DNA of 64,000 nt, taken from Amphiscolops sp. MND2022 (lineage: Eukaryota). Under the pieces are notes generated by a model. That model did not search any database and was not told the DNA's origin. It saw only the letters and a list, made by a program, of their open reading frames with translations. This document shows positions 1 through 64,000 of the stretch, one piece after another (the first letter of the stretch is position 1; each line of letters opens with the position of its first letter). The stretch spans positions 10,540,001-10,604,000 of the forward strand of contig OZ076417.1 of NCBI GenBank assembly GCA_964187785.1, read 5' to 3'. The position numbers were made by a program, and so were the translations under genes.

Positions 1-1433
1 TTTGTTAACAACTGCCAAGAATGTATTAAAGCGAAACCTGCAAAACCGAACACTCTGATACCTCCACTCGAACCAATTTATGACCCCTGCAACGGTCCTG
101 AAGATGTTCTCGAAATTGATCTCGTAGGTGAGTTACCGCTATCGAATGGGTACTCACACATTCTGACGGCATGTGATTATTTTTCGCGTTACCTGTTTGC
201 GATCCCGATCCGCAAACCTGACACGAAGTCCGTCGTCGATGCTCTGCTAGACAATTTCACAAACCACGCATACGTACCGAAACACATTATCACCGACAAA
301 GGTTCTGTCTTCACGTCACAGGTCATAACTGAACCGATGAACAAAGCTGGGATCAAAGTCTCTCACGCAACGATTAAACACGCCCAAACTATTGGGATGG
401 TCGAGAGATCACATCAACGCTTGAAACAGATCCTGGAAATAAACATCTCAGTAGACCGCCCACAATGGGACCGATACATCAATCTCGCTGTGATGGCACG
501 CAACACAACTTACCATCAAACTCTGAAATGTTCATCGACTGAGGTTTTCCACGGCCGTGTACCGTACAACGCACCGGACCTAAAATTTGGCAACCCCCTC
601 AGCCCACCGAGAAATGTTACCGATACACAGTCGTTAGTGGACAATCTGAACACCAAATTTAAAGAAACCCATACTAACATAATCCGTGCTTTCCGCAAGC
701 GTCACCCTTAAAAGTAAACGACTTTATCTTTCTACTGAACCCCAAAATTAGCGAGCAATCCGAAAAAATCCCTTTCAATTCCTTCAAATGGCAAGGGCCT
801 TACAAAGTTGTCAAAGTCTTAACACAATCGATTTATATTGTCAGAAAAGTCGGTACATTCAGAACGCAGTGTGTACATAGAATGCGGCTTCGCCCATTCG
901 TACCACATGATCCGATCGAGGATTTACACGACGATGCATCCCGTCACTATAGTGACCCCGACGCAATTGACGATCAGTCAATATTCAACAACAATCTGCC
1001 TGCACTCGAAACGCCACTGTCGGCTGAAAACACAGTGGAACTAGACACAAACGAAACTGACACAATCGACTCTGATCATGGAACAATCTATTACGAACAC
1101 AAAAGGGTTCACGAGGTACCACCTCTGCATAACCCTCTACATGAGACCATTCACACTGACCGTACGCACCAATCTGAAGCTGAAAATCAATCTGATGAAA
1201 TAGACATACCGTCTCCTGATCACGAGCCTGAACAACTTATCCAACCAAATAATGATGCGGCATCGACCACATCATATGCCGAAACATCCCAGCCAATCAC
1301 ACGAAATAACATTACTCGATACAGCCTTCGAGAGGCACCCGTGCCTAAAACGTTTGATAACTTTCTTGTTCATGAACTGCAAGCGAAGCCCGCACTCTTA
1401 AAATTCATGCAACGCAAATCTGCAAACCAATAG
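1..1433 (+). pseudogene. Ty3/Gypsy pol C-terminus (integrase), truncated by window start and frameshifted near 700
   Basis: Frame 1 from base 1 reads CQEC (end of HHCC finger), EIDLVG, ITDKGS and GMVER (D-D-E). After a frameshift it reads WQGPYKVV (GPY/F motif) into the acidic tail ending at 1433. Confidence 0.9.
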
Positions 1434-2497
1434 AAAAAATAAATACATGTAATCAAACCAATGTAGTCTAAGCCACCACATGCAACTATCATACCATTGA
1501 ATTCTTCTAATTACTTTCCACCATCCAGTGACGACAGATACTCACTGTCCTCAACAATTAGCTTACCGGCAGAGTAAAGTGTTACTCTCTACCGAGACAA
1601 CTGATCGCGAAAGTAAACACATGTAATGTAGTCATATACACCACATCTCTCTAACCGGAAATTGTTAAGTACATGTAAAACACATGCAAACGAGCTACTA
1701 ATTTATGCAATTCACAAAAATTTTCAACCACACAAATTCAAAGGGATCGCTTTGCAATTCTACGCCCACCAACCCTGAATCGACTAAACCAAACCGTTTT
1801 CAAACACGTCACAGTCCACAGTTGAGAATGTAAAAGGAACAGCTGACTCGTTTAAGTTACGTCGCCAGAATCTAGACTCACACTTCCGCCCTGACAAGTC
1901 ATGATGTGGTTCGGCTGTGTGGGTGCGTCATCAAAAGCGCGACATTAGTTCGATCATTGGGAAGGAGCGGTGCAGCTCCGTTCATTCACCTTGGTGTAAC
2001 CACAGGGCGTCAATACCACTTTCCGAGACCTGTGGGTAAACATCCGTGAATGAAACACTGTCTTAATTGGTGGCTACGTGAGTAACCACCATGCAATCTC
2101 ACTGGAACAAAAACCAACTCTACTCAGCTTCCTGACAAATTGTAACCAGCTAACAAAATACACAGGTAAAAAATTTGTATAACGTAGGCAACATGTAAAT
2201 TCCAAATCAGTAACGATGCCAAAAGCAAAACAAAAAAAATATATGAAGGTCATGTACCAACAATAACTGAATACGACAACAAACAACACAACGGGTATGC
2301 AGCATGAACCAAGAATCAACGAAATGAGAAACAAAAAACAAGTCCATAGCAATGAAAAAGTTTACAAGTCACCAAGAACAAATAAATGAGCGCTAGTACT
2401 CATCTGATGATTCGACAATCGTCCATTTCGCCCTCCTTTTAGTAGTTGATTTCTTCTGTCCATGAGCTGTTGGACTACTAGCACAACTAGACAAGAC

Positions 2498-5400
2498 TTA
2501 AGTCTTAGAACTACACGGTTTCCCTCCTGTCCTTCTTCCACGCTGCCCGCGAGTACTAGAACCGTGACCTCTTCCTTTCGCGCCAGACACACGCACACCT
2601 TTCTTAACTGTTTTCCCGCTGGTGCCGACTTCACTCGTTCCAGTAGTTATCTGCACAGCAGCTTGTACACGCGCTCCTTTTCTCTTGGAAGGACCAGCTG
2701 AACCCTTCGCTCTCGGACTACTTGAAATACGGACAGGGCTAGTTGCGATGACTTCCATAACATTTAGCTGCGCCAACACTGCGGACCTGTAATCGTCAAC
2801 CATAGGCACAACAGGAGAACTAAGGTCATTTGTCAAAATGCTGACACAACGCGCCAAAATTTGATCGAGCCCTATCTTGAGCAGTTGATCCCAGGGCTTT
2901 CCGCGCACTCCGTCGGACAACCTCGACACGAGCATATCAGTCGACTCCGAAAGGCGTAACAGTCCTCGTAAGTTCTTGCGTGTTTGTCCCACAAATGAGT
3001 GTGTAAACCAACTCCTCACTAAGTGTAGACTAGATGTCAAGGTATCTACATCCAATGCAGTAGAGGCTTCACCATCGAAGTTAGTCTCATACGTACCGCT
3101 AACAGTAATGACGACAACCAAGTCCAGCACTTGCTTCAACTGACCGCATCGATCCCAATGAGGGTATGACAGCCACATCGAAATTATGTCCTCAACTACA
3201 GGCACTTCATCCTGCTGAACAGTCCACTTTCGTTTAAAATACTGGGTGACATCAAGATATTGCTGTTGAACTGTACCTCCACTGCCCATATCCAACAACC
3301 CATGACTGGTAAACACAGCACACGTCTCAACTAACGCATCAACGCGTCGATCATCAGATCCTCTGTGGATAAAAGTAGGGTCGAACGGCGACAAACTTAG
3401 GTACTTTGGCTACACTCGCTGCCACATTGCAGTTAGTCCCCTGCACAGAGCAACAAGCAACTTTTGCACAGACTTGTAGAAGTACGGCAACTGCGAACTT
3501 ATATCGAATCGGAAGAACTGCCCAAAATGTAATCGGTATAAGTTAGCATCGACATCTGCACATTCACACTCGAAGGTTTTCAGTAGCGTTTCAATTTCGT
3601 ACTCCGCTGGAATACTACTAGCTGGATAGACGAACTGCATCAGACTGCGAATAAACTGGGCCAACTCACGCTCTACGACTTGTCTCCGATCGCGACCTTT
3701 TCCACATAATCGTCCACAGAGCTTTGCCACTAAAAAACCACAACCAAAATTCAATAAACAAGTCTACCCGTACGAAACACTCCTGAAACGAACCGTTATA
3801 CTCCGCGAACAGCGTCAAAAACACAACACCAAAAAGCACCCCCATTCCCTTTTTTTGACTAGACCAAACACAATCATAGTATACTCACTCAGATCTAGTA
3901 CTAGTCGGAGGATTGCAAATCGGGGTCGAATCATAGCGTCGTCGAACACCTGCTTTTCAAGAGGTGTCACCACTATCAGTTCTGACGTTATCGCAGGACG
4001 GGTGCTCACGAAATGCAAAGCCAGCTCGTTCCAATGTTCCACCACTTCACCACACACTTTTGCTAACTGGCTAACGTCGTCTCCTCCAAATTGTACGTAC
4101 TATAAAATCACACAGTGCCCTTTACTACCACGGCAATAACAATGACCCCATCGTCACCACATCACAGACTACAAATCCATAGCAAGAATTGTATGTCTTA
4201 TAAAACACTTTAAGGTCTCGACTCCACCTCTTTCAAACCCCCCCCCATGCCACAACGACACACAACGCGAAAACAAACAAAAAAGGAAGCGGACCAAGAA
4301 GTTTTTTTTCTCTCACCTGACGCAAGTGTGGCAATCGGTCCATGAAACGTTCACGCACTACCGGCATCAACCGCACCTTGAAGTACTCTAGCACACTTAG
4401 AGGGTCCAAGCCACTGAATTCAGCCAGAAACTGTCGTTGAATTTCTTGAAACACTGTACTGGAAGTGACCATTCCAACAACTAATGGAGTATCAGACACA
4501 AGAGAAGCAGCAACTGATCTCCCGACCAGCAATTCTCCTTCCACAGTCACACTTTTGATTTCTGCCCTCTGCTGCAGACACGCGAGAACCGGCACGATAT
4601 TTTCTACTAAGTGCTTTTCCCATCCACTGGTATCAGCAACAACTGACAACACAATCGTCTTCACCTGCAGACCACTGATGACGTGACACTCACCACGCCA
4701 CTGTCCATTACACTGAGACAGGCTCATACCAGCACAGCAACTAGTCTCCAGCAAAGAGTCCAGTCGGTCCAACACGTAGGGATACAACCCATACAACACC
4801 AAACTCTACAATACAACACTACCTTAAGTCCAAAGTCCGCCAAACCATTTACACCGAAACACACCCACACACACACGTACAACCTCACTTCAAAGCTAAG
4901 TCATGCAATGCACTGATAACAACGCCATCGACGAAAAACCTATACACACAATAACAGAAGCAACACGTACCTGACATCGAGGATAATTCAAAGTCCTGCT
5001 TTCGAATCGCAACTCGGCTGATGTACACGCACACCAACCATCCACGAGACGTAGAACCCCGTCAAACGACGTTGAATTGGCAAAGGCGACGACGAAATTA
5101 CACAACCACAAATAGTTTGTACTTTCTTCGGACAACTGTGGCCGTTGACTCTCCTCCTCCTCCTCCTCCTCCTCCTCCTCCTCCTCCTCCTCCTCCTCCT
5201 CCTCCTCCTCCTCCTCCTCCTCCTCTTCTTCGATGACAATCCGCTCTTCGACCGTCCGACTCAACTCTGATTCCATGAAAACCGGTGGTTCTGACATCCG
5301 TTCACGCCTGATTCTTTGATCTTCTTCGGCCGTTACAGCTCGACAACACTTACCAAGTAGTGGCCTTTGGGTCATGATGCGATATTTTTGTTCCAATCTG

Positions 5401-5657
5401 GTGTGCTCGACTCCCTTCCAATGATCCCACAATGACGATAAGCCACGACCAGCGATGCTCAGATCTGCCCTGCACAGCAGACAACGGGCATAACCGTCGA
5501 TGACACGCTTCCGCCTGGGACAACCCACGAAAGTTCCCACGACACCAGAAACAAAGTAGGACGGCTTCAGCGTCTTGATTTTCCGGGTCCGAACTGAAAA
5601 GCAATAGACACTACTGCACAGCTGCTGATGACGGAACCTTCTTCGGTGTAAAGACAA
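2498..5657 (-). pseudogene. Decayed BED-type zinc finger / hAT-transposase-like coding region
   Basis: Collinear minus-strand ORFs. CLLC-x15-HWKGVEH resembles a BED finger. The C-terminal MWLSYPHWDRCGQLKQVLDLVVVITVSGTYETNF loosely resembles the hAT dimerisation motif. ORFs 3410-3754 and 2498-3394 share a frame separated by one TAG. Confidence 0.45.
5151..5225. repeat. (CCT)n/(GAG)n microsatellite, about 25 units, read as poly-Glu in the minus-strand ORF
   Basis: Directly visible pure trinucleotide run. Confidence 0.97.
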
Positions 5658-5708
5658 CTCAGAAAAAAAAACCCCTCGTATAAAACATAGTTTTTTTAAA
5701 CGTTTTTA

Positions 5709-6879
5709 CTAAAACCCGTCATGTGATCTTATGAGATTCTTACCAGGTTTCACAGCACCAGTCTGAGGTACAACAGATGTCTTCGCAGAATGGACATCCC
5801 CGAAAGCGGAAGGCATAGTGGAACTCGCAATTGACCCACCCTCACGAACAGCAACTGAACCAGCAGGCGGAGCAACTACTGAAGCAACTACCGAGGCTTG
5901 GATACCACCAGTACCACCACTGGTCAACGGCCCAGACGCCTCCACTGCAATCGCGGCATTGACGACGACAGTCTTCAGACGCCCTACCAACTCTTCAATG
6001 GCCATAGCACCAACAGTGCCCAGCCGGCCCAGCGTCGATTCCACAGTCGCCTTCACAACATGCGACAATTTCTTCTCAAGCTCATTGATTGATGCGAGCA
6101 GAGTAACCATAGATAAGGACTCGCTGGAGGGATCACCTATACAACGAAGCCACCAATCACTACCAATGGGATGAGGCCCTAACCACATTCCTACGTCCTA
6201 TGGAAGACCCCTACCTTCCCGCACACTGAACAATAAAACCCGACCGGAACCACAACGCCTTATTAATTAATCACATTACTTACTAGTCGTAGTTTGAAGA
6301 TTGCTCTCGAGTCTAGGCTCCTCTGCAGCGGCACCAGAAGTAGCCGATGATGGCTCACCAGTACGTAACATGCCACGCAGCACCTTGACAACCTCCACCA
6401 AACTCAGTTCCTCTAGAAATAGCAACGCCAAAATGAAACACGAGCTCACACTCGTTAAAACTGCCCTAACAGTGAATCCGAGGCAATAGATCCCGGGAAG
6501 TTCTGAAGAAACAATGAGACGGTACGCACCCTACACCTTATCGTTATTCCATTGTCTTTAAATTGCCTTGATGTGTCATATAACCCTACCCGAGAAAACC
6601 GAAACCAACAAAATCAACCACAAGTGACAAGTACATACGGAATTCGTTAGATAACGCTATCTCGAGCAGAGATACAGCTGACTCTACGTTGGTCGCATCC
6701 AGTCGTTCAGCAAACCGACAGCAAACTGCGACTGTCCCTTCTGCCAGCACGTCATCAACACCAGCTGGCAAATCGCCTCCATCCGAGGATTGACTTAAGC
6801 TCGATAGCTCTGATAATAAATTTTCAGCTGCTTGCACAAGTGAGGATACTTCCTCATCAGACGGATCCACGGCCGACAT
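5709..6879 (-). CDS. Putative upstream exons of the same minus-strand locus, function unknown
   Basis: Protein-like ORFs with GTAAGA (about 5738-5743) and GTAAGT (about 6278-6283) donor-like sites and T-rich AG acceptors on the minus strand. Confidence 0.3.
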
Positions 6880-8419
6880 TCAATCGTTGACGATAACAAT
6901 AATTGCTAATATAACAAATTACGACCTATGGCAAACGGTGAGCATTGCGATCTACCAGATTTCAGTATCTCCATTTGACAATGAAGCGGCTTGATCAACC
7001 ACATCATTTCATATCGGAGAATTCTCATGTTCCTCAAAGAGTGTACCCACCCACAACTCGAAGTTATTCTCCAGTAAAATTACCCTTCCAAAGAATCAAC
7101 TGATTCGAATGATTATGATCGCTACTGCTTAACTAGCCTTCCACTGGTCTACAAAAAAAATTTTGTTTCACAAAGGAGGAACTGAATTACAAGAACCATA
7201 ATTAATCCAGTTTTACCCCAAGTTACCGTAATGGCAAAAGGCATATTTCATGTTCCGCTACTCAAATCATCAACACAGACTAATTGTATAATTACCCCAT
7301 CCTGTTTATATTATTTGATCTAATCTCAAAACAAACGTTTTCTACCTCCATAAAATTCATCGCAATACTGACACCAACTGCCTCTTTCAGCAAAACGGTA
7401 AACAATGTAGTCAGTGTACAACCTCTATCGGATTCGTATTTGGCATCGACGAAGATTTGTTTACAAAGCGCACGACTGCCTCCACTATTCTCTTCAGAAT
7501 GATTTCCAACTAAGCCGAGTAATTATATACGCTGCCACGTTACATTAATATCCGGCGAATTCAACTTTCATTCTCTTACTACTGCTAACAACAATGCGCA
7601 CGACCGGATTACGTGGCTAATATCACCACATCAACTGACTATTTACTCTCGACCGAAGCGGATCGGTCCATGCGGAACACCATTTCCTCCTCTCGCTTGC
7701 CAATAGGAACAACGAATCGACAAGTTGAACATTACAGTTGTGACACCGAATAACCGCTACCAATGTGGTTACTATGACAACATCGCTGCCAATCCAAACA
7801 GCCGATTGATACCGAGCTTAAAAATGCTCACGGGAATACGACGACCGAACTCTCTAACGATGAGACACAACTTTACACCACCCCCATTACATGTTCTTTT
7901 CAAAAAAGACCCGGAGTGTCATGCCTGACGCATGAAAAATACATACAATAATGAAGGAAGTCACCCTACATATTAAAAGATGTAGAAGAAACCAGCAAAC
8001 AGCAAATGGAATGTGAAAATGTGATGAACTAAACCACATCACAAAACTCGATCTTCACTAAATAACCTTGCCTCATTCACCCATTTTCGTACATTTACTT
8101 TGTAAACTAAATTCGCATCACTTTTAGTTGATAGTAAAGTAATGTGGATGACATGCCATTATTAGATTTCATATCAACACTATTAGTCCCGTGTTCAATA
8201 TATAGATTAGTCCGTCACTCATATGATGCTAAACGTAACCACATTTAATACCAAATATTGAGTCATGTAACTATAGCAACGCAATTCAACGCAATTGCGT
8301 TCTGTTTCGGTGCTACACCAAAAATTGTGCAAGTACCAACCAAGGTGTGAACGAGCAATAAGATATGATTGGTCGATGTGGTCACGTGACCATTGTCGCC
8401 ATAATTGACACCAGCAAAT

Positions 8420-8890
8420 ATAGTACCATCAGTAGACTTTGTGTAGTTTTAACGTACAGTTGCTTACCACATCAGTTCTTGATATTGCAAAATTCAACAT
8501 TTACAACCTACTACTATCAACACTCAAAAAAATATTAAAACTCCGTTTGTTCTTTACAATGGTCAATACTCGTTCCCAAGGAAGAAGCTCTATCCTAGTG
8601 TTTATGAGCGGAATGGATAAACACGACAGAAGCAGCGATATTGAAAGTGAATGTAGTGACCCTGAGGTCCTCTCTAGAGACCAAATCGATGAATTAGACG
8701 ATGGAAATCTTATCCGTACTAATAACAACTCAGAGCAAAGATCGATCGATCAACGCTTCTCAGAGATGAATAAACAGATTAGCGAGCTTACCGGATTAGT
8801 TTTGGCCTTAACTGAAAAGTTATCCTCCAATAAAGGAGAAGGGAACAATCAGAGTACAGCGTCAGACAAGACCTGTGCACGTTCCGACAT
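8420..8890 (+). mobile_element. Possible 5-prime fragment of a Gypsy-like internal region (gag start MVNTRSQ)
   Basis: MVNTRS-type start followed by acidic and coiled-coil segments, preceded by a degenerate PBS-like TAGTACCATCAG. No downstream gag or pol. Confidence 0.35.
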
Positions 8891-9475
8891 AGATACCAGT
8901 CGTGTGATTGGTATTACGAAACTGAATAGCAATTCAAAAATTCAGATTCCAATAGTGTAGCATTTCTCAACAAGTAGCCAAAACAACTTTCTCTTTCATC
9001 TTCAATTGGACTTTCAATTGGAATTTTATATAATCCCCAATGATGACTTCATGGGTTTCATTTTCATATAGAAGTGAGATTTATTTTTTATATTTAATTG
9101 CAGAACTGGAAAATGCAATGTAATTATACCACCGGAAACATACAGAAATTTCTAGGTTTTATGAAATATTACCCTCCATGCAGGCCTGCAACATGTAAAA
9201 AGTTCCACCAGCCTCGACTATGTATGTCCGACATTTCGATTTTCTGGAAATCTTCGTTCCTCATACACTGCGTTCCAAATTATTACACAAGTATCAAATT
9301 ACTAGTAAACACCAATTTTAAGATTCGCCGGAGCAATCCAGCTTTACAAGCGTTTTTAAGCTTCACTGGGAAAGTTTTGCAAGAAACGTGGTATCTAAAA
9401 CAATTCAGATGAAAAGAAACAGTCGAAAATCTCTTTTCCAAGTGTTCCGATTTATTAGTTGCAAATTGCAAAAGT

Positions 9476-10627
9476 TCAACAGATTATTTTATCTAAAGAG
9501 TTGAAGTTTGATCTAATGATAGACATAGCCAAATTTTCCCTTGTTCTTGAGTATTGTAACAATCTGCTTATCCATTGATTTTGTAAGGTTTTGAATAGTA
9601 TGAGGTTCAATATTGGAACAAATAGTTTTGATCGAGTCCCAGAGATCTTTTTTATGTTGTACTCCTTTCCACTTTCGTATAATTTTGCTTTTACGATAAC
9701 CCACAAGTTCTCCATTGGATTGAGATCCGGAGAGTTTGCTGGCCAATTCGTTAGACGCTTTCCCGCCAAATAATGAATGCGCAGAAAAACTCGAGCCATG
9801 AGGGACGCGTGAGATGGAGCATTGTCGTCCATGAATACGAAGATGTCCTGAAGGCCAGGTTCTAGAAGATGTGTTTTAGGAATCAAATTTCGTTCCTGGA
9901 ACTCGGTGTACGTGAAAGCGGACATTTTCACGCCCTCCGGTACCTTGAAAGGGCCTATGAGTTTAGACCCAAGAATAGCTGCCCAAAACATGACCCCTCC
10001 ATCTCCTTGCTCTCGTCGTAGCCTAACTGGGATGTCCAGCTTGTTCAATACCCAACCTTTTGAGAACCCATCTGGGCCATCCAAGGTTGATCGGCATTCG
10101 TCATTTCAACTCCCTTTTTTTATGGTTCATAGTCAATGGAGGCTTTTTAACCGCTGATTTCATTTCAGCCAGGACTTGGATTATCCTCCAGAGGCTAGTT
10201 CTACTTTCAACTTGAATATTGCTTCCATTGAAACACTTTCGAGACGTCGTAAGTGGGTTTCGAGCAATTGCCATCTTCAAAACTGTCATTTCCCTTTTCT
10301 TGATTATTCTAATGTAGCCTTTGTTACTTCTACTTCTGACTTTGGATGCTTTTTGAGAAACGTTTTTGGTTGTTCGGTGGTTTCGAGATAACATTCTTGC
10401 TATTTCGATTGTAGTTTTTTGATTAGACAATAATTCTGATCTTTTTCAATTGTTGTCAAATCACGTTTCCTCCCCTTAATGTTGCCTCTATACAAAGCGA
10501 AATATTAACAATCTAATCCCATAAAATTTAATCCCAAATTAATCCCAACACAACAGCCTCACAAATCGGTCGTGTTTACAAACAGATTTCGTATGAAACT
10601 TTTCGCTTGAACTTTTGAACACTACTG
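9476..10627 (-). mobile_element. IS630/Tc1/mariner transposon, DD37E (TRT-like), decayed
   Basis: N-terminal HTH, DECRSTLDGPDG, RREQGDGGVMFWA, and DNAPSH...SPDLNPME with 37 residues between D and E. One end reads CAGTAGTGTTCAAAA on the minus strand at 10627. Several frameshifts. Second TIR not found. Confidence 0.85.
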
Positions 10628-10660
10628 CGTTACCAAAATAGCTCAAACAGTTAAAACAAA

Positions 10661-11688
10661 ATGGCGGATTCCATTGATTCATAGAAGTCTTCCTTGTCAA
10701 TTTTACCTTTTGAAACATTCAAAAAAAATTACGAAAGGTGAAAATTATCGTCTTTACGAAGAGTGTTACAACAAATCCCAACAAGACGCCCTCATGAAAG
10801 ACCTTCTGTTGGAACTTCTATCGTCAATGAAAGATACTACAAAACTGTTACTCGAACGTTTTCCTTTTTCCGATAAAGCAGAAGCCAAACAAAACAAAAT
10901 GGACAATACGAATGAACAACGAATAAGATACCTGAACGTACGAGAACACTACGCCTTGTCATCTGTTACAAAAAATTCTGATTCTGGGTTCTAGTTTTGT
11001 AAAACGGATAAGCAGGGATATTTTTGCGGAAGATGTTTCAGTCCTTGCTTACCCTGGGAGCAAAACTGAGGATAAAATTGAATTAGTTAAAAAGTACAAG
11101 ATTTAGACACATCTAGTTTCCCTAGTTTTACAAGATGGAACATATACAATTTTGAAAGAGAGGGAAAAATCAGTCGAACAAGTTATCGAAGGGCAACGAA
11201 GTGTTATTACACTATCGCAACAAATTTTTGAACCTGAGAAAATTTTCATGTGTGAAGTTCCTCCTCTCAAGTCAAGCATCGAAAATTCGGATGTCAATAA
11301 AAAAGTTGATGAGGTGAAGTTACAGTTACAAGCTTTATGCCATGAATTTCCTAATGTAGAACTTGTGCCGTTATGCAAAGAAATCAAAAACTGCCAGAGG
11401 ATGAATGACCTCTACGTTGACAATAATCATTTTAATTACCAATTTGGACTACCTTTCATTTGTAATATTATGAAAAGATGTGTTCTTCCCCATTCCTCGA
11501 ATATACCGCGCAGTCAACCAACTCGAAGCAGATTTCGCATCATGTATACCACCTGTGACAAGTATACACCGCGGAAACAACAAACTCGAAGTCACTTTCA
11601 CAGTAACTATACGAAATACAACAACTATAGAACTCAATCTGCTTATCGATACCACCCTGAGAACACCTACTTCTACATGAATGGATAA
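10661..11688 (+). pseudogene. LINE ORF1 with SGNH/GDSL esterase-like domain
   Basis: SVLAYPGSK (block II), LVLQDGT (block III), FMCEVPP and YVDNNHFN (DxxH, block V) lie in one frame with one in-frame TAG. Esterase-type ORF1 is established for CR1/L2 LINEs. Confidence 0.65.
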
Positions 11689-11952
11689 ATATGAAGAATT
11701 ATTGAGCTCATTTTGATTAACGCAGTTCTGGAATTAACGGAAGTTCTCCAAATGACTTTTCAATCGTTTCGTTTGTTCCTCACTGTGAGCGTCCTCACAG
11801 TTTCTGCCCCATTCAGTAAGCTTAACTTGATCTCAACTCACTTCACATATTCGCTCTATGGGTTGAAACATAGGCTATTTAGGAATAATTTTTTTGTTTT
11901 TTCTGTCCCACGGAACGAACCAGATAATTCGAAAAATCTCATGAAATCAGGC

Positions 11953-11976
11953 GATGTGGAAACGAACCCTGGACCT
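11953..11976 (+). other. 2A (StopGo) ribosome-skipping motif DVETNPGP
   Basis: Exact D(V/I)ExNPGP consensus in KNLMKSGDVETNPGP. In frame with the APE domain (PIV*KDLVSIFNENGKKLKFFHVNCQSL) through one nonsense codon. Confidence 0.9.
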
Positions 11977-11989
11977 CCAATTGTATAAA

Positions 11990-14660
11990 AAGATCTTGTA
12001 TCAATTTTCAACGAAAATGGAAAAAAGTTGAAATTTTTCCACGTGAACTGTCAAAGTCTCGAAAAAAAAGAAAACTACTGAGCACGAAATCCTAAACGAT
12101 TTAGGAACAAATAGTATCTATGGTCTTTCAGAAACATGGCTGAAAGCTGAAGATGATGAAACATTTTGGAATCTTAAGAGTGACTATTTCAAATCGTATC
12201 GATGTGATAGATATCTATCACAGAAGGATCGAGGGGGCGGAGTAATGTTATTTGTGCCAAAGTCTCTCAATCGAAAATCAATAAAAGATCTGATTTGCAT
12301 GGATGCAGGTAAGTTCGAAAGTTTGTGGAATCAAATGCAATTTGACGAACGATACGAAAAAGAAGGAAAAGCATTTGATTAACATCAGTTACAACCCAAA
12401 TAAAAACTTGACAGCTTGTTTTTTGGAAAAGCTGTCAACTAGTATTGACCATGCTTAAAGTGAAAACAAACCAATTACTTTTCTGGGAGACTATAATATT
12501 GACTATTTAGGTAATAACGAAAGAGAATGTTTGGATAGTGTACCCTATGGATTCGAGATTTCGAACATCGCAATTCCAACAAGAATAAGAGGCAATTCTC
12601 AGAGCCTAATTGACTATATCTTAACAGATCACTCGAAATCCGAAACTTTTGTGACCTTTATTTCGGATACTTCTTTCAAAACTACCAAAAATGAAGAAAT
12701 CGATCACCGGGCAACATCAATAGTCACTGAAATTGAAGTAAAAGAGCCTCCAAAGGTTTTCCCAAACGAGTTTTTTGATAAATCAAATTTATAGTAAAGA
12801 CATGTTACGCCGCTTAATAGAAAACAGTGACTGGAGACGTTTTTTTGAATAATTTTATGCAGAAGATATGTACACTGTTTTTGTTAGCATTATTGAAAGT
12901 GCAATTCGAAAATGTGTTCCGAAGAAAAAAGTTTTTATCCGAAATGATAAGAGCAAAATAACAGTTCATCAAAAGTGGGTCAATCAGGAAACAAAGCGTC
13001 TTCACGAACAAATAGAACAAGTTTCAGACATTGAAAGTTTCTCGAACAAGTCATTATACTGCAAATCCTTAGAAAAACTAAATTCGAACCGGGAAAATTA
13101 TCAAAAGTCAGTCTTTGAGAGTCTCCAAACGGACAGAGAAAAATGGAATTTCATTTCAGAAGTTAGAATTTCGAAGAAAACTAAAACCAACATAAGAACA
13201 TTGAAAAATAGTTTCGGAGATATCCTTACCGAGCAAAAGCGGATTGCTAATCTACTAAATTACCATTTTTCCAAATTGGGCAACTTTTTCGGAGAGAAAG
13301 GAAAGAACTACCTACTCCAAACTTTTCTCTTGCATCGACATCATTCAAGTTTCAACCCATAAGCCTTTTTTGTGTAAAAAAGCATTGAAAGAATTGAACT
13401 CAAACAAACCTTTGGGTCCGTCTAACATTCCAGCTTGGGTCTCGAAAGATTGTATGAATATTGTTGCGGAACCGCTCCAGTTACTTATTAATGCTTTCAT
13501 TTTTGAAGGATCTTTCCGGCAACATTTGAAACAAGCTCATATAACACCAGATTTCAAGAGTGGCGACGCAGAAAAACCTAAAATTACCGACCTATATCAA
13601 TCACGTCAGCATTAGCAAAAATATTACTGGATATCTCAACAGAAATAACTTGATTTGTCCCAATCTGTTCGGTTTCAGAAAGAAAATGTCTACATCTGAT
13701 GCTCTAACTCTTGCCAATGAAAGTATTAGGAGAAAAATAGACGAGAATAAATTTGTAGCAGCTGCTTGCTTTGACCTACCAAAAGCGTTCGATTCAATTT
13801 CCCATGAAATTTTGCTCCAGAAGCTAGAGAGACTAAATTTTGACAGCAATTCAATCTCAATGATCCGAAGTTTTCTAATATGCCGGACTCAAAAAGTTTG
13901 TCTTGAGACTGTTTGCTCAGATTGGATAAATTTGTATCAAGGTGTCCCACAAGGGACAATTTTAGGTCCTCTGTTTTTCAATATTTATGTCAACTCAATG
14001 CATCTACATGTAACAGAACCAGTAAAAATAGTTCAAAATGCAGACGATACTTTTTTATTCGCTGCCAATGAAGACATAGAAGTCGGAATTATTCAATTAG
14101 AAAGAGTGATAGAAAAACTTTTGGTATATGTTCAAAATCATCAATTAAATCTAAATGCTACCAAAACTGTATTTAGCATTTTCTCTAAAATATTCAAAGA
14201 ATCAAGAAAAAAATTATGAATTAACTGTTTCAAATCAAAAAGGGAGCCACACTAAAACACTTAAAAATCTTGGTATCCTCTCAGATGAAAACCTCACCTA
14301 TTAAGTTGAGGTTAAAAATATTCTCAAGAAAGTGGCTTGCGGCATAAAAACTCTGTATTCGATCAGAAATCTTTTTCCTGAAAAGATTAGAATTTTACTT
14401 CTCAATGCTCTTGTAGTAAGTCAACTTCAGTACTCATCTGTTTTACTCAATGGAATGGCCCAAAAATTGAAGGCCACCCTAGAAAAACAACTGAACTGGG
14501 GAATAAAAGCAAATTTCTACAAAAACAAAATTGAGTCTTCAAGTGATCTGAAAATAGAACACAAAATATTATCCGTACAATTTTTGTTAGAAAATGAACT
14601 GCTACTTTTGGTAATGGAAAAACCACTTTCTTCCTGCCTATACCGCAAATGAATCATTTT
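11990..14660 (+). pseudogene. LINE ORF2: AP endonuclease plus reverse transcriptase, fragmented
   Basis: APE motifs HVNCQSL, LSETWL, DRGGGV, GDYNID, IDYIL and IDH. RT motifs FGFRK, DLPKAFDSI, GVPQGTILGPLFF and NADDT. Confidence 0.92.
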
Positions 14661-15719
14661 TACCTATAAGAATAACCGAAAATGAAAGAACAGAAAAACT
14701 CGCCTTCAGCCTAAGAGCCAAAACTGACTTCGTGAAACAATCGTTTTTCAATAGGGCACCTGCCTTATGGAACACCTTACCTAGTGATATTGAAAACAAG
14801 TTAACTATGAGAAGCTGAAGAAGGATCTTAAAAGCTATTATCTCCACGAATATGCAGCAGAAGTTGATTATTCCGCAGAAGTACTTAAAAAATGTTGGCG
14901 TGAGTTCAGATTCTACTAAACATGCACTTGATACTAGATGTTAATTAATGTGTGTTTGCTCTTCTTGTTTTATAAACATTTCCAATTTTTTTTTAAAAAA
15001 ATTATGTGTACACTACCTGTCTTAAATGGCATATTTTTAATTTTCATTTCGTGATGGGAATTTAGTGTTTTTTTTATATTGATGAAAGTGCAATAATTTA
15101 CATACTCTTGTTGAAAATCCTGTTTCCTCCTTAATAATTTGGAACAGATTTGTGTTTGTCTAATGCAGTAAATGTTTGAATACAGTTTGAAAGAAACCGG
15201 AAACTGCATGTGAAAAGATTATGAATGAAACTTTTGTTCAAATCATCCACTTGCTTAATAATTCGGAACGCACAGAACTATGATCATGCTCTGTTCATAC
15301 GATGAAACATGATGGATCATTTTATGTTCATTCTATGAAACATGATGACCACAGTATGATCATACTGTGAATATTGGAGCCATAGTACGGAATGACCATG
15401 ATGGAGAGTATGTTTGGTCAACCTGGGAACCAGTAATAACTAGAGATTTCAAAAACTTTTCGAGGTTTTCGCCAGTAATCAAATAGAAAAAGATAAATCA
15501 CATTCTTTCGTAAAATAGATAATTGTCCAAAAATTGTGTGTTTCGTATCGAAGAAACTAAAAGCGAGTCTTCGTTGAATCGAAACCGCTTTTTTGGTAAA
15601 GTTTTACTCGCACAGATTTCACACCAGCTAAGATAAGTTTAGGAACTTAATCTTAGAACTTAGGCCTTAGCTACGCTCGATGATGAAGTGAGGTCAACTT
15701 AGCCGTTCGAAGAGAACCA

Positions 15720-16281
15720 AACACTAGAACCACTCAGTACTGTCCATATCTTATGAAAGATTTGGTTTCCCGCTGTGAGTGAACGGTGTGTCCTCAATGT
15801 TTCCAGTGGAGGTTCTCTAATCTTAGTGTTGCAAGCTAGGGGGAGAGAGGTGAAGGAGTCTTAAGGGAGCGAATCCCGTTGCTTGATTTGCTTTCAGAAG
15901 GTTCACTTTTTGATCAGAGATCAATGAAAGTTCTGTGTTTTCTTGAATTGCGAGTCCGACTAAGGAAGGGAAACAGTAGCCAAGAGCTTCAGAGAAGCAT
16001 AGCTTTCTGCTCTGAAAAACTTTCTGCCTTTGTGAATAAAGGCATTTTTATAGTTTCAACAGTTTCATGAGTGCATTATGCTAATTTTTTGTCAGCTGTG
16101 AGATTGCATTAGCGATTGCATCAGCCACGTGATTGAACGCCACGTTGATGCAGCAAAGTTCACTACGGTCGGCCATGTTGATTCAGCAAAGTTCACCGTG
16201 ACCGAAACGGCCATGTTGATGCAACAAAGTTCACTGTGGCCGAAACGGCCATGTTGATGCAACAAAGTTCACCGTGTGACA
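15720..16281 (-). repeat. Bel/Pao-type LTR flanked by PPT-like (16282-16294) and PBS-like (15703-15719) sites
   Basis: Minus strand reads integrase end, AAGGCGGCTGGGA, TGTCACACGG..., then TGGTTCTCTTCGAACGG (tRNA-Tyr-like). The 3-prime terminal CA is not canonical. Confidence 0.55.
16144..16281. repeat. Tandem repeat, about four copies of a 33-38 bp unit (GTTGATGCAACAAAGTTCAC core), inside the LTR
   Basis: Directly visible. Confidence 0.9.
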
Positions 16282-16299
16282 TCCCAGCCGCCTTGAACG

Positions 16300-16935
16300 A
16301 ACCTGCTTGTTCAATTTTCGTCCTGAGTGGGAAAGCGTCGAAATTTCACCACAGGTTGAAGAAAAGTTTGCCATTTCGAAGTACTGACACCTCTCGGACC
16401 ACGTTATCGTTGCCTGCGTGTAACTTGACAATTTTTGCCATGGGCCAGTTGGCTGGGCTACAGTGTTCTGTTAGCAGGACAACGTCGTTTACCTTGAAGA
16501 TATCTCACCTGCTGTTGAATCATTTTGTTCGAGGTTTAAGATTCGCAATGTATTCTGTTTGCCAACGTCGCCAGAAGGTGTATACGAGCTTCTGAACAAG
16601 TTCCCAGTGTTTTGTGTAACCCAGCATGTTGTTTGTGCAGTCACCCGGAAAGCCAGATGTCCAGTCAAGAAATGGCCTGGCGTCAACGTGTTTGAGTCCG
16701 TGGGATCTGTTGAGAGCTGATAGAGGGGACGCCAATTAAGACAAGCTTCTCTTTGGCAAAAAAACAGTGTTTGATACCTGTAGACTAAGTGGCGTGCTAC
16801 CAACGATCTTACACAAGTGTGTTTTAGCTGATTTGACGCCAGCTTCCCACAAGCCACCGAAGTGCGGCGAAGACCGTGGAATGAAATTCCACTTACACAT
16901 GTTTTCGGCGACGAAGTTTTTCACATTTTCTTTTT
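16300..16935 (-). pseudogene. Bel/Pao integrase C-terminal fragment
   Basis: WNFIPRSSPHFGGLWEAGVKSAK, LTPGHFL and FWRRWQTEY. Confidence 0.9.
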
Positions 16936-18279
16936 TTTACAAGTTCTAGAAGCTTACGAAGTGACTTACGAAGAAGTTCACCGTGTGACAATGTGACTGA
17001 TGAAATAAAATTTTTGAGAGAGTCGTTACGAACTTCCGTTTTCTGCTGTGAAGACACGGCGTGGTCTTTTCATCAAATGAATTTGAGTAAGTTGGACTGT
17101 CTAGAATTGGTTTTTAGCTTTTTGAAACGTTTTATTCAACTTCTGTAGTTCCTTAAATGCTCAATAGTGAAATATTTCAATAACGTATTCACCTTTCACC
17201 GTTTTTTGAACCATTCAACATGATCATCGTTTTCTAAAGAAATATCTTCCCTGTTTCAAAGTAATAACAATTTCTCAAGATGGTGTGAAACTTTGTGGTT
17301 TGAGACTGTAGTACGGCAAAAGAGTCTAGTATGGCTTAAAGACATTTTTCCACAAGAAATTGTGTTCACATGGATATTGTTTAACACAGCGCATCAAAAG
17401 TTTGTACATTCACTTCTCTATTTCTCTTTATTTGCTTTGAATGAGTTTCGAAAATGAATTGAAACTTTTTCGATAGATCGTTCTTTGATATTTGACGTTG
17501 CACTCAGTTTTCCGATGAGTTATGTGGTCTCATGAGTTATGTAAGAAGTATTATTGTTTTCAGTCCGAGAAACACGATTCAGAACTTTCTCTGACCTCAT
17601 CAGTTAGTCTAGTTTCGTTCTCATTTTTTTTTGCAATTCAACTTCCAACATTTTTCGCGTACCCACTGATCAGTTCAGTTTGATCTATCGTTTTTGACGG
17701 CCAACTATGTTACATAAAACAGTGGCAACAGAAACCATATTGTTTTCGCCCCTCCTGCCAAATACTTTTTTGAGAAAATGAATTACTTCGTGAAAATTGT
17801 TAAATTCCATATGTCATAGGAAAATATTTGTTCGTAGAAAAATGACTGAAGACTTTAATTTGACGCTTATCAACATCTGATCAAGGTTACAAATTGGACT
17901 TTATAAAGATATAAAGTTTATAAAGCTATAACTTTATAACTATCAGACGGATTCACCCACATTGGGACCACTGGAAAACTTCGCGGCCGAAATGAATGAG
18001 CTCACCGAATCAAATCTTACTTTAAAACAATCTGTTACAGTTAGTTTTACATAGTTTACTATTCATGGCATGAGAAATTTGACGCAAACACTTGGTTCCA
18101 CATTTAACTGAATTAAGTTTTTTTTCTCAAAAAAAATTATTATTAGTTTTAGATGAGTGAATTGCGCTTAAAAAATGTAATAAAACTTCACCCAAGGTAA
18201 ATAAATAAAACGTTTAAATGGTTTTTGTTTTCGAAAGCTGCTCGTTCAACGAACAGTGCCCATTAAATGAATTACTCAC

Positions 18280-18480
18280 TTTTCACATGAAGCCAGCTTG
18301 TTTGGACTATCATAACCTCCAAACACAAAAAGCTGGTTGTTGAATGAAATCATCGCATGATATCCTCTCTTTTCATGCATGGGGGCACACTCCTTCCACT
18401 TTGATGCTGCACTGCTCAAGTCAAGCATCTCCACAGAGGCAGTTATACCACCATCTGCCCATCCTCCGGACACAAACAAC
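18280..18480 (-). CDS. Kelch-repeat exon of a host gene
   Basis: LFVSGGW...VEMLDL...W...APMHEKRGYHAMISFNNQLFVFGGY...SCE. Acceptor TTTTTTTCTTGTCAG, donor GTGAGT, 201 nt. Confidence 0.9.
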
Positions 18481-18904
18481 CTGACAAGAAAAAAAAACAA
18501 ATTGAGGTTTTGATAGACACACAGTACCATCGCGTCATGTTTGAAGTCATAAGGCGAACTGCAATTTTCTTCTGTTGTTCAACTGAACAAACTCGCTGGA
18601 GTGCAACTTCATGCATGTATCTTTTGTTTTGATGTAATGGTGGTAAAATCTTTTTTCGATTTCAGATGTGACCTTGTCCGTAAGAGCAAATATTCGGAAA
18701 ATGGAATCGTGTCATTGTTTTTTCCTCGAAATAAATTTCAAGAGTTGACGGGAAAACTTTACCAAACAGCTGGATTGGTTGCTGAAAAACAATGATTACC
18801 TCAATAGCTAACTACTCAACCAGAAAATGTGATTAAAGAATTTATGTTTTTTAAGATGATAAAACATGGAATTTCTCAAGAAAAACATTTTTGTCATTGG
18901 AAAA

Positions 18905-19792
18905 CCCAGGTTTTCGATCTTTGCGAATCTGTGCAGATCTGCAGGATTTTTGCAGATCTTTGCAGATATGTGCAGATCTGCAGAATTTTTGCAGATCTTT
19001 GCAGATATGTGCAGATTCGAAAAAAACTGACACACTCAGAAACGCAATAAAAACCCCACAGGGATGTCGAACGAATAATAAAAATGTTTAAAACTGGAGA
19101 GAAGTCTCATTTTTGTCAAAATGATGAAACATTTTTCTGTAAAAATCTGTACAGATCTTTCAAGATTACAGATTTTTACAGATCTTCACAGAGCCAAATA
19201 ATGCCCATTAAATTACTATAACGTATTCCAAGTTAACAGCAATTACTGAAAATACTCCAACAAACTATGTTGCGGAAATATTACTAAAACAACACTTTAT
19301 CAACACATCGACCAACCCAGAAGGTTGCCACATGTCAACTTTTATCTGCCAAAACAGAGTCAATATGGCAAACTAGCCTCTCAAAGTTGAAGAACCGCTT
19401 CTAGAAAGTTCGACTGAAATGGATAAATTACCGTGTTTTAGCTAAACACACTTTAGCAAAACCACACTTTCTCCAGTCACCAAAATTACCGTGATGGGGA
19501 GAAATTTTCCTTCTCAAAAATTTTGAGTGATGGAGAGTTTCTACTGACTGACCTTAGGTCAGCTAAAATACTCGATAAAGTAGTTGAAGAAGTCCAAAAA
19601 TGCAGTATATTTGTTCCTTAAAAGCTGCAGAAAAACATGTTTCTGCAAAAAACTTTTAAAAAAATCTGCACACTTCTGTACAGATCTTGCAGATCTGTAT
19701 GGATCTTCAAGATTCAGTGCAACGATCTTTGCAGAACCCTGCAGAAAAAATCCTGCAGATCTGCACAGATTCGCAAAGATCGAAAACCTGGG
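18905..19792. mobile_element. Non-autonomous DNA transposon, CACTA/EnSpm-like
   Basis: About 46-bp perfect TIR starting CCCAGGTTTTCGATCTTTGCG. Many subterminal TGCAGATC repeats. AA/AAA on both flanks as a possible 2-3 bp TSD. No ORF. Confidence 0.75.
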
Positions 19793-20333
19793 AAATGCAT
19801 TGGTTTGATTCTTTTAAAAATGAAAAAACCTATAATTCAAAGGTCGATTGCTTCTGTGTTGCCTCTATACTCTCCGACAAAGTCGGTGGGTTTACAGCAA
19901 TTACTTTAGTTTGGACATTAGCATTTATAACACCAGAAGTTATAACAAAGAATTGAATTAGAAATGGAAACCAATATGACGTCAAGTCTTAGTAACTCGA
20001 GGTCAAGGACCATTCCAATACAAAGTTGAAAAGAACAGCAACAAAACTCGTCGTGGTTAGGGTTTGTGCCAGCTCAAAATTTCCCTTCTCAACAATAAGT
20101 CACTCTTTTGCCACCAGTTAGTTATATTTTGAAGAGAATTTGTTTGTACCGTATATCCAGAAAAAAACAACTAAATGGACAACAATTTGGTGTTGTGCCG
20201 GTTTGAAACTCAAACAAAAATGTTTATAAATCTTGTAATAAACAGTTTAGCATCTAAAAAAAACTAAGAAGGAGGCTATACAGCTCGTGGAGAATCTGCC
20301 ATAAAAATCAATTATACAGCAGGCTAAAAGGTA

Positions 20334-21698
20334 CACTATGGTATCAAAAAGCTACGTACACCAACATTTTTTTTAAAAAAACTCAGAACAGTAAAATTTT
20401 AAACAACTGTTGAAACAAATAATAAATCAATATCCCGTCAAACTACCATGGTTTTTGATTACCTTCACCAGACGATTCTCATACGATGAGTACAAGTTGC
20501 GAACAACATCAGGGTTTATGTTGTTCCACACTTCCATAACCTTTTCTTCTAAATTCTCCCAGGTAACAATCTGACCTCGCAAGCTTCTTTCAAAAATCGC
20601 CCAAATATTTTCAATAGGATTCAGGTCAGGACTGTAAGCTGGCCAATCCAGCACCTCCCATTGCTCTTGGGCCAGAAAATTGCGAACAACTTCACTTTTG
20701 TGTACTGGGGCGTTGTCTTGCTGGAACACCAAATCCGGTATATTCAAATGTCGATCGTATTGCTTCAAAATCTCCAAATATCCGTAACTGTTGAGTGTTG
20801 CGGGACATTTAATTAGCATTTTCCTACCATCTGATCTGATGGCCCCCCAAAACATCATAGATCTTTTGTCTGTGCGTATTCCCTGTGTGTTTTTCGGGCA
20901 AAAGCGACGACCAGTTTTCCTGAACACCCGCACAACGCCATCACTATTCAAGCGCACACTATTCAATCTCGTCTTGTATCATTGACAGCACCATCAAAAG
21001 CGCTATTAGTTCACTCTACCAAAGTGATTGATTTGATAAATATTTTTATTTCGTTTTGGTTTTTTCGGCACTTTGAGATTTTTCTCAAATAATTTTTTTT
21101 TCAAAAAATTCCATAACTTTTTCCCATTTTCGGTGAAAATTGACGCTGGATAAAAACCAAGGGTTTTTTCAACATTCTCGAGCACCAGCGTTTTCTGACC
21201 AGCCTTTGTTTTTTGTTCAAGTTAAACTTTTTTGCGGCTTTTCTAGAAACAATTCAGGATTCTTCGAATAGTGCATTTAGAAACTGTCTTTGACGTTGAA
21301 AAAGAGTTTTGCAGTACTCTTACTCGTTCTAGTGTTGTTTTTGGGTCTTTTTCCACTCTTCGAACTATTAGTCTTTGCTCTTTTTCGCTGAGCTTTTCTG
21401 GCCGGCCTGGAGGTTTTTTCGCCACATAAGAGTTCGTTCACAAAAAACGCTGATAAGCTGTTTGAGCTGTCGATCGAGATTTAAGACCCAACTTTTCTTT
21501 AATTTCTTTGTATGATAAACCCATTTCGCGAAGTGTAACGATTTTGCAAACAACGTATGAATCCAAAGGTTTGCCCATTTTCAACAATGTTTAATTCAAG
21601 AGTGATTGATTTCACTTCCGGTTGAGAATGAAAAAAGTTCTTCACAAACTGAATAAGATTTAATTTTCAGCTGTACGTCGCTTTTTGCTACCATAGTG
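20334..21698 (-). mobile_element. Tc1-like transposon (DD34E), full length but decayed
   Basis: 27-bp TIRs (CACTATGGTA[T/G]CAAAAAGC[T/G]ACGTACA, 2 mismatches) with TA on both sides. ATG at 21578, HTH plus GRP motif, DNAPVH...SPDLNPIE with 34-residue spacing. One in-frame TGA and frameshifts. Confidence 0.93.
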
Positions 21699-22182
21699 TA
21701 TTATTCAAAATTGGGCATTACGTCAATTACAAAAGTTTAGATTAAAACTTTTAAAAAGACGTAGTTTGAGTTTCTGAAGGGAGGGATTAGACGACACGTG
21801 CCAACAAACTTTTCAAGTGAAATCACGCTCGCCAATTCTGACTGTCAAGGTACAAATTGCTTGGAGTTAGATTTTTGTTTGATAATCAGTTAAGTTGAGA
21901 AGAAAGCAAATACATATTAGTTAACCAATTTTACTTGCTACGAAGACTGTTCTTCGATGATTTCCTTTTCGTGATAGTTCGACTGTAAGGTACGGGTTGT
22001 AACCGTTCCACAGAAAGGCCCGCATCAAACATATTCTGTTAAAACTTTCGTCTCAAAAGTCGAGCGTTGAATTTGATTTCAATTCGTTCGAATTTTCGAG
22101 ATTCGGGTTCCAATGTCGAGGGATTCGCTTGTTCGTGAACTTTTTTCCGGCCATCAAATATGTTTCTGAAATGCTTCTAAAG

Positions 22183-22307
22183 ATGCGCTTGATCAAAAGT
22201 CTTCAAATTGCTTTTCTGAGCACTCCCGTAGAATATTGGACCATGGTGGACCAAAATTCTACGGGAGTGCCTAGAAAAGCAGTTTGAAGACTTTTGATCA
22301 AGCGCAT
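22183..22307. repeat. Long near-perfect inverted repeat (about 61-bp arms, about 3-nt loop)
   Basis: ATGCGCTTGATCAAAAGTCTTCAAA... is mirrored by ...TTTGAAGACTTTTGATCAAGCGCAT with a few mismatches. Confidence 0.9.
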
Positions 22308-24359
22308 TTTTGGAAACTGTGACATCTTTAGAAACTGTGACAGTCATTGATAGTTGTGGGATAAGAGTTTTGAAAATATCAATGAATTGATTATATTGTA
22401 TTTGCCGAATGATTAATCAGGCTCGTTGAGGTCTTCAACTTTGAACATGGAAGGATTACCACAACCAAAGAAGCTTTTCTAAAACATTCTGGAAAAAGTT
22501 CCGCTTCCGAGACATTCATTGGTTGAGTAAAGATGTTTTCATACTTGAGGTCGGAAGTATTTGTGAGACTTTCATTGCTAATAGTGTCAGATCCGTAACT
22601 TTTCTCCAGGATTAATTCTTCTCATGTTTATTTTTTTCAGAGTATCGTGTTCTTTTTTTACTGAACTGGTAACATGAAAAACAATTGTCGTATCGAACGG
22701 GACATTGAGTTGTGGTTTCGTATTATTCTGGAGAATTCAGAATCTACTAAAGTAAAAAAATTTATCACTTTAATCAAAATCTACTTTCGTGTTTGGCGTT
22801 TCATTGATATTGAAAGAGGTTTTTCCAATACTTTTGAAATTGGCTTCCTTCTTAGCAGTTCGTATGACTAAAGTTTGATTGTACCTCTTATCAATGGAAT
22901 CTGCTAGCCAATTGTGATGAAGTTCATCGTATCTTGTCAAGGCTCTTCAAATTTTTATTGTAACCCACTCAAGTCCGTTTTCGTAGATTAGTAACCACTC
23001 CATCCAAATTCATTTATCAATCGAGCAAGATAATTTTTGTCTGGATTGTCCAGCGAATGTTTCTTTTTCTGATCTAACAATGGAAATAGTTTTTTAGGTT
23101 TCAAAGGTACGAAGATCCTTTGTTTTTCGTAAACAAGTTTCTGCTTCTATTCATCTGGTATTTGAAGTATCCACATATTACAGAGAAGGAATCAAAATTT
23201 GTTGTGCGGGTTGTCTCGGTTTGCAATTGAAAGCTAGTTGGCGAACGGTCTAGACAAGCGCTTGATGTTGCGTTACCCTCGTTGACTTGAAACTTTACTA
23301 TTTAAAAGCAAAGGCGTACAGTAATTTTTCAAACTCACAATCGGTTTATAATCTGAAGTTTTGAATTCTCGACAAATTCTCATTTCAAGTTTTCTCGTTA
23401 ACTACTACGTGACAATCGATTTTCGTTCCAAAAAGCAAGAGCTTGTAGCAACTGTATTCTCGAACAAAAAAATCACGCCCATTTTCTGATTTTCGACTGT
23501 TTCGTTATTGGTTTTTCTGAACTCTCATCCGCTTCAGATCAAATGCTTGAAGTTCGTTTTGACCTATTGGAAAGTCCCTTCTGAAGTTGAACTGCTAGTG
23601 GAGCGACGTCTTCAAGCAGTTGCCAGTTTCTAACTCTGATCAATTGTACTTGATTGTTTGGTTTTTTCCACAAACTCACCAGCGTCAAACTTACGAGTTG
23701 TAATAACCCAATGGATTTCTGAAGCTTCACTGATGCGTCGATGAAGTTTTGGCAAACGCCTTTTAAACAAATTGATGCACTTCGTTTGAGAGAATTTGTT
23801 GAGTAAGAGTTAAGTTCTTCGAAAACGCCACTAAGGTTTTTTAAAGAAAAAAATGTTGATTGTGAGAGGTGCTGGGTTGATACTTTTGGTTTCCAAGGGA
23901 ATGAAAAGCTTTGAAGTTCTCTGGGTAGAAGTTTAAATTCAAATAATCACCTTAAAACTGACACCTACTATCTACAGGCTTAAGTCTTTGTCAGTTGGGT
24001 CATCTTTCGATTCCTACAAGTGATTTTTCAAACCTATGATGGGTTCGGTAGAAGAGCCATACAAAAGAACAGTTTTCATGAAATGGTCCCTGCGAAAAAA
24101 AAAGATTCTATAGAAGGCTCTTTACAAACCGTGAGTTCCCTGAAAGGACCAAAATGCAAAAATTATTTAAAGAGGAGGCCGTTCATAAACCTGTTTAGTT
24201 TTACACATCCCCACCATCAATACAGTCATGTAGAAACCGATGGACTTGCACCACATGTGATGTAACCTAAATTCGATTCATAATTTTTTGTACGTTGAAA
24301 TTGTAACTCTATATCTGATACCTCCTCAAAATCTCAAGTACATGATGTTGACCCTAATA

Positions 24360-24440
24360 ATAAATCTAAACCATATGTTAGAAAATATCGTACATTTTGT
24401 CACAAGAATCACCATTCTGTATCCACTTGTTACTGTCGTC
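24360..24440 (+). pseudogene. Degenerate gag zinc-knuckle remnant
   Basis: KPYVRKY-[R]TFCHKNHHSVSTC fits CX2CX4HX4C with the first Cys mutated (CGT). Confidence 0.35.
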
Positions 24441-25538
24441 TTCAGACCTCAAGTTTTCAGAAACGATTGTTTCGCTTCTCTTCAATTCTTCAAAAAACAA
24501 TTTTTTCATTCATGCAAACCATGGCCACCTTGAAGCACTCGCATTCGTGAAAAAAACAATGAAAAAGTACGACATTAGGCAATAAAAGTCGAAGGTTTTT
24601 TCACACTAGGATGGTGCAATGAATATCCATCCACAACTAACTTCATATGCAATCTTCTTTCGTGGTCCCCTGAAAATGCGAATGAATTTGCAAAAGAACA
24701 CCGGGTCAAACATGTTTCAAGTTCTCGTGAACCTTCAGTTCTGTTCCATGGTTTATTCTGAAGATACCACACTTAAGAAACTTAAAACACAAGAACCTTC
24801 GTTTGAAAAAAAAACAACCTATCAGATACATTACAAACAATCGCCTCTGTTACAGAACACTCCTGAAGAATCTGTTGAAGAGATCAAAATTCTGGTGAAG
24901 ATCAAAATATTGAATCCAATCCTCAAGTCAGAAAATATTGAACAGTTCGAATGATAACAAATATATTCGAATATGCCCACTCGAATGCTAAAAACAAATA
25001 CGTTTCACGCTGATGATCATGCAAACATGAATTTTTTTTACCTCGAGCGATTACTTTATAGAGAATTAAAAACTTTGATTTGAAACCATATACTCATCTT
25101 GAATTGACTCTAACCTGAAATTTTGTAAACATGACCTCCACCTCTAATAAATGGTCTCTATCATATTTTCATTTTCCGCGCACATATTTTTTTCCAAATT
25201 CTGCCAAAGCTCCTGTTAACGTGGAACTCGAATAGGAATATAAAAGAATGAGAGGATGAAGAATGTATTATGTTGAAATGAATTGAAATGTTTTCTATCA
25301 ACGTGTTTTCTCTCAAGGCTCATGTGGCAACTGATGCTAGCATAGAATTCTAGAGCTAGACTTTTGACAGGTTGTTAATACGTATTTACAAACACTTCAA
25401 TGACCTCTACTACATTCCCCGTTTTTGGGAAGTTTGTACAAATTTCAATCCTCAGTTTTCTTTCAACAATGTTTTACTAAAACAACAACTCAAAATAAAA
25501 CTGGTAGTACAGTTTACGTTATAGCAAAGTAAAGTTTA

Positions 25539-26966
25539 TCAATCATGTTTTTGTTTTAATCTTCGGGTTGATTGTTCTTGAATGAGATCAATTCCGTATC
25601 TCTTTGTGGGTATGCGGACTCTTTCTGAGGATCTTTTAGCGGCTTCTGCTGGCTTCTCCTCCCGTTCCCACTTTGCTGTGGCTTTTATGGGGAATGATGC
25701 AATTCCGGGGTTTTGCACAATTTCCGGCTTCTCGTCAGGAATGCTCTTTTTCTCTTCTTCCTTGTTTCTTTTGGGTTCTTCTTCCGTGCTGGTACTCGCC
25801 GTTAGGTCGATAACTGGGGGCCTCATCTCTTCCTCGTTATCGATTTGAACTTCTACGGTGCGCCGGGGTTTTTTCTTTTGCTTCTTCTTCTCCATTTTGT
25901 TTTCTGTGGTTTCTGATTCAGATGTCGAGTCGATTATTGCTTTTTTCTTCTTTTGCTTTTCAGGCTCGTTTGTCTTTTGGAATTTTTCTTTTTGTTCTCT
26001 AGTTGCGGCGGCCAGATCCCGTTTTGCGTAGGTTTTTGGTTTCTTTGAACCTTCAGGCAGAAGAGTGATGGTGTGCGCTGACTCCTTTATCTTTCTTCCT
26101 GTCTTTTTGTCAAAAGCGCCTTGCAGTTTCGTTCCTCTGGCCCTTTCCCTGACGAGAACTGTCGAATCTAGTTCGTCCTGGAAGTTTGAGTTGTCGAATT
26201 GGAGGTCGGGGTCCTGTTCTGAAATATCCAGCAGTTTTGAGACTAAATTCGATTTTACCGTGTTTGGTTCCTTTCCCATTTGCTTTTCAAACGGTGAACT
26301 ACCATCTTTCTTTTTACTTATTCGTAGCGCGTACAGAATTTCCGACAGTCCTGATTGGTCCTTTGTTACTATTATTTGCTTATTTGTTCGCAAGCGTTCA
26401 TTGATCGTTCTTATTAGTCGCTCGATTTTGCCATTTCCCCTGTGATCGCGCACCGGACAGATTATGTGTTCTTTTCCAAATTGTCGACAAAATCGGGCGA
26501 ATTCTTCGCTTACGAACACCGTGCCAGGGTCTGTTCTTATTTTCTTTGGGACTCCAAATTGCGCAATATAGTGTTTCAAAAATTCAATTACCTTTTTCGT
26601 GGTTGGGCATCTTAAGAATTTCGCGTCCGGCCACCCCGAAAAATGATCGATTGACACCAGTAAGTATTTATTTCCTTCTCTCGCATTTTGAAAGGGTCCC
26701 GCAAAATCTAACGCTATTTCCTCATTTTGCTGTTTTGCTTTTGGGATTTTTCCTAGCTCTTTTTGACTTTGAATGCATTTTAAATTCTTACCTGCTTCTA
26801 AGCATTGATCACACAGACGGGCTTGGTCTATCACCTCTCGGTGAATTCGGGGCCACCAAATATCTCCAACCATAGCTAACATCGCATCGCGACCGAGACG
26901 CCCGTAATGAAGAGAGCACATTATCATTGCCCGCATTGATTGGGGAATAACCAACCGGTTATCCAT
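25539..26966 (-). CDS. pol: Integrase with basic/acidic tail
   Basis: CDQC, LDFAGP, TDPGT and GKIER. Separated from RT by in-frame stops and a frameshift. Confidence 0.93.
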   Translation of the reverse strand: MDNRLVIPQSMRAMIMCSLHYGRLGRDAMLAMVGDIWWPRIHREVIDQARLCDQCLEAGKNLKCIQSQKELGKIPKAKQQNEEIALDFAGPFQNAREGNKYLLVSIDHFSGWPDAKFLRCPTTKKVIEFLKHYIAQFGVPKKIRTDPGTVFVSEEFARFCRQFGKEHIICPVRDHRGNGKIERLIRTINERLRTNKQIIVTKDQSGLSEILYALRISKKKDGSSPFEKQMGKEPNTVKSNLVSKLLDISEQDPDLQFDNSNFQDELDSTVLVRERARGTKLQGAFDKKTGRKIKESAHTITLLPEGSKKPKTYAKRDLAAATREQKEKFQKTNEPEKQKKKKAIIDSTSESETTENKMEKKKQKKKPRRTVEVQIDNEEEMRPPVIDLTASTSTEEEPKRNKEEEKKSIPDEKPEIVQNPGIASFPIKATAKWEREEKPAEAAKRSSERVRIPTKRYGIDLIQEQSTRRLKQKHD

Positions 26967-27315
26967 GTATAGGAAATTTCGATCGTCCGTGGAAAACGAC
27001 TGGAATTTTTCTCGTCACGGGGACGGGAGACGGCTCACTGCGGTTTTGTTATAGTTTTTTACTATTGCAATTACGCGCTGTATGATTTTGTCAGCAAAGT
27101 AATTAGCTGGCAAAAGCTTTTCATTAAGCAGTTTAATCGCGGAATTTTCGCTCATGCTTGACTTGCTTGAATTGATTGCACAATGAATCTTACTTGTTGC
27201 GCTTATCCTGCTTTCTGAGTGGCTCGCGTGTTTTGGTCTGATTTATGCGGTTTATGCTCATTCTTTCACTCTCGCTTTGTCCGCTCGCTTGTGTCTCGTC
27301 TTCTAAAACATCTCT

Positions 27316-28731
27316 TTAGACTAAACTAATTACACTATTTACAGTAAACCATTCATTCCACAGTGCTCCTGCTTTTAATGATGCTCCCTCTAATTCGGTT
27401 GGATGACGCGATAAATAATCCGCCATTTCTAGTGTTCTCCCGGCTACATGCACTACTTCGAATTCAAAGGGTAGTAATATATCTACCCATCTAGTTAACC
27501 TGCTTGAAAAGGTTTTATTCCTTATATTTGGTTTCAAAACTGACATCAACGCTTTGTGATCTGAAATTACTTTAAACTGTACACCATATACATAGTTTTT
27601 AAAATGTTCGACTGCCCATACGATTGCTAATAGTTCCAATTCGTTTATGGAGTATTTTGTTTCGAAATCTGTTAAAAATCGTGAAGCAAAGCAAATTGGT
27701 CTCCATTCATTGTTGCTTTGTTTTTGTTGTAGTACTGCGCCTAATCCACTTTTGCTTGCGTCACAAATTATTCTAATTTCTTGGTTCCGTTTAAAATGTG
27801 ATAATTCTACTACACTCTTAATTTCTTTATTAATTTGTACAAAAGCTTTTTCATGATCTTCATTCCACTCCCACTCTGCATCTTTCTTTAAAATAGATCT
27901 AAAAGGAAAACTAATTGAAGCTAAACTAGGTATGAATTTATTAAATTGATTGACTGCGCCCAGAAGTGAGGGTAATTGTTTTAAATTGGTTAGTCGTAGT
28001 TTTTCGCTTATGCCCTGGGACTTTGTGTTAATTGGGGAAATACCAGTTCGCGTTAATTCAAAGCCTAGCCATTCTATGCTGTCTTGAGCAATTATGCATT
28101 TTCCCGCCTTTAGCTGCAAATTGGCGTCGTCCAATATTCTCATGACTTCTCTCACCTTATTTACATGCTGTTGCTTAGTTCCTTTAGTTACAATTAAAAT
28201 ATCATCTATGTACACAAATACACTATTTACATTAGCTAGCGTTAAATCCATTAATTTTTGAAATTCAGTTGGCATTACTGTAAGTCCGTAGTACCCGGTA
28301 GTAAATCGATATGTACCAGTTGATTTTCCTCCAACTATCTGAAAGTTACAATGTTTTTTTGTTAACTCATGTAGTGGGATTTGCCCGTAGGCGTACGTCA
28401 TATCTACAGACGAATACCAGGCCTCCCCCTCACTTTTTTCCAATTCTTCTGCTATCATGTCTATCAAATTATCTAAATTTGGCATCTGGTATTTGTCCTT
28501 AGCTATTGATTCATTGAGGGCCCGTGCATCTAGCGCTATTTTCACCGATTTATCCTTTTTAACCGTAATGACTGTTGGTTGGATAAATACGTCATCTTGA
28601 ATTTTGTCTACTTTTTCGATATGGCCGTCTTTTAACAGTTTTTCGATTTCTTTATCTACTTGCTCTTGTAATTGAATAGGAATTCTGCAGCCTTTTTGTT
28701 GTGAAATTTTCGCATTATCTTTCATATCCAT
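27316..28731 (-). CDS. pol: Reverse transcriptase plus RNase H
   Basis: LDARALN, VDMTYAYGQ, YIDDIL, CDASKSGLG, ELELLA and SDHKAL. Confidence 0.95.
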   Translation of the reverse strand: MDMKDNAKISQQKGCRIPIQLQEQVDKEIEKLLKDGHIEKVDKIQDDVFIQPTVITVKKDKSVKIALDARALNESIAKDKYQMPNLDNLIDMIAEELEKSEGEAWYSSVDMTYAYGQIPLHELTKKHCNFQIVGGKSTGTYRFTTGYYGLTVMPTEFQKLMDLTLANVNSVFVYIDDILIVTKGTKQQHVNKVREVMRILDDANLQLKAGKCIIAQDSIEWLGFELTRTGISPINTKSQGISEKLRLTNLKQLPSLLGAVNQFNKFIPSLASISFPFRSILKKDAEWEWNEDHEKAFVQINKEIKSVVELSHFKRNQEIRIICDASKSGLGAVLQQKQSNNEWRPICFASRFLTDFETKYSINELELLAIVWAVEHFKNYVYGVQFKVISDHKALMSVLKPNIRNKTFSSRLTRWVDILLPFEFEVVHVAGRTLEMADYLSRHPTELEGASLKAGALWNEWFTVNSVISLV

Positions 28732-30250
28732 TTTAATTTTTTTACTCGACCTTTTCTCTTGAACAAATCTGGAAATTCCCTCATTATTTGTTTAACTTCG
28801 GGACTGATACTTTCTTGGGGACTTATCTCATTTATCGCTTTGGCGTCATCCCCCGCTTTAGTGTTTACTTTACACTCACCTCTTTCTATTGGCTGACTGA
28901 TATTGTAGCGTAGAGCAATTAGCCAATCACGGCCAATTATGGACTTTCCGCTGTTTGGTGCTACTAGCAATCTTGCCTTCGAAACAGTAACACCAGCAAC
29001 TTCTACGCGTACCAATTGATAGCCCAATAGATCCAGGGGTTTCTTGTTGTAATCTACATACCGCTCGTTGTCTACCATATCCCTGATAACCACTTTTCTT
29101 TTGCCAATGATTTTTGTCAAATCTCGTTTTGTAAAAATAGATACCGGGGACCCAGTATCGATGATAGCTTTAAAATAATTTCCACACATGGTTCTGGTTC
29201 CTTCCATGTAGAAAGGCTTGCTTCCATTTCCATCGATTTGGAGAACTAATTGCTCTTCGTTACTGTCAGATTCCTCCTCCTCGCTTTCCTCATCAATGTA
29301 GATTACTCTTCGCATTCCTTGAAAGTTACTGCTTCTGGATTTTAGCCTCTGCAGGATTTCTTTTTGTCGTTGAGGAAACTTCCTATTGCAGCATTTTTCC
29401 AAATGCCCGACAATTTTGCAGAATTTACATCTGTAGTTTGTTGCTGTACAATTTTTTTTGTGTTCCGGGATAAAGTTGGATTCCCCACATCTGAAGCATT
29501 CCCTCGGGTTAGATGACTTTTCAATTGCATACACAGGCTCGGTTTTCACCGCAATTTTGGGGTTTTCTGTTGTCTGTAGGCCGTACAATTTTTGTCTTTT
29601 CACCCCCTCCTCGAATGCGATTGCAAATTCCAAGGCTTGATCTGGCTCGCGGGGTTCTGTACAAAGTTTCTCCTGTACTTTTTTATTGTTCATGTGTAGG
29701 ATGAACATATCTAGTACGAGGGTTTTCGTTATCTCCCCGAAATCACAAAGGGATGCTAGCCCATTTAGCGTGTGCCAAAATTGTTGAAGCGTCTCGCCGG
29801 GTTGCTGCATTCTCGAAAAAAATTTGTGCCGGTCGAGGGTTCGGTTTCTTTTTATCTGGAAACAGGCCGTGGCTAGTTGTATTAGTTCTCTCACCTTTAG
29901 ATTCCACAGGGTCGTGTGGGGATATTTATCTTTGAATAATTTCCTTGCCGCCTCTCCAAGTGACAAGTACAGTACGCTAACCACTTTTTTGTTGGCAGGG
30001 TCTTCGTCCATATCCCCCAATAAAGCTCGTGCCCTTGGATTCTGCTGATCAGCATCAAGGGTCAGCTCAGTGATTGAGATTGAGAATTTGGCCATGACGA
30101 CCACCTGGAAAAGATCCAGCCACTTGTCCCAGTCCATAGTAGGGGTTGAATTGGCCTCATGCCAATACACTGGAAGCCCAACGAGGTGCGACATTGCAGT
30201 TGTTGACCATGTTAAGGAGGAAGAATTGCTGCTTTCTGCTCGCAGCGCCA
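28722..30250 (-). CDS. gag: Gag (two CCHC knuckles) plus aspartic protease
   Basis: CFRCG...H...C, CKFCKIVGHLEKC and IDTGS. Confidence 0.9.
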
Positions 30251-33187
30251 TGTTAACGTGGAACTCGAATAAGAATATGAAAGAATGAGAGGATGAAGAA
30301 TGTATTATGTTGAAATGAATTGAAATGTTTTCTATCAACGTGTTTTCTCTCAAGGCTCATGTGGCAACTGATGCTAGCATAGAATTCTAGAGCTAGACTT
30401 TTGACAGGTTGTTAATACGTATTTACAAACACTTCAATGACCTCTACTACAGCTCCACGATCTCCATAAATAGTCACGTAACTATAAAAAAGTTAAGTAA
30501 TGACATGAAGTGGATGGATGAAGAACAGGGTTGAAGTGGATGGATGAATTAGTGGAGGGTGATCGGGATGGAGACCATCAGTCGGAAAATATCTCGGTGC
30601 ATAGCAGGCGCCTTGTTGCATATTGCACCAACTCCACGTAAGAAGTAAATGAAAATTCAAACAGTACATGAACAACTATAGAATTAAAACCTCATCTCAT
30701 TCGAACTTTGCAAGGGAGTCAACTTCTTTAAACTGAACTCCAATCTTCACCTATTACTCTTTCTTACTTTATTATACAACATTCTCGGATAATTTCTTTT
30801 CATACGTTGCTATCAAGGAAAAATTTTTTCTTGAAACTGGTCGCTTGATGCCTATTTTGTTTACCCATCCTATCACTCGTATAGTCGTCTAGACTCTGAC
30901 GAACTTTTGTTGCATATTAATGTAACTTAATTTGTATTCAAAACCTATTGTACTCCAAAATTGTAAAGCTTTATACTCCTCTATAGAGTCGTTCTTTAGT
31001 GAGATCTGATACTGTTAGCGTCTTCTCAAAGTAATAATTCATCGCCGCCGTTCATCTCTACTAGAGACAGATAGTATCTGGAATAACTTGACGTTCTAAA
31101 ATATTAAACAAGACGCCTGCTACGCACCGGGATAATTTCCGCTATAAATGTAAGACATCAGCACGGGTTCGAGCCCACGACCTGCGCAATGGTGGCTAGA
31201 GTTAACTAAATGGAGTAACAAAAAGGAGATTTGGCAGAATCTGTGAAAAAACGCAACACAGATTATGATTTTCCTCCCCCATTATATGTCTGCGGAAAAT
31301 GTATTAAACTTTCATTTCAAAATCAAATACTTTGCCATGCAATGACCAAGGATGCAACTGTCAGTCAGAGCATCAATGTATGATGTTTTTCAATCATGGC
31401 AGGTAGTTTGCCTATAGGAATCATTCTTTGGCCTGAATTTTAGAAAACCAAAAGAGTGGTTGTAGAACACATATTTGGTGAAAAACGTTCAGAGGAATGT
31501 GATCGCGAGTAGTTTTTCTCAACTGTTGATGACAAACCTTCTCTTTCAAACAAGCTGGTTTTGTTATATAGTTCTATGAATTTTCTCAGAATGCGTTTCA
31601 AAAAAAACTTTAGACGGAATTTTGTGAACGGGAGCGTTGGAAGAGGAAAAATATGAGCATTGCCAGCATCAGTAAAAGAAACCTCTGCGCACCTATGTTC
31701 CGTAAAAGTGTTGCGTATCATTTTCAAGTAAAGTATCAAGTAAGAAATGAGCCGAAATCCTTTGAAAACGTACTTCACAAGTTTCATTCATGCACGTACT
31801 TCAGCACTTCTTTGACAGTTCCCTCAGCAATGACTCAACGAATGTTCGTGACCACGAGTACTTGACAACCCTCGGAATAGTTGATTACATTAGATGCTAT
31901 TTTTCAGATCTTTCAAAATCCAGTGCTGGTTTTAAAGAAACAGTTACAATTTCTTCAAATTCTAAGTTTTCAACCCATCTAGCAGAATTGTGTGCAAACA
32001 CAATAAACAAAACAAACAACGTTTCGGAAGAAAAACAAGCAAAAGACAGTGTTTTTTCCATTGGAGTTTTTCTAAACTGGTTCAATTTCTTGAATGTTGA
32101 AATAGCTTGAAAATCGTGCGAGAAACTCGCGAAGAGTTCGGATTCTGAGTTTCTTGTTTTTGACACTTTGAATTGTCGACAGAGATTGAACTCCATAATG
32201 TTATTGGAGAAACAAATTTCTCTTGGTCTCGTGGTCTCAATCCTGTCACAAAGTTATAATTGCACTCTCTCTACACAGGATTTCCACAGATTTCATTTTC
32301 GATAGTCTCAAGAGGTCTCGGAATTCGTTTCTCAGTGCACCATTAGGCTTTTATATGTGAGATGTGTTCAGTATCCCAAGCATCTCATTCCTTTGTCCAA
32401 CAACGTTCTCGGCAACATTCACAGCATCAGATCGGGATTTTGTGTAAAGTATTGTATTGGTGTTGCTTCATTTTCTTTTGGTTCCGAAGGATCTAGTACT
32501 CTCTTTAAGTACTGTTGCTTGTGTCCCGCCTGTTCCTTGTGGATATGGTAAACTTCCAAGGTTTTTTTGTTCTTTCTTGACGAAATCACCTTTTAGAATA
32601 TTTTCCAGTCTCTTCCGATAACTTAGCTGATTTGGGGCTTATTCTTAGATATTTGGGTGACGATCGGAGTTTCTGTGACTTTTAGCACCAAAACTTCTGT
32701 CAAAAAACAATACAACAACTGGAAAAAACTTTCTTGATAGAAAAACTCAGTAGAACATTCTAGAAAAAGTGTATGAAAGAAGAATAATTGCAAAAGTTTA
32801 GCTCTGTTTTATTCAGTATGTCAAGTTATAACACGCCCGTACTGAGACTCCATTCAATCCCATCGATGGGCCCATCGCAGCCTTTTTTGATGAGCATCGA
32901 TGGGCCCATTGCAACTTTTTCCGATGGGCAACGATAGATCATCGATGGCCATCGATGGGATTTGAATTATCGCCCAGCGCATGGGGGCACTTGTGGAGCA
33001 TTTTAGGGTTAAATATATCTAATTTTAACCTACTCTCATTTCCTTTTGAGCCTGAGTAAGCTCGCTAAGTAATCAAGCTTTCCTTGCTGAGAAAACCATC
33101 TGCTTGTAAGAAGAAAAATGTGAAATTTGACTCTAAAAATACGTATTTATATCGAAAAATTTAGTGTTTTTTCCTTGGAAAATCAAC

Positions 33188-33584
33188 TGTTGACAAGCAA
33201 TAAGAATAAAAGTAAACAAAAATTGATCTTTTCAGCGGCGCTATAGCTTAGTGGTTAATGCGTTGGGATTCGAATATTACAAAAGGCGTTCGGATTGAAT
33301 TCGATTCCCGGACATGTAAAAATAAGCGAAATTTTGGAAATGTTTCTCTGATTTTGGTAAAATAACCTTAAAAAAGGCCTTGCTATTTGTGTTACTGTTG
33401 TTTGTGGTTGTTGTCAAATATTATTTAATTATTTCGTTCTTTTTGCCGCTTTTTATATAATATTTTGATTACTTTTGTCATCATTGTGGATTCGAAATTT
33501 GATAGAAATTGGCCTCGAAATAATCAAATATTATCTACATTTGTTTTAAAACGATCTATAGAAACATAAGCTATAGTTAGTTCA
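33188..33584 (+). repeat. 5-prime LTR of outer Bel/Pao element, containing a tRNA-like module
   Basis: TGTTGACAAGC...GTTCA is directly followed by PBS TGGTGGCCATAGAGAGG (33585-33601). Confidence 0.8.
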
Positions 33585-34034
33585 TGGTGGCCATAGAGAG
33601 GCCCGAGTTGAAATTCCTAATCCCAGTTCACTTTCATCTTGATCATTCCTGTGAGATTTATTTTGACTCATTTATGCATTCAACCGCAAGACGTGTTACA
33701 GGCAAAAGTGTTGCAGTAACACGAAATCCAGAAAGACAGGAGAACTTCTGACGGACGTGTCCCAGTCAAACGCGTAAACGTGTGGTAGTCGGACGAATTC
33801 CAATCAGACGTGTCACAGTCCGACATTGAAATTCTTTAGAGAAACTAAAGATTGTATTGTCAATCAAAATTAAAATAACAACGAAAGTTGAGGAAAATTA
33901 TTATTATTAACCGCCAAGTCAAAATTTGACCACACAAACTTTAAAATGACTCATTTTATGATATGAATAGCAAGGCCTTTTCGAGAGTATTTTTACCTTA
34001 ATCAGAGAAATATTTCTAAATTATAAAATATTTT

Positions 34035-34102
34035 ACATGTCCGGGAATCGAACCCACGCCGGTCAAATACCGGCCTTGTATTCTACCGCTAAGCCAACCT
34101 GT
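34035..34102 (-). ncRNA. tRNA-like Pol III module inside the LTR (identical copy at 42910-42977)
   Basis: A box TGGCTTAGCGG, B box GGTTCGATTCC, internal GCCGGT/ACCGGC stem, partial acceptor pairing ACAGGT/ACATGT. Not a canonical tRNA. Confidence 0.7.
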
Positions 34103-34298
34103 CCTAATATTTGTTTGTTTTAAATTAACGACATTGCTGCCGCAACATCCTCCGGGCCCAAGAAGATGAATGTTTTATAGTGCAAAAAAATTTTTTTTTA
34201 ATGTTTTCTAAAACATGTTTTTACATGAAAATTAATTTTTTTCATACAGGTTGATACGTGAAGCATAAATGAAGGAAGTGGAAGAAACAGAACATTGT

Positions 34299-37200
34299 TT
34301 ATTCGGGAAGGGGAAGGACGGGAGCGAGTTTGATCACTGGGCGTACAAGGTTACCAGATGCTGTTCTGACTTCAGCGGACCTGGCGACGGCGTCTGTACC
34401 GAAGTTGAGCTTTACGACACGAGCTAGTGGATAATGCCCTCTAGATGAGGTCGGTTCAACAATCCACACGAGATCTCCGGTCTTAAGATCTCTGTTTGAG
34501 TGCGATGACCACTTCGAACGGCGATTCAGAGTGGGAACGTATTCTCTTAACCACCTGTACCATATTGTATCGGAATAAGCTTGCGCTCGAGCGTAACGCT
34601 TGCGATGGTCGATGTCTGCTTGCTGATGCGAAGGCAGTACTGAACTTGAAGTTCCATGTAGAAAATGATTTGGAGTTAAGGCGTCCAAATCGGTTGCACC
34701 TGCACTAGCAGGTACTAACGGTCGTGCATTCAAACTTTGTTCCACGAGGCAGAACGTAGTTGCAAGGATTTCGTCTGTCAGACGTCTATTTCCGATGACA
34801 GCGTAGAACACGTGCTTGAAACTAAACTACGTACTGAACGTTCCCATACACCTCCATGGTGCGGAGCACTGGGTGGTTTAAATTTCAACTGGATTCCTTT
34901 CTTGACAAGTGATTCAGTGAGGACTTGTTGATTCCAGTTTCTGACGTTCTGTAACAGTTCTTTGTCACTTGCAACAAAGTTAGTGCCGTTGTCGGACCAG
35001 AGAACTGACGGAGTGCCTCGTCGGGCAGCAAATCGTTCAATTCCCATCACACAACTACTAGTGTCCATTGACGGCACAACTTCAAAATGGACGGCTCGAG
35101 TAGTCAGGCAAGTGAAAAGGAATCCCCAGCGTTTCTCAGTAGAACGTTTCACGGACACGTAGAAGGGACCAAAGTAGTCGATTCCTGTGTTGCAGAATGG
35201 AGGTTCTCTGTATGCAAGTCTTTCCCGGGGAAGATCGGACATCATGGGAGCTAAAGTCTCAGCCTTGCGTTTACGACAGGTGATGCACCTGGATACAATT
35301 GATCTCAAGGTTGGTCTCAATTTGACGATTGCGTATTGTTGCTGGATCAAAGCCCTCAAGTATTCAACACCCTGGTGGCATTGACTGATATGAAAGTTCT
35401 CCAGGAACAACCGAACTAAGGGATGACGGCTATCTAGTAGAATTGGGTGTTTCATGTCGAATGAAGCAACATCCAGCTGTTTTGTGCGACCAGAAGCCAG
35501 CAGTAAACCATTAGGTCCAATGAAAGGGGAAAATTCAACAATTTTAGAAGACTTGCTGAGGGGGAGTGACTTCAACAAGCATTTCTTTTCAGTGTTAAAG
35601 GACTCGAGTTGTACCAAATGGAACAATCTCTGTTAGGCATTGTCGAGTTCAGTTGGATCTGTAATCAATCCATTGTCGGTGCGCTTGGATTCGTTCTTTG
35701 GGAGGAGTCTCAACATAAAAACCACAATGCGCAGAACCTTCTCGTACGAACTGTACTTCTGCCATTTGAAAGTTGTTGTAATTTCGGTTACTGTTGCGGT
35801 GATTGTAGTACACTGATGTTCTTTGGTTTCGTTAACTTTAGTGGAATGAGCGCCTTTGTTAAGCTTTATTTTCTGACGAAATTCTTCTGGGGGTTTGAAC
35901 GGGAAGTCGGATGTTTTTAGAAAGTCCGGTCCTGTCAGCCAACAACTGTTCAAAAGATCAGTTGCAGACATTCCACGTGTGCCCGCATTAGCCGGATTGT
36001 GAGCTGTAGGGACATAGTGCCACTCATCTACAGTTGTTAAGTCTAGAATCTCGCATACTCGGTTCGCCACAAATGTGGGTTGCTTTTGCAAAGAAGTTAA
36101 CCACTGAAGCACAGTTGAACTATCGCTCCACATGAAAGTTCTGTCTATCTTCAAAGACAGTGCACTGAGGACCTCGGCGCAAAGTCGTGCTGCCAGTAAT
36201 GCGGCTTGTAGCTCCAACTTTGGAACAGTTAGTGCCTTCATAGGAGCCACTCTTGCTTTTCCAAAGACGAAAGCTAGCTGCGTCACAACACCGTGGTCGT
36301 TTATTAGTTTTCCTCGCAAGAAAGCGACTGCGCTGAAAGCATCTTGTGAGCTATCACCAAACACGTGTAGCTCAATCGTCTCAACAGTTTGACAGAAGTA
36401 CCTTCTTGGTATGGTAATTTCATTCAAAGTTGACAACTCTCTGCTCCATTCCAAGAATTTTGTTACAATTTCGTCTGGCAAGTTATCGTCCCACTGCTGG
36501 CCACTGAGCCTCCAAATGTCTTTCAAAAGCAGGCGCGCTTTGATAGTGAACGGCGCGACGAGACCAATTGGGTCGTATACAGCGGATACCAAACTCAGAA
36601 CAACCCTTTGAGTGACATTTCGGTCGGTGTTTGGACTGGTTCCTCTGCTAACAACTAGGGTGTCTGTTGAGTGATTCCATTTCATTCCAAGAACGTGCGA
36701 GAATTTCTCCGCAGTCGGAATCTCTTTCTCTTCCGTGATTCTGGTGTCGCTGTTCGGATCTACTTCAATGGGGATGCTTGGTACATTAGACACGAACTTT
36801 GTCAGTTTAAACTCTCCCAAAGCAAGCATTTTAACAAGATCCTTCGCTTTGTTTGAGGCTTCGATAGCTGTTGGACTTGATTCGAGGTAATCGTCCATAT
36901 AAAAGTTGTTGTGGACGCTTCGTGCTGCATCTGGAAAGTTGGCTTGGTTATCTGTGGCAGTTCGTTTCAATGCGTAGTTAGCGCAAGTTGGCGAATCTTT
37001 GGAGCCGAAAATATGCCGAACAAACTCGAAAACAGCAACTTCAGCTGCTGGGTGCTCCCGCCACAAAAATCGAAGTGATGGTCTGTCACGTGGGATAACT
37101 CCAACTTGGAGAAACATTCCTTCGATGTCTGCAGATACAGCAAAAGGATACTGACGGAAACGGAAAAGAATGTGGATTAGGCTCTGTAGCAAATCTGGTC

Positions 37201-40200
37201 CTGCTAGAAGAGCACTATTCAAGGACTGACCATGAAATTTTGCGGCTCCATTAAGAACCCTACGGACTTTGCCAGGCTTGTGAGGATGCACGACCGGATG
37301 GTGCGGTAAATACCATTCCCGGGGCTGGTCTACTTTAAAACAATCGGTTTTGTCCACTTGAACAATATAGCCTTTCGAGAAATCGTCGCTAATTGTTTTC
37401 GTATAACTGGCTTTCAAATCAGCATCTTTTTGAAGACGGCGCTCTAGCGATTTCAGTTGAATAAGTGCAGAAAAATAATTGTTCGGTAAACAACTTTCGT
37501 CGTCGGCCCACAACTTACCCACTTGGTATCGGGACCCATCGTGGTATGTTGTTTCATCAAGTATCTTTGTCGCTCTCGCGTCGGTTGCAGAACGGGAATC
37601 CACTTGTTTGTACGCGCCGTACGACTCAATGTCGTACCAGCTTCGGAATCGGTCAGAGAGTGTACAATCGTGCTCTTTCTGAGTAACAGCTTTGAAGCAT
37701 GTCGAAAATAGACCCGTGGTCGACGGAAGGGGTCCACTCAGTACCCAGCCCAACTGGGATATTTCGGCGGTCGGATTCGAAATACTCCAGTGGGCGGATA
37801 GCGTGGAAAACGTCCTGACCAAGAATCATTTTCACATCTGTGTAGCTGTACTTCCTAAGAGCGATTGGTTCTAAGTGTGGATAGCGAGTCTTCAAATCAT
37901 CTGCGTCAATCACATCATTTCCAATAGTCAATTGATCTCGCACATAAGGTTTGACAGTAAAGGAAGAGCAAGAGCCACCCGAATGAACCGGTGTCAACTT
38001 GAGCTCGACCATTTGAGTGTCAACAACCTTATTGGAGTTGATTCCGTGTACAATCAGTTTGGTCGGCGTGTCGCGCACGTCAAGTTTGTCAGCTAGCTCG
38101 GAGGAAATCCAAGAATGGCTACACGCTGAGTCGCACAAAACTAAGACTTTTGCAGATTTCTCAGAAGTTTGCACTTCCACTTCCGTTATTTGTAATAATC
38201 CTTTCACATCAGAGATGGAAGGGAGGCATGAGGTGACTTCGTCTTTCTTTTGGATCGCTGTCGTTACGCAACAAGTAGTTGCTTCACTATTGCCCGCTTT
38301 CCCAGATTCAGATTTTCTCGGGAAAATCTTCTCTGCACCATGTAGCAAAGTATTGTGCGTACTTCCACAGCCATTTTTGGTGCATTTGCGTGGCTGGGGG
38401 CAATTGCGGAAAGAGTGTTGTCCATTAAAGCATGAGAAACAAAGTTTGTTCTCGGCAACAACTTTCGCTCGTTCTGTTGGAGTCTTCTTTCTGAACACTT
38501 GACATCGCCACAACGGATGCTTATCTTTGCAAACTACACAATTAACTTGGAATTTCTGGGTTGACGGCTTGGTTGCGAAGGTATTTTTAGTGGAAGTTGT
38601 TGTTGCAGCGAACACTTTAGAATTGGTCTTGGTTTTCGTTACGTTTCCGGTTGGAGTTTCTTCAACTTTAGGTTTTCCAGTGGCAGATTTCATCCTCTCA
38701 TGAGCTTCAGCTTTGTCTTTCAGCCAATCATTGAAGTCAATCAGAGTCGGTCGGCTCAAATCTCGCTTCACCGTATGCATTGACCACCCTTCTTTCAAGT
38801 TCGGGGGAAGCTTTTGAACCGCTTGACCGAGCAATGAAGCACTCGAAAGATCTTGAACGTAGTTCAGAGATCGGAAAATACCAACCAAGGAGCAAATTGT
38901 AGCTGCATAACTTATGATGCTTTCGCTGTTATGCATTTTCACTGGAGGAATATTCGCTAATTTGTCCAAGTAGGCACTGACCACAGTCTGTGGTTGGCCA
39001 AACTTTTGTTCAAGAGTCTTCAGTGCGTCCTTGTACATTGTCCCACAGTACGCAAACTCAGCAATTGCTGTTTTGGCTTTTCCAGTAACAAGTGTCTTCA
39101 AGTAAGTGAGTTTCACGTCGTCTGTAAGTGAAGAAGAATCAATGGCACTCTTGAACTGGCCGAACCATTCATGCCATTGAAGAGGGTCGCCATTAAACTG
39201 TGCCAGTTTCCACTCAGGAAGATGGTCTTTCTTCGTCGAACTCAAAAGCTGTGCAAGGTCTTGCAATGTGGAACTATTTACAGACGGTTGTGGCAAAGTA
39301 AACGAACTGGCAGGTACAAAAGGAGGAGCAGTAACACTGGGAAACGTTTTTCAGTTTGAGGTACACTACAGTTTGTTGTCGATGTTACCACGGCAGTCGG
39401 CTGCACGTAGTAAACAGTTCCTCCATTCGTTATTGGGAAAACTTGTGCTGTAGATAAGACACTATTGTTGGATGGAATGACTGTGGGTAAGCTGGTAGCG
39501 GGGGGTGGTACTACAGAGGTGGTGACTGCTGATTGTTGGAAGGATTTGGAATCCGGAAAACTCCAGGCAGACAAGTTAGGTAAAATGTGATTTACTGGAA
39601 GTGTGACTATCGGATTAGGTCGAGGCTGAGCTATTGTCGGTGCTGAAGTGATACTTACTGAAGGACAAGGATGTTGCAAAGTGCTAGCATTGTTCAAAAA
39701 CAAACCAGTAGCAGCGGAGTTAGTAGCAGTTAAATTAGTTTGACCGGGGAAACGCGGAAGCTGGCCAGGTAAACTAGCAAACGTGTTGTTAGGGTGGTTC
39801 AAAGACTCAGTTGTTGTAAGCGACAGTGGAGCCGTACCTGTGGTGTGTTCCGTTTGTAGCGGAACATTATTTTGCACCGTAACGAATGTAGGCGCTGATA
39901 CACTAGTGTTTTCATTTGATGGAGATGCAGCTAAGGGCAATGGTTGCGTACCAACGGTCTGTTCCTGATTCGATTCATCAATGGGTGCTTCAGGGGCACG
40001 TTGATTGGTAGCAGATATCAAAGTGGGAGAATTATTAACCCAGTTGTTAACTCGGATTGACTGATGTTCGTGGCTCTCCTCACTCAACAGTGATAGCGTC
40101 TCCTGGAATTCTTCATTTGTCGCCGACAGATCATCTTGAAGTTCTAATTCAATCAGTGTTGCCTCAGCCAGTTTTTTTGCGATTCTCTTACTGCACCTCG

Positions 40201-40766
40201 GCGACTCTAAGGGCAAGTTCTTCCTTGAGACGCTCTTGTTCTTGCTGCATTCGTTTGATTTCAAGATCTTGCTTTTGCTGAGTCAGTCGGAGTGCAGCTT
40301 CATTTTGCTTCTCAATTTCTTCACGCCTTTGTTTTGCAAGGAGTAGCTCTTTCTGCCGTTGGCTTGACGTCTTTGATCGAAGAAAGCTTGAAACTTTACT
40401 GGACTTTGTCTTGTTTGTAGATGGAACTATTGAAGTTTGCGAAGCGTTGTCGGTTTGCAGACATTTCTCCAGATAATTGCGAGCTTTCGTCAGTATTTCA
40501 TCGTTTCTGACAGCAACGTCGTTTAACCACTTTTCCAAGTCTGGCTTCACTGACTCTGGGTTGGTTGATTTGTTGGCTAAGTCTAGGAGTTGTTCATTTT
40601 TTGCAAAGGCTTTAGTCATAGCTTCCTCGCACGAGGTGACTAATCGATCAACGCGAACACGTCGTTCGGTATTTCCAATGGCGTCATTGAGCTTTTGCTG
40701 GATCTTGTTGAGCTCCGCTTCGGCTTTAGCGCGGCTATCATGCAACTTGGCGACTCTCTCTTGCAT
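34299..40766 (-). pseudogene. Bel/Pao gag-pol (gag, PR, RT, RNase H, IN), about 5 frameshifts
   Basis: LPEWKLAQFNGDPLQW, three Cys/His knuckles, LCDSACS, DIEGMFLQV, YMDDYL, FGDSSQDA, PKLELQAA, DYFGP, SDNGTNF and GVWER. Confidence 0.95.
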
Positions 40767-41177
40767 CCTATCAGCAATTGAATGTTTTCTTTTCCCTTTT
40801 TTTTAAATCAATATAGTGTGTTATTAGGACAGGGATTGTATCGTTCTCAGCGCTAAATTATGTTCGAAACAGTAGAATCAATTTCAGAACATCAACCAGA
40901 CAACTAAGTCTGGACACAGTTCTGAAAATCAACTATGCTGTTATCAATTATTGAAAATTCGACAGTAACAAAAAAAATTGTTTTGGAGGATGTTGCGGTT
41001 GGAAGACGGTTAATTTGTTTGTTTTGGTTTAAAATTAGGCACTAAGGAACTACGAGGGCTGTACAAGACGGGAGTAGCGCATAACACGCAACGACGGTAG
41101 TAAAAAAGTTGTTTTGAACGTCAACCGGACAGTCAAGTCCAGACACAGTCCAAAACTTTGGAAAAAATTGTGCGACT

Positions 41178-41837
41178 TCAACCTGACAATGAAGACTGGA
41201 CACTGTCACAACAACAAGGCGTTTCGGAGGAAGAAATTTCACTCTGATTTGAAGCAGCGTTCTTCAAAGCTTTACGTGCACGTTTACTTGGTCGCTTAGG
41301 GCGACTTTTAGCTGTAATCTGGGCTAGATCGGTTTCTTTTCGGAGAATGATGTCTAAATATTTAAGTTCAAACTCGGGTCTCTGCTGTATTGCCTTCAAT
41401 TCATTCAAAATTTGCGGGTCGTTTTGTTTTCTTGTCGAAAAGAAATCGGTTTCAATTCTGAAAACAGGAACGTTTTGCGTTTTTAGAACATCAGAAATGT
41501 CGGGCGTTCGAATTCGGTGGCAATACACAAGAGCCCGGAGTTTGTTTTCTAGAGATTTCAAGATTTCTAACAACTCAGAAACAGACAGTGCTCGAAAATT
41601 GTTGCTTTTATGCTTTGACAAGCTATTATTCAGCACATCATGCCAGATAACAATCTCAGTTTTTTCAGCGAATTCTTTCTGTAACAAATTTTGAACGACT
41701 TTTTGTGGGTTTTTCGCGTGATTATTCAAACTAAGGCCCGGTATCGTGTTAATTTTTTCGTTGAAGGCTTCTCTTTTTTCAGGGGTTAATATATCAAGAG
41801 CGTGATGCAACGAGCTGGCACCCAAAATGAACACCAT
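41178..41837 (-). CDS. Accessory ORF (219 aa) upstream of gag, SGNH-hydrolase-like fold with basic C-terminus
   Basis: Uninterrupted ATG-to-stop ORF with FILGASS, IPGLS and IVIWHDVLNN resembling SGNH blocks I-III, and an NLS-like KSRPKRPSKRARK. A homologue lies at 43577-44191. Confidence 0.7.
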   Translation of the reverse strand: MVFILGASSLHHALDILTPEKREAFNEKINTIPGLSLNNHAKNPQKVVQNLLQKEFAEKTEIVIWHDVLNNSLSKHKSNNFRALSVSELLEILKSLENKLRALVYCHRIRTPDISDVLKTQNVPVFRIETDFFSTRKQNDPQILNELKAIQQRPEFELKYLDIILRKETDLAQITAKSRPKRPSKRARKALKNAASNQSEISSSETPCCCDSVQSSLSG

Positions 41838-42147
41838 TACATTTTACAATATAATAATTTCTTTTTTACACAGCGCAAAAGGCAAAAAATTTCGCTCAGA
41901 AGGAAGTTTTTCAGGCTCGAATCAACTTCTAATAATGATAAGAATGTTAGGTTATTTTAACGAATTTTCACAAAGGCCTTGCTTTGCTATGAATGAAGCG
42001 CCAAATCAATGATAGTTATGGAGGTTTTGGAGTAATTGAGCAAAAAGTTAATCGGTGATTGAAATGAAAGAAGAGTTTACTGTTTGGCTCGGTTTCTGAT
42101 CTGGGTGATTTCGTCAGTGCCTTTTGTTTCGTCTCGAGTGTCCTCAG

Positions 42148-42231
42148 CTCGTCTGAGAAGTCATCGCAGTCTTTGACCCCATCGCAGCACGAAGTGAGGG
42201 CGATACATTGGTGAGAGTGGGAGCACCAGAA
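42148..42231 (-). pseudogene. LDL-receptor class A (LDLa) motif inside the Bel/Pao leader
   Basis: FWCSHSHQCIALTSCCDGVKDCDDFSDE matches FxC...CI...CDG..DC.D.SDE. The first Cys (CTA) lies in the adjacent frame and the last Cys is absent. Confidence 0.7.
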
Positions 42232-43576
42232 TTGCTGTACACTTTTTAAATAATCTGCCTTCAAAGGAAGTTGTAGCCAGTGTCATTGGTTGACTGAGCC
42301 GGCTCAACTGGCACATGTTATGAACGTCCAAAGATCAACTTTCTAGAACCCAATAAATAGGCTGGCATGCATGCTGGTTTCCAAGTGTAAAGCTTGGCTC
42401 AGGCGGGTACTTTAATTTCTGGTAGTACTTGATAAATAAATTGGATATAAATCGAATTAGCGTAGAAATACCATCAAGTAGAAACTTGGCTAAAAGTGTT
42501 TGCAACTCGTAATTGAAGCGAAATTCAGGAGATGCGTGCTTAAACACCTCAATTGCTGCTTTGAAAATTGCAAATCAAGTGAGCCAGATTGTTGGCTCGA
42601 CGGTTTCGGGAACGTAATTTTCAGTTGTAATTGACCGGCTTTGATCTTTCGTATGTTTTGAAAGTTCATTCAAGAGCAAAAAGCCTCTCAATGGCCACCA
42701 TGAAATTCTTTAGAGAAACTAAAGATTGTATTGGCAATCAAAATTAAAATAACAATGAAAGTTGAGGAAAATTATTATTATTAACCGCCAAGTCAAAATT
42801 TGATCACACAAACTTCAAAAATGACTCATTTTATGATATGAATAGCAAGGCCTTTTTGAGAGTATTTTTACCTAAATCAGAGAAATATTTCTAAATTATA
42901 AAATATTTTACATGTCCGGGAATCGAACCCACGCCGGTCAAATACCGGCCTTGTATTCTACCGCTAAGCCAACCTGTCTTAATATTTGTTTGTTTTAAAT
43001 TAACGATATTGCTGCCGCAACAGACATCTTCCAACACACTGCCGGGTTGTTATACAGGGCTTTTGACCAACCAGAGCAAATCGAAATTGCAATCAGATGT
43101 TGAATTGAGAGTTGGAACCGCGTCATGCAAAGGGCAACCGAGCAGACGTTTTCACCCAAATTGGAAATGCAGCCTCGTCCACAGGTATTTTGAATTGATC
43201 ATAGAGGGTCTACCGCAAAGTGTTTCGTGCAACTTCTATGGATTCAAACCCATGATTCAACGGACAATAGCACCTCTAACCGAATCCAGAGACGTTCCCG
43301 AGAAAACCCCCAAGTCTGGTAACGTTATTCGAGAACATCAATTTTAGAGTGAATAGTGATTAAAACTACAACTTGAGCTACTTTCAAAGCAAGGCCTTTG
43401 GAGCATATAATTTATGCAACTTTATACCCCAAATTTTCGCCAAAATGTCCTTCGGAAAAAGAAAAAAACCTTGAATGTAATACGACAAAAAATCGTACCT
43501 TGTCACGTTAAAAACAAAAACGTTTCTCGCTCAGCAAAAAAACTTTTTTCGTGGTTATTCTAATTGACAAAAACTC

Positions 43577-44191
43577 ATGGTATTTCTTATTGCAGCAAGT
43601 TCCGTTGATCATGCCCTTGACACACTAACCCCCGAAAACCGAAAAAAACTATACCGAAAAAATTTTCTCAATCTCGGGTCTATGCCTTAACCCTAACACG
43701 AAAAATCCCGAAAAATTGTGGAAAACGTGCTCTCTAAAGATCTTGCCGAAAAAACTGACATCATTATTTGGCATGATGTGCTGAATAATAGCATTTCTAA
43801 GCACGAGAGCAATAATTACCGGGCATTAAGCGTTTCCCAAATGTTCGAATTTTTGACATCAATTGAAAAACTCCGGGCTCTAGTGTACTGCCACCGATTC
43901 CGTACAACGAATATTTATCAAAATTTGAAAAAAATAGGAAATTCCACGAATATTAAAGTGTTTAACATTGTTTAAGACTTTATTTTGCCGAGAAAAAAGA
44001 AAGATCCTGAGTATCTCAAGAAACTCAAGGCATTACACCAGAGCCCCGAGATTGAAATCAAACACATTGACTTCATTCTGCGCAACGAGAGCAAGCTTGA
44101 CGCTATCACCGACAAAAGTCGCCCCAAGCGGCCCAGTATGCGCGCCCGAAAGGCAATCAAGAGCGCTGCAGCCGTCGCTGCTTCGTCCTAG
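43577..44191 (+). pseudogene. Second copy of the SGNH-like accessory ORF, upstream of gag
   Basis: MVFLIAASS...IIIWHDVLNNSISKH...KLRALVYCHR...KSRPKRPSMRARK. Two compensating indels in A-runs and one in-frame TAA. Confidence 0.8.
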
Positions 44192-44738
44192 ACCCCCCAA
44201 CTGTCTTCACTGTACTGTAGTTACGGTGTCCGGACATCATTGTCCAGTTGAATTTCCTGCAGTAGTTTACCCGTCTTCTTGAGTTAATTTTCCGGTTGAT
44301 ACTCAGAAGTCTACTCCCCGTCTTTCTTCCTGCCGTTTAGACAGTGTCCAGACTTCATTGTCTGGTTGAAGTTCTTTCGGCCTTCTTCCGCCCCTTGAGC
44401 ACTTAATATTGGACGAACCATCATCCTTTCGGGAAGAGCGTGTTTTTAAATCATCTTCCTGTGTACTTAAACTTCTTCCTGTGTCTGGTAATCTTCGTCC
44501 TGTGCCACTTTTAAAAACAAAAAAATCGTTAAAAAATTTCTTTACAATTACTATTAACGTGAGATACAGTTTCCATCAACTCCACGCTGTTACCGTCAAA
44601 CCGAAATCTTTCTCTGTTCAGCTGTGTCTAAGCTTAATTGCTTGGTTGACGCTGTCGAAGAAAGTATTCGTCGTTCTATTTGTGTTAACACTTTCCTCAC
44701 TACCTTGATTCACTTTCTAACGAAAGATCACAACGAAA

Positions 44739-47700
44739 ATGACCGACACCAGGCAAGACAAAGTCAGAAAACTTTTCGAAATCCGTGCCAAAGCCGAAAG
44801 CGAGTTACAGAGATTGCAAGAAAAAGTTCAAGATGCCGTGGAAAACAAAGATAGACGTGTCCGCGTCGGAAGACTTGTGACTTCCTGCGACGAAGCAATG
44901 ACGAAATTGTTTGCCAAACATGAACAACTTTTCGAACTGGCTGGCAAATCAGAAGACTCGTCACGTGTTAAACCAGATTAGAGCATCTCAATCGTCAACG
45001 ACTGTCACCAAGAGCAAGCAACCAAGCAAAACGTCTGCTTCTAGGACATCCAGACAATCGAGAACATCCAGTCAGCGTCAAAGAGACTTGCTAATTGCTT
45101 AGCAACGTAAGGAAGAGATAGAAAGGCAAAACGAAGCCGCATTTAGATTGGTAAAGCAACAGCAGGAACTTGAACTTGAACGGCTACAGAAAGAACAAGA
45201 ACTACTCAGACTGAGGACCGACCGACTTAAGAAGGAGCAAGACTTTCGAGTAGAACAGTTAGAGGAGGAAAATCGAATGAAACTCGCTGAAGCAACACTC
45301 ACTGAGCTTGAACTGACTGAGTACTTGTCAGACTCCCAATCGGAGTTTCTAGACACCGCGTCACAGTTAGCTGCGTGACACTATTAGCTGCTTCGACTAA
45401 AGCGGACGATACGGTCCAAGTCAGCGAGTGGGTTAACAATTCACCCGTAGCTACTGCAAGTGATCCCACGAACGCTGGAATTTTGAACCCGATTGCCGCT
45501 ACCGGCACTACTGCAGCACAAAATTCAGTCAACAGAGGAGTTCCCACAACTAACCCTCCACCTACTATTCCAGTAGAGACTCCGGTAGCCCCTCCAGCCG
45601 TACCAACGACCAACAACATACCACTAACTACGGGACAAGGTTCGATAATTTACCTACCGTCTACTGGCCCGGTTCAAGCTCCCCACTCGACCACAACGTC
45701 TCACGAAATAAATGCTGCATCGATAACTGTTACAACATCAGCCCCTCTGGCGTCGGCCACGTCGTATCCACTTTCACAACCACCGTTCCCGCAAACCATC
45801 TTTCAAACTTGTCAGCATGGACGTTCCCGGCAGGACCAATTACCGTGACTGCGAGCGCAACTCCTGTAACTACGAACCACACCGTATTTCCGACCGTTTT
45901 TCCGGTTACTAGTAAGGCCCCTACCGCATCACTTGTTATTCCCGTCACCGCGGGAGGAACCGTTTACTATATTAGCCCGACGTCTCTGACAACTGTGCCC
46001 ACACCGAGCAGCGCACCAGTACCGACTACTTTTCCGGCCGTTCCTTCAACAGCAACACCATTTGCAACACCTCCGCTCATCACTACACCGCAACCAGTAA
46101 CAAACAGTTTCATTGTCCATGATCGTGCGAAATTGTTAGCGTCCTCGAAGAGGGATCACCTCCCTGAATGGAAACAGGCCCAGTACAGTGGAGATCCACT
46201 TCAATGGCACGAGTGGTTTGGCCAGTTCAAAAGTGCCACCGATTCAGCACCCCTTACCGGTGACGTGAAACTGACCTACCTGAAAACACTGGTGTCCAGT
46301 AAGGCAAAAACTGCTATCCCCGAGTTCGCTTATTGCGGAACAACGTACAAAGATGCGCTCAAAACGTTGGAAAGACAGATTGGGCAACCTCAAACTGTGG
46401 TTAGTGCCTACTTGGACAAACTTGCAACTATCCGCCAGTTAAGATGCACAATAGCGACAGTATCATCAGCTACTCTGCCACTATTTCCTCACTCGTTGGT
46501 GTTTTCCGATCCTTGAACTACCTGCAGGATCTGTCGAGTGCTTCTCTCCTAGGCCAAGTGGTTCAAAAACTTCCACCAAATTTTAAGGAAGCGTGGTCGA
46601 TGAACACCGTCAAACGGAATCTGGATCGACTGACTTTGATTCACTTTAACGACTGGCTAAAGGAGAAGGCAGAGGCACACGAAAGAATGAAAGCCGCCTC
46701 CAGTAAACCAAGATACCAAGGTTAAAAGTGAGAAACAATGTGTAGCTTGCAAGGACAGTCACCCGCTTTGGCGTTGTAAAGTGTTCCGCCAAAAAACTCC
46801 GATAGAGAGAACCAAGCTAGCCGCTGAGAGTAAACTCTGCTTTTCTTGTCTCAACGAAGGACATTCATTCCGGCAATGCCCGCAACTAAGAAAATGCACT
46901 AAAGACGGCTGTAGCAGCTCTCATAACTTTCTACTGTACGGGTCTGACAGAAAATTTTCCACAGAAAAGTCCCGGTGACGCGAAAATTTCTCAAAGTCTT
47001 ACAACAACAAAGGTCAGCCAAACAGGCAGCGAAAGTTCCGGCATGCCTTCCGTAACCGACCTCAAAAGCTTGTTGCAAATAACAGAAGTCGAATTGACAT
47101 CGCCGTCGAGCTCTGCTAAAATTCTTGCTCTATGTGACTGAGCTTGTAGTCGTTCATGGATCACGAGAAGATTAGCCGACAAGCTACAAGTTAAAGGCTC
47201 AACAACCAAGTTAACCGTACATGGGATAAACTCCCAACAACTGATTGACACGGAAACGGTTGAGCTTAAGTTGACACCCGTTCATTCGGGTGGCTCTTGT
47301 TCATCTTTTCCTGTCACTCTTTACGTCCGAGACGATTTGAAAGTTGGAAACGACATTATCGAGGTTGACAAACTTAAAACGACTTACCCGCATCTGGAAC
47401 CGACCCTCAACAAGTACAGCTATTCAGACGTTGAGATGATCCTTGGTCAGGATGTCTTCCACTGTATCCGCTCATTGGAGTACTTCGAAGCCGACCGTCC
47501 CAATACTCCAATAGCCGTCCGTTCACCGTTGGGTTGGGTACTGAGTGGTCCGCTTCTTTCCACCACTGGCCTTTTCTCGACTTGTTTCGAAGCTGTCGCT
47601 AGCTCAGAGAACGATTCTATTCTTGCCGAACAGCTTCGCAGCTGGTACGACATTGAGTCATAAGGTGCCCACAAACAAGTTGACTCTCGCTCCGCAGCCG

Positions 47701-50700
47701 ATGCGCGAGCTATGAAAATCCTCGAAGAGACGACATTCAACGATGGCTGCCGGTACCAAGTTTGAATGTTGTGGGCCGATGGAGAAAGTACGTTGCCGAA
47801 CAACTACTTCTCAGCTCTTGTACAGCTTAAGTCGTTAGAACGCCGCTCTGGAAAAGATCCTCAACTGAAAGAGAATTACAGCAAGACAATCAGAGAGGAC
47901 TTCGGAAGAGGGTACATCGTTCGAGTCGATAAGTCCCAATGTTTCCGTACCGATTACCGTCGTGAGTGGTACTTGCCACATCACCCCGTAGTACACCCGC
48001 ACAAACCAGGCAAAGTGAGAAGAGTTCTCAATGGTGCTGCAAAGTTCCATGGACACTCTTTGAACAACGCCCTTCTAACCGGTCCGGACCTACTGCGAAG
48101 TTTGATCCATATGCTCTCCAGATTCCGTCAATTCCCCAAGGCCGTGTCCGCCGACATTAAAGGCATGATCTTACAAGTGGGAGTCATACGGAAAGACCAA
48201 CCGTCCATTCGTTTTTTTTGTGGCGGGAGGATCCATCAACTGAAGTTGCTGTTTTTCAGTACGTAAGACACATCTTTGGGTCGAAGGACTCTCCGACTTG
48301 CGCAAATTACGCTCTGAAGAGGACCGCAACTGACAATGCCGACAAACTTCCGAAAGCCACTCAAAGCGTGCAGACGAATTTCTACATGGACGACTACCTC
48401 GAGTCTAGTCCCACTGCCAACGAAGCTACTCAGAAAGCTAAAAACTTAATGAAATTCCTTTCGCTGGGTGGATTCAACTCAACGAAGTTCGTGGTTAACT
48501 ACCCTAACATCCTGCAACAAATCAAACCGAATTCTGAGTCCCAACCCAACGTTGGTAAACAGTTACCGACAACTGAGGAATCATCGCACGTACTTGGCCT
48601 CAAATAGAGCCACGTCTCGGATACACTTATTGTTAGCCGAGGCACCACTCCTGACACAAACCGAACTGCTACTCAACGAGTTGTTCTCAGCCTCGTCTCC
48701 GCCGTGTACGACCCTATTGGGCTCGTAGCCCCGTACACCGTGGAAGCCCGACTTCTGCTGAAAGAAATATGGAGACTGAGCGGCAAGAAATGGGATGACC
48801 TTCTTCCAGAGGGAATTGTAACCAAGTTTCTGGACTGGAGTTCTGAATTGGGAACTCTTAGTGAACTCGTGATTCCAAGAAGTTACTTCCAACAAAATGT
48901 CGAGTGTTTGGAGTTACATATGTTTGGTGACAGTTCGCAAGATACTTTTAGAGGGAAAGTCAAAACTGGAAATGGTTGTTCCACCGAAATAGCCTTTGTG
49001 TTTGGCAAACCACGAGTTGCGCCAATGAAAGCGTTGACCATTCCTAAACTCGAACTGCAGGCCGCGTTACTCGCTGCAAGATTGAGAACCGTAGTGCAAC
49101 GCGCGGTCAATTTGCTGATTGATAGAACGTATATGTGGACTGACAGTACTACGGTTCTTCAGTGGCTACATTCTCTGGAGAAACAGCCGGTGTTCGTTGC
49201 AAATCGTGTCGTAGAGATACTCGAGCTTACGACTGCAGATGAGTAGTACCATGTTCAATCCGCCGACAACCCTGCTGATGCTGGAACTAGAGGTTTATCA
49301 GCCAAAGCTCTTCTGCAAAGTAGTTGGTTAATTGGCCCCGAATTCCTGAAAACAGATGAATGGCCCTTCAAGCCTTCCAAAGACATCCGACAAAAACTGA
49401 AGCAAATAAAACCGGATCTGACTGATGAACTAGTTGCGGAATCGTCGTCAATGCTGAGCGAAAACCATGTTGCAATTGCAAAAGTTTTCGGGTGGCAGAA
49501 GTATTGCTCATACGAGAAACTCCTGCGCATTGCAGCATATGGTTTGCGGCTCTTACCAAAGAACAGCGAATACAGAACCATCGCAGGTGCCATTACGGAT
49601 CCGGCCGAACTTGAAAATGCTGAACAACGTCTTTTCTACCTGACTCAGGCAGAATCATTCCAAGTTGAAAAAAGTAATTTGCTGAAGTCAACCCCACTCA
49701 GTAAAACTTCCGAACTTGCCCAATTTTCTCTTTTTAGGACCCAACGGGCTCTTCAGAGCCTCTGGTCGAACAAGAGACCTCGACGTTGCAACCTTCGATG
49801 TGAAACACCCCATTCTGTTGGACGCCCGACATCCCTTGGTTCGACTCTTGCTGGAACACACGCACGTTCAACATTGTCATCAAGGTGTTGATTACCTCCC
49901 TCTTTGATACAGCAACGTCTTGCGGTGGTAAAACTGCGAGCAACTTTGATAACAATAATTTCGAGGTGCGTTACATGCCGCAAGCGAAGGGCTGAAGCTA
50001 TTCCTCCAGTGAGCGCGGGCCTCCCGCGAGAAAGACTCGCTTTCAAAGAATCACCTTTCTCGAAGACTGGTATAGACTACTTCGGTCCCTTCTTTGTAAC
50101 CGTGAGGTGGTACACTGGAAAACGTTGGGGCTTCCTTTTCACATGTCTCATGACTCGCGCTGTTCACTTTGAAGTAGTTCCTAGCATGGACACCAGTAGC
50201 GGTGTGATAGGAATAGAAAGAGTTTGCGCCCGTCGTGGAATCCCATCAGTAATGTGGTCCGACAATGTGACAAATTTCGTTGCTAGCGAAAAAGAACTTT
50301 TGTCAAACATCAACAATTGGAACCAACACACTGCCAGAGATTCACTCGTTAAGAAAGGCATTAAGTGGAAGTTCAACCCACCAAGTGCCCCCTGTCAAGG
50401 ATGTGTTTGGGAACGTATAGTCCGTAGCTTCAAACACGTTTTCTACGCTGTTTTAGGAAACCGCCGTTTGACAGACGAAATCTTGACGACAACGTTCTGC
50501 TTGGTGGAACAATGTCTCAATGCTCGTCCAATCACTCCCGTTAGTTCTGAAGCTACCGATCTCGACCGTCTTACACCAAACCACTTTCTCCTGGGAACTG
50601 CAAGTTCAATATTACCATCGCACTTCTGCCCTGTTCGAGCCCAAGCTTATTCAGCGCAATTTGGAATCGTTGGCTCAAGGAGTACGTTCCGAACCTCAAA

Positions 50701-50925
50701 CGTTGCTCGAAATAATTGAAGTCGTCAGATCGAAACCCGAAAATTGGAGATTTCGTCTGGTTAGTCGAACCTACTGCACCAAGAGGACACTACCCACTTG
50801 GTCGCTTAGTGAAACTAAATTACGACACAGATGCCATCGCCCGTTCAGCTGAAGTGAAGACCTCGACCGGAAACTTTGTTCACCCAGTTGTCAAGCTCGC
50901 TCCCGTTCTCCCCATCCCCGAATAA
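44739..50925 (+). pseudogene. Bel/Pao gag-pol of the outer element, heavily fragmented
   Basis: Same motif series as the inner element (LPEWK, VLNGAAKF, YMDDYL, PKLELQAA, DYFGP, KLAPVLPIPE). Confidence 0.93.
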
Positions 50926-52910
50926 ACAATAAACTATCGTATTTTGCTTTTTGATTCTTTTCACCATACTTCATTATATTTCATGTAACTTGCATGAAAA
51001 TTAAAGCTGAGAAAAAAGTTTTTTTTAATTGATTGAATCGTTTCTCCACATCTTCTTGGGTCTGGAGAATGTTGACAAGCAATAAGATTCAACTCAAAGA
51101 TAAATCAATTTCTCGATGACCGCAAAAATTAGAGAATATTCAAGAAAATATTCGAAAATTCGAATACAAAAAGGCCTTGCTACGAAGTATTGTTTGCAAC
51201 TATTTACCACGGTATAAAAGGGATTAAGTGGAAGTTCAACCCACCAAGTGTCCCCTGTCACGGAGGTGTATTGGAACGCCTAGTTCATAGCTTCAAGTAC
51301 GTTTTCTATACCATTTTAGGAAACCGCCGTTTGACAGACGAAATCTTGACGACAACGTTCTGCTTGGTGGAACAATGTCTCAATGCTCGCCCAATCACTC
51401 CCGTTAGTTCTGAAGCTACCGACCCCAACGCCCTTACACCAAATCACTTTCTACTGGGAACCGCTAGTTCAACCTTGCCATCACACCTCCGCCCCGAAAT
51501 AGACCATCGAAAGCGATACGTTCGAGCCCAAGCTTATTCCGCGCAATTTGGAATCGTTGGCTCAAGGAGTACGTTCCGAACCTCAACCGTTGCTCGAAAT
51601 GGTTAAAGTCGTCAGATCGAAACTCGAAAACTGGAGATTTCGTCTGGTTAGTCGAACCTACTGCACCAAGAGGACACTACCCACTTGGTCGCTTAGTGAA
51701 ACTAAATTACGACACAGATGCCATCGCCCGTTCAGCTGAAGTGAAGACCTCGACCGGAAACTTTGTTCACCCAGTTGTGAAGCTCACTCCCGTACTCTCC
51801 ATCCCCGAATAAACAATAAACTATCGTATTTTGCTTTTTGATTCTTTTCACCATACTTTATTATATTTCATGTAACTTGCATGAAAATTAAAGCTGAGAA
51901 AAAAGTTTTTTTAATTGATTGAATCGTTTCTCCACATCTTCTTGGGTCTGGAGAATGTTGACAAGCAATAAGATTCAACTCAAAGATAAATCAATTTCTC
52001 GATGACCGCAAAAATTAGAAAATATTCAAGAAAATATTCGAAAATTCGAATACAAAAAGGCCTTGCTACGAAGTATTGTTTGCAACTATTTACCACGGTA
52101 TAAAAGGGATTAAGTGGGCCCATATGGGCTCAAAGAAACTGAAAAACCTAAATGGCGAGAGTTTTGTTGAACTTTTGAAAATGGCCAAGTCGAACGCATT
52201 TTTGTGATCGAAAATTTCGATTCTCATCGATGAACCATTGATGGCCATCTATGGGCCCCATGGGACTGCGATGGTCATCGATGAACTGCGATGAGCTCCA
52301 AAAATAGCAATTCGATTGGGTGCTTTGGAAAGAAGGAAAAAACTCACTGTCACGATTTTTATCAACAAGCCATAGTTTCCCCTAAAGAACGACAAAGTGT
52401 ATTAAAGTGTTCTAATTTGAAACTGTCAATATCTGTGAATTGGTGTCCTAACGAAAAGAAAACAACTCCTAGGAAACACATAATAGCGAGAAAAAACAGA
52501 ACAATTTGCGATTTGCGAATAGTATAACTGAAATGTTTTCGAATAGTTGGAAACTTTCTTCAAAACAAACATGTCTTCAGGACCACTGTCCCTAGAAACT
52601 CAGCACTCTTTACCAACATCATAAGTTGCTTTGGGCATTTTTGAGCACCTTCCACTGTAAGGATCAAATCGCGAAATTTTTTCCGAGAGTCTTTTCTTGT
52701 CGGAGGTTGACCTTCCATGGTCTAAAAAGTATTTAAAAATTTTTGGCTAAGATTTTACTACGGTGAGCATCTTGCCAAGAAAAGATACTATCAAGACTAT
52801 TTCTTAAAAAAAGTCAAAATGACAAGGAAAAGTTCGCCTTGAGGTGTATGCTGGCAAGTAAAAACCGTCTTCATAAAAATCAATAGATAATTTAATCGAA
52901 TAGTATTTTT

Positions 52911-53467
52911 AGTCGGCGCTTCATGAAGTGAAACGCGACTATTATAGTGACTCTTTTTTTTTCTATCCACACGAACTGACCAAAATAGTTCTACAAAAGT
53001 TCTACAAAATATTATTGCATCAAAATGCACTATTTGGTCTAGCGAACTGAACCAAAAAGGTTTTTCCTGTTTTACCGCGTAACATGCCATACCGGGCGAG
53101 ACCAAAGACTCCCCCCTTTCATTTTTTTTCGGCACTGCGAGACTTTTTTTTCGAAAAAAAATTTTTCCCCAAAGCGTCCCCCATGCATTTTTTTGATGTT
53201 TTGCGACAGAATGGATGTTGAAAAATCCCAAAGGGTCCCCCCTTTCAGTTTTTCGGCATTGTGAGACTTTAGCGCGCCAGGGGCTCGCGCTAGCGAGCCC
53301 CGGCGCGCCACTCGGTCCATTTTTTTGAGTATGTAATTTTTTCCAAAAGTTTTTTTTCAAAAAATTTCGATTATCGAGTACTGTAAAAGAGTACTTGACA
53401 CTTGGAAGTCTTTTTGCTATTTTTGAGCCTTGGATATGGCGCCGACTTGGGCCGGTCCCGGCTTGTT
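52911..53467 (+). mobile_element. Helentron/DINE-like non-autonomous repeat
   Basis: Subterminal IR AGTCGGCGC/GCGCCGACT, 3-prime hairpin GCCG-GTCC-CGGC, then TTGTT. A second copy lies at about 58610-59186. Confidence 0.55.
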
Positions 53468-55584
53468 TAAGCTTCACCAATATGACCATGATAAGTTCTA
53501 GTGAAGGCAGCGTCAAGGAGTTTAAAAAGGGAGTTTGGTATATGAACGGTTGTTGTTCTTTCGGAAGTTCCTCCCAAAACAAGGACTTTCGTCAAAAAAT
53601 TGTGTTAGATTTGAGTTGTTGTCAATATAAATACAAGTGATGAAATTTTTGCTTTGATAATGAAGTTAGGATTGTGGGGTCTTTTAGTGGTTCGGGTACA
53701 TTTGAAAACAGTTGAAAGAACAAAGTCAAATTTCTGACAACCGAAAAACTGTAAAAAAAATGTTAGACATGTGTCAGATTGATTGACATAGTTTGAATAA
53801 AGACGGATCAAAAAATGGAGTTTGAGAGATTGCGTTATTGATAGACAAAGTTAGATTCATACTCGTCGGCTGCCTGTTTGTCATCAACTTTTTTTATGAT
53901 TGAAAATTTCTTCTAAATAAAGACCACTTTTTTTCGTCAACAGAGTAATTGATTATTTAGCTCAACCTTCATGGCGGATAAATATTGCGGGAGCGAATAA
54001 AATCATTCCCCAGACAGCGGCAGGCACCAAAAATGTGATTTTGCCCAATTCTCACAGTGCCGCAAATGTCGCCCATTGCCGAGAAACCCAATTCACAACC
54101 CTATTACATTGCTGAAGCCATTCTCCATCTTTGACATTGACATCAAGTTAACGCGATACCCATATACATTGAGACGAGTCCTCAGACAATCCGAATCGAG
54201 CGCGACTCCAACCGAAACACGACTCGAGTTGTCAGCCGATCAGAACCGAGCACGGTACGGACAAAAGCGAGCCGAACCGAGTCGTGTCTAGTTGAGGACG
54301 CTTCTAGGCTCTGGGCTCAAGTTGGTTCGCTGTAGCTTCTGTTAAAACGTGTGTTTCTTCCAGAAGCCGCTGTTGGACGCCTGTGTGCCGTACCATGAAG
54401 TCGCAGGAGCAGCATCCACTTGCCTTTTCCTCCCATTGTTCTGTTCTAAAAACTTCTCCATCCAAATTTTTAAGGTTGCCATTTCGTCTGGAGCCGATCA
54501 AACGGTTCTTCATTCTCCCGTCGACTCTCATTATTTGGAAATCGTTTTCTACCTTGTGTGCGGCTAATCGGCTTTCGTAGATGTGAAAGCTATGAATGAG
54601 ATTCCTTTTGTGAGTAAAACAGCATTGGTGATGTGAAATCGAATGAAGTGTAGTGAAAGGGGTCACGAGATGAAGGGGAAGGGATGTTCATCGTTTTATC
54701 ATTATTACTGCATATTGTTGAAATCGATGAAGAGGGGATGAATTAATTTCATCGTTCTTTCATCGTCGAGAACAAAATGATATTTTTTAACTGAGGAGAT
54801 GTGAAAACGATGAAATGTAACTTTAGTTTACAGCAGTTGTTTTTTATCGACGATGCGGGAAGTTCATCATTTCCACATCGTGATATGAATTCTTCGTCAA
54901 CTGCATCGCTCATGCAATGGGATAGTGATGAAGATGAAAATTAGGCCACGGCAGTTCGTTGCAAGGCTCAACTGGCTGTGGTTTCACGTTTTTATCATCG
55001 ATTTGCATAATTTCAGTGTAATTTGTTTCTTTTTCGTCTTTTTCGTACTTATTTTCTTCTTGATTTTTGACCCATAATTCAAACATAAATGCGCAGTATT
55101 GATTCAGGATGCTCATAACACATAATACATATCTCAGATTCATGGTAGGGGATTAGGATAGTAGCGTAGAGTTGCGCACAATCACGAATCTCATTAGATG
55201 ACTTCATATTGCCCATAAATAAGTACATAAGCATATAATGTACATTATATATAATAGTAGCTCTATATTTCGATCTTGCTGGCATGACAACCACCCCCCT
55301 GCCCGCCTGATGTGCTCCTACCCTTACTATTTACGTAATATCGTTCTGCTTTTTCTGTTGAAAATGAACAAAGAAAAAACGAGATTGATTAAACTTGGTC
55401 TTCCAAAGTCATTTGATAGGAGCTAAAGAAAAACTGATACATGAAAATACACTACAATCCTTTTATGGCGAAACGTATTTGGCATGAAAAAATGTCGACT
55501 CAATTTTTACTACTATCGAATCACAATGGTCTAAATCCCGTGCCTAGCCTCAATAACCCCTATATTAATTAGCTGTAGACGTTA

Positions 55585-56133
55585 CCCTAGTCGAGATTGC
55601 TTGAACTTTTTACATGCTGCATGGAAACATGCAGGCTAATTTTTTATAAAACATGGAAAATTCCGGGACCGTGCATGGAAACATTTTGTAGGATTACAAT
55701 GCAGCCTTCACTATTTGAATTAAAACTGAAAACAATTCCACTTCTTCGCCGCAGCGATCACTTTGTTTTCACGCGTAAGTTTCTCATGTAAGTACCTTAT
55801 GTAATCACCGTTAGCCAAATAGCACGCTGAATATGACGCTACTTTGAAACTTATAATGTGACTGAAATTTGTTTGCATTGAAAGCGCGGTAAAATTGATT
55901 AAGGTCTCAGCTGCTTTCAAAATTAGAACGGCGTCTTTATGAAACCTGCAAAACGTCGCGGCACAGAATTGCCGCCAAATTTAAGATGCATTTTATAGGC
56001 AGCTTGATAAAATTAAATCGAATCAGTGAAGATTTAATGCATGGACATTTCTTTGAAAATTTTATAAAATCATGGAAAAATTGCTTGGTAGCCTACAAAA
56101 AAATGTAAAAAGTTCAAGCAGTTCCAACCAGGG
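55585..56133. mobile_element. MITE with about 33-bp imperfect TIRs and TA TSD
   Basis: TA-CCCTAGTCGAGATTGCTTGAACTTTTTACAT versus ATGTAAAAAGTTCAAGCAGTTCCAACCAGGG-TA. Confidence 0.8.
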
Positions 56134-56777
56134 TACATAGAAGAAACATTTGTAGAAGAATGTAAAAAGTTAGCTGGCGATTTTTTTTGTCAGGAAATTT
56201 GAAAAACATTTGATGCTGTGTTTTCTATCATTTCTTGGAGTTTCTTGGATCGGAAGAAATCGAAGTCATGACATTTTCAGAGTTTCGAAGATGAAACTCC
56301 GAAAGTCTGTTACGATGCCATGACTAATTTCTTTTAATATGGATCTATTTCAACATAAATTTTGAATAATAAATTTATTTGGTCATTTTTCACCTTACAT
56401 ACAAAAGGAACTATCTTTTCTTGAATTTGGTCTCAATATGTTTTCAGGAGGAAAAGATTCGAAACATATGTTGAATTGTTTAGGTGAATTTAGTATTTTC
56501 CTGATAAGGCTTTGAAATTTCGAGGTATTCAAGGCCTTTTGCATATGTTTAGAACAATGATTTGTCTTAAATTATACCTTTTTGTTTAGGTCTGAAGACA
56601 ATTCTGTTGGAGATCTGCTAGAAAATGATATCAAAAACCTAATAATTTTCCCGCGGTTTCATGTCTGAGTGGTGAAATTGAAAGCAATGAAATATTGTGA
56701 GAAGCTACTTCCATTTTTAGTGAGGTCACAGTCCAAAGACAAGAAGCTGCTCAAGAAACAAACTCGGTCGTACTAAC

Positions 56778-56994
56778 TTGCCATCGAGTACAGCAGCAGC
56801 AGCACACCAATCCCCCTTTGATATCATTGGTGTGACAGTTTCCCATCCTCCCGTCCGCCTTCCCTGCCCATCGACTTTGAGACTCTCGACTGAATTCAAC
56901 GAAATACCATTACTGACGCCACCGACGACAATAATTTGGCTGTTGTACACATCAAAACTGGCTGCTGCTTTACTTCTGAAATCAAAGCATGTAC
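56778..56994 (-). CDS. Kelch-repeat exon of a host gene (upstream exon)
   Basis: RSKAAASFDVYNSQIIVVGG...SLNSVESL...WETVTPM...CAAAAVLDG. Acceptor CTGTAG, donor GTTAGT. Confidence 0.85.
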
Positions 56995-58609
56995 CTACAG
57001 TTTAAATTCAACCCACGAGTCATAAAAAAACTGATGACTTGGAATTAATTGGAGCTCAACGTGGGACGACGACACTGCTGAAATTCATTTGCTCAACTCC
57101 TTCGTGTGTTTGATTATAATAACATTTCAACAAACTTTAAAAACGCGCATCTGAGTTCATTCTTTTTAAAAAGCTCAAAACCAGTGATATGGAAAAGAGT
57201 AAGGATGAAGGTCAACATGAATACTCCACTTTCAGTTCAAACTAAATTTAACACTAAAAAAGAAAAGCGAAAAGAACGTACATTGAAACTGGTTTCGAAA
57301 CGAGGAAGTAATTCTCTGAACAGGAATATGTAGGTCAATGAATCACCCGATTGCGAAGCTAAAATAAAAACAGTTCCTACCACTAAATTGCAAAACCGCA
57401 TGAGACGGATTAAACGCTTCGTGGTGTTAATTCAGAAGCTCGTCTTGTATCGATCATTGCACCATATCTTAGCTGTATCAGAAAGTTTAGGTTCCTAATG
57501 TCGTGTTCAAAAAATTCAATCTGGAAAGGAGTTCGAATCTAAAAAACTAAGTTCAACTCTGAAGTCTAGCACCAACAGCATTTTAGATGATAAAATGCAA
57601 TTCCAGCATTGTGTAACAACAATAATTTGTTTGGAATGAGTTTATTTGGTACTGAGTTTTGTCGCTGATTTTACATAAACGACTCTGAAAATTCGGTTTG
57701 CAAGCGGTCTGAGTGTGAAATTCTCGGGTGCAAAGTTTTTCACTTATCGTTATACAGGTATCAAGTATATTATCTCTGTTAAGTTTTTTGTCTTTTTAAT
57801 TATTCGACAAGAGTCATAATTTCCCAATCAAATAATCAAATTGAAACTGCTTGACTTTTTGTGCATGTTCTTTAATGTTGCCAGCAGTTTTTATTAGGAG
57901 TCTCTAAAACTCTTGCGGAAACCTTCATGTGAAAATATTTCCATGTTGTAATTAAATTTTATCAAGCTGCTTGAAAAATTCATCAAAGTTTTGTCGGCAA
58001 ATTTAAGCCTTGAAGTGTTGCAGGTTTCATTAAGCTGCAGCTATCATTTTAAAAGCAAATTATTTGTTATCAGTTTTACCGCTAATTTAATGCAAAACAT
58101 CCTCAGCCAAGTAGTAAATTGCAAATTAGTGTCATCTTTAGCGTGCTATTTGAGAAGATCAAACCAGATGAGTAGTCGAGAAAACAAAGTGTAATTACAA
58201 AGTGATCGCGTTGGTAATGAAGTGGAATTTTTTTTCAAATTTAAGTGCAGTAGTGGAAAATTTAATGTTGTTGTAAATGATTTAGTTCATTGAATTTTCT
58301 AGTTTTTATAACAAAGTACCCCGCATACAGGCCTTGCAGCATGGAAAAAGTTCCTGCAGTTTCAACTAGGGACGAAATAACTTTCCTTTGTGTTGAATCG
58401 AGAATTTCTTATGGCATTGCTTTGTTTATCATGACCCCAAAACTTGAAAAAGACACTGTTACTACAAAATAATCTACAAAAACGCGTTTATAGTCGGCAC
58501 TTTTATTAACCAAAGAGCCCAACTATTACAGTCACTCGAAGACAGACTCGAAGCGACGAAGTTTTTGTTCAGTTTGTTCAACAAAACGATTACCTGAGAA
58601 ACACACCTA

Positions 58610-59186
58610 AGTTGTCGCAAAGGGTCCCTCTTTCATTTTTTAGTCGGCGCTTTTCGAAGAAAAACGCAGACTATAGTAGTGACTTCTTTTTTTTAAGACC
58701 AACGAACTGACAGATTTTATAAAGAGTTATAAATAGCTGAGCTGACTTCACTGCACTAACAGTAACTGCAACGCTAGCTATCACTGCTGGCACTTGGCAT
58801 AGAGGTTAATTAAGCTTTTTGAGGTCTGCCAAGCAGAAGGACGTGGGTTCGAGTCCCGTCCTTGATCAAATTTTTTTGTGCAGGTTTTTCGGCTTTGTGA
58901 GACTTTTTTCGCAAACTTTTTTAATGTCTCCAAAGGTTCCACCCTTCATTTTTTTCTATTTTGCATAAGAATGGATGTTCAAAACCTCCCAAAGGGCCCC
59001 TTTTACAATTTTTCGGCACTATGCGACTTACCGGAGACCAAAAAATTTCGAAAAAAATATTCAAAAAAATTGGGATTTTTTTAAATTTTTCCTCACGCGG
59101 GTACTGTAGAAGAGAATACTTGACACTTTGAAGTCCTTTTGCTATTTTTGAGATATGGCGCCGACTTGGGCCGTTCCCGGCTTGTT
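58610..59186 (+). mobile_element. Helentron/DINE-like non-autonomous repeat, second copy
   Basis: Same subterminal IR, hairpin GCCG-TTCC-CGGC and TTGTT end. Contains a tRNA-like segment. Confidence 0.55.
58795..58865 (+). repeat. tRNA-derived SINE-like head
   Basis: A-box-like TGGCATAGAGG and B box GGTTCGAGTCC. No full cloverleaf. Confidence 0.45.
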
Positions 59187-62100
59187 ACTTTTTAAACGTA
59201 ACATACAAAGCTGAATGAGACTAAAGGGTACCCCTTTCATATTGTCTTTGGCGCTGTGAGACAATGTTTTCGATTTTTTTTGTCTTCAAAGGGTCCCCCT
59301 TTGATTTTATTGACGTAAATTCCGTCCCTCTTGTAATATCCGGAGTAAAGCGGTGTATCCGAACTTTTGACGTTATATTCGAACTATATAGCGTTTTTGT
59401 AAGGATGAGATTCGAAACAGGAATTATTCATGAAAACGTCGTACGTATATATCAAATCTGGCTTTTGCAACTTTAGATAAAGTGCCGACTTTAGACTTTC
59501 CCCGTCTTGTTTGTTATCAAACCACTCCTGTTTACACTATTTTCTACCCTGATAGCTTTCTCGCAATTATAAAAACTTTGATACACAATCAAGACAACGA
59601 AATACAATCAGGTTCAAAAGGGAAGAAAAAATAGTCTGTCAGATTGAAAGCTCAATTACAAGGTTGTTAAAAATTCATTTTATTGCTTCAAATTTCAACT
59701 GAATGTTCGCTACTTTGGAACTCGGATACTGTATGTTACGGAAACTGTGCCCTTCGGCAGTTTACGAACTCGCAACGTAGTTTGTGGATTAGAACGAAAA
59801 CATTTTAACCTTCTTCGTAAGGTCACTACAATCTTGCTTCAAAACGAAGGCTCAAAAGCCTGGCTCTGTGATTGTTCATATCTTTTGTATTTTCGATTTC
59901 CAACTACACATACGATAGAACCAGCGTTTATTGGAAAGGCACAATTTTGTCTGTTGATCCAATAACACGTTGAACATTACAAAACCGCACTAAAATCGCA
60001 GTGAAAAAAATATTGCACTGTAAAACATTGACCTTTTTTGTAGTTTGAAGTCCGGTAAGTGTTATATTCGGGTGTGCTTCTACCGTGAAGGTCACCCTTC
60101 CACTGCCTTTTACGAAATTCGGACTCTTGGAAATATAAGAAAATACAAATAAATTGAAAGCTGTTTTTCCTCTTGCTACAGTAAACGTTGTGAGGATCTT
60201 CAGTACAAAGGTGAACGTGTACATAGCTTTCGCAATTACTATGTTTGCAAGGAATCGTTTGAGTCTTACTACTATGAGTGCTCCACGAAGCTGCATGCCA
60301 ACTATATCTACCCGTTTGCTGGTGCAAGTCTACCTCTAGCGGCCAACATCCTAGCTGAACTTTTTTAATGACATGAAACGTATGTACAAGCTCTAAAAGC
60401 TACATTCAATGCGTCACTGAATAACTTCATCTGAAAATTTGCACTTCCAGATGAACGTTGATTTTGAGACGCGAATCCCGAATTCAAACACAGAGTTCAT
60501 TTGACCCGGCACTTGACGTCGCGTTCAACTAAACGGAGCTTCGGACTCTTATTGCTCCCAAACTTCACAAAACTAGCTGTCCTTTTTCTTTCATTATTAC
60601 TTTTGACGTGTACTCCAAAACACCCTTGACGTTGCCCATACCATTTCGAGAAGATTTCATCCTCCACATTATTAGTTTTTGGTTCTTCGGCATCACTGTC
60701 ACCCGAAAAAGTCAATTCTTCACTCGGCGGAGAAACGTTTTTGCACATATAATTGGCTGCTGATATATTATTCTGCTTCTGCAATTGTTGATACGCTGCT
60801 GACATTGTCATCCAGTTATTTCGACACATGAATCACCGTTTTTTCTTCTGTGTGGTTATGTTGTCACGTCTGCTGTTTTCCGCATAGCCAGCTGGACAAT
60901 TCTAGCTGCCGGTTGGTCTGCGAAGAACACCACTTTCATTCGGTTTTTGTTCTTTCTTGCCATTACGCAGATGTTTCCACAGAATGCTGTTTGTATTGTT
61001 GATATGGGTTTATGATCCTTGACAGTATGGTGTACTTGAGGCATGTCCACAAAATGGCCCATTTTTTCTACTTCAACTTTTTTGACCCCTCTGCACATCA
61101 CGTCGTTCAAAAGATCGGGCTCGGGTAGTTCCATAGTCTAGTAGTCATTCAATATATGTCTGCAGTAGTTGGCAGATGCATTGAAAATAATCTTTCGTGG
61201 CATTGTTGTGTTTTTTTCCGATAACTTCATGATGTCTGTTGTGGTGTACTCGGCTATTGCAATATCAGTCACTTTCGTTGAGTTTTGTAGCTACGTGCCC
61301 ACAAACAGCGTTCCAGCAAGAAATTTATCGATGGGAAAAGATCGATCCAAGGAAAGTTGATGTATTTACGCCAGCGTATAATACTAAACTTATGTCCACC
61401 CTTGATATCTCCTCTTGTTCTTTAATAGAGAAACCCGCTGAACCCGGAGAACAATTGACGGATCGATGATGTGTTTCAAATGCAGAAAGTTGATTTTTGG
61501 GAGTGACACCACTACCTATGAATGTTACAGCGCGACGTTCAATCAAAATTATTCCCACTGAAATTTCACCTTTTCTAACTCGTTTTCTGGAAACTGCAAG
61601 TTAATAATTCTATTAAAAATCAGGAACAACAAAACTTTCCAAGCCTATTGCGTTACTACGTTTGCCCCCTTATTTACAGCTAAAATTTGGTCTTAAGTTT
61701 CCACCCCCAACCAGACGACCGAACAGGCCGTTGTAACTTACTTTCTTGCTGTAAAATTCAGAATGAAAGAAACTGTTGCGGTCAAAACCCACAACGCTAA
61801 GCTTTTTTGACTCCGTTTCTGTTTTGTCTTCTAACGTAACATCTATAGTCTGTAGAAAATCTGAGTCGTTGAACGAGCCTAATTAATATCCCAAATTACA
61901 CCAACTGAAAAGTTACGCTGTTTTTTGACTTGGTATTTTTTCTCTGTGGAGTTCAATTATATTCAAATTTCCTTAAAGCTTCTTCTTAAACTCAAAATAG
62001 TTTGCAGTCATTATTTTGGTAGCTTGAAAGAAATGCAGCCTTGAATTTTTGCAATTCAATTTTAAAGTTTTAATTTTGTCCACTACACGTGAAACACTGT

Positions 62101-62984
62101 GCGGTTTTTTTCAACGATGGATCAACAACAGAGATTCTTCTGTCTTGTACTCAGAATGTTTTCAGATTCGCCGGAGGTGAATTCTTTCTGGGTACTTTTG
62201 TTAAAACTGGTAGCTCACTTTACAACGGATAGAGTGGGGTACAACTGTCAACGATTTCACGGGTTCAGGTCAAAAAGACTTCGCCTTCGGTATCCTTGAT
62301 GATATGGTTAACTCAAACACTTCCATCTTCATTTCAATGGAGACGAGTGCTTTTTACCGAAGAGGGATCACACCTGTGTGCATATCCGGTTGGACATCGG
62401 GCTGTTTTGATTCTGTTTCAAGTGGTTCTGTCATGTAATCGTTCTTTTTATCTGATTGGGTCACCGAAATACAGATATAATTCAGGTCAGAAAAATGGCG
62501 CGACGAAAAAAAGAATTCAAGTCATGAATAATTATACAAATTTAATATACATATGATAACAATAAAGAGTGAACATGTGGGTTTAAAGGAAGTGACCGAT
62601 TATTCAACAAATTCGCCTCTTCTGTTCGAGAAGCATCCTCTCAAACGTTCGTTTATTGAATAAATCAAACAGACTCAGATTCAGATTCTGAATGGACATA
62701 ACTTCAGGAGAACACAGTGGCCATTGCAGAATTTGCAAGAAAGTGTCTTCAGAAAATTCACGGTTGTCTTCGAAGCATGGGATGCCGCGTTTTCTTGCCC
62801 CATAATTCAACCAGAGTCGCACATGCGGTAAAGGAGTCGACTTAGGTCTTTTTCCTTCTGACTCGCTCCAATCCCAGTTATACGAATTTATTGAAATTCC
62901 ACACATAGACCATACTATAGTGTAGAAAATGATTGGAGAAACTTTCGTTCGAATCGTATGGACAGCTTTTGCAAAAATCAAAAA

Positions 62985-63235
62985 AAAAGTCGAAAAATGG
63001 CTGTTTTTTGGCCATTTTTGGGTTAATTTTGGCTATGTTTCTCACATCTCAGCAATACGAATTTGATCCAAATTACACACAAAGGACCATATTATAGTGC
63101 AGAAGGACTGTACAAAATTTCGTTTTAATCGCACGGACAGTTTTTGAGAAAATCGAAAAAAAAAATCGAAAAATGACTTTTTTTGGCCATTTTTGGGCTA
63201 ATTTTGGCTATGTTTCTCACATCCCAGCCATACGA
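62985..63235. repeat. Direct repeat of about 75 bp, two copies about 175 bp apart
   Basis: GAAAAATG.CT.TTTTTGGCCATTTTTGGG.TAATTTTGGCTATGTTTCTCACATC.CAGC.ATACGA occurs twice. Confidence 0.85.
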
Positions 63236-63282
63236 TTCTGCTGCCATTGCACATATAGGACTCTAATATGGTGTAGAATGAC

Positions 63283-64000
63283 AGTAGTGTATATAATCGT
63301 ATTTGACACCAGCGCGAAGGCGCAAGCGTGGCTCGGCCTCATCGCTCACAGCCTCGCTTCGCTCAGCTGCTCACTCTTCAACCTCCCCCACTTGCTTCAC
63401 CATTCGCTTCGCTTCGCTCCACTCATGGTGACCTTCGCGCTAATGTCAAATACGATTATATACACTACTCCGCTCCGCTTCGCCCCATCACTCAATTGCT
63501 CACCCTTCAAGTTAATATCAAATCCCCCTTTCTATACTATTAGTTATTACTCAAACTAAAGGATATTCACATTACATCCAAGGGATACTTACAATATTAT
63601 TCAAATAACATCGCTTCTCATCAAATGTAGATAAAGAGTTCTTTGTAACCTTTTGAAGAAACATATCATGATCTATAGATCTAATTACAAAATTTTCACA
63701 TTCTCTTTGATAATTACCCCCAAATAAACAGTTATAATATTCTTCAAACTTTATATTCTTACTCTGTGATTTTGAGATACCTTTTAGTTTGTTAGAACTT
63801 TCACCTCCACATCTATATGCATACGCTTTACTTCTCAAACAAACAAATTCATCAATCCAAATACTCCCAGGTGTTTCAATTTTAAATTTACCAAGCACTT
63901 TTTTATTTACTTCACTAAATAACTTATGCTCTCTACATAAATTGCTGAAATCAAAGAAATCTCTCAGATTATATAAGTCTTCAACAATATCTTTCGTATT
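63283..64000 (-). mobile_element. Terminus of a Maverick/Polinton element
   Basis: AGTAGT terminal signature at 63283, CGCTTCGCT-rich subterminal region, and an adjacent protein-primed PolB C-terminus. Confidence 0.8.
63572..64000 (-). CDS. Protein-primed family B DNA polymerase, C-terminus (Polinton-type), open to window end
   Basis: LGKFKIE, EFVCLRSKAYAY, KLKGISK, LSTFDEKRCY and SIPW. Confidence 0.9.
   Translation of the reverse strand, partial: NTKDIVEDLYNLRDFFDFSNLCREHKLFSEVNKKVLGKFKIETPGSIWIDEFVCLRSKAYAYRCGGESSNKLKGISKSQSKNIKFEEYYNCLFGGNYQRECENFVIRSIDHDMFLQKVTKNSLSTFDEKRCYLNNIVSIPWM

Follow-up and report, generated by a model that had tools for sequence, protein, structure and literature searches.

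The window analysed here, the whole 64,000-nucleotide stretch, carries two Bel/Pao retrotransposons in which gag is preceded by an additional open reading frame (ORF), broken in the second. This raises the question of what this ORF encodes, whether it is a working gene of the element or a passenger within it, and by what route it came to lie there. The first element is complete, occupies 33827-43022 on the minus strand and has the following features, in the order of its own transcription:

42701-43022, minus strand: 5′ LTR with TG...CA ends, the target-site duplication GACAT alongside
42683-42700, minus strand: PBS-like 18-mer (TGG...), abutting the 5′ LTR
42228-42681, minus strand: captured host sequence, two pieces of one C1 locus (95% and 94% identity)
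42145-42237, minus strand: fragment of an LDL-receptor class A domain, likely captured (PF00057, E 5.6e-6, above cut-off)
41178-41837, minus strand: intact SGNH-fold accessory ORF with Ser8, Gly34, His66-Asp67, Asn71, Gln151 and a basic C-terminal tail
41178-41203, minus strand: spacer hairpin repeat 1, overlapping the end of the ORF
41121-41146, minus strand: spacer hairpin repeat 2
40892-40917, minus strand: spacer hairpin repeat 3
34299-40802, minus strand: gag-pol, broken, in several frames
33827-34147, minus strand: 3′ LTR

The two LTRs agree at 313 of 321 nt (97.5%) and the 5-bp duplication GACAT is present on both sides. Along with the PBS, these are features expected of a Bel/Pao element, as is the gag-PR-RT-RH-IN order with DUF1759 and Peptidase_A17; the DUF1759 gag, Peptidase_A17, RT and rve domains all lie downstream of the accessory ORF in broken frames. 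The ORF itself is on the same strand as gag-pol, running from an ATG at 41837 to a stop at 41178 (219 aa, zero internal stops), and starts 863 nt past the PBS-like sequence. The preliminary description of an intact minus-strand ORF between PBS and gag is therefore confirmed as to its start, stop, PBS, LTRs and gag. In the usual Bel/Pao layout, which is present in other lineages of the same genome, gag is the first ORF past the PBS; here, however, a leader and the SGNH ORF intervene, giving the order LTR - PBS - variable leader - SGNH ORF - hairpin spacer - gag-pol. The start of the PBS motif (TGG...) is common to 44 of 50 close copies of the element, and a genome search with one probe gave no cognate tRNA gene. 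Both LTRs also contain a tRNA-like stretch with A-box and B-box (42907-42975, 34032-34100), missing from the LTRs of several close relatives and not called by ARAGORN or Rfam. Elsewhere in the window there is a Gypsy-type LTR element (25214-30451) with LTRs 99% identical and no match to the SGNH family.

The second element is in a poorer state of preservation:

43577-44191, plus strand: broken SGNH homologue with three in-frame stops
44226-44251, 44344-44369 and 44624-44649, plus strand: spacer hairpin repeats
44739-52117, plus strand: broken gag-pol and 3′ end, the latter with a tandem duplication of ~0.9 kb

Its homologue is 55% identical to the ORF of the first element, and the conserved blocks quoted in the preliminary description are present in both, varying between the copies. 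It has neither a 5′ LTR nor a PBS; self-BLAST returned the duplicated 3′ end alone, and relatives align only from ~43540, plus a 44-nt scrap of leader. The statement that both elements have the ORF between PBS and gag thus holds for the first element and not for the second.

The genome of the animal itself gave 3455 candidate matches to the ORF, of which 150 were scored, and these are not chance matches. All 30 of the closest copies run on into a Bel/Pao gag, with an LTR within the flank in 29 and a stop-free ORF in 22, while 20 hand-picked copies at ~60% identity are each directly before a Bel/Pao gag-pol. The linkage to gag, which had been put forward as a check, is accordingly seen in 50 of 50 close copies. 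Values of dN/dS (Nei-Gojobori, 190 codons) could be estimated for 71 of 105 pairs and range from 0.06 to 0.33; the remaining pairs are saturated. In eight pairs the SGNH ORF (0.07-0.13) could be set beside the gag N-terminus (0.12-0.23) and RT (0.06-0.15); it resembles both and is higher than capsid. The accessory ORF is under purifying selection, in agreement with what its conserved blocks had been taken to suggest. As regards distribution, 818 clusters match at E ≤ 0.001, at least one of which (P0165, best 48% here) is from another organism; a metagenome scan yielded two short contigs lacking element context, and no relatives of the protein were found in viral contigs or phages.

These results bear directly on whether the ORF could be neutral cargo of the element, or what is left of a LINE that had inserted into the leader. 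The idea has some appeal, as the family belongs to LINEs (see below) and the leader tolerates foreign sequence. However, it is highly improbable given the dN/dS range, the conserved position of the start codon while the DNA upstream turns over, the largely congruent SGNH and RT trees within the Bel/Pao clade and the absence of a LINE ORF1 or ORF2 after the ORF in the Bel/Pao copies, and it is largely refuted by selection and co-divergence.

AlphaFold2 modelling of the window protein gave a pLDDT of 79, and of a His-bearing relative (106 sequences) a pLDDT of 93.2. Structure searches with the former reached Z 9.7 to SGNH/GDSL proteins and with the latter a best Z of 11.8 (rmsd 3.1-3.6 over 143-159 residues), nearly all of the 50 rows listed for the relative being of SGNH/GDSL type; Foldseek gave an E-value of 3.4e-4 with the same model. 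The Atlas also pointed to GDSL clusters (score 0.90), serving as a lead only. The models and searches agree with the SGNH domain proposed earlier, and the predicted fold of the accessory protein is the SGNH alpha/beta/alpha fold. No SGNH match was obtained from Pfam for the protein or 72 relatives, and sequence searches of the PDB with the protein found nothing meaningful. With respect to kinship with known LINE esterases, it should be mentioned that 4c1b is not among the fold matches listed, which does not exclude it.

With regard to the active site, the catalytic residues are kept in most of the 106 aligned proteins, namely Ser8 (101), Gly34 (99), Asn71 (99) and His151 (101), where assignment to the SGNH blocks (Ser I, Gly II, Asn III, His V) follows from order and secondary structure. 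Also conserved are His66 (102/106) and Asp67 (99/106), which form a WHD motif. Block I reads G/A-A-S-S in place of GDS, and the Asp of the block-V DxxH is missing, position 148 being variable and mostly K/R/S. The Gln151 of the window protein is a private change, with His in 29 of the 30 closest copies. The protein had been described as possibly degenerate in catalysis, partly from its LHQ in place of DxxH; this is not borne out at the level of the family, which has the His and where the block-V Asp alone is missing. A Ser-His dyad working with another acid would be plausible. The protein is basic (K+R 33-44 versus D+E 12-25 in the family), and an Arg/Lys C-terminal tail is kept across the family.

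The spacer between the ORF and gag has a feature of its own. A 26-nt hairpin motif occurs in two to four copies around and after the SGNH stop codon in 50 of 50 clade copies, always in the sense orientation, and in 0 of 42 other loci. For its 6-bp stem, 94.3% of cells are paired, versus 85.7% when shuffled, and double-sided stem changes number 31 versus 8.3 with G-U favoured, though these pairing statistics lean favourable as the motif was gathered by a stem-including pattern and the rows are related. Rfam gave no match for the hairpin, which may act in packaging or in internal initiation of gag.

The combination of basic tail and hairpins makes it conceivable that the protein is an RNA-binding SGNH derivative similar to the OSK domain of Oskar, its tail resting on the spacer hairpins and controlling gag translation or RNA packaging. 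The excess of K+R, the retention of the tail across the family, the presence of OSK among the fold matches (Z 8.4) and the position of the hairpins 3′ of the ORF in every clade copy are all in keeping with this. The OSK domain is not known to be catalytically active, whereas the catalytic Ser and His are kept here, and the hairpin motif is found in 0 of 40 more distant loci with the same ORF. In addition, the ZfL2-1 esterase, a LINE-encoded SGNH protein, is reported not to bind oligo-A RNA (PMC3905857). Such a role is considered unlikely.

The esterase domain of ZfL2-1 ORF1p, from the CR1/L2/RTEX group of LINEs, binds phospholipids and liposomes and is a slow esterase (Schneider, 2013, PMC3905857). 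It shares with the present protein the SGNH fold, a 5′ position and a basic character, and is the best-studied functional model. By this analogy, membrane or lipid targeting with slow hydrolysis would be the favoured function: the basic protein would bind acidic membranes, and Ser-His, perhaps with Asp67 or a backbone carbonyl, could support slow acyl hydrolysis as proposed for ZfL2-1. There are differences between the two. In ZfL2-1 the esterase forms part of an ORF1p that also has a coiled coil, whereas here it is a separate ORF before ORF1 or gag, and one with no sequence-level match to the PDB or Pfam SGNH models.

The ORF is not confined to Bel/Pao elements. Among 40 distant copies (~35-45% identity), hand-picked from the scored matches, 14 belong to other Bel/Pao lineages and 26 lie outside Bel/Pao; 16 of the latter are followed by a LINE RT. 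The suggestion that the gene is dedicated to this lineage is thus not supported. Intact LINE examples have three ORFs, these being SGNH, ORF1 and an endonuclease-RT ORF2; their ORF1 has either a PHD and a CCHC knuckle or is of a coiled-coil type, giving at least two LINE types. The preliminary description had also drawn a link to a LINE within the window, a broken copy (10611-14219) with an esterase-like domain in ORF1. This domain appears unrelated to the accessory-ORF family, to which no sequence similarity was detected, and shows a faint match (E about 0.04) to the second SGNH-like family described below.

Of the 26 non-Bel/Pao loci, 23 have a spliced-leader exon ahead of the SGNH ORF, as against 0 of the 14 Bel/Pao loci. 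The 31-nt motif at the LINE 5′ ends is identical to a published acoel spliced leader (PMC9911081). Searching the genome for this exon followed by a GT donor gave 1247 matches; the first 100 listed are arranged in tandem, with an Sm-like site further 3′. Because the LINE motif equals an acoel spliced leader and such an exon/GT-donor array exists, the host is probably an acoel that carries out trans-splicing. The array of spliced-leader RNA genes is located at G000:C1:16.23-16.43 Mb (L093-L104) with a unit of 904 nt. Three-ORF LINEs among loci L051-L090 (e.g., L055, L064, L085, L089, L090) open with the exon, which in several is followed by its partial reverse complement and then a TTTCAG acceptor, and in others is joined directly to a downstream exon or doubled. 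Trans-splicing of the Bel/Pao RNA was also considered and is not supported, the pattern of leader exon plus ORF start having two sites and acceptors showing no enrichment; splice-acceptor-like motifs are rare before the ORF (7/50 sense versus 34 antisense).

In an SGNH tree of 58 rows (19 of the 50 close copies were retained and five loci were excluded for having more than one stop), Bel/Pao groups and LINE groups interleave. A test set up after a first tree had been viewed rejects the grouping of the Bel/Pao copies in one clade (p-AU 0.007 and 0.004). The deep branches are poorly supported, long branches come together and, with no root, the tree gives no direction between LINE and Bel/Pao.

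Twenty Bel/Pao loci were also hand-picked from Peptidase_A17 matches, blind to SGNH. In one of them the first family follows the PBS, in five a second family occupies this place, in one (L110) a fragment lies before the PBS, and SGNH is absent from 13; L110, though labelled family 1 in the RT tree, is not counted among the elements with the ORF in the slot. The SGNH ORF is dispensable for Bel/Pao elements in general, since 13 of 20 lack it, and in several of these the PBS is only 31-84 nt from gag. The second SGNH-like family possesses SDS, G-N and DxxH motifs (Atlas 0.94 to GDSL clusters), has no detectable similarity to the first and is found at the same position, after the PBS, in other Bel/Pao lineages. 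Two of its settings are unusual. In L125 (G000:C12:46843600 on) each LTR of ~1.67 kb carries an intact 195-aa SGNH-like ORF (799-1383, 9112-9696), a distant member of the second family, and there is an additional 301-aa ORF ahead of gag; some ten match pairs at 8.3-kb spacing suggest that L125-type elements form a family. In one copy, L122 (3895-9753), a second-family ORF and gag-pol are in one frame of 1953 aa.

Retention of the protein by two unrelated element classes, with at least two LINE types, and the filling of one position by two different SGNH-like families could also indicate an active de-acylase acting on a protein, glycan or signalling lipid of the host, with an anti-silencing or anti-defence role useful to any retroelement of this host. 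The nearest folds are indeed O-acetyl esterases and transferases, but a shared fold proves no function, and for the ZfL2-1 esterase no histone deacetylase activity is reported (PMC3905857). This role is considered distinctly unlikely.

The leader, from PBS to ORF, is 580-1070 nt long and differs between otherwise close copies. A PBS could be recognised in 44 of 50 copies, and these have 32 different leaders when matches of ≥250 nt are used for the count. Some leaders are common to 2-7 dispersed copies and were therefore amplified after capture. Of five leaders mapped, four correspond to host loci, three of them multi-exon and spliced (3-5 exon-sized pieces). The L017 leader comprises three exons on C12 and is a glycosyltransferase-2 fragment (Pfam match on its twin L008); that of L010 is in five pieces on C5, its peptide reading as glutamate-receptor-like; that of L015 has four exons on C8; and no parent locus was found in the host genome for that of L033. 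In the host, the joints of L010 and L017 are flanked by the GT and AG of introns, the last L010 piece excepted, and both fragments are in mRNA sense. At base resolution, examined for three leaders, host sequence begins 1-3 nt past the 18-nt PBS.

For the window leader, the host part starts 1-2 nt past the PBS; its two pieces lie 525 nt apart in the host and overlap by 6 nt at the joint, a microhomology with no clear GT-AG intron. The parent gene of the LDL-receptor class A fragment was not located. A Pfam match was found in two of 45 leader peptides, and Rfam had none for the leader. The leaders of closely related copies also vary in L060 and in L083/L086/L087, which represent two further Bel/Pao lineages with an SGNH ORF. 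A palindrome, AAGGCCTT, is present at ~41974-41984 and 43389-43400 of the window; 39 of 50 copies have it no more than 450 nt ahead of the SGNH start, and it also occurs in the LTR. It is a candidate dimerisation or switch-back site. Neither the host-mRNA fragments nor the spacer hairpins featured in the preliminary description; the accessory ORF is real, selected and in a setting richer than first described.

Taken with these leaders, the reading judged probable is that of a stand-alone selected SGNH gene, a membrane- or lipid-targeting esterase accessory of the particle or RNP, that came from co-packaged LINE RNA via the PBS slot. The elements of this family likely pick up cargo at this one fixed slot. 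Towards the end of minus-strand synthesis the RT would change template to a co-packaged RNA, and plus-strand transfer would close the joint at the PBS end, steps that we infer from established LTR replication. Leader swaps would survive because the leader is dispensable. Since LINE RNA begins with the leader and the SGNH ORF, its capture would give PBS-SGNH-gag, and the gene may have come in by the same slot more than once. Counted against the proposed reading are the 3-14 upstream ATGs per leader and the rarity of acceptor-like motifs before the ORF, both of which bear on its translation, as well as the missing DxxH Asp, the lack of an SGNH ORF in 13 of 20 Bel/Pao loci, the poor support for deep branches of the tree, the one leader in five with no parent locus and the microhomology at the joint of the window leader. 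It is possible, at a clearly lower probability, that the slot routinely swaps host mRNA fragments that are themselves selected, for example as camouflage versus small-RNA silencing, and serves as a gateway for SGNH cassettes between LINE and LTR elements, the esterase then being a matrix-like membrane anchor without env.

Both parts of the arrangement have precedents. Bdelloid Vesta LTR elements have a GDSL/SGNH ORF3, which also occurs in Athena PLEs (Rodriguez, 2017, PMC5408684). Like the present ORF, it is a stand-alone SGNH ORF of putative function in an LTR element, common to another retroelement class of the same genome. However, ORF3 is beside gag and pol, belongs to a rotifer-specific clade and has canonical catalytic residues, while here the element is Bel/Pao and the ORF is between PBS and gag, with a WHD motif and no DxxH Asp; that account describes no clear departure from neutrality within families, in contrast to the strong purifying selection seen here. 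A Ngaro-like element with an SGNH hydrolase ORF after the tyrosine recombinase (PMC9210276) and a Helitron-borne SGNH gene (PMC4021074) are likewise mobile elements with an extra SGNH gene, but of other classes; a review of Terminons (PMC6431247) is also among the prior art.

LTR-mediated retroposition, as set out in Tan (2016, PMC5131818) for Drosophila and known for maize Bs1, likewise involves spliced host mRNA fragments, sometimes of several genes, that are later amplified. An intron-less host fragment inside an element, its mark, is present here, with joints checked for two leaders. In Drosophila the retrocopy took the place of part of the internal ORFs, whereas here the SGNH ORF and gag start stay in place and 32 leaders in 44 elements share one fixed site 1-3 nt after the PBS. 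A BEL/Pao survey (PMC3118150) and a polychaete LTR survey have no occurrence of esterase or hydrolase, nor the DARTS paper of esterase or SGNH. SGNH in retroelements and LTR capture of mRNA are thus both known, and for SGNH in Bel/Pao or a PBS-adjacent capture slot no report was found in the open full-text literature, though paper supplements could list such.

With this ORF, Bel/Pao joins the retroelement classes that recruit SGNH esterases, doing so with at least two protein families and at a position 5′ of gag. As one family is present in both LINEs and LTR elements of the same genome, the role of esterases in retroelements becomes testable on a small stand-alone protein. At the single site next to the PBS, natural captures of mRNA are present by the dozen and can be dated; they give direct access to transduction by reverse transcriptase, and the slot offers a repeat-rich genome a way of shuffling exons.
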